Shown: piece by piece, positions 1 to 64,000 of the stretch
Numbering within the stretch: position 1 is the stretch's first letter
Layout: every line of letters begins with the position of its first letter
DNA from: Haplodiscus bocki
Taxonomy: Eukaryota
Reading direction: 5' to 3'
Length of the DNA stretch: 64,000 nt
Assembly: GCA_965655095.1 (NCBI GenBank)
Contig: OZ296649.1
Span: 76,384,001 to 76,448,000 of the forward strand
The notes under the pieces: generated by a model
What the model saw: only the letters and a program-made list of their open reading frames with translations
Told to the model about the DNA's origin: nothing
The model's database searches: none
Made by a program: the position numbers and the translations under genes

Positions 1-28
1 AATCAGCAACAACATTTGAAGTAAATAA

Positions 29-106
29 ACGTTTAGGTAATACAGCCACATACAGACTGTTTTATATACGTTTAGGTAATACAGCCACATACAGACTGTT
101 TTATAT
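29..106. repeat. Perfect 39-bp tandem duplication
   Basis: acgtttaggtaatacagccacatacagactgttttatat at 29-67 and 68-106. Confidence 0.95.
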
Positions 107-1094
107 CTCTTCATTTTTCAGTCCAAAATGCAGCATTTAAGCTAGCTCAAAACGGATAAAAAATCACCGGTTGTTTCGAAAATATTTTTCCTTCCTTTTC
201 GTGGGAAGATTTTCGACAATGGGGTCGTAGCTATCCTTCGTGTACGATGTTCAACTCCTTCCAATGTCTAAATCAACGTAACCAAATAGCGGCGAGTAAC
301 TTAAAAGGGCAGAAAAAAACAACGACTGAAATTAAAAATTGGCGATTTCGTCAGACAAAGTTCATACAAAACTCGTTAAGCTAGGCAGATTTTTGAGCAA
401 GTAATTCGACAAACTTATGAGTAAGTTAAAACTTTAAATGGCAAGCCATCTCTTGGTATTATGTCTTGACTCAGATTTGGCATTATATCGCTTTAATTAT
501 TGGCTTGATTCATTCGGAATTCTTTCGCATTACTATTTTGGTTCTTATGAAACGGATCTCGTTTTGATATATTTGGGGTTCAAATTCCTGCCGAACTTCA
601 CGCCTCATCAACAACTCTTCCGGTCGGGAAGTTGTTCCTTGTCCACAGACTAGACCAAAGAAACATTGAATAAGCCGCAACGGCCCAAGTCAGCGCCGCC
701 TGTAAAGCCTAAAATATTTATGGGGTCCGTTAGTTTTGAAAAATTATGGCTTTTCGGACAAAAAAATGATATGGTCAGTTTTCTCCAAAAATTTTGTCCC
801 GCAACGCCAAAAATTCACTAGAAGGACTTTTCGGTCATAGTCTCATTCAAAAAATTGATTTGTCAGACATGACTTTTAGGACGCTGTTCTCCAGAACAAT
901 GTTAAAAAAATGCACTATAAAAAAAATTTCAAAAATGGAATTAAGCGAATTTACCAAAAGTCAACTGATTTTTGAAAAAGCAGAAAAAAGAATGGAAATT
1001 AAATTTGATAATAATTGAATCCGTTTCCCCATGTACTTGAAATCAAAGAGTAAATAGTGACATTCGTTTTAGCTGAGGAATGTGAGAAAGTAAA

Positions 1095-4000
1095 ACATAG
1101 GTGCTGAGGTGCTTAGCGCAAGGCTCGCGCAGGTAAACAACCTCTTGATTACATCGCTGACCACATGCTTATGCAATTCAATAGAGCATGTAGCAAAATC
1201 TGGAGAGATTAGGTAAAGAACAACCAATAGAGATAACAGCGGTCCAAAGTATCTATTATAACTTCAAACAAAATTTAGCAAAAACGAATTGTCATCTCGA
1301 AAGTCAGCGAAAGCCAGCCGATCTTTGGCAAATAACGTGTCGGAGAAGCAAGGTTCCAGACGTCGACAACTAGGGCGTTAAGTAAAGAAATTCGAATCTG
1401 GAAACAAAAATGCTTCCCCAAAAGCCGTGTTTTCTCGAGTTTTTCTCAGAAAAATCGACTAGTATGTAAAAGATTTTTCACGCAACCCGAAGGTCATAAA
1501 AACAACGAGAAGATGCTGAGGGTTCTTAGGAGAAACACACTCGAGGCGATTTTCCAGGTTATGAGAGTCGTAGTAAATATCGCAAAGGGCAGGAACAACT
1601 GAAAAAATGCTAAACATCCAAAGAGTACCTTGGCCGGACCACCTATCTACAACCGAGCGTAACCTGAAATGCTCTCAACTGCTTCTCCAGGCAATGCAGT
1701 GGGCATCACAAGCCCAGATAAATTTTTATTGTGCAACCGGACGTAAAGTCTTCAGAGCAGTCAACAAAGGTTAAGGAAACATATTTTTTGACAATTTTCG
1801 GCAATCAACCCATGAACAAAGTTCACTCGCAGTCGACACTTGAATCAAAACTCACTGCTGTACAAAATGCTTTATCTGTTCCTCAACTCGACTGATACTG
1901 ATAACTTTGAGGCATGCTGAACGCGCAAAACTTTATATAACGCTGAAAATTATTTGAAAATTCATTTTTTTCCACAAAAAAATTTCGGCCAAAATCTAGT
2001 GGGAACATCAGAAAATATAAGGCGAAAAATTGAAAAGAACTAAAGTTTTATATTTCATCGCCCAACCAGCGTTCGGATCGAATATATGGGATATTAAGCC
2101 AGAGAAGTGCGTCAAAGTAACACTTGCTTTCCGAAAAAATTGGGTTTTCAATTATCTTCACCGAAATCTCGCCGGCGAAAAAGTTTCGTCCATCGAAAAA
2201 ATCGGCCCCGGTCAATTACCACGTTGCCAATGCAGCTAAGACATAAGCCAACGGATCCTACAAAAGCGGTTGTAGAAAACGAGCGTCAAAAATACGAAAT
2301 AAAGTGGGGAATTATTGTTTCGTAAAAATTCAAACATTACCGCTTTTCTCCACGGAAATTGGCTGAAAAAACCGTTTCGCCAAAGATATCACAGCAAGCC
2401 GCTCATTTGAATAGTGTTCCATCAACTAGTGCAGAAACAAAAGCATTTCCAAGCTGACTGCACAGATAGGACTCAAACATAGCCTTTGTCCTCTAAAAAA
2501 ATAGAATTGAAATTTTTTCCGCCAATAACTCGCCGAAAAGAAAAATTTGGGAACCGGAAAATAGAAAAATCATAGATCGTGAACCTGCTGTATTGTTTAT
2601 ACAAAATGCCAAAAAATCCGACCACTCGGTGCTGAGAAAAAAAGTTCAAAAGAGATGAAACGCAGAGGGTTGTCACGGACGTGAAAAAAAAACGAAATCA
2701 TTTTGACAAGTCTTTTGCGAACAAAATAAAATAGGCGCTAAGGTGCTCAGTGCATGGCTCGCGCAGGTACTCAAACCGTTGACTACAACACTGACCAGAG
2801 GCTTAAGCAATGCCAGAGAGCATGTAGCGAAATCTGGGATTGGGCAAAAAACAACCATCAGATGAGAGCGGAGGTGCAAGGTAACTATCCTAACTTCAAA
2901 CAAAATTTAGCCCAAAAGGAAAACTTTGTCATCTCAAAAGTCAATGGAAGCCAGCCCCAGTTTAGGAAGTGCTGTCTCAGAAAACCGAGGTTCCAAAAGT
3001 TGACAATTGTGAGTTAAGTGAAGAACAACGAATCCGGAAACAAAAGTCTTCCCAAAAAGCCGTGTTTTCTCGATAATTATTCTCAGAAAACTCAACTAAA
3101 AGAATTTTGGCGCAACCCCGAGGTCACATGGGCATTCAAGAGAGGCTGGAAGATAATTGTACACACACACACACTTGAGGCATTTTTCCAGGTGATCGGA
3201 GTAATGGTAAATTATCGCTAAAAGCAAAAACAATTGAAAAAAATTGTTCTACATCCAAAGAGTACCTTGGCCGGACCAGATATCTACAACCGCTCGTAAC
3301 CTGAAATGCTCTCAACTGCTTCTCCAGGCAATGCAGTGGGTATCAGAAGCCCAGATAAGTTCTTTTTGTGGAACCGGATGAAAAGTTATTGGAGGAGTCG
3401 ACAAAGGTTATGGAAACCTATTTTTTGACAATTTTCCGCAATAAATTATTGAGAAAAATTTACTCGCGAACAAAAATTGCATCAGAACTCACTGCTGTAC
3501 AAGTTGCCTAATATGTTCCTAATTTCAAGTGATATGCATCACTTTGAGGCAAGCCGAAAGCGCTACACTTCGGAAAATGCAGAATATTTCCTTGAAATAT
3601 CATTTTTTTGAACAAAAATTTTTGGGTGAATTTTGTGGAAAATCAGAAAATTATCAGCTGACAACACAATGCAACTAACGCTTCCTATTCCATCGCCTAC
3701 CCTTCATTGGTACACCATACATGGGAAATTAGGCAAGAAAAGTCCGACACAGTAACATTTGCCCTTTTAAAAAATCTGGGTTTTCAAATACTTTCGCCCA
3801 AATCTCGCCGGCGAAAAAACTTCAGCATACTAAAATTTCAGCCCCGGTCAATTACGACGTCGCCAATGCAGCTAACTAATCAGCAAACGGATCCTGCAAA
3901 TGTGTTTGTAGAAAATGAGCGTCAAAGTTAAGAAACGCAGTGTGCAATGGGGAATGTCGAATCTGTTTCAAACATTTCAGCTTTTTTTGACGAAAACTGA

Positions 4001-4385
4001 CCGAAAAAAACATGGTAAAAAATTCCACTGTCGGCCGATCATCTGAATGGTGTTCCATTGATTAGTGCAAAAACATTCTCATTTCCAAGCTTACTGTAAA
4101 GACAAGACTCAAAAAAATACCCTTCGCCCTCTAAAAATCTGAAAATCGAAATTTTTTCCGCTAATAACTTGCCGAAAAACAATTTCAGCGACCGAAACTT
4201 TGGAATATGATAGATCGTGAACCCGTCGTAGTGTTTATACAAAAATTGGATAAATGCGACCATTAGGTGCCGAGAAAGTTAGATTTAAAGAGTTCAAAAG
4301 CAGAGGGATGTCACGGCCGGGAAAAAAAACGAAATCATTTTGACATGTCCTTTTGCGAACAGGCTTCGCTCCGCTCGCCTAAAAA
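1095..4385 (-). mobile_element. Head-to-tail dimer of a ~1.63-kb non-coding element, Helentron/HINE-like
   Basis: Homologous blocks at an offset of about 1633 (e.g. catccaaagagtaccttggccggacca at ~1615 and ~3252). Hairpin-like ends (aggcttcgctccgctcgcct-aaaaa; gtgctgag-gtg-cttagcgc). No coding capacity. Confidence 0.7.
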
Positions 4386-4534
4386 TGCAAGTTAAAAATG
4401 GGAAGAAAATATCCGTGCACTTTATGGCTCAGCCTCGCTTAGCCGGCCAGTCACAGATTTGAGAAAAAAGTAAAAGTTTGTAGTCTTTGAACAAAATTAA
4501 TGCCTAAAAAGTACATGTACCTGCGTATTGTCTC

Positions 4535-5070
4535 AATACAGGCAAAGTGGAACTTCGCAACACATCCTAGCTTCTCAGTTGAGATCGATCTTGAAAAACA
4601 TGTCTGGAGACGTGATTGAACCTTTTAGAATTTCTACAGCAGCTGCCAATCAAGTATTTGTTCGAAGAAGTCAAATTGAGCTAGGTACCTGCCAGATTGT
4701 CTCCAACTTCAACATTTGATCTGTCAATCATTTTTTTGAGGGTACGCCATTGAACGGGCCAATATTTAAGAAATTGGACATTTTACAATGCAAAAATGAA
4801 CGAGTACCTGTCAAAGTGTTTCATAGATAATCGATAAGTTGCCCAGTCTATGTCATTTAGGTCACGCCATTTTTCTGCCCAAGGTTTAAAAGTCTTGCAC
4901 AGTAAACAACGCCAAAATGAGCAATTCACTACCTACACTGTCTCATTCAAAACACTGAAATGTGAAACATACCTTTTAGGACGCTGCTGTTCATTTTTTC
5001 ATAGCATTGTTCAAAAAATTACTAATATTCGGAGAGTGCAAATAAACTAGTACCTGGCAAATGAGTCAAA
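4535..5070 (+). repeat. Interspersed MITE-like family with ~120-bp internal subunits, copy 1
   Basis: Start motif acag(a)ggcRaagYggaacttcgcaa and internal tttgatctgtcaatcat shared with copies at ~15600 and ~27745. Confidence 0.65.
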
Positions 5071-7766
5071 ACAGCTCATTTTTGAGCGTTTACATTAGAA
5101 GACTAACGATATCAAATAATACAAGTTTTGTACAGGCATAAGACTCGACAGGCATAAGAAAAAACAACTCGGCATCAGACGTTTCTAACACATTTTTTTC
5201 CTTTCGGTCAGAATGTTTCAAAATTATTACTTTATAGAAGGCGAAAACAGACAAGAACACACCAAATTTCCAAGCAGAGCTTAACTGAAAACTGCTAGAA
5301 AATTACCAAAAACCTTGTGTACAGACTAGCGTTCAACCCTGCGACAGACATGCTGAGTCCCCTAGCTAATGTTTTGATTCTTCGAGCATGTCGCTTCATA
5401 ATTACTCTAAATTCACTCAGTTGGCTGTTGTTTTCATCACAATATACAAGAGGAGAAATAGTAATCGGCGGTCCATACAGCCCAAACAGCGAATAACGAG
5501 TTACTTCAAAAAAATAACCTCTGGTTCGACCTCCGATTGTAACCCGAAATTGAGTTTCTTTAGCACAAGTCTTTTCTCCACCATCGTCCGGTATGTGGAA
5601 GGGATAATACTAAAACTTTTCCTTGGACAAATTAACAAAATTAACGTAGTATAAGATGTGTAAGTATCACAAAATCAAGTGTCGAGGTTTTCAAGATTTT
5701 TGATTGTGCAAAGGTTACCTTGTCGCAGCTTCTCTGACTTGTAATGCCATGCGTACGTTCTACACTTTAGTAGAATCTTGTTTCGCTGGCTCACCTCCTC
5801 AAAAAAGCGTCAAACCGGATAAACTCCACCACTTTCTGTGGTTCAATTTTTCACCCAAAGACATGAGGTCAAAATCAGGGAAAAACGACAGATCGCTTGT
5901 TGCAGACTGAAACCTACTGAATATTCAAAGGATGGTTCTTTTGGCATACCACAGTGTCATTTTACCTTCCACCTTGCGCCAAAACATCACATTAGCCTTT
6001 ACCTTGTAAGATACTCGAAATGAAAAATTGAGGTAAAAATGTTCGAATTAAAAATACAGAATACAAATCACTAAACTGTTAAGCTTTCCAAAACGATGAA
6101 CCAGAATCAACAAAACCTTTGCATCCAACGTCCAGCAGCACTCTCAAATTGTGAAGTGGCGCAAATTTTGGGAGGTTAGTGAAAAGCAATTGCAAAAAAA
6201 TTACTATTTCATACATAAAACATTCTTTCACCATAGCTTTAAGAAATTTTACGGTAGTGATTTTAATTATTAGAACTCCTGAGAAAAAAATTGACGTTTT
6301 GGAAGCTCAAAAACGAAGATGTTTAGAAAAAAATCGCAGAAAACGTTCCTTAGAATTTTGATGAGATGACAAAGGTCTTTGTTTGGTGAAAACCGGACCA
6401 TTATTCACAGAGTTGGAGACCCCTTTTTAGTCATTCTCACAATTTTGGACTTCTGCAGATTTTGATCGACTATGTAGATGAAGAAACTAGATCTGATAGA
6501 ATCAAACGAAACTCCCCCCCAAGCAATGATAAGCGAAGTTAACACAAGTTTGATTTTCCTAGAAAACGCTTATTCTTCCAAGATTGATTTATCTTGTTAT
6601 TACTGCATTGAAACTTCTTAACCTCACGCGTGGATTGAAGTTAAACTCTATATTATATAAACAATATTAACCTATGAATTGTATATACTCTTGAAAAATG
6701 CTTTGAAGAACTAACAATGAGCCCAAGATATATTATTGAATACAAGAAATTGTAAGACGAACATCAGTTAGAAATAAATTATTGAAGGAAAGCTCTTCCA
6801 TTCAATACACCTGATTCAAGGAATTAGAAGTTTATAGAGATTCCCGTTTGGACGTAGCCTTCAGATTGAGAGGCATCTTTGGATAGGACACCTTAATCAA
6901 ACTTGCCTAGTCCAACCGTCAAAAGACGTACGAAAACACAGCATGCACTTCTTCAAACCTTTGAATCTCTCTCAAAACTTTCGGCTTCTGAGATAAAACT
7001 TTCTGAGATAAACTTCTTTATAACTTCATCTATAGGAAATTGACTTCAGTTAAGTAACGTAAATTTTTGAAGACTTAATTTTTTTGAGGAGTCAAAAGTT
7101 TTGGGAAAGATTCAAAGCCACATAATTGTATCTAACCTTTTTCCTATATTTTTGTAGTTTGCGAGATTTTTGAGACGAAACTCAAATTGGGTTCAAAATG
7201 GCCAGAATTGGGCAAGTCATAACTTCTCCACTATTGGCCCGATTTCAAAACACAAAAGACCAATAAAATCTTTATGAAAAATTCAGGAAACTTTCTTTTT
7301 ACTGTTTCCTCGTCAAATAAAATTTGCTCATATTTTGCTCCGGAGTTCACTTAATTAAGATCAGTACTGTAATTGTTTCAAAAGCAGAGATTGCTCCTAG
7401 CTCGTTAGACTAGTCATTCACAAAATATGGTAACGTGATAAATTGTCTCATTTTGAAAGACATGCGACTCATACATACCAAAAAGATCTTTTATAAGTTG
7501 TTCTACTCACTACAAAACATTTGGAGTCATAATCTTTTCTGTCAACAAACGCATTTTTGTCAATGTCTTTCACAAGGAGCGTTTCAACTCTGATGACAAA
7601 AAGATGATTTATTCGATGTTTACTGTGATAAACATGGTTCCGTAAAACGCTTTCTGAAAAGCAACGTTTGTGTTCGAAACTGCTCGGTCTGTTTGAAATT
7701 TCTGCAAGGTATACTGAAACGATGACGAATGAATAGAATAACACTAAGTGGTATTTTTTGTCAACT

Positions 7767-8755
7767 TCAAAGTTCAGCGGATATTACTGGAGGTTGTGGC
7801 ATCATATTGTTACCCGCAAGATTGGTGGAACTGAAGTTAATCGGTTTGTACGTCTTGTTAGCATTCGACGCATGAAGAGCCGATCTGAATCCCATGGGTC
7901 CTCGATTGTCCACTGCTGTCATTCCAGGCATCGCAACACCTCCTCGGGGCGCCATAAACGAAATAGACGAAGCGGGCCTCGACCCAGGCAAACTTGGCGT
8001 CTGGTCCGAACTGCCTCCAAAGTTGGGATAACCTCTGTTTTTGGGCCTATCAATGGCCTGAAATGCACTGGGCGCAGTCAAAGAACTTTCGGACGGGTTG
8101 AGCGAAAGCTGAGACAAGTTCAGATGTCTCTGGGGTGTAGCAACATTGGCCACGGGCTGCACAATATTGTGCATCTTCTGCCTCCTTTCATTCATAGCAG
8201 ACGCTTTGTTCATTGCCTCAGCCATAATCTCAGCCCCACTTTTCATGGTAGCCTCTACTGGGATTCCTTCGGCCGCAGCTTCCCATGGTGTCAACTGTTT
8301 AATAACGCTGGTCATCGAGGGAAGTCTCTCTGGTCTTGCTTGGTACATTCTAGACAAGCTCTGCTCAAGTGCGCCTTCAGTTATACGGCCATTTTTTATG
8401 GCTTCCACGATCCCGAAACTCTTGCCCCGTCTGTTAGTTTCATCTGTAACCCACTTCAGCGACTTTTCGCACCTCTTTTGAAACATGTTGCTACCACGTC
8501 CGCAACCGCCCCGCAAATCATGCACTATTTTAGCACACACACTAGGAGTGACAATATTGTGTTCGCATCTTTCGTCGTCGCTAAGGTCAACTTCGAAGTT
8601 GGTCGCTTTCACAACACGGTGAGTTCCACTCTGTGGATCATACACTGTGTACTTCTGTTGCTGTTGTTTCCTGTTTTTCAAATTCTCCGCTTTCATCAGC
8701 AATTCTTCAGGATTAGGCGGCAGCGGTATCCCATGGTGGATGTACTCCGTAGCCA
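7767..8755 (-). CDS. Terminal coding exon of a synaptopodin-2/myopodin-like (calsarcin-motif) gene
   Basis: 329-codon ORF preceded by acceptor tttttctag|TG (phase 1; A+TG gives Met). Contains GRGSNMFQKRCEKSLKWVTDE and LTPWEAAAEG, resembling the G-K-G-x-x-F-x-K-R and TPWEAAA motifs of vertebrate SYNPO2/SYNPO2L. AATAAA about 155 nt past the stop (7608-7613). Confidence 0.85.
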
Positions 8756-9194
8756 CTAGAAAAACAATTTAGAAAACATTTCAAGTTTTTCTTATCGTCG
8801 ACAAAACAGAAGAAACAAACGTGAGAAGTCTTATACCAAATTAACTGATATGACAATCCTGTCCTTTTAGGTCACGCCATTTAAGTCCAGCTTTTAGAAA
8901 TTCGCATATTACGGAATGGTAGAAAGGTGCGTGCCAAATATTTCAAAAAAGATTGAACTTTTAGGTCAAAGCATTTACCTTGCTGATGAATTCAAACACG
9001 GAAAGCAGTGGATGAGAACAACGACCCTTGTCTAGTTTCAAAACAAATTAAACAAAATAGTTCTCTCGAGATTCGAAAAGCATCTCATTTCTTTTTTTGG
9101 AAATTCTTCAATTGAACTTCTCACTCCATACAACGACCGTTCAGTCAGAGATCAATTTACCGTGCCTTGTCAAGTTACGCTCCAAAATACTAAC

Positions 9195-9494
9195 TTCGTT
9201 GAATCTTGTGATCCTTTGCTTTTTCCTGTAGCTCTTCCAACGTATTCGGAGACTGTGAAAATTCTCTGGGCACAGCTTCATTTCTGCCGTAGCCTTCTAG
9301 AGTGTATTGAGCAGCTCTTTCCTGGCGCTTGAGAAACATTTTGCCGCCTTTCGCGTTGGCGTTCCTTGGGTCAAAAAGAGATCGAGACACGACTTGCGCC
9401 ATTGCCTTCAGCTGTTCTGGAGATGGAAACAGATCCTTGGCATAGATTCCTACTTGCCAAGGCTTATGTGGTGAAACGGGCGTGGTTATTTCTT
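9195..9494 (-). CDS. Internal exon (300 nt, phase 1-1) of the synaptopodin-like gene
   Basis: ttttag|AA GAA ... CGA A|gttagt, open throughout. Encodes SRSLFDPRNANAKGGKMFLKRQERAAQYTLEGYG, similar to the SYNPO2 motif LLTDAPNPxSKGVLMFKKRRxRAxKYTLVSYG. Confidence 0.88.
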
Positions 9495-9868
9495 CTAAAA
9501 ATGGAAAAACGATGTAAAGATGAAAAAAAAACGAATAAAAGGATGCTTTTACGGCCTATGCAACAGCTTAGAAGCAGTAGGTTGGCTACAACGAAATTCG
9601 CAAAATGGCCTGCAAAGTGAACCATTTTCAACTAGAGATGTTGCTCAATAAATAAGGGACCAGTTTCCCAACTTTCAAAACGTTCTCGGAAGCAGTGGTT
9701 TTAATTAAATGAGCTCCAGCGACACAGACTGAACATTTTAAAGCGCCGAAAATCCCTAATTAAAAGGTTGTGCTGAAAAAAGCTTAAAAAAACGGAATTC
9801 TCCTTCGTTCAAAAATGTAACGAGGAAAAACAAACTATGACGAAAAGTGATATCAAAAAAGGACTTAC

Positions 9869-10115
9869 TCGCTTAGCTCCCTCGCCTCCCAAAACTATGA
9901 CAAAATTGTTAACAATCGCCTCACTCGTGCGCCCACTCGCCTCTAACAACTTCGGTTACCTGTTCTTGGACACATTCTCAAAATTCAGACTTGGATGTGG
10001 AAATCCAAATTTTGATGAATCGTTCTGAATCAAGGTATATCAGTATTCATGAATATTGAACCATCCATATCATCCATATTTGACGGAACTTTTGTGTATT
10101 GGAGTTTCTTTGCTC
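9869..10115 (-). other. Candidate non-coding alternative 5' exon for a short isoform
   Basis: Perfect donor AAGCGA|gtaagt at 9869/9868. An in-frame TAA just before the donor makes it non-coding. The downstream exon has a good-context ATG (gcaATGG) at 9402. Left boundary of the transcript is uncertain. Confidence 0.3.
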
Positions 10116-11033
10116 CTTTACAAAATAAAATATTAGTGTTGGGGTTTCTTTGCTCCTTCACAATCAACTTTAAAAGCAGTAAATTTGAACGGTTCTGCGT
10201 ATTTAAGCCTCAACACGAAATAAATCCAAGGCAGCAAGCGATGTAATTTTTGGGCTTTCCAAATTCTTGCTAAAACTCACAGGGGTCGTGTAGTTTAAGT
10301 TTCACACTTGCGAAAGAATAAAATCTTCACGGAACCAGTACACGCTATTACCGAAGCTAGCGTTAGTGGATACTGTTTAGACTCAGTAACAAGAGTAAGA
10401 ATTTTGAAAAAATTGCTTTAAATACTTCAATTTTGTAAGATAGAACCCACACTCGGTGTTTTAGTCGTAGAAATTGCTGAGTGATTTTTGTTCTTCACTC
10501 TGGTCGCACCAGATGTTGTAAACCGGGGTTTTTTTTAGTACTAGCCTTCTCATTTTGAAATAAATCTCAAAAAATGTTTATGAAAAGAACATAAATTTTG
10601 AAAGGGTCTTTTACAGTTTCAATAAATTTTTCAAGTCTTGAACTTTTCAGACTTGGAATTTTTTTGAATAAAATTCAGGACGCTTTGTCCAGTGAATTTC
10701 TGGGGGGTGTTTTAAGAGAGAGCAAAGGAAAAGAGAATACGGAGAAGAGCTATTGTCTCCTTTACGTTCCGCGTTGGATCGTTCTTTTTGTTCGCTTATT
10801 TTCTCTCTAGCTCAGGACAGTTGTTCTGTCACGCGGCTTTTTTCTATTGGCTGAGCATTAAAGGAATCGTCTTTTGCAAATTTATACGGGCGCGTTGCTG
10901 TTCGCCTAGACAATCTAAATGCTCGGATAATTCCTCTTTGGGTATTATTTCTCTCTGAGTCAATTTCCCTCGATAATCACCGTTAGCAAAATTAACTAAA
11001 TTTAACGGTAATGCGTTGCTACAGTATTCTAAT

Positions 11034-11517
11034 TATTATTTCCCAACATATTTATAATATGGGAGGAAAATCATCCACTCAAGGCGAACGTCTTTTTTCG
11101 TTGTTTGACAATAGATAATATCCGAATGTCTGACTGTTCTGTCGTTGAAATTTTTCATCACCAAAATATAGCAAATTTGCCCTAGAGTGCGACTGAAATA
11201 GTAAGATTTCCCAAAACGTACGAAATTTGGTTTTTGAAAAATAGATGCGTTTCTGCAGACAAGACTTTTTTTTCAAAAATCGTTAAAGGTGGCAAATTTG
11301 CCGTAGAATGCGAACCAAATGATATTATTTCATAAAAATGTCTCTTCCACCTGAGTTGACGGTTTTTTGCAGAATTCAAAAATTTTAATTCGGAAAAATT
11401 ATCAAAATTTGCTGAAGATAGTATTTTTTTGTTAAAACGTCTGTCATCCTTCTAAAAGTTATCTTTAACAAAGCTAGAGGGCGGAAAATATGCAGGTGGT
11501 GGCCGGCCGTCTTGTTT
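11034..11517 (+). mobile_element. Helentron-associated non-autonomous element (HINE/DINE-1-like)
   Basis: 5' subterminal tattttccc with a nearby inverted partner (gggaggaaaat). 3' gggcggaaaata followed by a GC-rich end ggccggccgtcttgtt in a T-run. Confidence 0.65.
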
Positions 11518-11907
11518 TGATTCTGTGGCATAATAATATTTGGGAATCCGCAACTATATACATTTTCGACATAAAACGACGAAAGTGCACTAAACCGTAT
11601 GCGCCGTTACATGTACTCACCACGTGAACTTCACTATCATAGCATGATACAAATGCATGTAGATCCGGCAGACTGACTCAATTTAAATGATTAATCTTTT
11701 GCTACCGCTATCGAGGGACATGCATATTTGTGATACCGAACTTCGTCCATGCATTGAAATAACAAAATCAGTCATTATTCGTTTTTGAGGCCCGCTTGCA
11801 GCGCGCATAATTTACCGAAGTCTTCATTGCTGCCCGACTAGACATTTCACAGTTGAAGTTATAACAGCAAGTCAGATTTCCGAGAAAGAAAACGGAGAGT
11901 GACTGAC

Positions 11908-12072
11908 CTCTTCTAGATTTTATTGGCTGCCAATGACTGGCACTGACTTGAAGAGGTCTGATGACGTCAAGAGAAGTGATACTCGATCGTCTGCTTCCCA
12001 TTCCACCACCCAACACAGAGGGCGGCCTTGCTACAGGTGGCGGCGGAGGTTGCGACTGTGCTACAGGAAGCC
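11908..12072 (-). CDS. Internal exon (165 nt, phase 1-1), proline-rich
   Basis: gtttcag|GG CTT CCT ... AGA AGA G|gtcagt. Encodes LPVAQSQPPPPPVARPPSVLGGGMGSRRSSITSLD. Phase matches the 9494 acceptor. Confidence 0.78.
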
Positions 12073-14176
12073 CTGAAACATTACGTTAACACTGCGTCAA
12101 GATCAGGAATTGGAGCGTCGGCTTTCACTTAGCGGCTATTTGACAACAAGGAATCACTTCAGACGTCAGAATATCCAGCTTAAAAATCTTGGCATAACAA
12201 GCTAAACAGATGTCTGTTGTATTTTTAATTCATCCGATTATATTCAAAGTTTCCAAGTTGCCTCTTTTTCATTAAGCATTTGGTCAACAGCAACAAAAAA
12301 CTTAATCTGGAGTCGCTTTCCTTGTTATATTTATTTACTCACAAATTTTCAAGTCAATGCCCCATGTAAAATTGGGTTCGGCGACATTAAGGGTTTTAAA
12401 ACTTTGGCTTTGCATCGAAACCAGCTGTTGTTCAAACCAGATTCATGCAACTGAACACTCAGTTAGAAATTTGAAACTGGATAATGTTAGTCATGACGTC
12501 ACACAAAACCCAACAACAAGATTCAACATATTTGGCTCAAAACTCAGAGCAGCTAAAGGTTCAAAACGCTGTCACCTGTCCGGGTAACAACCACCAATTA
12601 CTATATGTGGTACTTGAAGAGAAATAGAATGTCACTACTGCCAAAAACTATGCCCCTTTTTAGCACAACTTTCAACTGAATTGCAATACAATGGAATTCG
12701 GCAAAAACTCTAATCCTGGGACCTGGAAAATGTTAAGTCATAATCGCTATACCTTATAAAGAGAATGAAACATTCAATTTTTGGGACTTTTCGCGCATAA
12801 GGTATATGCTGTCCCATGCAATTTATCGCCGTTCACGTTAGAAAAGGACTCCCCATGATTTCAGTTGCGGAAGTAATGAATGAATTCAACAGACCAGTTT
12901 CTGCTCACTTCACTGCCGCAGAGGTTTCGAGGTTCGACGTCCAAATTTTGAACAAGTTTCAAATGATTTCTTCTCTTTGTTTCTATTTAACTTTCAGAAT
13001 GTAAAGTATGGTAAGATCTTGAGAAGCACTTTGAACTCAGACCGCTCACCAGACAGAGCCTTAAAAAGCACATCCCTGCTATAACTCAAGAAATAGACCT
13101 GGAGTTATGACAATTGAAGCATTAACACCTAATATCTACCGTTCACAAAAGTTTACCTGAAATTATATTTCCGCTGTCTTAAAATTCCAATAAATTTCAC
13201 TTCAAAAATTATTGAATCCTGTTTTTTTTGTGTTCTCGTATAAAGACTAACAAAAGAAATTTCAAGCACGACGCTCAAAATTTGGTCAACAAAATTTCAA
13301 CTATTTCTGAAACAGCATTTGAAGAACACACCTCTGTGTAATTCTGCCCTCAATATACGACATTTGGGAACATAGCATGTGACATGAATGGCCCCGTAGT
13401 AGACACATACACTTGAGCATTGAATTAATTTCACTAATGCAAAGTACAACTAGCATTGGAAGTGGTATTAGTTGGTTGCCTTCAAAAACCAACGGCGTTA
13501 CTTGAACAAGAGAGAACATAAGGACAAAACAGTAGAGCGATAACACTCAATGCCCGAGGTGTTTCCCAACTATTACCTTGTAACTAACAGCTGAATTATT
13601 CAGAGATCAGCGCCGGTGCTGTCCGAGCAATGCAGTCGCCTCGTCAACGTCACAATTCATTTCGACATTGCTAAACATTCCTTCCTAATTAAAATATATT
13701 CGATTCAAGAGAACTAAGCTAGTCATTTAAGGCTAAATAAATGTTTAAACATTCAGCTCTGCCGTCCAGGATCTGATGGTAAAATACTACAAAACTGTAG
13801 TGGATTAATTCCCCCCACTGCCCTTCTTAATCTCACAAGTTTTGAAGGAAAACACAATGTGGCGGTTGTAACGCAATGGAGCGGAACGGATCGAAGACAG
13901 TGCAACTTTGAAGGATAAATAAAAGACCACCACTTCACAGATCAAACTCAAGTCCACTAATACACTTAGTTTACTCTAACAAATGTGCAGACTCCAGACA
14001 AATAATGATACAATTATAAAAAAAATGAAATTTTTGGTTATTACGCCCACACTGGCCTGGGTTTCGTTTGAAGCAGTAGCCTCCTTCACCGCTGCCAGAA
14101 TGTGGGTCATGGATGCGACGCTCGGCTACGCCGGTTGCATCTTGACTGCGAGAACTCTCAGATACAACATACATAC

Positions 14177-14189
14177 CGTGAAAATTATC
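14177..14189 (-). CDS. Candidate 13-nt microexon (phase 0 to 1)
   Basis: ttaac...ttgtttaag|GATAATTTTCACG|gtatgt. Supplies the phase shift needed between the 17921 donor (phase 0) and the 12072 acceptor (phase 1). Confidence 0.4.
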
Positions 14190-14629
14190 CTTAAACAACG
14201 TGCCAAGTTAATTCGTTTTTCAAAATTTCAGCTTCAACAACAAGCTTTTTGGCCTGCCATTCAAATTAACGATGAAAACTTTTTCAATTTTTCATTTTTC
14301 TTTCTTCAAGTAAATCAAAATTGATTTATGCTAATTGCTTTTCATAGTTTTCAATGAGTATTCAATTTCACAAAAGCATTGTTTCGCATCTGAATGTGCT
14401 TTGGTCGACTCGTAATTTTGAGCCCAAAAAAAATGGTTGTCTGAATTAAGAATGAAATGTCCGCCGAGATTTTAAAAAACTACTAAAATTGAGTTTTTCC
14501 AAATTCCTCTCTATCAACAAAATTCTTCAAACACAGGACAACTTGGTTCGCAAAACAATTGTATTACCCTAATATATTTCAAAGATTATGAATTGTACGT
14601 GCTGAGAATTGTATGTCCATTAATGAACA

Positions 14630-15010
14630 TTTTTATTTTTTACGTACTTTTTTGCGATAGAAAGGATAGTATATTTTCGAAGGAATCCTAAGAATTTTTA
14701 TATATTCAATCTTGATTATGACGTGAAAGTCATGAAATGTTTTATTTCTTTGACTGATAGCTCTATTTGCTTTGATAAGGGAGGAGGTCTTCAAATAGCG
14801 TGGATGGATGGTCTAAAAATGAACTTTCCTTCCAGGTAGTCTGAAAAGATTGTAGTTTTGCCATCTCGTAGAGTTGAAAAGCTATTTTTTCGAGCTTGAA
14901 CTTATACCCTTACTTTTTCAATTGTAAAAAGGATTGCTTTGAAGGATCATACTTTAAAGTAAAGTACTAATAGAAAAGGGGGATAAAAATTTATAGTATC
15001 ATTCAAAGTA
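14630..15010. repeat. Interspersed repeat with an inverted partner at 20270-20650
   Basis: ttgactgatagctctatttgctttgataagg versus cctaatcaaagcaaataaagctatcagtcaa; aagctattttttcgagcttgaa versus ttcaagctcgaaaaatagctt. Confidence 0.8.
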
Positions 15011-15599
15011 TACGTCAAAATAACCGTATCAATGTACATCACCGTCTACGTCCATAAAGTTTGACCAATTTCAAAACGGGCAAATCTAATCCAAGGAATG
15101 CGATTCATTGGAATGAAATAAAACCATCAGAAAAACCCTTTCTGTCTGTGAAAATCTGTTTGACAATGAGGAAAACGAGCGAAAGTTCCGTCTCGAAGAC
15201 TTTTTGAATGCATTTCATTAAGTTAAAACATCATTCTAATCGGTTAAAGATTAAAGAGCACAGCAAATGAATATGCACTGCAAGATTAATCATTTGAAGG
15301 AAGCGGTGGCGGCGAGCAAATTTAGTTGATGGAAAACCAGCACAAAGTCACCACACGCAAAGTAGTACCTGGCTGATAGGACATTGCACTCTCAATGTTT
15401 GCATTCCGCGGAGTTATGCGGTTGCGCTAAACCAATCAACAAAATCAGTCTGAAGCAGAAACTACTCCCATTGAAATTTACGTACCATTTTAAAATAAGA
15501 CTCAAAACCGAGGCATCAACAAGGATGCTAGCATTATGCACTAAGAAACTATAAAAGTAAAAAAAAATGGAATTGAGCGAATTAAAAATGCTAATTTTG

Positions 15600-16050
15600 A
15601 ACACAGAGGCGAAGCGGAACTTCGCAAAAGTCTGACTTTTCAGTAGAGGTCAAAAATGAGCAATACATATCAAAGGTCTTGAGAGATCATTGAAAACATG
15701 ATTGTAGATGTGACTGATACTTTTAGAATTACTAAACCGGTTGTCAATCAAAAGTTCGTTCGAGGAGTCGAATTGAGACGAGAGAAGTATCTGTCACACT
15801 GCCTCATCTCAAACATTTGATCTGTCAATCATGCAATTTTAGGTTTCGCTATTTTGCAGCCCAACATCTAAGATTTGAGCAGTGAACAACGCGGAAATGA
15901 ACAATATTACACGACAAATGTTTCATATTCAAGACATTGATATTTAACTTCTTGTTCATTTCTTCAGACCATATGTTTACAAAATTAGCATTTCTTGCAA
16001 CGCGACAGTAAACAACTACCTGGTAAAGAGACCTTTTGATCGCTTTCACT
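15600..16050 (+). repeat. Same MITE-like family, copy 2
   Basis: acagaggcgaagcggaacttcgcaa...gtcaatcaaaagttcgttcgaggagtcgaattgagac...acatttgatctgtcaatcatg. Confidence 0.65.
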
Positions 16051-16499
16051 ACACCGCTAGACTCTCTGATGAAGTCACAAAATGCAAGTTTTGGACAGGT
16101 TAAAAATCTATGCATAATCCGGTTTCCAATGCACATTCTTCTTTTCAGTCAGAATGTGTAAAAAGGAGAAAATAAGATGCGAATTAAATTGATAAGTTTG
16201 ATATTTGAACCAATTAGCACATAAACTTGATGAAATGGAAGTACATACTGGTGGTTCAAAAGTAAATAAGTAAAGAAATCATCCGCTTCACGTTATCGCT
16301 CAGCTGGCCCGTCACATGGATTTGCGAAAAGCGAGAAAGTAAAATCTATAGGGTTTACGGTTATAAGCTTAAAAATCTTAAAATGGATTTTCGAAGGTAT
16401 TCTTGTAGATAATTATCAGGTTTGACTCAAAAAGGAACGATGACTCCATACTCCAATGACATTTCTATTTCAAACAAGTTACCTTTTCCTTTTAGAGGG

Positions 16500-16910
16500 G
16501 CATTTTATTGAAATTGCCTCCCTTCAGTTTTGTTAATGACGCCTTTCAAAAAAATTGAAACGTTTTTTCAAAAAAACTCCTTCATATACTTGTTAATTTT
16601 TCCAAATTTAATTTTTTGCCAAATTTTTATTTTTAAGAAATGATATCACTTGATATGCATTCTACAGCGAATTTGCCACCTTTTTCAAACCCATGTACTA
16701 TTTTCAAAAAAACTTAAACTTCGTACGTATGAGAAATTTTACTATTTCGGTCGCATTCTACAGCAAATTTGCTATAATTTGGTGATTAAAAAATTTCAAA
16801 TCCAGAATCTGGGCATTGCCCGAATAATTGGCAAGTAAGCGTTAAAAAAAACGCGCTGCTTTGAGTGGACGAGTTTCCTTCCAGATTATAAATATGGGTG
16901 GAAAATAACA
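16500..16910 (-). mobile_element. Inverted, partial copy of the 11034-11517 family
   Basis: tactatttcggtcgcattctacagcaaatttgctataatttggtgat is a reverse-complement match to 11155-11203. Ends in attataaatatgggtggaaaataa. Confidence 0.7.
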
Positions 16911-17920
16911 ATTTGCTGGCAGAGCTGTCCCTCTAAAGAAGTTTAGAAACTATTTTCAAGTTCTGAAGCACAAGAATTCATTTTATAGAACATTGAAAAA
17001 TTTCAACACCCAAGTCCGCAAATAAAAATTCAAATTAGAAATGCGACTTCATCATTGTCGATGAAAAAATCCGTCCACCGTCGCTAGCAAACGGACAAGG
17101 TTCATCAGGAAAATATCACTGAGCCACCTTTTTGCCAACCAGAAAGCAACTCGTTGTGTATAACAAGACGCTTCGAAACTTTGGGGGAAACTATTGAAAT
17201 TCCTCCATAGATACGTCAAAGATAGTCAAAACCTACAGGAGGGTGAATTTGAATTAGGTCGTGGGTTTCAATCATGTTTTGAACAACGCAGTTTTTTTTA
17301 AAAAATTGAGCTTTCTAAACGAAGTGTTCTGTTCCCGTTTCATAGCTATTATTTCAAGGGAGGGCATCGAATGTAAGCACTGTAGTTTTTCTCTTTGCAA
17401 ACGAAAAACTCGTTTAAACTTCCTAGCTAAAAATTCTATTGTCTAAATTTGATGGCAAACGTGTCAAGCAAATTATACAACAACCAGCACTTACTTCCTA
17501 TTTAGGCAAAAATCAAAGTGTAAACAAACAAAACTAATATTTAGAATGATTAAAGTATTGACACCTGGTCGCTTTCGGCCTATGAGCTCAGCAACGCGCC
17601 CAGTTCAATGAAATACTAGGTTCGTTTATCTCTTCTTGGTCTCAATTACCACATTTTCAAAGTACACTCAGTGTAATTCCAATAAATCGACAAAGTTCCA
17701 AATGCCCATTAATTCATTTGCGGTTTGTTTCATATTGCTTCAATCCTAAAGCTGAAAGAAATCATTTCGAACTACAAGAATATATGCCCCGAAAAAATAG
17801 ACGATTCATACGATACTCGATTTCTTTCTACACCACTCTGCTGATGATTGCCTTTGAGGCCCACGAATAGGCGAGCCGTCCGAGCTTACTCTTCAAATGG
17901 GTCTCAATAGTTGTCCTCAC

Positions 17921-18130
17921 CTGTCGAGTTGAAGTGTAGCAAGAGATTTGTACAGGTTGCATATTTCTGTTGGGGGAAGCTGAACGGCTCTGATTCAGAC
18001 CATGGACACCCACGCCTCCTCCTACGCTGGAGAGGGAAGTCTGACTGGCAAACAATTGTCGTCTCCTACCATCGGGAAGACCGCCGCCCACGGGTGCAGC
18101 AGCTCCTCCTCCAATTGATGAAAGATCAGG
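17921..18130 (-). CDS. Internal exon (210 nt, phase 0-0), Gly/Ser-rich
   Basis: tttattttgacag|CCT GAT ... CGA CAG|gtgagg. Open frame PDLSSIGGGAAAPVGGG...YTSTRQ; GC-rich relative to the introns. Confidence 0.78.
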
Positions 18131-18740
18131 CTGTCAAAATAAAAATCAAACTTCAACCAAGAAGGATAGATTGGTTAGATGGATAGAGAAGACTTCCATT
18201 CAACTTATTGATCCAAACACACTAGACAACAAAAGTAACCGTCGATAAATTTTGCAAGGGCGCAAATTTCAAGTACAAAAATATTGAAAATTTTTCCTTT
18301 TAGAAACTACCGGAGCAAAATGTTGCGATTTTTAGCCTTGTTAGTTGCTGCTTTTTGCTTTAAAATCTGACCATTATTAGACAAGTTATGATACCCTAAA
18401 TTTAGCACATTTTTGATCATTGACTTATCAGCTGAGATCAAACATAAACAATGCCTTAACAAATATTCTGAGAGACAATTGGAAACATAGGGAACAGGAC
18501 AAAACATCGATGTTTAAGTTGAGACAATGCCACCGTTTGATACCTGAGAACTTAGCGTGGTAATATGACTTCATGAAAAGCGTCAACATTTCTCATACAT
18601 AAGTATCTCAGCCTTATTATCGATTGGTAAATATATAACCATTACACTATTAAGAACTGAAATCCCACAACAAAAAGAATTTTACTTTAATTTTTGCGGA
18701 ATATATTTCCAGATTGTTCAACACTTGCGCAAGTAAAACT

Positions 18741-19824
18741 TATGGTGACCGCTTTCATGCACTATTTTTTGACTTTTTTCCTGGCATGAGCCCAAAAAAT
18801 ATCCGGAAACAATTTCAACAATTTCACGGTTTTGTCCAGTTTTCAAAATCGGTGGCCTTGTGTCTCACTTTAAAGTCGGCGGTTTTGTCTCGCATTCGAA
18901 GAAAATGATCGTAGAAAATCTGCACCAGTTGACATGCAAGCATTTGTTGGGTGAACTCGAGTTGAGACAAGTACCTACCACACTTTGGGGTGTTGTTCAT
19001 TTTCAGACCCGTATCCGGACATTTCAGTCCCAAAAACCCAGACATTTCAGTCCCAAACTTCTGGTCCTCATTTAAGCATACTATGTGACCCACATATAAG
19101 CGTTTTATGTTTTAAAATTGAAGATCTCAAAGTCGCTAATATTAATAAACATGAAGTTGAAATGCTAGCGAAATGTCATGTTTAGTTTGACAATCATTGG
19201 GAATAAGGGCCTTCATGCCGATTGAAAAATTAAAAATTTCACATGTTCAATCAATTGGGGTGAGACAACTCTCAAAACATGAACCTGAAATAGTCAATTT
19301 CACACTTTTAATAGATGGTGATAACAGTAAACAAGAAGTCCAAATTTCTTTCAAGTCACCCTATCGTGCCTGTCAATAAATAAAACTGACACTTCCAGTT
19401 GAAGCGGTGATGATGAATGAATGTGTGGAAGTAACCATTTCATGTTCAAGTTGACCGAAATTGAGCAATTTGTACAAAAACTTGATACACTCACTCGCTT
19501 TTTGCAATCGGCATGGTCATCATGACGCCATAACCGAAACACTATAACTGATTTTATTTTGCTCGCTGTCATTGGCTATCTATTTTCACTTCCTCGCTCC
19601 GCTCTTCCGGCAACGACGTCAAAAAAATTCGGGGTTTTGAAAATCCAAGACATGGTTCATTAACTTCATTTGATATTGGTTTTGGAGCTGGTCTGGTTTT
19701 GGAGTTTTGTTGATCTGTAAATTTTTGGGACTGAAAGATTTGCTTTTGCCGGCCTGAATCACCTGGGACTGAGATGTCTATGTAAGCTCACGTTTTTTTT
19801 GGGATTGAATAGTCTAGTCACCTA
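18741..19824. mobile_element. Degenerate hAT (Blackjack-like) MITE(s)
   Basis: Ends tatggtgacc / tagtcaccta resemble TAGGGTGACCA TIRs. Subterminal gacatttcagtccc repeats on the left (19018-19054) and inverted gggactgaRatg copies on the right. A second TIR-like pair at 19082/19363. No TSD found. Confidence 0.4.
19495..19572 (-). CDS. Candidate alternative first coding exon
   Basis: ATG, 26 codons (MTASKIKSVIVFRLWRHDDHADCKKR), then consensus donor GTGAGT in phase 0, compatible with the 18130 acceptor. Lies inside a possible hAT-like element. Confidence 0.3.
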
Positions 19825-20269
19825 TCAGACCAGTGTATCAGCCCAAAAAATTCTCAATGCGATTTTGAGGAATCCAAATAGCTTATGCTGGAGTTGGCGC
19901 ATAACAATTGGCAGCGCGTTTGCATTTCTTCCTTACGCTGTATATCAACCATTTTTCCGATGTTTTTTGAGAAGTGCTTTTAATTTGACTGGGATGGCAA
20001 CATTGATTGTATTAATGATCTTGCTTTAAACAAAAACTTTGGTGAGGCGTTTACATCTTCGACGGCAGCATTTTGATTCATACATTACGTAGGAGATTAT
20101 CTCTGTTCAGATGTGTCATGAATTCAAAATCCATTTTGCTGAAGAAAAACTTTAGAATAACAAAGGGGAAGGTATCACATTTTTTAGAAAATTTTTTTCA
20201 CACTGCCAAAAAGTTATTAAGGCACTCTTCTGTGTGTTTCACATTGCCTGACAGTGACGTATTTTGAAA

Positions 20270-20650
20270 GGATCATTTAAGCTATACTTTAGAGGTTCCT
20301 AAAATTTCATATCCCCTTTTTACGCAAATAATTTGAAATCCTTTTTTACTGTAAGGAGAGTATACATTCAAGCTCGAAAAAATAGCTTTTGACCTCTGCG
20401 AGATGACAAAACTGTCATCTTTTCAGACTACTAAGAAGAAACATTTAGCTTTAGACAAACCACACTTGGAAAAAATATGAAAATACTTTCCTAATCAAAG
20501 CAAATAAAGCTATCAGTCAATGAAACAGAACATTTTTTGATTGCTTTTAATTGTTAATTTCTCTTCATAATCCAGATTGAAGACATAAATATTCATAGGA
20601 TTCCGTTAGATATATCCTTTCCTTTTCATCGTTAAAAAGTACTTATAAAA
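20270..20650. repeat. Inverted copy of 14630-15010
   Basis: Reverse-complement matches as listed for 14630-15010. Confidence 0.8.
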
Positions 20651-21735
20651 AAATAAAAACGTACATCATTACTGTCTGGTAAATTCCGCAAATCAACAAG
20701 AGTTTGGCTCGAACGAGTGAGGTGGTGTACAAAAGTTTTAGAAATTCCTTTTTCCCAAAAATGTTTGGTAAATACAAAGAGGGTAAAATGAGAAATTTTG
20801 AATGGCCTCTTCGAACATTTAGTTTTTGTGGTATATGCAAAAAGCACTTGGTATCACGAGTACTTGGCACGCTTGACACTACCAGGGAGAATCATTGGAC
20901 CCAGGAAAATGTAAAAATATAACTCTTGAGTGGTTTACCAGAAAGTGCATTTCAGATATTCAGCCCGAAGACAATGTAGCTTATCAGCCATATGCTATGT
21001 ATTGAGGTAAAATAGGCCAGGCCCCTTCGGGGCTTGACTATCGAAGCATTGTATTCCAGTTCTCTAGACCGATTTTGTTTCCGGAAAAAGAGCTCGCTCT
21101 CAACTTAATTCAGGCCAGGAAAGGTTTCTAAAAAAGTCCACATGAGATAGTCGCTTCTTGATTGCCTCTGACGAACCCAATGGAAGATATAATCTGTAAA
21201 AACTTTTATACATTGACCAAAGTCTACAACAACTTTTCTGGAATTTCTCAAGCAAATGAAACGGCAACTTAAATGAAATCGGATATTTTGCAGCATCAAA
21301 TACATTCTAGATATGGTTAGATTTGGAAAAAGCGGTGCATGAACAATATCGTACCGTTAGTTACCCAGAAAAGAGAAAGTCGACCAAAATCTGGAAATGT
21401 TGTGGCATTTTAAACAAATTTTTGCACCGGGAAAGGAAAAAATGGTTTGTGTTCAATTTACATATAAATACATATATAATACATATAAAAACAGCTTTAA
21501 TTGAGCACCGGATGCAGAGAATCTAACCAAAAAAGTTTTTGAAATTGTCCTAAATCCAAAAAGTTCGTTTATTTTTGACATTTGTAAACCCATTTCAGAA
21601 AAAAAATAGAACGGTCTTTTGTGTTTTATTATTTTTTGCAGTATATGTAATATACAAGAAAAATTATTCATTCAGTAGGGTCGTTTTTCTTTTTTTTCAG
21701 ACCAAAAATGCCAACTCTTTTTATTCAAAAATAAA

Positions 21736-21805
21736 TGACAGCGGTAGGCTTTGGACAACAAGGTTCTCAAGCAGTAGGTTCGGAGTTCGAGTCACTGCCC
21801 TGCCA
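21736..21805 (+). repeat. tRNA-like/SINE-head remnant
   Basis: A-box-like cagcggtagg, B-box GTTCGAGTC at 21785-21793, ending in cca. No intact cloverleaf. Confidence 0.3.
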
Positions 21806-21819
21806 AAAATTTTTACGAT

Positions 21820-23543
21820 TTATCCCTATCATCATTTTTCGATACCCGAAACTAGTGAAACACTAAGGGGTTCCTACGAAAATTTTCGGCACTGTGAGAC
21901 AAAAAGTTTTCGACGGAAAATCGTGAATCCCCCCTTCTCTTATCCCTAACATTTTTCGATACCCGAAATTAATGAGGCACTAAAGGATTCCCCTACGAAA
22001 TTTTTCGGCATTGCGACACAAAAAAATTTCGACGGAAAATCTTGATACTCCCCCCTCCCCCCTCTTATCCATAAACTTTTTCGCTACCAGAAATTTTCTG
22101 AAACACAGATCAGAAGAGTTCCTCCACGAAATTTTTCGGCACTGTGAGACAAAAATTTCGACACAATATCGTGACATAACTCTCTGAAGCATAAAATTTT
22201 TCGATACCAGAATTTTTCTGAAACACAGACGGGTTCCTCGACGAAGTTTTTCGGCACTATGAGACGAAAATTTTTCGATGGATAATCTTGATACTCCCCC
22301 CCTCCCCTCTTATCCATTAACTTTTTCGCTACCGGACATTCTCTGAAACACAGCACAGAAGGGTTCCTCTACGAAATTTTTCGGCACTGTGAGACAAAAA
22401 AATTTCGATACAATATCGTGACATAACTCTCTGAAGCATAAAATTTTTCGATACCAGAAATTCTCTGAAAAACAGACGGGTTCCTCGACGAAGTTTTTCG
22501 GCACTGTGAGACAAAAAGTTTTCGACGGAAAATCGTGAATCCCCCCCCCCTCTTATCCATAAACTTTTTCGCTACCAGAATTTTTCTGAAACACAGATCA
22601 GAAGGGTTCCCCTATGAAATTTTTTCGGCACTGAGACAAAAAAATTTCGACACAATATCGTGACATAACTCTCTGAAGCATAAAATTTATCGATACCAGA
22701 AATTTTCTGAAACACAGACGGGTTCCTCGACGAAGTTTTTCGGTACTGTGTGACGAAAATTTTTCAACGGAAAATCGTGATACCCTTTTGCATAACGTAC
22801 AGAAATGAGTTGTGGAATTGATGTTTGTTAGAACTCTTTGAAAACTAATATCAATACAGTAGTTTTGATTTTAACCGTTTGCAAAAGTTGATCAAAATAT
22901 TTGTAGTTGGGCGAAAAATATGCCGGTGCTAGCATATTACCATTTTACTATTTATCCTTAACAGTTTTTGATACCCGAAATTAGTGAAACACTAAAAGGT
23001 TCCTATACGAAATTTTTCGGCGCTGTGAGACAAAAAATTTTGACGGAAAAACGAGATACCCCCCTTTTCATCCATAAAACTTTTTGAAACCAAAAATTTT
23101 CTCAAAAACAGTAGGATTCCCTTACGAAAGTTTTCGGCACTGTGAGACATAAAAATTTCTACTGAAAATCGTGATAAGCCCCCTCTTATCCATAATTTTT
23201 TTCCGATACCAGAAAAATTCCGGAAAACAGAAGGGTTCCTTTACAAAGCTTTTCATTTCGGTCCTGTGAGACAAAAAATTTCGACAAAACCGTGATGCCC
23301 CCCGAAATTTTCTGAAACACCGAATTTTTTTTTCGGTACTGTGAGACAAAGAGTTTTGAACGAAAAATCGTGATACCCCCTCTTTTGCATAGAATATAGA
23401 AATCAGTGGTGGAATTGATGTTTGTAGAAAACTTTCACAAACTAGATTTTAAACAATAGTCTCGTTTTTAACCGTGGGCAAATGTTGATCAAAATATTTG
23501 TGTTCCTGCGAAAAATATGCCGGTGCTAGCCGGCCGTCTTGTT
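21820..23543 (+). mobile_element. Helentron/HINE-like element dimer containing a ~120-bp satellite array
   Basis: Units start cgMtaccMgaa at about 21840, 21957, 22082, 22202, 22327, 22449, 22570, 22691, 22970, 23085 and 23204. The 3' tail occurs twice (22790-22935, 23385-23543), ending cgaaaaatat-gccggtgctagccggc-cgtcttgtt (subTIR plus hairpin). Confidence 0.8.
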
Positions 23544-24949
23544 AGATGCATTCTATTATTGGCTACTATTTGTTTCACCGCCAGATGATCAAAATGGAAT
23601 GGGTAGTCATTGAGAAAATTGTCCACTAAACTTTTGCTTTCAGGCCAGTTTAAATATTTGTCGGAAATTAGAATGAAACGCACAACTTTGCCTATCTTTA
23701 TCCAATCTAGAGACTACCGGTTTTCTATAAGGTGCTCCACGATCAGAGGAATTACCGAGAACAACCGTTTCAAAACTGATCAAAATCTACATAAACAACC
23801 TTTATTCTCAGGCAACACCTTTTTTTCACGAATAAGGCAATGAAACGCGGATCCTTGCTACTCTGTGTCCAATCCAAAGACAGCAATTTTTACTAAGCTC
23901 TCAATGAATAAAATCGACCAACATTTTTAGGCATCCTAAACCTTTATTCGAAAACTATTATGAAATGAAATCTGTTCCAGTTGTCATTCCAGTGTTCACG
24001 ATTTGCCTTTGATAAAGACGGTTGGAGCAGCGAAATCAAATGGATTTTGAAAAATATTCTGCGTATGGTAAAAATAGCAAACAGGAGAAAATATCATTAC
24101 AAGTTGAAAGTTTCTGCAAATCTATTGATAAAAAACAGCTAAAAGTCTTCATTACTAGCACATAATTTTCAAAAACACAAACGTCTTTTCCCGCAAATGC
24201 CACCTTCTATCTTCTACTCTATCGTTAGTTTCCTTCCTACAGTTAGTTGAACTGCAAGTAACTGATTATGTAACCCACACGCAACCAAGTGCGAACGTAA
24301 CGCGAGCGGATTTCACATAATATCCACTTAAGTCAAGCCTGTAGAAAATGAACACGATCACGTTTTAATATATTCACCTTCGTCTTCGATAATATTTAAT
24401 GAAAGTTTCTTTAAGGTTGCATTTTGTGAAAAAGAATACGACAAAAATTTGAAAATCAAAATTTTAAAGTGGCATGAGCGGGAATCACGAGAAAATTCGG
24501 ACGTTTCTTTTTCCAGAAAAAATTTATAGGTTAAAGGGGATTACTACAGCGCCAACAATAGTAGCCTTACTCGCTTCCTTTCCCTCTAAAAACTTAGCAA
24601 AGCTGGTTCCATTACACAATTGTCTTTGCATTCAAAACAAGTACAAACTCCAAAGCGAGTCGAATTTTCAAGAATTTATTCTAGATTTTCCTCCACAGCA
24701 ACTAGTGGTAGACTAGAAGTTCTCAACAACTTTATCATAAAAAAGAGCCCGAGTATTAGACATTCACTTTTAAAGACCATTAAAATGAACAAAATTATTA
24801 ACAATTCGACAGATAATCCTAACTTTAATTGACAGTTTAAATGACTTGACAAAGAAAGCAAAAAACCCGTTTGTACCGCAAGACATGAAATCCATGACGC
24901 CAACTTGGACTTGTGGTCGATTTGCTAACCTCAACACTTTAGTCTAAGT

Positions 24950-27250
24950 TGAGCCCCTATGTAGTGGCCCCGGATTGGTCGGCTCAACCTATTAACTTGT
25001 ATGACTTATCAACACCATAATTATTTCTTCCCTTAATTTATGATGTTGCTTCCCAGTTAGAATTGAAATTGAGTTATTTTACAATTCACAGAGATGAAAG
25101 GTTGAATTCCATAGGTATTTTGCATTCTTCTTCCACTGTTTTGCTTTCGAGTCTTCGATGTGGCTGAGAAATTCGAACGCAAGAAAGGTTTCAATTTCTG
25201 GAAAGCAAGCTGGGAAAAATACCAGACTGCAAACAATCTTGACCTATTGGAAAAATACGAGAAGTTCGTCGAAGTTATCAAAACAGCATCAAAGAGAAGC
25301 ATTCACCGGGATAACGCATCAATTACATACCCGGACTTAAGTTATCAAAACCCTGTGCGATGAATACTGGCAAAGTGTTGAAACGGACCCTTTCAGTCCT
25401 GTAACGATTGAGAAGTGATGCAATTGCCAGCGAAATCACCACAATTCGCAGAAATATGGAGGAAGTTCAGTTAGTCAATTGACGCGGTCAGAGATTCACA
25501 GAAAAAATCCTGGCAAATTGTGCAGTTAGAAAATCACTTGTAAAGTAACCACTGGAGGTACTATTAAAATAACCACTGGAGGTACCCCGCGCCAAGTTGC
25601 ATACCAATTATCCTCAGTGCAAAAGGACGCAGTGGAAAACTGACTAAGTCACGAAAGTTAAAGGATGTCAACCTTCGTACAGCCTTAATATGACAGACTT
25701 CAAGACCGCACTGAACCGCATCAAGAATGACAAATCCGCTCGAGCCGACAACATAGGCACCGAGCAAACCATGAGTCTGGGGTCTTTTGGTATTCAATGA
25801 CTGTCATCTATAGTGTTTGACTGCAATAAAAAAGAGTACATCCAAAACCTTGGCGAAAGGTCAAAGTGATAACAATGCCCAAGTCCGGTAAAAATGCAAG
25901 CGAACTAGCCAACTTTCGACCGAATGCAATCCTCCTTCATTTCTTGACGCTCTATGAACGTCTAATACTACAGCGACAAAAACTAAAATGCAACCAACAA
26001 TTCAATGGCGTCGTTTTCATTGATGCATCTGCATATGACACAGTCAACCACCGACAAATTGTGTGAAAATTGAGCCATCAGATCGATTTCCAGAAACTGA
26101 CGGGAATTATTCACGATCTGTAACACACGCCTTTATGTTGAATTAGAAAACCGAAAAGCCGATTCCGGGAACAAAAGAACGAAACGTCACGGCGCAGCGT
26201 GCTTTGACCCGTGCTCTTCAATATTTCGACAAACGATCAACCCCTTTTCCTAAACACACGGAGCTTCATTTACGCTGACGAACGGGCAACGGCAGCAGCT
26301 CGAGCGTATATTAAAGAATAGGTCGAAAAAAGCTGCGCTTGCCAGTAGATGAGCTGGGAAAATCCTATGAAGATAACAAGCTTCTCTCAAACCCAGCGTA
26401 AACTGAAACTGGCTTGGTCCACCTGAAATCGAGATGAGCATGCTAAATATTACTTGAAAAATCACAATACTGAATCATAACAATGAAGCCAACTATTCGG
26501 GAGTGAAACGAGAACCTTCAGCACCTTGCCTGAGCGTAGGGGCTAAGCAGGTCAATTGCAACATGATTTCGAAGCTGGGTAATAGCTCCAGGGGAGCTGA
26601 CTCGAGGAATGTTCGAATAGCTCCAAGCCTTAACATAGCTACCGAGTGTGCATGCTATCTCTGGTACCGTTCTGTTCATTCGAACAAGTAAACATTGCAA
26701 TCAATGAAACCATGAGAAAAATCGCCGGCTGCATAAAATCCACTAGATAACATCACCTATAAAAACTTGCTGCTATAGCTCCATCGAATATTCGTAGGAA
26801 AGCTATCGCTAGGCGTGAATAGGGGAAATAAACTGATGATCGGCATATAATGCGACACCGGGTCTCCTCTGAAAAATCTGTCACTCAAGAATTTTTAAGC
26901 CACATGCCTGTCCTTAAGGTGGAAATAACGTGTACCGGCTGAAAGTGGCAAATACTGTCCCACATAATAGGCGAATTAGTAAAAATAGTAGAACAACCAA
27001 TAGCCCAGGCTCTTAAATTTGCAGAGTGGAAAACTCTCAGCAGACTGAGGACCACTGCTGCACTATAAACACCGGCCCGTTTGCGCAGCGCAATAGAAAC
27101 CAAATGTAGTCTGCAATTAACAGGAAGACATGAGTCACCTCTAAGCTCCTCTACCCATCTAACCGTGAAGGAACTGCCGTACCATGGTCCTGCAGCATCC
27201 GCCTACCAAAATTTCGTGAACTGCATTTGACTTCAATCGAAGGAGAAATT
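24950..27250 (+). mobile_element. Decayed non-LTR retrotransposon (Ingi/I-group-like RT)
   Basis: Fragments GFNFWKASWEK, VITMPKSGK...NFRPNAIL...YERLIL, VFIDASAYDTVNH and ECACYLWYRSVH...NETMRKIAGCIKST. Many stops and frameshifts. Confidence 0.8.
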
Positions 27251-27346
27251 CATATGCAGAAATAAAAGTGAGAATCAACTAAAATTTTAAATCTTGTCAG
27301 AGCGAATGGGAAAAATCTATTTGAAATGACTTTTGAAATATCCTAC

Positions 27347-27667
27347 CTTTGAGTATCGCTTCCATGTTGCATACGGGTTAGTTGAGTAAAGAGTAGGGCC
27401 ACTCTGATCGAAGTTAGATCGCCGTATCACCCGAGGTGCATCGTATGATGTCTGTCGTTGTTCAGTTAGATTACGAGGACCAGTAGGTTGGTAAAACCGA
27501 TGGCTTTCACCAATACTGCCGCGTTTCTCATTGTCAAATGCTATGTTGGTACTTGAGCGGTATATTTCATTGCTACCTCCGTGAAAATTACGCTGATGGC
27601 TAACCAAACTGCCATGAGTATTCATTCCCACAAAGCTGCCGCTTGGGTTATACGGACGCATGTTGGT
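27347..27667 (-). CDS. Most upstream recognisable exon (321 nt, phase 0-0) of the synaptopodin-like gene
   Basis: tttatttttctag|ACC AAC ATG ... TCA AAG|gtagga. ATG at 27661 has A at -3. Joining the exons from this ATG, including the microexon, gives 1992 nt (663 aa plus stop). Confidence 0.72.
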
Positions 27668-27742
27668 CTAGAAAAATAAAATATTGTACACTCATTGACC
27701 TAACATATCATTCAAAGAGACTGAATTCGTAGCTAAATTTAG

Positions 27743-28011
27743 AACACAGAGGCGAGGCGGAACATTGCAACACATTCTGACTTGTCAGTTGAGATCGTGG
27801 ATCACAAAAAATGAAGCTGTCAATCAAAAGGTTGGTCGAGAAAGAGTCAAATTGAGACAAGCACCTGTTTCAGGGTCTTACTAGGAAATTTGTTATGTTA
27901 ATCATGTCTTCCCAGTTTGAGCCATTTAGCTGCCCAAATTTTAGGGCGTTTGCACCGTAAAGACGATTAAGTACCTACCACAGTCTCATTTAAAAATGAT
28001 AAATCAATCAT
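27743..28011 (+). repeat. Same MITE-like family, copy 3, interrupted by the large Gypsy element and resuming at ~42576
   Basis: acacagaggcgaggcggaacattgcaacac at the start. The subunit continues after 42575 as tcatgttttccaggtgactccattttgctgcc. Confidence 0.6.
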
Positions 28012-28735
28012 AGTGTTAGCAATTGTAACTGGAATCAAACTGAAATTGAATCACTTTTAGTAGCTCAAACTAACTGAATTAAACTTATTTGAACCAATTG
28101 AATTGAATCTCAGTAGCTAAAATCAAACTTCGAAAAAATTTAATAGATAAGCCTGTTTATTGTTCGGACTCTCCTTTCTTCGGCACTTCGAACCTTGAAA
28201 ATGAAGCGCGGCACAAGCTAAAAGTCAAAGAAAAACTCAGCAAAAGAAATTTTTTTTTTGCCTAATTTAACATCGATTTCAAAAGACATTTCCAGTAAAC
28301 GATTTTGAATACAACTCAAAACCAACTGTACTTTCTTGGGTATAATTGATTTGAATTTAGTGGCTATCGTCAGTGCGTGGTGTGAGGAAAATTCTGTTGA
28401 AGACTTGGAGAACTTATTTCAAAAAAAGTCAACTATTCAGAAGCAATACCGAAGCAATCAGAGTATTCATCAGAGTAATACACTAGCCGACTTCAGGCTT
28501 ATTTCAACGGCTCAATTTTTTTATTGTGAAAAGTTTTCATGTTTGCGTGCAGGTTAGTTTTCCTTGAACTCGGTTCATTTGTCAATTAAAATGTGCCTAT
28601 ATAGGTGCACTTGCTTCTTCTCTTGTTTCCATCAGTTGAGATTCGGGTAGTCGACCTTGATTAAGCCATTGAAAATTTTCATCATTTTTTACCCAATCCA
28701 TGTGTTGGTCTTCAACCACCATGGAAGGTATGGGG

Positions 28736-31700
28736 TGTTGTATCTTAACCGACAAGTAAGATGGCGTCTCAGCAAAACAAATGTAACATAAAGTAGTTAT
28801 TAATTACCTAGAAACATCATATAAGACATATAAGCCTGAAAGACACAAATAACTTTAATCAAGCGAAACAATCTAAAATATCAGTTTACAGTCAACACAA
28901 TATATCTACCGAAATCAGTCTTATTGAAAATAATCGTCCAAATGAGTTGGCTTTAGCTTATTTCGAGTAGATATTCGAATCGGTTGTTCGGCACTTGGGA
29001 CTACTGTTTGAACATCTGTTCGACACTAGTTGGATCGACTGGACTAGCTAATAAGGGTTCGTCGATTGGCTGTTTGTCGGATACTTCATCGATAGGCTTT
29101 TTGTCGTCACTTCTACTTGCAGTCGTTATACGCGGAATCATTTCCTGAGAATACTGAGTTGGTTCGATTTGCTTTGGAATGAAAGCCGTATTGAATGATA
29201 CATGTCGCAAGTATGAGACATTTCTGATTACTTTATGTCCTGTTGCAGAATTAACAATTTCGTACGTTCGCTGGCCTTTTATTCCAATTACTTCCCAAAC
29301 TATATCAGGAAAAAAAGGACCACTTTCGGTTGACGGAGGAACAAGCGACGATACCAGATCCCCTACTTTAAATTGAGATAAAGTTGGTGCAGGCTATTTC
29401 CACTTTTTACTGTGTGTTTCTTTCATATACGCCTGGTACTTCTCATGGTCTTTATCTAAGCCTTTGAAACGGCAGGTTGGAATATCTGTCACGATTTGTC
29501 GATTTTGCAGTAAATATGCAAGTTTTCCAGTACTTGCGGCGTGAGATGTTGCGCGAAATATGTGCAAAATTTCTGGCAAACATTAAGGTATAACAAATCT
29601 TTGCAGTTTAGCCGCACGCAGTGAATGATTAAGATAACGATGAAATCTTTCAAATTGAAAAATTGATTGCGCATGTAAAGGTGCACAGCAAATACGTTCG
29701 ACAATAATTTTTTCAAGAAATTCACGAAATGCGAAACTTGAAAATTGCGGTCCATTGTTGGAAACAATTTTTTGTGGGTTTCCAAAACGTGAAAAACGAT
29801 CCTTAAGGCATGCAATAACGGCTCTAGTAGTTGTTTCTTTCGATTTATATACTTCGGGTCATTTTGAATAAAAATCTTTTATAGTCAGGTAGTGATCAAA
29901 TTCAAACGAAAGTTTATCGATGCCAAATTGTATCCATGGTCCTTCGGGTCGCTCAACTGGAGACAAGGGTAATTCCTCCTGTGGTAAAAGTTGAGTGCAA
30001 ATGCGACAATCGTTACACATTTCTTCAATCTCGCATGACTTACCAGGCCAGTATGCTGCATTTCGAAGATATTGTTTAGTGCGGACAATTCCTTGATGCG
30101 TACTGTGAGCCTTGGCAAGAAGATCTTGACGAAGACTTTTAAGAATGATATTAGTTCCGTTTTTAATTATGACATCTTCAGATATTGTCAATTCGTCCTT
30201 TAAACGACACCATGTTTTAAGATTTCTTTTATAAATTGGCTTTTTCCATTCATTGCAAATTGTTGTAGTCAAAATCCGTAAGTCTTCCTCTGCTATGGTT
30301 GCGGTTCGAATCGTCGTAAGGGTATTTGCACCACATAATCGGACTAATGATACCTTTTTTTCAGTTTCAATTTCTGAATCGTTGCTTGAAGTTCATTTGT
30401 TGAGTCTTGAGAGAGCATCTGCAATATTTACGTTACTAGGGTGGAATATCAACTCGAAGTCGCAATCGGCAAATCGATCAACTATGCGCTGTAAACGAAT
30501 AGACGTAGCTTGGTTTTTGAAAACTCTAAGTAAGGGTTTATGCTCGGTCACAACTGTGATTCGTTTTCCATATATGTCGTTATGGCATTTCGTTAGTCCA
30601 TTATATATAGCTGATGCTTCCCATTCGATATGCGCATAGCGTTGTTCCACTTTCGAGAAAACTTTGAAACAAAAAAATACAGGTAGCCAATTTTGGCCTT
30701 CTTTTTGCAAAAGAACTGCACGAGATGCGGAAGGTGATCCATCGACTAGTAATTCATGCTCGGCTTCGATTCGGTAAAGTGTAAGACAGGGTGAACTACA
30801 AATGACAGATTTTGCTTTTCGAAAGGCAGCTTCATGTTCTGTGTTCCACGTCCACTTCGTGTTCTTTCTGTTGAATTTGTGTAATGTTTCCAGAAGAGAT
30901 GCCATGTTTGGGATGTATTGCTGTAACAAGCTACTCGAACTGAGGATCGAGCGTAATTGACTGACGGATGTAGGTCTCGGCAGATGAGTTAAGGCTTCTA
31001 CTTTACCTGGATCAGCACTCACAATAGTGTTGCCAACGATATGGCCTAAAAATTTAATTTCGTGCTTCAGAAATTCACATTTCTTTTTGTTCATTGTTAC
31101 GCCATATTGTACCATACGATCCAGTACAGCAAAGAGTCTTTTATCGTGTTCTTCGCGTCTTCTTCCATGAACGGCGACGTCATCTTGTAACTTGGAGACA
31201 CCGTCTAAACCTTGTAGCACCAGACTCAAAAGTAAATCCATAGCATCAGATGCGCCATTAATTCCGAATGGTAGTCTTTTGAATCTGAAGTGACGCCTAA
31301 AAACGGAAAAGGTCGTAAAATGACGTGTTTCGTTTGTCAATTCAATTTGTCAGTATACTTTTCTCATATCCAGTTTTGAAAAGTATTTGCTGTCGGAAAA
31401 TTGAGCCAGCAAATATTGAACATTCGGCATAGGATAATGATGACGGACGATAGATTTGATAGCTAATCTCAATTCGATTGTCAAACGTGGTTCCTTTGAT
31501 TCATTGAGGACTACATGAATCGGACAGATCCACCGTTTTTCGGTGCATTCTTCAAAAACACCCAGATATAACATCTTCTGGATTTCATCTTGCGTCCAAG
31601 ATTGCACTGCATAAGCCGGAACCGGTTCTTTCTGCGCAATAGGTGTAGAATTTGGTTCAATTTTTATGTCGTAGCTAAATTTTTTGATTGCTCCACTAAA

Positions 31701-33147
31701 CAACTGTGGATATTTTTGATATATGTCGGGCATCCTTGTTGAGCGTTCACAATCTTGTAGAGGAGTTTTACAAGACATACTCAAGGAATTGATCCTTGCA
31801 TCTAATAATCCCAAATCGCGAGCTGCTAGAAGTCCCATTAAGTGAGTCATCCATAACGTAAATGTCGGTTTTAATGTGGCGTCCAGACAAACTTAATTTA
31901 GCCGTAAACATGCCAAAACAGGACAGCGGCTTCTGTCCACAGCCTTTGAAATTCATTGCAGGCTTCAGTTCAAGCTTGGACTTGCCAATTACCATCAGAG
32001 ATGATAATGGTATAATACAAAACTTTGATCCGGTATCGACTTGCATTTGTAGGTCGATTCCATCCTTTTGATTTGATACAAACCATGAATCGGAATGTCA
32101 GTCGCCAATTTTTCCAATCATTTGGTAAAGCTGCTGATCCGCTATAATAAGCTTTGTAGAAGCATAACCAGGATCTTGAACAGTCAACTTTTGCGCAAGC
32201 TTCTTCCTGCAGACTGAGTCAAAGTGTCGTTTCTTTGTGCAGAATCAACAGGTAACGTTCTTGGCCTTGCTTTCGAGGGCACCACGGAAATGTCATGTCT
32301 TGTCACACGCAAAACGTTTGTGATCACTATTGCCTTTCTCTGATTTTCACTTAGGAATTGATGGTTTCTTAGATTGCTTGTGAACATGTTTTGATACAAA
32401 ATGAAGTGCTTGAATTCGTCATCGCAGCACTTTCTGGTGTTTGTTGAAGTCTACGAGCAAGTGTCCTTACTTTTTCTAAAATTAGACCATCTCTTTCTGT
32501 CAAGAGCTTCCCTCTGATCTTTATATTATGACATTTTTCGATAATTTGGCCGATAATCTGCTCATCCAGGTCGGCAAAACATCATATTGATCCCAATTTT
32601 CTCAAGTCAGATACAAACTTCTCAGTACTTTCGTGAGGCTGTTGTACGCGACATTCTAATCGTTATCGCTCTGCCCATTTGTTACCTTTGGGAGCAAAGA
32701 ATTCCGTCAGACGATCTTTTACATTCTTTGTTGAAGTCTTGTCACCTGTATGATTGCTTAGAACCGTCTGAACTGCTGGACCTGCGAGATGAAGTAAGGT
32801 TGCGCGTTGGACTTTATCATCTGCGTTGTCTAACTTGGATTTAGTCGAAAGAATCGATCCAACGTTTTCATTCTTCTTTGAGGTTGTAACATTCCGTGTT
32901 GACGGGTAGAATAGGAGCAGAATAATTGAGAGTTGTTGCCATGTTCAGGTTTTTCGATCAGATGATGACTGCGTCAATGTTTTATCTTAACCCACAAAGT
33001 AAGATGGTATCTCAGCAAAACAAAAGTAACATGAAATAGTTAATAACTACACGGATACATCATATAAGACATATAAGCCTGAAAGACACAAATAACTTTA
33101 ATCAAGCGAATCAATCTAATTTACCAGTTTACATTCAATACACTTTA
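28736..33147 (-). mobile_element. Nested 4.4-kb Ty3/Gypsy element (Mag-like) with ~170-bp LTRs
   Basis: LTRs 28736-28904 and 32978-33147; TSD TGGGG on both sides; PBS-like ttgacgcagtc next to the 5' LTR. gag with degenerate zinc knuckles, protease MQVDTGS, RT/RNase H (RLPFGI, LQDDV, NIADALSR), integrase (AHSTHQG...YWPG...CRIC). Confidence 0.92.
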
Positions 33148-35000
33148 TGGGGCAAATGTTTTTTGTTTATCCAGCTTGTGTGAGTTCAGGAAGAGCTTGT
33201 GAAGATTCTTGTAGGGATGTAGTTCAACTATTATTCTAAATTGTTGTGGAGCATTGAGAATAAATGCTGCAACTCCGATAACCAAAAAACTTTTCCACGA
33301 TGTTCAGTTCTCGAATTGTATTTCAAATGAGGGCCCCTGTATGGTTAGTTTCTGTGCAATAGAGTCACTTTTTTGTTGAATACTCTTTTTGTAATCATAT
33401 TGTAGTTGAGCCTGATCGTGGGGTTTGACATACTTGAGTAACTTCAATTCTGCTTCAATTTTCGTGCTATAGTGCTGTAGTCCGTCTACAGGTGAAAGTA
33501 AGCTGAGTAGACAGGCCCTCGGTTTGGGCAGCTCCATGTCCTATTTTACAGGTGGAATGTTTGCACATGACGATAGGAAATATTGGATAATGTTATTTTC
33601 CCCAGTTAACTATGTACCACAATCTAGTGCAACCAAACAGTTTCTACATGCCTTGACTGTTTTTGAACCTGCCAAGTTTGTGCCCACCAAAAAATCTCTT
33701 AGAATTCGAACTATGCTTGTGTTCAGGTTATAAGCCATATTCCATTAGCCAGATTTGTTGCTTTAATTTTCAATGGTTTTGGAACTGCCGCTGTATCACA
33801 AAATTGTGGTGCATCCATACTGTTTACGAAAAATAGAGTGAGGCATGACGAGTCTTAGGTTTTGTTGATAGGGCTTCATAACATATTCGATATTTGCTTG
33901 AATCAATATTTTTATCGAGTTTGACTAGCGAAGTTTCCACCAAAATTTCCGATACTGCCACATATTCTGTTTTGACATTCCATTTGATAGCCATAATATC
34001 ATCCATCTGCGGTAAAAATACCACTAATGCTTTGCACATTGTGAATGCTCTTTGTCGTGACGCAAATGGTTTTGCCTTTAACATCAGAAAACCAGAGTCC
34101 AATGTTAAAATGTCTAACAGTAGGCGTTTTTCATAAAATGCCAGAAGTTCTTGTTTTGGAAACACAAATGTAAGTCAATTATTCAAATTCTCTTGTGAGT
34201 CATCAACCACTTTTCAAAATTGCTCCAGACATTCTATAGGTAGTAGGAGCATGGGAACGTATTTCGAAGAAGAGACGGAACGGCGTTCCTTACACCCATC
34301 TTGAATGCCAATAGAGCTGCTCCTCTTGCTTTGACGTTGCTGGAGATCAGAGAAAATAGGGAAGAGAATGTACAGAAATTGAAATTCAAATGCTGTCCTG
34401 TATATAGGAATTGATTGAAATTGACCATGTCGTGAGTACTTTCTAGGGAAATTTGGAATTGATTCTCTATCTTTTGCCGTATCTCATTTTGGGTTTCGAT
34501 CAGTTGGTGTTTCGGTTTTGCAAAGGAGGGCTAATTCTTCATTTTTTCGCGTTTTCTTGTGTTCTTAGTAGGCGCTGAGTTTTGACTTATGCAGCAACGT
34601 TAGTTTTTCTGAGCGGGGCCGGGTGTAAGTGACTTGGTTATTGTTTTTCCAGCAGTTTTTAAGGCGTGTGGCGTCTTAGGTGGTGTTTGTGTTTTTGTAT
34701 TAGTTGCTTTCCGAGTGGAAAATGAGAAAAGAGCATGATTTAGTTTGTCTGCTATGTTTTGAGCTCACTGTTACCTATTGTAAGGTGACATGTTCTGGGG
34801 ATAGCCGTTGTCCGCTTCTCTCTTGCAAGATCTTCAGAGGTTTTTTTTCAGAAGAGGAGGTGTCAAAACGTGACCTTGAGTCAGCGGTTAATGTTAGAAT
34901 GATGTGCGCCGGGCATTCATTTTTTTTCAACGGTCGCTTTGTGAGTTTCTCCCCGGTGCTGCATCCTGAGTGTCTGGTTGCATCCAGCGTCAGTCCAACC
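33148..35000 (-). pseudogene. F-type (class I fusion) env remnant; C-terminal tail continues at 28735-28597
   Basis: Heptad-like IETQNEIRQKIENQFQ, then LMLKAKPFASRQRAFTMCKALVVFLPQ, EYVAVSE, a Cys-rich block (RICYE, FCDT, CRNC, DCG, SCA) and a hydrophobic TM-like WKSFLVIGVAAFILN. Confidence 0.65.
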
Positions 35001-38000
35001 TAAGATGAGCGTCAACTTATAAGCAACATGTCGCTGGGAATCTTTTGAAACTGTTGACATTTTTTGTTTGGCGTCGTGGCTTCCTGTGTCATCCAGAAGG
35101 TACGTTCTACAAAAACACGCTGATCGGCCTTGAATAATTTTGTTGGCGTAACTGTCTGTTGTTTTTTCAAATCCGCAAGTATTGTAGATTTGTTTTTGGA
35201 TCGTACTTTGTTTACTGTAATGGACTTGCACTTTGATAGATTTGCTATGTTGATAGATCTGCCATTTTGTTTTAATTTTGGTAAGTGATTTTAGTTTAGG
35301 CAAGCCCGCCGTCTTGGCATCTGATTTCAACTAGGGTTAGACTTGTCGTTAATACCTTAATCGCTCGCACTCTGTCATTGCTGTATTGCCATGTTTGAAA
35401 TGCGGAAGTATGATTTATTGCTAAGATTGTGTGAAGAGAATTTTAGTGCATTGGAGCCAACGTGTCTAGGAGGTTTGGCAACCTTAGCAGTCCATGTTTG
35501 TTTAAGGGGGTCTGCTGCTCCTACAAAAGAGTTAGTCAACAAGTTTTAGCTGTAAAGTGAACCAATAATAGCCCACTACTGCGATGTTTTGAAAAATGGG
35601 GCGATGAGGTTCGTAATTTGTGTTCATTTCCTGGAACAAGTGTGTTAACTGCACCGATGCCACGTCTTCGAGATTTGAATAAAACGGACTTTTGGTTGAA
35701 TAGGGCAATAGCACCCGCCAGTTCACGTCATGATCTTCTTCTCCTCGTAGCAACTGGTAATTAATCGACTCGTTGACTCAGGGATGATGACCCACCAATG
35801 GAAGTTGTTGCCTCAGTCTTACAAGGTCGGAAAAGCCGGGTGTTGTTCTCAAAAGGTTCCAGGGAAGACGCTCAGTTATCGAGCGTTAAAAAGCTAAATA
35901 ATTTCGGAAAAAATATCAAAGGAGTTAATTTTAAACTATTCAGAGGCCTGGAGACACTGTTAGCTTTCTTCCTCATCCTACCCATATGTTCCTCGCCGTT
36001 AGTGAAAACGAAAGTCGGAAAATTTTATTGTCTCATAACCTTCTACATCCTCCTGCGGTGGCTGAAAAAGTGGACTAAGATTGCTGGACTCTGACAAGGG
36101 CTAGCAAAGAACGTGTTCATCAGCGGTTGCGCGAGAAGATTCGGTACGCAAAAACATCGGACAGTCGCCACATAGTCTGGTGAGTGTAGTTTTTTCCTGA
36201 AGTATGAATGGGGGCATAAATATGTTCTCTTATGTCTGTCTTTAAGCCGACCGCTAGTTCATTTATCACCTATCAGAACAAACATTTTGTTAGGCGTTCG
36301 GGGAACTACCATGCGTCGAGCTAACTTGCAAATTTAACTCAGCCAAAGTCAGCGTTTTTCAATTTTTTTGTCCTTCTCTTTTTCGAAGTTGAAGCTTCTT
36401 TTTAGGTAGACTCTTCAGATTATCTGTTTACTCCACGTGCTATGACAGAGATCTAGTATCCTATTAGAACCGGCGTGCAGAATGCTTCATGCAGAGATAA
36501 GTAAGACTGCTCAAAACTTTGTTATTTTTCGGCCGAAAAGCTCGTCTGATGACGACAGGCACGTTGCCGAGCAGTTTGTGTACTTTATCTCAAATTATTT
36601 GTTCATAGTTTTTTATAGCTGGCTAAAAACCTGCCCTTACCATTGCATGCAGAAGTTTTTCATCCTGCATAAATTCCGGGGTGTTTTTGTTTGTCGAGTT
36701 TTGGCATTTTTGATCTTGCAGTTGTTCCCGTTGACTTTGGGAGTTCTTCTTGGCTTTTTTAAAACCTCTTGAGTTCATTATCAGTTTAGCCATTCCTTCG
36801 CCTTAAGTTGTGGTGTCGGACGCAATTTTTTACCGATAACTTTGTCTGCTGGAATACATCCTGTAGAAATTTGTGCACTTTTTTTGATTAAAGTTTGTCG
36901 CTGATTCGAGAACAAACAATATGTTTTTTCTGAAAGAGGATTGGCATTTGTTTTTAGGTCGTCATACCTCCTGTATCTGTTGAAAAAAATGGCGAGTCTT
37001 TCTCTGTCTGTCTGAAACTTTTTGAGTTTTTCATGGTGCATCGTGGAGTGATTCCACAAAGTTGTAGCTCAAGACTGACATTTGGGTACAGTTGCTTTAG
37101 AAGCGAAAATCCAAGGGCTTTACTGGGCCTCTTCCGTGGAAAATTACCGTTGGCACGCATCCAAGGGAAGTATGATAAGATGTGTGATGAGGGAGCGTTG
37201 CTAAGTTAAAGTATTTGTGCCCATTTGTAAAGGTTTGTTTAAAATTGAGTTCCAAAAAGGTCTCGTTAGTGCTGCATGTGCCCTTTTTGCTACTCCACTT
37301 TTTTGTGGGTGCTGCAATGATGCATGGGACACTCATAGTGCTAGTAGTTGAGTGAGTTCGTGTCAAAGATTTCACACAAACCGCGTTTCCAAGTCTGAGA
37401 AAATTTCTTGCGCTGTGTGACTGTGTTGGAACCTGATGGAGATTAAAGCCGTTGCAACTTAAATTTGCACTATTTGTAGTCAATGGTACTGCAAAAAGAA
37501 ATTTATTAAAGACATCAACAGCTGTGAGAACGTATTTGTACGGTAAGAACGGAAACGGTCCCAAAAATCGGCATGAGGTCTCTTGGGAAAGATTTCAATG
37601 TCCAAAACTCTTGTATGGAATCTCTTAGTTTTGAGGGTTGTACTCGTTTCATTTAGAGGCATGTCAAGCAGTTTTTGATATAGTTTTAATACAAATCCAC
37701 ACAGTTTGAGCAATAGAAAACGTTTTTTGAGTTCCTCAATGGTTCGCGTTTCTCCCATAACGTCCAGTTGAGAAGGAGGTTATTCCATCGTGTTCGAGAT
37801 CTTTTTTGTAAAATACTCGATTTTTTGAAAACGATCGTCGTAATTTACTGAGATACTTCTGTTCTTTTTCTGCAGAATTGATTTTTTCTGTAGTTGCGAA
37901 ATTGGTTTCCAACCATTTGATCTGCTTGATTTTCGCCGGGTCAGTGTTTTGTTCCTTTTCTAAGTTCGCTATAGTTGTTCCTATGTCCGGGTAGTCGTCC

Positions 38001-41000
38001 ATTGGGCCTTTGTGCTTAGCTGCATTCTTTTTTGTTGTTTTCTTTGTGTTTTTCTTTAATTGTAGTTACAGGTTTGATGTCATATTTTTCGGTTAGTGGA
38101 CAGCTTGATCACAGTTTCCTGATTGCTTGAGGAGTATCAGTGTGTTTATATGTACCACTTGAAGTAGATCAACAAGTAAATCGCCTTCAAAAACCTAGTT
38201 GACTGTGTTGTCTGGTAGTTTTACTCGCACATAATAATCTGTTTCGCTGATTCGGATTTTGTGCGTCATTTTCAATTCATTGTCTTGTTTGCATTCGATT
38301 TCAAGGGAGAGAGCAAAACTGCTGCAGCATTGGTTTTCCCCGGAAAATTAGTTACCACTCAGTTGACACCTGTAAGTTGGTCCACGTAATTGCATAGTGA
38401 AGGAAGAACTGCTTTGTCTGGGAAAAACCTAGTCACGTTTTTTTTGTCAGTCAGTGCTAGTACCGGTTTTTCATTTCCGCACTTGAATTGACAAAAAAGT
38501 TCCAAGGCGTGGTTGAGGGAAAGGAACTAGTTGCAAAACTTAGATTTCTTTAGATGCACTGTTTTGAAAATCATAGATCAGAAAGAAACAGGTGCATAGG
38601 ATCTAACAGTCTCTACTTTGTTGTTTTTGACGTCTCTTTCTATCTTTAATACAAATCAACTGGAGTGATTACTATTGTCACACAAACTTACATATTGGAG
38701 ACCTCGGTTCCCAAGTTGAAGTGTTTGTGTTGTCGTGGTCTCGAGATTTTCTCTGAGTATTGGGGAGCAAATTTCATCTCATTTGTATTTTCAATTGAGA
38801 CATTTTTCCGCAATGGGTTGTAGAAAGGCAAAAGTTTTTCAAACAGATTCGTGGTCAAACTGCAGAAGAATTGTAGGTAAAAAATTAAGCATTCCAAATG
38901 CTTCACTGATTTTGGTGTAACCGTTCTTTTGAAGACCTTTTCGATTTTGTGTTTTTCATCTTTTAGACCTTCTTTTGTTGGAACATTTCTGAACAAACGA
39001 TTTTTTTTGTACAAAAACACATTCTTCTGGCGATAGTTTGAGTTCTGATCTGCGTAAGCAATTGACGTTGAGCTGTAAATTGGGTATAAGTTGTTCAGTT
39101 GATTTCACAACACATCCAATATCATCCGTGAACTGTGTGCAGACAATGGTCGAGAGGCATGGTTCTAAGTAATTTCTCATGAAGGCGCTGAATCCCGTAA
39201 CTGATCTGTTCAGACCGCTAGGCAGTCTTCAGTAGGCTATAGTTTGCAAGTAAAACTGAATCCAAGCTGTTGTACTGGAGAGGAATCAGCTATTTGTACA
39301 CAAAAGTAGGCTTGAAACAATCTAGTTTACGAAATATTGATTTACCAGCAAAATGAGCTATCGTACCTGCCACCGTTGCAATCGGGAGTTTGTTATTATA
39401 ATAGTCTTGTATGAGAAGATGATTTATTCGGCGCAAAACCATTAAAATTCGAAACTCGCTGTCTGGTTTGCAGTGTGCAGACATTCGACTGCTTTATTTG
39501 GAATTCTTCAGGCTCATAATGTCGCCGAAGTATTGTAGAAGATCAAACTCTACTTGTAGTTTTTCACGTATAGGGATGAATTTTAGACGGCTTGTTTATA
39601 AGCCAGTTGGTTGTGCTCAGAAGTAAATCCAAAGTAAAATCTGTGCTTTGCAAAAAAATCTGAAAAATCGACCAATAACTCTTCGACTTGTTGTTTTTTG
39701 TGCGCATTGACTATAGAATCGTTTCATTTCAATCTCTGCAAGAAACGGTTGGGGTGTTCAATATTATTGTGTTGGCCTATACCATCTAAATCTTGTAGTT
39801 GCTGGAGTTCAATGAATAACCTTTTACCCACGCTTTTCAGTGTTAAAGGGTTCTGGCATGTTTTGAGCTTTGGGAACCAAAACTTTTTGTATTCTGGTTT
39901 TGGTTAAGGTAGTTGAGACTCTGCATCAACATCTTCATCAATTATCAACCGGGTGATTTCCTGCTCAAAAATTTCTGGTCTTCTTATTTTAGCCAATGTT
40001 AAAATTGCGGGTCCATCGGAAAAAAAGTTTCCGCTTGTTGTTGTGGAGGATTTTTGAAGTACGCATTTTCCAAATTTCGGTGAAACCTGATATCCCGGGT
40101 TCGGCGGTTAAAAGCAGATAGGCAAAAAATTCAACGGAGTCAGTTCGCGATGAAGAAGAAGTGATGCAAACTCCAGTCTTTTCTTCAAAACTTACTTTCG
40201 GTTCGAATATACCAAATAGAGCAGGCAGTCGTTTGAGTTTCGCTAGGAAATTAAATTTTAGTGTTGGTTGTTGATTGAGGACAATGACGCATTTTTCTAC
40301 TGTTCTGATAGTAAATTAGATTTTTCCTGTTTTATCTGATGGGTTGATCAACTGGAGCGTCAAGTCTGGTAATTTCATCATGTTCTCTTTCTAGTAAAGT
40401 TCAATGGAGTTATTTTTGAAAAATGGATATCCCAAAATGAAGCTATTCGTGTTTGGAGGTACTGAAAATTGATTTTTGAAAAAGCATTTGTTATGGAAAT
40501 TTCGAGTTGTATTTGGCCACGCACAGGTGAAAAACTTCCTGAGGCTATTTTAATTTCACTGATCTGAGAAGTTTGTGAGAATTTCGCTGTTCATGCGAAC
40601 GAAGAATTTAGGTACTCGTAGTGTCTTTCAATGATTAAAATTGCACAGGCACCAGCGTCTAATTTTGCTTTGTTTTGTTGGTTGTTAAGGAACTTCAGTG
40701 GGACATAGGATATGCTGTCTCCTTCAAGAAAACTGCATGCAGTTGTTTGATTTTGCTCGTTTTCCGTCTTCTGTTGCTGTTCTTCATACTAGCGCGGCTT
40801 CAGTGGTTTTTTGGTGCGGTTTGATACGGCATTTTTTGATTGCTACTCGCTAGTTTCGCTTGGTTACAATCTCTTGCGTAACGAATTGGTGAGCCACATT
40901 TGTAACATATCTGTTCAGAATACGTTTTTTCTGCGATATAGTCCTGGTTCTTTGATTCTTGGACTTGTGGTGAGTTATAATTGGAAAAGTAGTTGTATTT

Positions 41001-43699
41001 AATTCTATTTTGATTGCCATTGAAGTAGCTTTTGTTGTTATTGAAGTGACCTCGTTCTCTATTGTTGACATAACTGCGTTTTATAAATCTTCGCTGGTTG
41101 TTGAATTGGTAATTACATCACTGTTGAGCATCGAAACTGTTGTTGCCTGCAGTTGGATTTTGGTGGCTGGGAACGTTGAAGGTATCGATTTTCTTGGACA
41201 GATTTGCCTGTTGTTCATTCAGTTCGTGTTCTTGCTGTGTTAGTTATGTTTTTGTTCCAACAATGTTTTTTGACAAAGTTGAAATAACCCCATTGAAGAC
41301 ATCTTTTGTCCCGTCGCCACTTGGGCAAAGCTCAAAAAAAACATTTGGCGTTTTGCGACTGTACAAAAGTTTTTTACTGTTGTTGCCTCATTTTGGTCCA
41401 ATAGCTTCTTCTTGATGAAGTTTGCCATGCCGTTCCTGGAGTTTTCCTTGGTTCTCATTTGTCGCTCGTTAACTGCATTATCCAGTCTTGACTGGTTGGC
41501 ATCTTCCGCGTTCTGAATTTTGTCAATTTCTGTTTGGTTGTTCGGTGGGTCATTTGTCGGAATTGGTGGGTATACTGGGTCAGGGTAGTTTTGTCTTGCT
41601 TTAGTATGCACTTGTACTGAGAGCACATCTGTGCTACAGTTTTTGCGGTCGAATTTCAGGTTATGAAGCTGTAGTTTGTGAAATTCTCGGAGGTTTGGTT
41701 AGGAAAAAATATTTCTGAGTGCTGCTATTGCTGTATCAAAGTCATCACGTGTTGCTTGTGGTAGTGTACTGAAGAATTGTAGGGATCGATGATGTAAGTT
41801 CAGTTGCAGAAATTGGGTTTGGTTGACTTTTGGTACATTGCCAACTTTTATCAAGCTTCTGAGAAAACTTTCGAAATATGGCGGGTGTTCATATACGTTT
41901 CCACCGATTGGGTTCAGATTAATACATGGTTGTGGATTTGCAGCTGCCATTGTTCTCCAATTGTTGTAGTCCTCACGTCCTCTTTGTCATTATATAAAAC
42001 GTTTTAGGTATTTTTGATTTGACTTTAGGTTTCAGTTTCCATTGACTTGAAATCTTTCTTTAGTGGCCGTCTTTAGTGCGTGGTTTGAGGAAAACTCAGT
42101 TGTGGACTTGCAAAAAATTTTTCAAAATAACAGTCAACTTCTCATTAGAAAACCGAAGGGGTTCTCTCTCATTAAATTTTCTTATTTACAGCCTAATAAT
42201 AAATTCCTTTTGTTTTTTTATCGTGCGGAAATTAGAGTTCAATGTGTCCTCGTGGCATAAAGTTTCCTTGCTGATATTGGATAATTGTCTCGTGTCCGCT
42301 GGTTTATTGCTTATCTAGGTTTAGAAGTAGGTGCGTTGTCGGGAAGCAATCTTCCGACTTAGTAGCGTCAACACTTTTTGGTTCACTAAAAAATCAAATT
42401 GTTACATGCATTGCGTTTTTTCTAAATTTAAGATTTAAGATAATCGTCAGCAGATTTTTACACTAATTATTACACTAACTGAATCAAAAAAACATTTCCA
42501 TCTGTAACTGAAATAGGCCTTTCTCTTTGACAAAAACTCTAGTGTAAATCTGTTTTTGAATCAGTTGTTAACACTTATCATTCATGTTTTCCAGGTGACT
42601 CCATTTTGCTGCCAAATGCTCACGAACTTTTCATAGTAAAGAGCGCGAAAAAGAACGAGTAAACGCAAAAAAGAAGCCATTTTCACTTCTTGTGGTAGAT
42701 GATCAGACTCTATTGTGACGTCAAATGCAAACTTTGCAAAGAATAACAAAACTAAACGTAGGCCGGCTACCAAAATACATTTTCTCTTACACTCACAAAA
42801 TGTAACAAGATAACAGTGTAACACCAGGATTCAAGTTCAGCTTCTCAAATACGAAAAACACGTTGGAATGCCATGAATTCAAAATACAAAGGCACAAAAT
42901 TACACGGAGAACCAAATTTAATTTTTTTGCGAGAAGTTCAAATCTTTTCCTCAAAAAATAGTTTTCTGGGAGAGAACTTTGCTGGTTGTGTCGTAGGCAG
43001 ATTTGAGAAATATGGTGAAATTATTAAATTCATCGTGAAATTGCACACCCGGAATAAAAACTGAATGTTGAACGAAAATTTGTTCCAATTATGAAACATT
43101 GGGTTGAGAAGAATACAAAAACGGAAGTAAAATACACTTAGGATTAAACTAAGTTTGAAAAATTGGGTTAAAAAACACATCGTGAAAAAACGAAGAAATT
43201 AAAAATTTACATATCAGTGACTGATTTGAGGTTGCATACGAAATATCTTCGAAACTTGTAAGAAAGTTAGAGCTGCACACGTAAAAAAATCCCAAGCAGG
43301 AATTGCATTCAGATAAAAGTTGCACTCTGCCCATCTTCACTAATATTTTGAACTTTATCAACGTTGAAACAAATAAATCCAGGACCGTGCGTACCGAAGC
43401 CAGTATTTGTGAGGAAAAGCGTAAAAGCGACCGTGATCAACTAATCATAGTAAAAAAACAGTCGTGACCAATCTGCAGATACTTCTAAGTGTGTAAGGCC
43501 CGATACTGTGTAATATGTAAAAAAACATCTAAAGTTTCAAAAAGTGAAGGATAGATCTTTACAAAAGGTCGTCTTATTTCATGATTCATTACATGGAACA
43601 CTTGAAATAGACTTAAAAAAACACCACTAGATGCTCGTCCAAATCAAAACGACAGCATTTCTTCCTATACTGCAGTGGAAATAGCGTCTTCAAAACTTT

Positions 43700-44700
43700 G
43701 TCCACAAACCCAGCGGCACCTTGTTACACGAAGTATGTGACTACCTGAAAAGGGAAATTCATTTCGTCAATATGTATGTAGCCTGACACATCGGATTAGT
43801 GATTCTGACCATTATCGTTTATCTTGACTGCAAGCCTTGAGATAAATTTCGAGACCACCATCGAAACTTTGAGGAAACCTGTACATACAAAGACTAGCAG
43901 ACTGAAGTTACTCTTCCCGACATCTAAATACTGATTTTGGACATTCAGTTTCTCCTGTGGTTCTTGGTATTAGTGAGCACTTTTAAACTCTCTCTGAGAG
44001 AAACTCGTGACTGGAGCAATGATTCTGACATCGAAGTACATTCTTGGAACACAGGACTCCCAGAAACCGCTTGCATGAAAAAAGAGGCAACCTCCATTTT
44101 CGGAACATGTTGATTTGCGATCGAAGGATTCACCTTCCATCGCCTGGATTTACCACTCTACTACTCGAAGTCAAAATGAAAATCTTTCAAGTTCAGTTTA
44201 ATTGTAGCTCGTATTTTCTCATGTTGCATGTGGCTGTAGCTTTTTTTCACGAAGCATGAAATGGGTACCGGTGAGCTCCCCCTAAGTGGACATTTCAAAT
44301 GTATGTTTTTTGGCTCCTAGCTCCTTCAGCGCAACAACGTCACGAATAAAGGACTTGGCGAAATCGAAGTCGTATCCCTTCAAGGGCAAAAGCAAGGCGC
44401 CAGCTTGGCTCATCTTTCGTGGAAACCAGTCAAAGATTGTATTGTTGAATTTCGTCTGGATCGCTTTTCGGGTTCTGGTTTTCAAATTCTGTATTCCCTG
44501 GTTGAGTTTTTTTGATCTGATATAGTGTTTTACACTCCTGTAATTCCGCCGCAGCTTTTTCATCGATTTTTTTCCGTTAACAAAATTTAAGAGTCCAAGC
44601 CGTTGCTCCTACCATCCAGCATCAGGATGTTTCACCGACCCCTGTCCAACGACAGGAAGTGAAGCGTTCACATCATCGGGCGCATAGACCAACTTAAAAA
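43700..44700 (-). pseudogene. BTB-BACK(-Kelch?) remnant 1
   Basis: SPFFKLVY (BTB-like); TIFDW...GALLLPL...FAKSFIRDVV (BACK C-terminus-like); SRRWKVNPS (Kelch-like). Confidence 0.4.
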
Positions 44701-44739
44701 AATGGTGATAAATTTGTGATGCTGAATAAAAACAAGAAA

Positions 44740-45720
44740 TTTACGATCGGTAAAGAAATATCATTAAGATAACAATACACTGAAACTGGCTAACAATTTC
44801 GACGAATTTGACAGAGCCGCTATTCAGTTACGACAGGGAGTATACTTTATTAAGACACCATTACGTTAGGTTTTGATGGACGAGCTAAAGAGAACCAAGA
44901 ATATCTCCAAGCAAGGGCGAGTTTTGGCCCACATTCTCCTTACCAGGGACATTTCAGCAAATTGGGACGTTGACGGTTTGTTTTTGTGGCCCTAAACCTT
45001 CCCAGCAGTTTTGCCTGATATTAGTAGATTTTTCTTCAAATAAACCTAAAAGATGTGTTTTCCTCTCTTCTGATGTTGAAACAGACCACACGCAAATTAA
45101 TTCTATGTTTTCTTCGCCTTCTTTCTGCAGTGCAGAAGATACTATAGTCATCAATTTCTTATCTCACCCGATCACTCGTTGCTTCACAAATACTCCTTAA
45201 TTTCACCTGAACTCCACCATCGGAAACTTTTGGTATCAGATATCACTCCTCCTTTCATTTGAATTCAATCAGCAGAACTTCTTTTGCACCAGTAATCATT
45301 GCTCTTTTCGCGAAAACTCATGCCATTACCTTTTTGAACACCTTCAACAACGAAAACGTCTGATTGCAACTTAGAGCGGATAAATAGTCTCAAAACCGGG
45401 AAAAGACGAATCAAAGCCTGAAAAAGGGAAGTTCTGTCATATTCAAGATCCGAAAACAAAAATTTTCAAAATTTTGTCAGAAAATCCTCCACGTACAAGA
45501 AAAAATCGCTTCGTTTCATAGTTGTTAATAATTAAATAATGAAAAACGCCTCAGTAAAGATGAAAGTTCCCGAAAACCGTAGTTTCCGGAAAAAATTCGA
45601 CCAAATTAACGCTCAAAAAACTAAGTGGAAAAAAAACGAAATTAAATATCTTATACAAAAATAAACAAAGCGCTCTGACTCAGTAAGCAATCGCTAATTT
45701 TAAATAAAAGAGTCGAGGTC
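44740..45720 (-). pseudogene. BACK-PHR-like remnant 2; N-terminus probably at 54500-54760
   Basis: BACK-like SDFF..EDFL...DRTSLFQAL. The C-terminal part is clearly homologous at DNA level to 54815-55060 (cgagttttggccccacattctc versus cgaattttgaccaacattctc). Confidence 0.45.
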
Positions 45721-48700
45721 AGTAATTCTCGGAGAATCGCTCCTGCAGGAGGTTCTTTGTTCCAAGATCCCGTCTTAAGAGTTCCTTATAAAGTCACATG
45801 AAAAAGTATAAATCGGCAGTGAGAGTGTGAAACAACATAGAAAACAAAAACACAGTTTAGGCGATCAAAAATTATTTAGGAAAGTAGTGTCAGGTCGGTT
45901 GAGTAAAACGATGGTCACGGTAGTTCCAGGATAATGTTACCGAAACCCTTCATTGGCTCCAATATTTTTGATATCTACAAAACGATTTTCGAGCTTTTAG
46001 CGGATCACCAAAGATGGAGATGACCTAGAACGCCGGACGGAACAGAAGATGAAAAAACTGAGAGGCCGGACTGTTTTGTATTCCGGCTTGTAAAATCAAC
46101 AATTCTTATCTACTGCACTTTAACGGACGCGCACTACGGGAATTTTGAGAAGAATGTTTGAGCTTTCAGGCCGCATTAATCTGAGAAACAAGTCATGATC
46201 CAGAGAAGACCTGCAACAAAATGCAAAAAACAGGTGATTCAATAACGATTTCTTTGAGAGCTTCGCAGTGTTTGGCTTTGAAAATGAACCCGAAGGAATT
46301 GATTGAAATTTGGTATCAGTTGGTACTCCGTGGATTCTTGGAACGAGTGTACAACAGTCTATTCAGACTTGCTTTGAGAAAAAACCTCGTAGATGCAGAA
46401 CTGACAATCGAAACAGTTTTAAAAGAGGCACTGCATTCTGAAGCCGTTTTTGAATTGAGAAAGAAGAAAAGGAACCCAAAGTCCCAGTTTTGCAACCCCA
46501 ACATACAGAAAAGTTGATTGAGTAAATGAAGATTTTTGTTGAATCTTTGTCTCGCTCGCGGTTTTAGCGGATTAAAAACCGTGATTCGTTTCGGTTTCGA
46601 TAAAGGAACATTTTCAGAAGGTGGAGATCAAAAGATGGTAATCAAAACAGAAGAATTGGGGATCGCAGCATAGGAAGCAGAGGGCGTAGCAACTTTAGAG
46701 GAGGCATATACCGAGCTCAAACTCCATGAAGTTGCAGAGGAAGGCGCTAGCGATCAAAATCTTGCAAGAAATTATCTCACTTGGGAGAAAATTGGGATTT
46801 CAACTGCGCACAAGATTGTAACTGGGCAAGGAAGTTCAAACTTTGCGTCCAGTGTGGAAATACAACCCATCTCAAGAAAACAATGCCCCTTTGTTAAAGT
46901 GTAAAAGGTTGTTCTGGAGATGGCGCCACACTAGTTCAATCGTTTTATAGCAACGGTGGACCGCCCGAGGGAAATGAAACAAGGAGAACACAAGTAAAAA
47001 ATTCCAAGCTGCTGATAAAATGCAACCTGTCTTCCAAAACCATAAATAGCGGCAGCATTGCATGTCAAATTAGCTGGAATTTCATACAATCAATGCAATT
47101 CAGTGGTTCACCGAAAACAACAAACGAAAACCTGCTCAGGTAAACGCCCGTGAAGGTAAACGCCCGTGAATGTAAACGCTTATAAATCCAGTCGAAATCT
47201 TCGCAGCCGATACTTTTGTTGCTATGTTACCACCGACCATGGACACAATTCCTTGTCTCCCGGATTTTATTTTTTTGACAGTAAATGATTGTATTTTGTG
47301 TGCCAAAGAACAAAAACACTTTCGCAAAAAATTAAGCCGAACAGTATGCCTGAACCAGAGAGCAACGACAAAGAGGTCAAGGGATCGGAGAACAAAGTCA
47401 ACACAAAATAGTCCAGCTAAGAGCGACAAATTACTGCATTGCGAAATATGAAACGACGAATAATCAAAAATTCAGAGCATCGAAGAGATGGTTACTTCGG
47501 TTCGGACTTTCCGGGATTCAAGTGGACTCTGCGTAGCACAAACATAAATTAGAGGTTTTGATGGACTTTTTTGGGGCTGTATAGTGAACTATCAAAACGA
47601 GAGGAGTTTTACAAACAAAAAATCGTGGGTGGGGATACTTGAAATTATTCGGGTTAGCATCAAATATTCTCTGTGCAGACAGAACTGACAGCATTCGTTG
47701 AACAAACAATTATTTTCGGGAACTCCATCAGCCTTGACGACCAACACTTATCCTTGAGAAAACTAAAGAAAGTCATAACTTTATGTCAAAAGTTACCAAA
47801 AACGTTATCGAAGAGTGCCAAAGACTTGGTTTTAGAGAACAAGATACAAAAACAAATCAAACTGATACTGGTTACGGAATCAATTTTTTAGGCTTCTGGT
47901 AATATGAGTTCCGTGAAAAGAGAAGCAATGGTACAATTTCTGGAAGGACTTGTTGAGACGGATCTAACGACTCCAACACATTCCGATTGGGCTGTTCCAA
48001 GCATCTTGGTGCCGAAAAAGTTTGAAACATACCGTCTGATTCTGGACTACCATGGTCGTAACGAAAAGAACTTGTTGGCTTCTTCGAAGAAATAAAGATG
48101 TGATCAATAGTTTAGGAGTTGCTTTGTTTTTCTCAAACGTTGATTTGACGTCAGGATATTATTTTGCTCTAAAAGTATGGAAGAAAGATGAAGTATGACT
48201 GTTTTCATTACTCTCATGTGCTGCTACAAGTAGTAGCGTCTACCAATGGAACTCGCTTCAGGAACTGGTACATTTCGAAACCCAATGTAATTGGTTTCCT
48301 GTAGGTGTATTTGGACGACCGGTTTGAGGAACTTCTTGAGAAGCATTTACAGCGCATGGAGCTGGTGATCACGCGACCCGAGAAAAACGGTCTGAAGATT
48401 GAAGGGTCCACATTAATTCCCTCTCAGAAGAAAATCTTTTTCAGTACATATTGTCTCAGAGAAAAGAAAAGAATTGAATAAAGAGAAAGTGGCAACAGTT
48501 AAAAAAATGGAAATAACCATGCAACTTAAAAACGGCACGTGTAATCGGAGTTTCGAAAGAAATTCAGGAACTCAAAATCAATCACAGAAGAATGGATGAA
48601 GTTTGTTTGGATGAAAGATTGCAGGGGTGTGGAGCAAGACTTGAAGAATACACTTATTTTGGCGCTTATTTTGGTCCACTGAGACAGCCGCGATGAGTAC

Positions 48701-51700
48701 ACGTTAACCACACACGCATCACTAGTTGGCCTTGGTACAATTTTGGCTCGAAGGGAAGCACTATTGAATAGATTTAATGCATATGCTAACAAGTCACCTC
48801 CCAAAATTGCAAAGAACTGTCCTGCAACGAACGCGAAGCTTTTCGAAGTAGTGCACTTTACATATGACTTTAAGGATTACTTGCTGTTCCCTAATTTTGT
48901 AATTGTCACACATCAATACAACGCTGTTACGATTGCAGATTTTCAAAGATTTTAACAATGTGACTGCGAGTCGGTTTTGAAAAAGTGCGGCAGGTTGACG
49001 TCGAAACAAAACAAAATGCGTTAAAAAAACTGATCTCATGCGGACTGTCTGTCACGAATGCTAGTCAAAGAGAACAGCAAAGTCACATTCATAAGTGCGA
49101 TAAAAGAAAATCTGTACACAAACTGAGACCTTTTTGGATAATCGATGCCAATCAATTTTAGCCACTGTCCGCAAAATCTTCCAAAAGAAACAAAATTAGG
49201 TTGGAAACCTCGCCAAAGTCTTTGGCGGCAAACGAATCGGAGACCTGATCAGCAACACGTGAAGGTGCCTCAAAAGAACTGTAGAGGGTTTGGATTGATT
49301 TTAGAGAAATTGAGAAAACTGTCGAGCTACTCTTCTTGAAAAGACAACTTGAGAAAGTTGGACAAGTAATGCAGCAAATACTTTTTACTGAGACTCAATT
49401 TCGACATAATTTTCATTCATTTCTTGAGTCTCCGTGGACGGGCCACTTTGATCTCGAAAAACAAGTCAGAAGGCCCAGGAGCTTTTTTTATCCCGCATTA
49501 AGCGTGATATGCGGGAATGGGTTGATAAAGTTACTAAACACCTGAAAAGGTAGGGAATGCCGGAGAAACAGAAACATAGTCATACAATTGGGCAACTTAG
49601 TCTCCATTTCTGGCGCGGGCCCGCGGATCTTTGATTCTGAGGGTTGCGAGTACAATTTATTAATCCTGGACCAGTATAGCGAAAGGTAGAAGTTCGTGAG
49701 AATGCAAAATAAAGAAGCACAACCTGTTGCCTGAACGTTGGTTGCAATGTTGATCACGAGATCTGGGTGCGCTGTCAACCTTCACAGTGATAAAGGAACA
49801 AACTTCATGTCTAACTTCTTCCAGAAACTCTGTAGGATTTTAGGAAGTGAACGGGATTTAGCGAATTCTTTCCAACATGAAAAAAGCACATTGATTGAAA
49901 GCACGAACAGCATAGTGGGAGAAACCCTTTCAAAGCAAGTGGCTGACAGGAGCATTGGTGGAAAAGTTATCAAAAGCTAAAAACAATGCCCTACCGTTTT
50001 TCAGATCAAGCACTAACAAAAGATTGCCTCTTTTGTAGTCCTAGGAAAGACTTGGAGACAGCAAAAAAGCTGCTTGCACGAGACAAGTCGTTAGGAAGTT
50101 TTTCTAATACAAAACGACTCCTTATTTTTTAAGGAAAGACAATTGCAGAAGGCGTATCAACTGATGAGATTAGAAAAAGAGGTAGAACAGAGTTGCCAAA
50201 GGACAAACTACGAGAATTATGCTCGTGGTTCCACATTGACTGAAAGCAAACAAAATCTTGTTTCCGTCCCAACCTTGAAAACTGGTGAATTGGAGAGATT
50301 CGGTTTTTTACAATGGATACTACACAATTGTGGAAATTGCCAACGATCTAAACTTTCAGGTTTAACTGAAGGAACAAAAAACTTATGTAAAATTACTTTC
50401 AGATATGATCAAAAATAACACAACAAGGCAGCAATACTTATTGCGAAACAAAAGCTGTCCGAAGCGAACGGAAAAGGTTCACCGGTCAACGAAGCGGATG
50501 ACGCCTTCATTGAACTTGAAAAGAAAAAACAGGACATCCAGGTCGTACAGAACGTAACAGTTTAGCACATCGGAGACACCGCATTGTTGCGCTTCATGGA
50601 AACGATCAAGCGAACACTGAATTCATGGTGGACAGTTAATAGCCTGAAAGGACAAAAAATCTTGTTTGGGTTCGAGGAGAACGTAGCAATCTATCACAGT
50701 TCTTTAAACGTTGCAGAAACACCTTGAGCGAAGAATCTTACATAAAACTTTGAACTTCCTCCCAGGGAAAAAAGCACTCGATTCCGCTCAGGTCCAAAAC
50801 GATTCGCTGATTACCTTGTCGATAACGAAGTTGATAATTCTTCTAAAGGCCATGAGGTTTTTTCTTCTGGAGGTAAAGGACCAGTAACCATGGACAAGAA
50901 AGGAGACTTGAACAATCAACGTAGGCAACTGTACGTAGCAATTTTGATCCACAATATCGTCAGCGGGATCAATGGGCGACGAAGAGAAGACAGTGGGACC
51001 TCAAGCAAGGCGTAACGAGCTCAGTCTTTTCCATAAGTGACCGACAATTATGCTCTCTGAATTGGAGTGTCAAAACCAATATAACCGGAGCATCAATCTA
51101 TCTTCACGAAAACACTCAAGACGTATAAATGAGACTGTGCTATTTTCAGGCCCATACAGTGTTGCAAAAATCGAAGAGGCTAACGTATGCGATGCTGACT
51201 TTTTTACCACCAAGTATAAAAAAACCCGATGTTTCACCTGATAGCAGATAGAACTTATAGAACTTGTCGGTTGGCATATGCAGGCATAGGATTCAAGTCA
51301 CCAAGTCTTTGAAAAGAAGGATTTCAAATGAGTATCACCGAAATCAATAAAATGAGCATCCAGAGGCGGAAACGTTCCAAACTTTTGACAACTCGACGGG
51401 CTTCAGGAATCAGAAACGTCGTGGAGCAGGCTTTGCACAGACTGTGGATTAAGTCACGCCACTACGAGTTGCTTTTGACGGATCCGTATTGATCAAGGGG
51501 AAACTTACGATAGGCCGGCCATGGTGAATTTTTTTACTTGGCAGAACTCTTCTGCAAATCAACTTTTGAGATTAGATTTGCTGGAAGACATAGAGCACGA
51601 TTTTGACTTTTAATTGGCTGGGAAAATATCAAATTGTGTTTGCTGGAAAGTTGTTATTTTTACAAACGAACAGGAAGCAAAAAAGTTTCGGGAATCGAAA

Positions 51701-54490
51701 TATAACTCACTGGCGGGTTTCATTAGCTGATGACAAAAATGCATTCTACCATCAAGATCGACAATATACGCCAAAAAATGCGAAAGAATTTTTTATCCGA
51801 CAATCACTCAGAACAATTTTGTCAATATACACATATTCGACGTACCAAAAAGAGATTTCATCATGTTGGACCAGCAATTAATAACACAGAAAGAGTTACA
51901 ACACATCTATGCAGGTGATCTGCAAAAAATGGAAGACATTTTGATAGGAACGAGTTTTCAGAGAGGTCAAGCGGATCAACTAAAAACTCAGTTGAAACTC
52001 TCGCTTACTTGTTACTTGAACAGTGCGTTGTGGGGAGCTGAAGCAGAAGTTATACATCTTTAGAGGGCAGATGGATTTGTCTACCTGCGTGCATAAGCCA
52101 AACTGGAAGGTACTGGAGTTGAAAATGATTTTTTTGTCTGTTCTATTGGGCAGCGGTAAGGAAACAGCTTTGAAGCATATGAACCCCATCGCCAGAGTTG
52201 TTTTTATCAAACCTATGCGTTGACTAAGAGCAATCTTCTATCCCAAACCCGAAAAGATTTTCGAATGGCTCATGCAATATGTGTGCTAAGAAAAATGAGA
52301 TCACCAGGGTCAGCCAGCGTCGATGTTCAGCAAAACCAGACAACAAACAAAACCACACGAAGTCGAGGGTTTGAATGAAAAAGAATTGTCTACAATAGAC
52401 GATAATTGGAGGAGCCGTCGATGTAGGACATTCGAACATTGTAGAATAAAGATCCTGGCGAAAAAGGTAAATCGGATAACGAAGTCCCCCATGCCAAATA
52501 TCTCACGAGTAGTGTTCTGATTTGAATATACCACATCGAAAACCGGGTTCCAGCTGCGGTGCGTTCAAAGGTTTCGAAAATCTTAAGAAAAACACATTGC
52601 TGTGATTTTGTGGACCGCCGGGGAAACTGCACTAACCATTCTCTTTTTAACATTTTTACGTACTCTGTTACGTTTTACAATGAAATTATTCTTCATTATC
52701 AAAATCAGACAATTGGGAACTGAGACTCGTTTCGTTCTAGTGTTGACCATGTTTAAGGTGTACAATCAATGACTCGCAGAGGTCCAAGAGATGAGTAAAT
52801 CTTAGCTGGTAAAAAAGCGTTAGTAGGGAGCAAAAAAAAATCCAGCAGAGCAACTGCATGGAGAGTTAAGGAAAAGGTTAAAAAAACCTAAAGATTATTT
52901 TACTGAAGATTTTTCACAAAAACACTTCAATAGGAAGAACATTTTCTGTTCAGAAATGGCAGATGGACGCATCAGTGAGTCCGACTACTTTTTACCCGAA
53001 CTGTACCCAATAAAGTCAGAAGTGGCATCAGGACTGTACAGGTTATAAGGATGTAATTCCGGGCATCAAGAAGTGGCTCCTGATGAAACTTTGAGACCTG
53101 CAAACATCAAACTGAGATCCGATATCTTTCCAACTCGAGTGTTCGAGCTTTGTCAGGTGTTGGAAGTTTCGAAAATGAAAAACGATGCATTAGAAGAGCA
53201 GCTATCGTTGGCCGAAGTGCAAATCAATGTGGGGAACGACAACCAACGGCGCTGAATTCAAGAACTTGAGTTCGGCGTGAGACTCCAACGGGACAAAATC
53301 CGACAATTGACAGAGGAACTGAACAGGCAGCTCTTATTGGTAAAGAGTGAAAGAAACAAAGCAAAAGCAACAGAGAAATTGATTCCTGAAATCAAACAAA
53401 ACAAATTTTTACAACGAACATTCACGCTGTCTGAGATTTTGTTGGCCCACAAGAAAACTGACGTAGAGCCCGTTACGATGAAGTACGAGAAGTTGGTACC
53501 TTTAACCCATCCGGTTGTCGGATGTTGCGACGATCACTGAGCGATTTTAAACGTTGAGAATGTCAGAGTACTATATGACCAAAAGGGCCTTGAAAAAGCC
53601 GTCGACGAGATATGGATTAAGGCTAATTGCACTGAATAACCGAGTTTTCGTACTTTCAGCTTCAAAAAACTTTGGTAGCCGGAAATCAACAACACTAGCT
53701 GAATACATGAAGTGTGGACACCTCCCGAAAACGAAGTAAAGGTGGACTCCGTCTTCTCCTTTTCGAAGAAAATGAGTCGAATTCCTCTCAAGAACATACA
53801 AGCGAAAAATGTCTATCCATTGTCAACAACAAGTTGGAAGCATAACAAAAGTAGTCTGTTGTTTAAGCATACATCCCAAAGATGGAGTTACTGTGTACTA
53901 CGTCTCTGAAGTTTTCACAGTCAAACCAGAGATGCAGGCAGGATTCTTCCGCAATGAGGGTAAACACAGCAAAGCCCGGTATGTTGCAGCTGCCGAATCT
54001 CTTTATCCATTGTCTTCGGTAAGAGGGTAGATATAGGTGAAGCAAAACTTGTTGACATCCAGGACCTGAGCATTGCTCTGAAGAACAAACCAAACAGCCT
54101 GTTTTCTAAGCTAGAAGCCATCAGACAAGAAGTATTCTCCTTGCAGAGGAAAGCGGAAGTAACAAAAGGGGAGTTGCAGTCCTGGAAAGACTGGACCCAG
54201 CAGCGCCAACTCTTTTTCTCCTTCTCAACGAGCAGACGAAGGCAATCTTGCAGAAGCAAAATGCAGAGTCCCAGAACAGCACAGCGGTGGAAGAACCTGA
54301 CGAGCAGAGCAAGCGATCTGAAAGCTAACCCAGGCAACTGCCAGTCAAAGCAGACACCGTTACAATGTTGAATTAGGAGATTCGGTCTTGAGATAATGCC
54401 ACAAAGAGAGACGAATTTCTCACCCTTTAGGAGCAACTGATGCTGCCGAAAGACACACCCGCTGAGGTAATCACAAAATTGCTGTAAGTT
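45721..54490 (+). mobile_element. Decayed Ty3/Gypsy element with two extra ORFs after pol
   Basis: PBS-like tagtgtcagg at ~45885; gag knuckle CVQCGNTTH; RT SDWAVPSILVPKK...YRLILDY and VYLDD (~48305); RNase H THASLVGLGTIL; integrase LHSDKGTNFMS...LCRILG; PPT-like tract at ~50865. Weak LTR-like similarity between 45760-45880 and 54375-54485. Confidence 0.8.
52957..54370 (+). pseudogene. Extra coiled-coil-containing ORF inside the Gypsy element, function unknown
   Basis: Mostly one frame with sparse stops (MADGRISESDYF...ALEEQLSLAE...RDKIRQLTEELNRQLL...GVTVYYVSEVF). Confidence 0.55.
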
Positions 54491-54799
54491 GAGTCCGCCG
54501 TGTCACCCAGAACAAAGAAGATCTGAGGCTTGGTTTGTCTCGCTTTAACAGGCTCACTGCATTCTTACAGACGATGACGCCCGAAACGTGTCTAACTGTG
54601 CCAAGCTGCAGATGATGCTCTCAGCTTCGAAAATAATCAAAACAGGTAAATTTTCATTTTCTTTGGGCTGCTGCTGAAATTCATTTTTCTAGTCGGCCCA
54701 ACAATCGCTCTTGATTTCTTGTTTTGGTGCATTGAAGCTGCTCCATTTTTAAAGCGAAACAAAATAGCTTCCTAAACGAATTTGAGAATCATCGAGAGT

Positions 54800-56310
54800 T
54801 TATTAAGAGGGATTAATTTACGGTCCGTTATGAAACACTATTAAAGTGACAACCCCTTATACCAGGCTGTCGACCTCACCAATTTTTGCAGAGCCACTGT
54901 CGGGTTTCAAAAGGTTAGCTTAACAAAACCATGAACCTTTCCATAAAAAATCGAATTTTGACCAACATTCTCATTGATATGGAATGCCTAAGCAAATGGG
55001 GAAGTCGGCCATTTCATATCGTTGCTATAAACCTTAGTAACTTTTTGCTTTGATATTAAAACAGCTTTTCATAAACAAATTCTGTTTGAAAACTCTTCTC
55101 CTAAGAACATTGTTCGTCCGGAACATTTTCTAGACGTTTTACTTTTTTCCCTGCAATCTATAGGACACCAGAGGCGCAAGATAAAAATCAGCTACCATTC
55201 AACACGTGTGATAAGTGCATGAGAAACATTTTGAGGGAAAATATTGGGGAGTTGCACAAGCATGTCAAAGTTCTTCGAATGCAAATCATAAAACGAGTTC
55301 CTCAACCTAACAGAGGATCAGAGGGCACGGGTCCTTCGACTGTTTCGGTGTCCAGGTTTCTGAACACGTCAGTTGCCTTTTGTGTCTAAATTTGTTTGTC
55401 AATTATCTGGCATCAAGTAATAAGGTAATCAAACGAGGGTCCAAAAAGTTACAACTTCTATCGTAAAAGTCAAAGCATTTTGAGGTTTCCTACTGCGTTT
55501 CCGTTGTCAGCATACCCTATTTGTGTTCACGCTGGTTTCTTCTAGTAGATCCAGGACAAGCAACAGCTCCAAACCATAATACATGAAAACTACCAGGAGA
55601 TCTGCTTGACGTTCATCATTTGGAGACAAAGGGGGTTACCCGTTAGCGCATAAGTTTATTGATGCTCTATATGAGTTAAGAAGGGCTGTGATTTTCGCCA
55701 GACAGATTTCATTCACCTTCCGCAAGGCCAGTTTTCTCTTTACACTGCTGAAGGCAGTTTTCGCATCCATGAAAGTGTTCACAGCGTTTGAGTTTTGGAT
55801 GTTCAATGCTGCACTTTTGACACAGTCAAAGCTGTCGGTTTTGACTAAAAACCTCTAAATCGTTGCTGCTACATCAAGTGTAATCCTTCACATGATACGT
55901 ACTGGAAAGTGTCCTACATCAGATGGTTGCGCCCATGGATTTTCATCACATGAAAAGAGATGACATGCAATGTCTATTGTCAGACTACCACCATGGAAGT
56001 TATTTGTTGTCAAATCCATAGCAAAAGTCGAAAATGCGGAAGAGAGGTTTATCGACGACTGACCAAAACTTCAAAGCAATTGGTTCTAGTGATTCGAAAC
56101 CCGACTGGAAAGTTCATGACTTTATGCTTTCCAAGTGTAACCAGCAAACTTTTTCGTCCGTAATATTTTTTATTCTGTGCAAACGGGCAAAACGATGCTC
56201 CGCAGTTCAATATGTGGTGCTTGTGAGAACTTTAATCGTTTGCTGCCACAGTTTAGGATGATTTCCTCACAAAATCTGCATCACGGTCATTCCTCCTATT
56301 TTGTCGTATA
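54800..56310 (-). pseudogene. BTB-BACK-PHR-like remnant 3
   Basis: RFCEEIILNCGSKRL / HKHHIL (56234-56278), VDKPLFRIFDFCYG (56015-56056), DTFQYVSCEGL / SSNDLEV (55850-55915). Confidence 0.55.
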
Positions 56311-57199
56311 GTGAAAGCACAAACCCGGTTTGCGTCTCCTTCAGGAGCCATAATGCCTTCAAAAGTTTTCCTGTGACCATCTGAATGTCATTTTTATTAA
56401 TCGCATGGTAACTTTTACGTTGGTTCTTCTTTGACTATGGTGTTACAGCGTCCCTGCATTTCTGAGGAGGGTTTCCAACCTATAATTCAACTAGTCAGCC
56501 AATGTGCTCTCAACGCTTTACCAATTAAAGCGTCATGCTCGCCCTTATTTCCAGCAGGGATAGGATGTCGCATGAGTTTTGATATATAAAGAAAGGATTC
56601 GAAAGAATGTGTGTTTTCGGAAGTATGCTCAAAACAGAAATGGAGGAGGTCGATCAAACAATTTTATGTTTTCACTCACCGTGATAAACAACGGTCCACA
56701 TTCAAGACAATTGACATTACTGTTGCTTCTGGGTTTGTTGCCGTCAACGGAAAAAAACCCAGAAAAGATAAACAGATATGAGTCTTCAAATACTTAGTAA
56801 AGACTTGACAGCAGCTGCAGTGATCGTTTAAAACAGCTACTTTGATGAAGGTGTTCAAAATCTGTTGGAAAATTTTTCGAAAAGATTGCACCGAAATTTC
56901 AATTTTGTGCCTCTTTTGTAGTGTATATCGGAACACGACTTCTTTTTAATTTATATATTTATTTCCAGGAAAACCAACTTTTAGCTTTGTGTTTCGTTCA
57001 TTCAATTGTTATGACACAAACTGACACTTGGTGCTTAAACAAAAGAAAAAAACTAAACCCGAATAACAATTGATTATTGGTATAAGTTTCAGTTTTTTAG
57101 AAATGTTTTTTCTTGAAAAAATTGAAACTGAAAAAAAAATTCGAAAGAAAAAACTACACTGGAAAAAACAGGGGGGTTCATGTTCGAAGGAGAAAAGCC

Positions 57200-57900
57200 A
57201 CCTGGCGGAAAATCTGAAGCGTTCTTCGTTTTCCTTCTGTGCTGTACATCGCCGCAACAGTTGATAAAAATAAGAGCTAAAATGCTATCCAGAGGAAAGC
57301 CCCTACTGCTGGGATGGTGAGACTTTGATTGCAAGCTACGTGTCCACGCCCTGCGTGCATTGGGTTTGAAACAGAAGAATTTTGTCAAAGAAAGGAAAAA
57401 GCTTCTTTATCACGTTTATCAGAACAATTAGGTTTTCACAACAACTTTTTCACTTTTACACGTCGCACTCTTGAGTTTTGCTTGGGTCATTGACGAAAAA
57501 CATTCTTAAGGGGTACCTAGATGGTCAACACCTCAGGAAGAATAAATGAGTTTGGGTTTTTGAACTTTACTAGCTGTTGAAACCTGAAACGATTTAATTA
57601 AACTTAACAGAAAATCAAATTCCCATGCGCGTCATCTTGGCCATTGCTACCGACTTAGTTGATGGTAGGCGTCTGTGTTGGGCGATCGATGCTCAATTGG
57701 GCGTAAGTGAAACCCATAACCTGGCCTGGTTGATCATCTCTAAAAGAATATAGACACCAGCCAAGTACTTTGTCAGGTTTGTATTCGTTTGTCGAGCTCA
57801 ACGGTTACGTCGCTCAAACAAACCGACTGAATAGTCTTGAAGAAAAACGGAAAAGAAGTTCGGAAGTCAAAATATTTTTTTGACATTTTCTCTGAAGTTT
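57200..57900 (-). pseudogene. BTB-BACK remnant 4
   Basis: LSDVTVELDK (57788-57817) followed by a frameshifted DKVL..VSIFF; downstream NC...KEAFSFL.QN. Confidence 0.4.
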
Positions 57901-59189
57901 ATCGCCTCTAACTTGTTTGTTTGTAGCTCTGGGTTTTGTGATGGCTAACGCTTAGTATCACAAACTGTAATGTCTGGATTGGTTTATTTCAAGTCCAAAA
58001 CTATCTATTTTTTATAGGAAGAAATTGTAATACTTTCCGCTGTTGATAAAAACGCAGTTTTATGGTTTTGGTAATCCAGATAAGGTTCCAATTTTTCAAA
58101 TTTTGGCCGAGGTTCCCTTAAAATTGACAAATTGCCCACCGACTGTGCTGGTTACTGTTATCAACATAATACCTTTCAGCTACAAGGGTTTGTTAGATTG
58201 GGTGCTAACTGTACTTCCTTGACCTTAGTGGTTGAAACCAATCACACACTTACTCACTCGGACTTCGCTTTTACTGTTAATATCAGACATGTTGGAGTGA
58301 ATTTTTAGAGTAGGGTCAGTCTCATGTAAAAAATGATGGGTTCATTGGCCAACCTAAAAACCATAGTGAAATCTTTTCCATGGAAGTTCAAAACCCAAAA
58401 TGGCTTTAAGGTTGCCTTAAACCTAGGAGTGATAGGGCTCTAATACTACCGTAAGACTACTTAGTTAATGTGTTTCACATTTTGCAAAATTGAAACAAGC
58501 AAAAAAAGTCACAAAAAAGTTGGAGTCCCCAATGGAAAAATCTGCTTGCCAAACGCAACTTAAGTCCTTGAACTGATGATGACCTAAAATTAAATAGGAA
58601 ACTAGGACTTCGTCTGCAAGCACTTCTAATAGTGTAGTTGATGTCTTTTGGCGACAGGTACGGAATTCGCTAACTTCAACCAGTAAACCGAAAAACTAGA
58701 GCGACAGGATTTTTTGATGCCATGGAGTTCATTCGAGTGCGACGAGATTGACAAGACATTTCCCAAAAAATTAGAATAAAAAAGTCTTGTATTAGAACAA
58801 AAAAGAACTATTGAACGTGAACTTCGGCAGATCTTATGCGGCTGGAACGTTACCAACTTTAGTTTATCAAGCAGAACGGCTGTCCGCTGCGAAACGACTC
58901 AAAAGAGTCGTTGCACAAACGCGTACAAGGAAAATGATCAAAATGATACAACGCGAGCCAGAACGTTGGAAGCATGGTTTAGAGCAAGAACGAGACAGTT
59001 TTTTTCAAACCATAAAGAAACACCTCCAATTAGAAACTGAAATGCTGCTGCGTCTCTTTGTTGCTACCAGAATCTTTTCATAAGTTCTCCAGCGACTCAA
59101 GATTCTGTCCAAAGTGGTCGGAATTCAGTTTTGTTACGACAATTGATGTTGTGTACTCCATTCTTCTCAAATTTTACCCATCGTGTAAC

Positions 59190-60700
59190 GCTGATTGTTT
59201 CAAAACACCCGCCTACACGATGATGTGCTCATTGGTGGCAATGAGGCGACTCATTGGGGCCCATTCAAGAAATTTTTCAAAAAAACGGTTGTCCGACAGA
59301 ATGATAGATTAATTGTAGGTAGGTCACACAAAAACAAATGGTTTGGCAGGAGAGTTGTACAATACAAGAAGGAATCAAATGATTAGTGCCCGAATATCTC
59401 AAAAAGTGAAACGCCCCAGACTATAGAAAAGAGGATTCAAAAACTGATCTGTGGCCAAAAAACATGAGATCTCAAAAAACTGAAAAATATATATACTTTT
59501 CTGCTGATCTATTTGAAAAGAGAATCCCCAGCTTGTTTCAGGAGTCTAAACAAAATGTTTGATCTTTTATCAAGACTTTACCCTAATGGAACTGCAAAAT
59601 CTCAAACCAGTGCTGCTTTTGCTTCGCGTATAGGACATTGACCGCAAGCCCTTAATCAATCTCTGGATGATCTTGAAAGATTTGCTTTCGCATGGAACTC
59701 CAGCAATATACAGTTACTCATGACAATAAAAGTAGACAAAATAACGGTCGGTGATCCAGAAATGATGAAAACTTCGTCATGGAAGATTTCTTTGCCATGA
59801 ATTCTCCGACGCTACGTCGTTTTCGAAAAGGTTTAAATGAGAAATTTTTGAGAGTTTGCCCAACAGAACACCCCAACCAGACATTTTTCGTGTACTCCGC
59901 AATGTATTTTTCCAAAACCTACTCAATAAAATTGTTCTACTCAAGAAATCGTAGACAAATGTCAACACGTAGTCACAGAACTCCTGTCATACCCACGGTT
60001 ACCTCTCCAAATGCAAACGACACTAGTGATGCCTTGCAGAGGAATAGAGTCGTGAGTCGACGTTTTCTCTACAACAAGTATGGGCATTGACTCCGAGAAC
60101 GTGCAAAGTAACGGGGAAATTTTACATATTTCGCTGAAAATTGCATGGAAGTCCATCCAGAAATTTACGACGCTGCTCTTTCGAATGACATGAAAAATAT
60201 TTTACAGATCACCAAACTATGGAGCAATGAACTCACCGCAACCTGTGCCATCAATCAAGTAACTAAAAACCTATCACAATAGGTAGCCAACTCGATTTTC
60301 ATCACAAGGATCAGAATGAAAAATTAGTTTGGCTGGGATTTTCGGAAATCAAAAAATTGATGCCATTTGTTTCCAACCGTAAAAAGATACAGGAGAAAAC
60401 GATTTTAGCAAAAAGGCCGTAGGAAAGCCTTTTGATGAAAAAGTAAATTTTGGTCTTGGTGACAAATCATCATTTTCAATAGCCTTTGCAAATCCGGAAG
60501 GTCCTGTTATGTTGAATTATCTCAATAGGACTAGAACTGTACGCTTAACTACGGGAATTTCTGCATGGAGACAACTTGGATGACCTGAAGTTCAATCAGA
60601 AAAAAGCAATTGTGCTCTGCTTGCATCGAACAAGAATTAAAATGAAGACTGGCAAATTCAGAACGCTTCGGTGATGATGGAATTCAATTTGATAATTCAT
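59190..60700 (+). pseudogene. BTB-BACK-PHR (BTBD1/2/3/6-like) remnant 5
   Basis: LFQNTRLHDDVLIGGNE / RRLIGAHSRNF (BTB), SADLF, EDFFAMNSPTLRRF (BACK), DAICFQP and GDKSSFSIAFANP...VRLTTG (PHR-like). Confidence 0.6.
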
Positions 60701-61399
60701 TCAATCTGATGGGAGTTTGATATGAGGTCGATTTGAAACAAGATCGAGCTTCACTCGTACAAACAATGTTTTTCCTCACTTGAATTAACTACGAATGATA
60801 AAATGCAACTGCATCACCGCCCGATGGCAGTTGCTTTGAAAAATGCTGTTATTGCTGACCATTGTTTCGCTGAACTTGCTTTACTTGAACTAGGCCTATT
60901 AGACTGTTGCATTTATGTTCGAGTTAAAAATTTTTCTCTCTTTTATAAACGCAAAAAAATGTGTGTGAGTGGAGTGAGATGTTTCTTCTGATTTTCTCAT
61001 AAATGGACACTTGCTACTATCGATTACACTAGCTACACGTACGCAATCTTTTTTAACTCCTCCGTTTTACACTGCAGCGCCAAATTGAAAAAAGAACTTG
61101 ATTTCTTGTGTTTTCTTGTGTTTTCACAACTGATCTCAGTAATTTTTTTGTTGGCGTTGGTTACCGTTTGTGGTAAAGATGTTGAAAAGATGATTAAAAG
61201 ATTTTTTTCCATTTTCGTCTCTCTCCGACATGGTTTCGAGTGATAAGTTTGCGTTTCCTACAAAGGGTTTGCGGGAAGATTTGAATGTATCACAGCGGAT
61301 AACAAGAAAGTAAAAGCACAACTTATTCCTCATCATTTGGAGGAACTTACAATGGTATTTTTGAGCCATGTTTTCAACAGAACAAAGCAGACTTTGGAA

Positions 61400-62340
61400 A
61401 AAGTAAGATTACTAAATGCAAACAGGACTGGAGACCACTGGCCTTTCCCTGGAATGCAGAACTTCGGAAAATGCAAATGTTAAAAAAACCCCGGTGCTCA
61501 AAAGACTCTGATCTGGCTGAGGCTTCTGTTTCATATTAGGCTAATGATGGCTCAGGAAAAAATTAAAGTGACTCTTTCCTGATTCTTTGACTAGACGAGT
61601 GCCTGCCTCGATTAGAACACGCCTATTCTTCCAGTTATTCGAAGTTAGAAGCAAGGTTTTGACAATTACAACTTCCAAGGAGGAAAAGTGATGTGCTCAA
61701 GATCATTTTGGCTCGTAAACTAGATTTCTCTAATAGGCAAGAAATGTTGCGGCGACCATTTAGCGAAAGATGGTAATTTTTCATAAAAACAAACAGTTCT
61801 ATTGTCTAAAAGACCCATGATGAGCTGAACTGATTAATTCTTCACAGCTACAGCTAGCCCAAAGGACCATGTCGACCGTCTGGGAGGATGGTTTGCTTGC
61901 CTGAGAGACGCCGGGTTAATTTGATTTCTCAGACTATACATTGAGAAGGAAGAAGTTTTCCACCAGAACAGTTGGCAGCCTAACAAACCGCGAAAACTCC
62001 TCTGACTCTAATCGACATAGAGACTTTTTTAAGAGTTTCCAAGTATTCTGAGAGCACAAATAATATTATGCTTCTAAAGCCAAGTCGTTGACTGACTAAC
62101 CAATTGAAAAGTTCGAAAAACCTAAGCATAATTTTGAAACATTGATAAAAACCCATTTTTGAAACAGCGCACGAATGCTTTAATTCGACATCGATGCTTC
62201 AGATATTTCACTTTCTAGCATTGTTCTTCATGAACTTTCCTCAAAAAAAACATACCACTTCAAAACCCATCTATTCCAGTCGTGGAGCTCATAGTGCTGC
62301 TGAACACAAATATGCAACTCCTATGAAGCTGAGTTGATAG
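61400..62340 (-). pseudogene. BTB-BACK remnant 6
   Basis: LCLGFSNFS..SVNDLALEA.LFVL (~62060-62131) and SEEF...LLNV*SE (61925-62010) match the BACK consensus. Confidence 0.5.
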
Positions 62341-62999
62341 CAGAGGTCTAGATTGTTTAACAAATTCTTTCCTCGTAAAAAGTTGTGAGTTTTTCCCAAA
62401 AGTTAAAGGTCGAGACCTTTTTTGGTCAACAATTTATTAGCTACAAGTAATATCAATGGATCGATTATTTATGATATACCAGTTTCATTTAGGGAAACAA
62501 CAGAGAAGTAGAAATGAACATCAGAAGTCTCCAAAAAGAAGTGATTCAGTGAGAAAATTGAGGCATTCAATTAGGATCAGAAGTAAAAGGTTGATAGAGC
62601 AACCTAATGTTAAAAAAACTCCTATTTTTTTCTTTAAAAAACGATAGGAGGGACGTCCTCGACTCTCATGGTTAGATAAAAATGGACAAAACATCTCTGA
62701 TAAGGGGTATAGAGAAACTTGTTCGACGGATCAAAAAAATTAAAAAGAACGTACCGTTAAGTAGAGATGGTAACTTCTCTTGAAGTTCTCTTTGAAAACC
62801 AACCAGAACAACTAAACCCGCAACTGATTCGGAAAACTCAAAAATGTCAATAGTAAAAACTTCATAGTAGCTGAAATGGAAGAAAAATCTCGTATACTGA
62901 AAAATGACACAAAATTTTAGCGTAATTTATTTTTCTTGAAAGCTCACAATGCTAATAACATAATCCAGTTGCGGAAATTGATTATAAGAAATGTAATTC

Positions 63000-64000
63000 T
63001 AACCAAGATATGTTTGTGAAAACTGCTTACCGGCGCACCGAATGACTCTATCGCAGGCAAAACAATCGTTTGAAAGTTAAAGTTCAATGACGGAGAACTT
63101 CTGAAAAAATTCCACAGCTAATTGAAACAAAAGCGTAGCCTCAAATGCACAACCTGGAACTTCCACCAATATCTCAAAAAAATTCTCCACCAAATTTTTC
63201 ACAAGGTGATAAAAAGAGTACATTTACGATCCGAATGGCCTGGCTTATACGGGTTTGTCCCTAAAGAGGTCGCTAACTTTACTATGGGCCATCAAACCCG
63301 ATCGCGTGCAGGACAAAACGTTTTTCGGTGGCAACTGAGTAGGTCCGCCATTCTAACATGATATTTTCAATGGAAACCTTAATGTCTCAATTGTTTCCTC
63401 TGTAAACATGCACATTTTAGATTGCATTGACTATTAGGGCGAACTAGTAGAAGTTTTAAGTGTTTCTGGTATGGTCAAAAATGAAATTTGTGTTTGGTTA
63501 TTCAGAGGTTCGTTTCGATGTAATGGTACACCCAAACCTATCCTTAGTCAGGCAGTGAATTTACAGTGGGCTTGATACAACTTTTTATTCAACCTAGATA
63601 TACGTTACGTGTTTTCCACGCTTGAACAACCACGGACGATTAGGAAGGATCATTGAACGGTAGCTCTGAATCCTGTTGGAAATTTGGAGGTGTGTCATTC
63701 TCGGCTTCTCTCGCTCAAAACGCCCCAAATACGTTTCTACTGGTGAAATTCTATATCAAAGTATAGATATTCATGAAAAATGATCAACTCATGCATGATA
63801 ATTTCACGAGATTATCCGAAAGTTTCATACTTAAGAAAACCAAAATAAACGTACGTTTATACATTTAGACGATAAAAGGAGATTCATGAAACAAGGCCAG
63901 ATCAACGACGGCAAAAGTTACGTAGTCGACTGTAACGAACTGTTTTCCTGCAATGAGCGAGTTCTTGATTGGATTTCTCTACTGGTGGAAGTGAAAACAC
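63000..64000 (-). pseudogene. BACK remnant 7, running off the window
   Basis: VTFAVVDLAL / NLLLSSKCINV (~63849-63925), then EKPRMTHL...IQ. Confidence 0.33.

Follow-up and report, generated by a model that had tools for sequence, protein, structure and literature searches.

A decayed F-type env Ty3/gypsy element with unlike ends in Haplodiscus bocki, possibly a recombination hybrid

Results

A single outer insert interrupts a host repeat

How does an integrase-type retroelement come to carry different sequences at its two ends? The question was raised by a gag-pol-env insertion in a 64,000-nt stretch of the Haplodiscus bocki genome (the window, whose coordinates are used throughout), originally predicted to be one element without canonical LTRs. 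Analysis of the window sequence identified 28012-42575 as a single outer insert containing two elements, with the following borders.

28006..28011, no strand: left copy of a probable 6-bp target-site duplication (TSD) within the interrupted host repeat (5/6 to 42576-42581)
28012..28025, minus strand: 3′ terminus, 14-nt imperfect inverted repeat (12/14 to 42562-42575)
42576..42581, no strand: right copy of the probable TSD, beyond which the host repeat continues (alignment to empty copies)

The predicted inverted ends at 28012 and 42575 were confirmed, with matches of 10/11 and 12/14. Taken alone they are unremarkable, because 12 position pairs in the region reached a 12/14 inverted pairing (shuffle mean 3.0). 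Among these 12 pairs, only 28012/42575 was flanked by a 5/6 duplication, in agreement with the 6-bp TSD with one mismatch proposed before. Both other copies of the host repeat in the window (4462-4920 and 15742-16165) aligned to the left flank and then to the right flank, as expected if the insert interrupts this repeat, and each empty copy left a 6-nt excess (2/2), indicating a TSD of ~6 bp, with the qualification that shorter host-repeat alignments may slip by one ~110-nt internal unit. At the outer terminus, 2 extra nt lie beyond a TGTT/AACA integrase motif of LTR type (consensus from PMC3601003). The 12/14 ends and the ~6-bp TSD thus correspond to the short inverted integrase motifs and 4-6-bp TSD of Ty3/gypsy elements.

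An ordinary gypsy is nested in a decayed F-env Ty3/gypsy

Treating the interval as one element was incorrect. The second element is a 4.4-kb gypsy with ordinary LTRs and its own RT, RNase H and integrase, inserted in the outer env.

28736..28899, minus strand: nested gypsy 3′ LTR, TG...CA (145/164 to the 5′ LTR, K2P 0.126)
29004..32944, minus strand: nested gypsy gag-pol, without env (one frame has 5 stops over 963 codons)
32965..32976, minus strand: PBS of the nested gypsy, of tRNA-Ser type (by eye, 10/12 to the end of a listed tRNA-Ser)
32978..33142, minus strand: nested gypsy 5′ LTR, TG...CA (pair of the 3′ LTR, 88%)

The TG...CA LTR pair, tRNA PBS and gag-pol are those expected of Ty3/gypsy; RVT_1, RT_RNaseH and Integrase_H2C2 scored above cut-off, and rve gave E 1.6e-7. 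The nested element was flanked by a 7-nt repeat offset by 3 nt, a doubtful TSD, and its empty site was present in other contigs, which joined 28651 to 33159 and 28721 to 33160. With 145/164 matches (88%), its LTRs (28736-28899/32978-33142) are the strongest repeat of the interval, ahead of the one described earlier as the only direct repeat.

The outer element is a 10.2-kb, heavily decayed Ty3/gypsy with an F-type env.

28597..28735, minus strand: outer env C-terminal tail, beyond the nested element (open frame)
33143..35800, minus strand: outer env, F-type, with stops and frameshifts, 5′ limit approximate (54-64% to relative P0154 in 4 blocks)
36626..40788, minus strand: outer pol, broken, PR-RT-RH-IN order (RVT_1 at 38959-39228)
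40803..41950, minus strand: outer gag, broken, ATG at 41950 (60-69% to 6 relatives over the first block)
41951..42040, minus strand: gag leader, containing the larger part of a 35-nt block (42030-42064) that is absent at the 3′ end in a second alignment register

As in other Ty3/gypsy elements, a gag ORF (ATG at 41950, 6 relatives) lies upstream of a pol with gypsy-type RT and PR-RT-RH-IN order. This pol was collinear with the intact relatives P0153, P0023 and L001 (RT, RH, H2C2, rve), and the best PDB match of P0153 was Ty3 Gag-Pol (E 5e-45). The atlas clusters nearest to the gag relative P0157 were PNMA/retrotransposon gag (0.92-0.93), a lead only. The F- or gB-type ENV ORF that characterizes errantiviruses was recognized via relative P0154 only, which matched Baculo_F at 25.8 bits (cut-off 24.1; one of two relatives matched). 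The window env fragments by themselves had no Pfam match, a sequence comparison of env with the PDB returned nothing under E 0.7, the predicted env fold was unusable (pLDDT 29.7), and the similarity of an env fragment in the atlas, under 0.8, was uninformative. Three frame changes separated env from P0154 across ~840 nt matched. Near 35670 the outer env contains RRR/G, which we take to be a furin-like motif.

The ends share a short core between unlike flanks

The terminal regions of the outer element were divided as follows.

28012..28335, minus strand: Y, unique 3′ segment (AATAAA at 28161; short motifs common with X, not a collinear copy)
28336..28360, minus strand: 25-nt stretch like gag leader 42004-42028 (84% over 25 nt; second register for the repeat end)
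28345..28454, minus strand: A′ core, 3′ copy of a ~110-nt repeat (89/109 to 42041-42158, K2P 0.21)
28455..28611, minus strand: spacer, U3-like (AGTG at 28611 right behind the purine run; weak homology to 42159-42270 only)
28612..28633, minus strand: PPT-like purine run in the env tail (13-14 purines per 15 nt)
42041..42158, minus strand: A core, 5′ copy (pair of 28345..28454)
42159..42575, minus strand: X′, unique 5′ segment, comprising the X of the original prediction and the poorly matching part of A (begins with the 14-nt inverted repeat)

The direct repeat A/A′ is real, but its predicted extent of ~280 nt was overstated. Alignment of 28345-28566 with 42041-42270 gave 159/243 matches (65%; score 111, shuffle maximum 45.5), with a strong part of ~110 nt (89/109, 82%); the next 112 nt of A past the core were weak (70%, p ~0.003), and the last 46 nt were at chance level (p 0.40). 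The asymmetry noted at first sight held, as X and Y had no significant alignment as direct or inverted copies (p 0.09-0.30). The two segments nevertheless shared 17 8-mers, compared with a mean of 3.5 and a maximum of 16 in random window segments, and Y carried its AATAAA 150 nt from the end. Instead of the two identical terminal direct LTRs of Ty3/gypsy, the outer element thus has a subterminal core of ~110 nt only. A candidate for the PPT that precedes a 3′ LTR is, judging from sequence only, the purine run 28633-28612 followed by AGTG, and the 3′ unit read alone gives PPT, AGTG...CACT. Rfam yielded 0 matches across 27500-43000, and the folded core was no more stable than shuffles.

The core, but not the sequence upstream, fits the age of the copy

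R/U5 is as a rule more conserved than U3 (PMC3601003). Protein identities put the decay of the outer copy at ~0.12-0.13 per base, an upper bound if the relatives belong to another subfamily, and the core divergence (K2P 0.21) was consistent with this age. Simulated decay from identity reproduced the 158 nt upstream of the core in 0/1000 trials at rates of 0.10 and 0.13, and the joint probability of an identical upstream start was ≤4e-6 over 10 settings. Because no simulation at fitting rates succeeded, these 158 nt were not identical at insertion, whereas the core is old enough to have been.

Nesting is common. An ordinary element whose LTR is A (~260-290 nt; TG...CA, PPT before, TGG after) could lie within an unrelated ~570-nt X+Y (solo LTR or MITE), the core having been homogenised later by gene conversion. 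This arrangement, which we regard as unlikely, agrees with the recurrence of nesting here (empty-site joints of the nested gypsy), with PPT+TG at 28609 and CA+TGG at 42043-42041, with the motifs common to X and Y, and with the core-leader junction in other copies. However, a search of all boundary pairs recovered no inner TSD at X/A and A′/Y (one 4-nt match, off the expected ends), an X+Y empty-site joint was absent among the joints listed (15 of 214), and the 25-nt leader-like stretch behind A′ is left unexplained. Uniform decay of an identical pair was rejected as well, and because it is the core, not the sequence upstream, that matches the age of the copy, the numbers do not require gene conversion.

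Contigs of other copies have no Y between core and gag leader

In contigs from other copies the core was followed at once by the gag leader, with no space for Y. The joint 41989->28356 was seen in all 4 runs, in 2 contigs per run, and a second one, 42037->28365, showed a diverged version of the 35-nt leader block in another copy. At the leader joint, the core of other copies fitted A′ better than A. The bin with A′ also exceeded the bin with A in read depth in 4/4 runs, a crude comparison in which the A′ bin contains a nested LTR as well. Other Y-like sequences with indels accounted for 3 rows among the joints listed (15 of 214), and one contig connected an A′-like core to 42213 in X′ (21 letters). 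Among the joints listed (15 of 214), there was no link between X or Y and the gag or env of another copy, none between Y and the 5′ core, and no Y/X junction. The depth of X′ was ~2-4 times locus depth, and the Y estimate of 8 to 237 versus 39 in run X1 was indeterminate as copy number.

Contigs of 92-93% identity over 41711/41932-42319 were rejected as independent copies. They are probably alleles or duplicates of the same locus, because they had half the flank depth in run X2 (20 versus 39) and one 94% contig carried the nested junction. A second complete copy was not obtained in viral, genome or metagenome contigs: viral contigs contained 0 relatives and genome contigs 0 by protein (1 motif match there, without further similarity, was due to chance), and among 56 metagenome loci none matched the termini or spanned both ends, the best 2 blastn matches to the termini being weak (E 0.003-0.007).

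The core-leader joints argue against a simple deletion of Y. A history in which full X-A-Y LTRs lost Y at the left end and X at the right, or in which a 600-nt spacer-core-Y LTR disappeared from the 5′ end, is in keeping with an old, indel-rich copy (the env frame changes) and with the resemblance of the 600-nt 3′ unit to a complete LTR. We consider such losses quite improbable, as Y is missing between core and leader in other copies too, the "X" remnant at the 3′ end is too diverged for a deletion remnant of identical LTRs, and gag start and env tail both escaped loss; the deletion would also have to be precise, with the TSD kept against a 12/14 inverted end.

A candidate primer site follows the 5′ core

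42030..42041, minus strand: primer-site candidate that starts with TGG (pairs over 10 bp with 42148-42157)

By eye, the TGG site at 42041 matched the PBS of an Oikopleura element at 10/12 and its best tRNA at 9/12, the latter among listed tRNAs of other organisms; the window contained no tRNA gene. The absence of a PBS stated in the original prediction is thus unproven. The site could self-pair in the manner of Tf1, a geometry that fits if the RNA starts near 42157. The 42030-42041/42148-42157 helix includes 2 G-U pairs and was equalled in 35 cases among 20000 random window pairs. Pairing of similar quality is available at two other leader sites, and the second register places the TGG site inside the repeat.

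These results bear on a doubtful but real possibility, that an env-bearing Ty3/gypsy family integrates as X′...Y, with integrase motifs on unique ends and a repeat that is short and internal. In one self-consistent version, X′...Y would be a one-LTR form, opened where Y and X meet in a palindromic junction, and would have the span of minus-strand DNA before second-strand transfer; spacer-core-Y (600 nt) would then be the single LTR and the 5′ core an internal promoter copy, dispensing with second strand transfer and tRNA priming. It is the outer limits of X and Y, not those of A, that carry the best inverted match and the TSD. Core-leader-gag without Y in other copies, the 3 joint rows of Y-like sequence, the contig reaching 42213, the distance of the TGG site from every listed tRNA (more than 2 mismatches) and the self-contained 3′ unit point the same way. 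Against it, X and Y remained unlinked to the coding parts of another copy and Y/X was absent among the joints listed, the X′ depth is only a few-fold that of the locus, and the preference of other 5′ cores for A′ suggests homogenised cores. Moreover, X′ or Y would not be regenerable by simple R-type transfer, and the element contains nothing complementary to its ends (a DIRS-type ICR) that scored above chance.

Discussion

A one-off recombination hybrid is somewhat likelier than a new copying mode, and hybrid ends, with cDNA recombined into a resident related solo LTR, are our tentative preference, at a probability of roughly 0.4. Integrase would first have placed an LTR-like unit X′-core-Y (~860 nt) into the host repeat with a ~6-bp TSD. 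It would end in AG-TGTTA...TAACA-CT, and its simplest identity would be a solo LTR of a related subfamily. An F-env Ty3/gypsy cDNA or one-LTR circle, with a shorter LTR, the same conserved core and a different U3, may later have recombined into this unit via the core, leaving old U3 and core, leader-gag-pol-env, PPT, new U3 and core, and the old 3′ part. The second gypsy would then have entered env, and the whole locus decayed. We infer that X′-core-Y was once a free-standing LTR, and likewise the recombination step and the crossover position.

The hybrid is supported by the 3′ unit, in which a purine run precedes an AGTG/TG start, and by the core, which, unlike the 158 nt upstream of it, fits the decay of the copy. 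In other copies the leader adjoins a core nearer to A′, with no Y in between, and the deeper A′ bin agrees, crude as it is. The excess of 8-mers is what X and Y might share as parts of one unit, the outer ends bear LTR-type integrase motifs, and Y bears AATAAA. The same layout results from a documented process in which Tf1 cDNA enters related elements already resident in the genome, independently of integrase, and yields hybrids (PMC11042837). Against the hybrid, this precedent is from yeast and consists mostly of tandems sharing an LTR, not an expanded solo LTR (PMC11042837); a free X′-core-Y unit was absent among the joints listed (15 of 214); the A′ preference from 28365 on must mean either a crossover within the final ~10 nt of the core or greater decay of A; and the hybrid model does not predict a Y several-fold deeper than X′, as may be the case here. 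The original prediction was right that the outer element has no canonical LTR pair, but its step to a family-wide priming or transfer scheme was taken from one decayed copy.

DIRS/Ngaro tyrosine-recombinase retrotransposons also have non-identical ends, with inverted or split repeats. The outer element differs from them in its relative with a DDE-type integrase and in its TSD; no internal match to its ends exceeded shuffles, self-alignment revealed no split direct repeats, and a junction copy inside the element was at chance.

Env-carrying Ty3/gypsy elements ("errantiviruses" in the operational sense of PMC13524379) are alike in gag, PR-RT-RH-IN pol and, via P0154, F-type env, and the Zam clade ends AGTTA...TAACT (PMC3601003) resemble the AGT...ACT ends here. 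Unlike errantiviruses, the outer element is without an identical LTR pair, has a ~6-bp TSD and has a candidate primer site that, by eye, differs from every listed tRNA at more than 2 positions. Oikopleura Tor elements (PMC4402516) are likewise marine-animal Ty3/gypsy elements with env, a likeness by features, and the PBS of O. dioica errantivirus_4 is the one matched 10/12 by the candidate primer site; Tor copies differ in near-identical LTRs (98.5%), 4-5-bp TSDs and an R/U5...U3/R RNA. In Tf1/Tj1 self-priming (PMC4600332), sequence behind the repeat pairs with the first bases of the repeat, as it could here over 10 bp, although in those elements the two LTRs are identical and the RNA start has been mapped. 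Tf1 inserted into resident Tf2 independently of integrase (PMC11042837) also has hybrid LTRs that switch sequence inside the LTR, in yeast and mostly in tandem elements, whereas here the event is deduced from one decayed locus. We found no relevant paper on asymmetric or LTR-less gypsy elements in the open-access literature.

If a whole family shared the arrangement, integrase-type retroelements would be able to maintain their ends with no LTR pair, in conflict with the two-transfer model of reverse transcription, and LTR-pair finders would overlook such elements. The survey of PMC13524379, whose table contains no acoel names, annotated LTR plus PBS in 1151 of 1512 elements; therefore 361 were not so annotated, and some of these env elements would merit re-examination. 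If the ends are hybrid, the locus would be a modestly interesting natural animal case of cDNA recombination into a resident LTR, and a caution that dating by LTR pairs can mislead.

The insert boundaries and a second, nested element

The terminal layout of the Ty3/gypsy insert at 28012–42575 is real and odd, and is seen in one old copy. The insert and its parts are as follows (X' and Y, unique segments; A and A', the two copies of an internal direct repeat).

28012–42575, minus strand, outer element
42159–42575, 5' segment X', including the poorly matching part of A
42041–42158, core of A (5' copy)
41951–42040, leader, between the 5' core and gag
41950 to 28597, minus strand, outer gag-pol-env (gag from 41950, env tail to 28597), all broken
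28736–33142, nested gypsy with 164-nt LTRs, recognized by its LTR pair, RT/RNase H/integrase domains and PBS
28455–28611, U3-like spacer, upstream of the A' core
28345–28454, core of A' (3' copy)
28012–28335, 3' segment Y

The interval 28012–42575 is one insert. Its ends form an inverted repeat with 12 of 14 bases matched, which taken by itself is weak evidence because 12 position pairs in the region equal its score (shuffle mean, 3.0); the 28012/42575 pair is the only one of these 12 with a 5/6 flanking duplication. Each of the two other window copies of the interrupted host repeat matched the left flank and, from there on, the right one, in each case with a 6-nt excess, indicating a target site duplication (TSD) of ~6 bp; short alignments may shift by a single internal unit of the repeat. 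These results bore out the inverted ends, interrupted host repeat and TSD of the original prediction, which had however taken for a single element an interval that holds two and overlooked the nested gypsy. The host-repeat block at 27743–27860 is very high copy: in all four runs its depth exceeded that of the locus several hundredfold, and many contigs ended at 27743–27746 and 27796.

The nested gypsy carries RT, RNase H and integrase domains, an LTR pair identical at 145 of 164 positions (88%; K2P 0.126) and a tRNA-Ser-like PBS (10/12, compared by eye). The empty site in env is revealed by contigs of other copies, in which 28651 is joined to 33159, or 28721 to 33160, with the nested gypsy absent. 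The TSD of the nested gypsy is irregular, since 3 extra bases on the 5' side displace the 7-nt sequence that the flanks have in common. The outer element alone measures 10.2 kb. The outer pol is collinear with intact relatives, one of which gave Ty3 Gag-Pol as its best solved-structure match. The outer env, with what we take to be a furin motif, was assigned to the F type through one relative (P0154) narrowly above the Baculo_F cut-off; the other env relative (P0155) had no Baculo_F match. The type of element suggests an animal host, with a possible resemblance to acoel repeats. The leader contains a perfect 12-nt palindrome (41995–42006), which may be due to chance.

Only the repeat core was once identical or nearly so

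The internal direct repeat proposed originally proved real (alignment score 111 versus a shuffle maximum of 45.5) but uneven: identity is 82% in a ~110-nt core (K2P 0.21), falls to 70% over the 112 nt next to it (p about 0.003) and is at chance over a further 46 nt. In the first gag block this copy was 61–69% identical to six relatives, which were 74–90% identical among themselves; its own decay is therefore near 0.12–0.13 per base, an upper bound if the relatives belong to another subfamily. At decay of 0.10–0.13 the core was consistent with a pair identical at the start (simulation P 0.04–0.57), whereas for the part upstream scores as low as observed arose in 0 of 1000 simulations in each of four settings (joint probability ≤4e-6, 10 settings). 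Thus, only the core was once identical or nearly so. Plain nesting, in which an element inserted into an X+Y unit, failed this decay test, lacks an inner TSD and is unlikely. The downstream end of the repeat can be read in two registers, stopping at 42041/28345 or reaching 42004/28336, in which case a 35-nt block is confined to the 5' end. X and Y, as predicted, showed no significant likeness (p 0.09–0.30), though they have 17 8-mers in common in like orientation (random window segments: mean 3.5, maximum 16).

Other copies and the origin of the ends

Other copies were represented by four contig sets (80% likeness) from one study of at most two samples, possibly including the window's source; the evidence covers 15 of 214 joints and 12 of 26 rows of between-letter sequence. 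Among the joints listed, 41989→28356 occurred in two contigs in each of four runs, and 42037→28365, from one run (X2), had 25 letters between versus 30 in the window. Both tie gag-side sequence to a core nearer A' than A. The core-to-leader interval of 42037→28365 is too small for Y; 41989→28356 is listed without its gap length. Deletions from ordinary LTRs, contradicted by these other copies, are an improbable origin. One contig linked an A'-like core to 42213 (21 letters), and three of the rows listed held further Y-like sequences. No X+Y empty site, Y|X junction or solo X'-core-Y appeared among the 15 of 214 joints. Depth in the A' bin, which also includes a nested LTR, exceeded that in the A bin in 4/4 runs; X' depth was about 2–4 times locus depth, and Y depth was inseparable from the host repeat. 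Contigs at 92–94% look like alleles or duplicates of the present locus and were left uncounted; such allele-like contigs differ by ~1% at the Y end (27798–28239) versus 6–9% in env and the 5' end (33001–42319).

We tentatively favour, at a probability of roughly 0.38, a hybrid origin. An LTR-like unit X'-core-Y that carried the integrase motifs and the TSD would already have been resident, and cDNA of a related env element would have entered it by recombination via the common core. Such an origin would explain the conserved core with diverged upstream parts, as well as the core–leader junction elsewhere, the A' preference and both registers. PMC3601003 describes R/U5 as generally more conserved than U3, and PMC11042837 describes hybrids of like kind arising from Tf1 cDNA at resident Tf2. 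Against the hybrid, the free unit is absent among the joints listed, and Y may be commoner than X'; a crossover at the core end, or greater decay of A, must be assumed. A less probable reading is that asymmetric X'...Y ends typify the whole family. The true integrase ends are X start and Y end, and X'...Y would equal the minus-strand span before second transfer if spacer-core-Y were a single LTR. However, among the 15 of 214 joints neither X nor Y was tied to the coding sequence of a further copy, and the element was found to contain no ICR, a DIRS feature. Histories beyond these four retain a small share.

Candidate priming sites and place among known elements

A purine run (28633–28612) followed by AGTG at 28611 resembles an ordinary 3' LTR start. 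Directly past the 5' core, a TGG site at 42041 matched the PBS of an Oikopleura dioica element at 10/12 (PMC13524379) and listed tRNA ends at 9/12 at best (by eye, not exhaustive). It pairs with the first core bases over 10 bp (2 G-U), a strength also reached by 35 of 20000 random window pairs, in a post hoc test weakened by the second register and by two other leader sites that pair about equally with the same bases. This candidate pairing has the self-priming geometry of Tf1/Tj1 outlined in PMC4600332. The original prediction had seen no PBS, for which the TGG site is thus a candidate.

In its coding regions, terminal motifs, TSD and PPT the outer element resembles env-bearing Ty3/gypsy elements; when tested, however, it showed no paired LTRs, and this copy was therefore classed as a variant. 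In Tor elements, the LTRs are near-identical and the TSDs measure 4–5 bp (PMC4402516). No open-access paper was found on a gypsy family with this end layout; other rows of the element table of PMC13524379 may contain comparable elements without LTRs.

Other features of the window and of a related contig

A third, decayed gypsy-type element lies on the plus strand at 46185–54500 (RNase H, 48683–48952; integrase-like, 49350–49950), in which self-alignment showed no LTR pair. Minus-strand ORF pieces at 7770–27667 resemble the exons of a single host gene; the 333-aa piece (7770–8768) had no Pfam match, and shorter ones extend up to 27667. The window also contains a tandem duplication at 1087–4361 (unit ~1636 nt, 75% identity), an array at 21800–23540 (units ~117–125 nt, higher-order period ~245 nt), and dispersed repeats as inverted pairs 5.5–6 kb apart at 70–72% (11031–11487/16514–16913 and 14623–14910/20357–20666). 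A related gypsy contig without evident env (L004:2296–9577) has 7 kb between pol end and gag start, in which there are ORFs on the opposite strand and clusters of palindromic 28-nt motifs; a TGGTGAC site precedes gag by about 800 nt.
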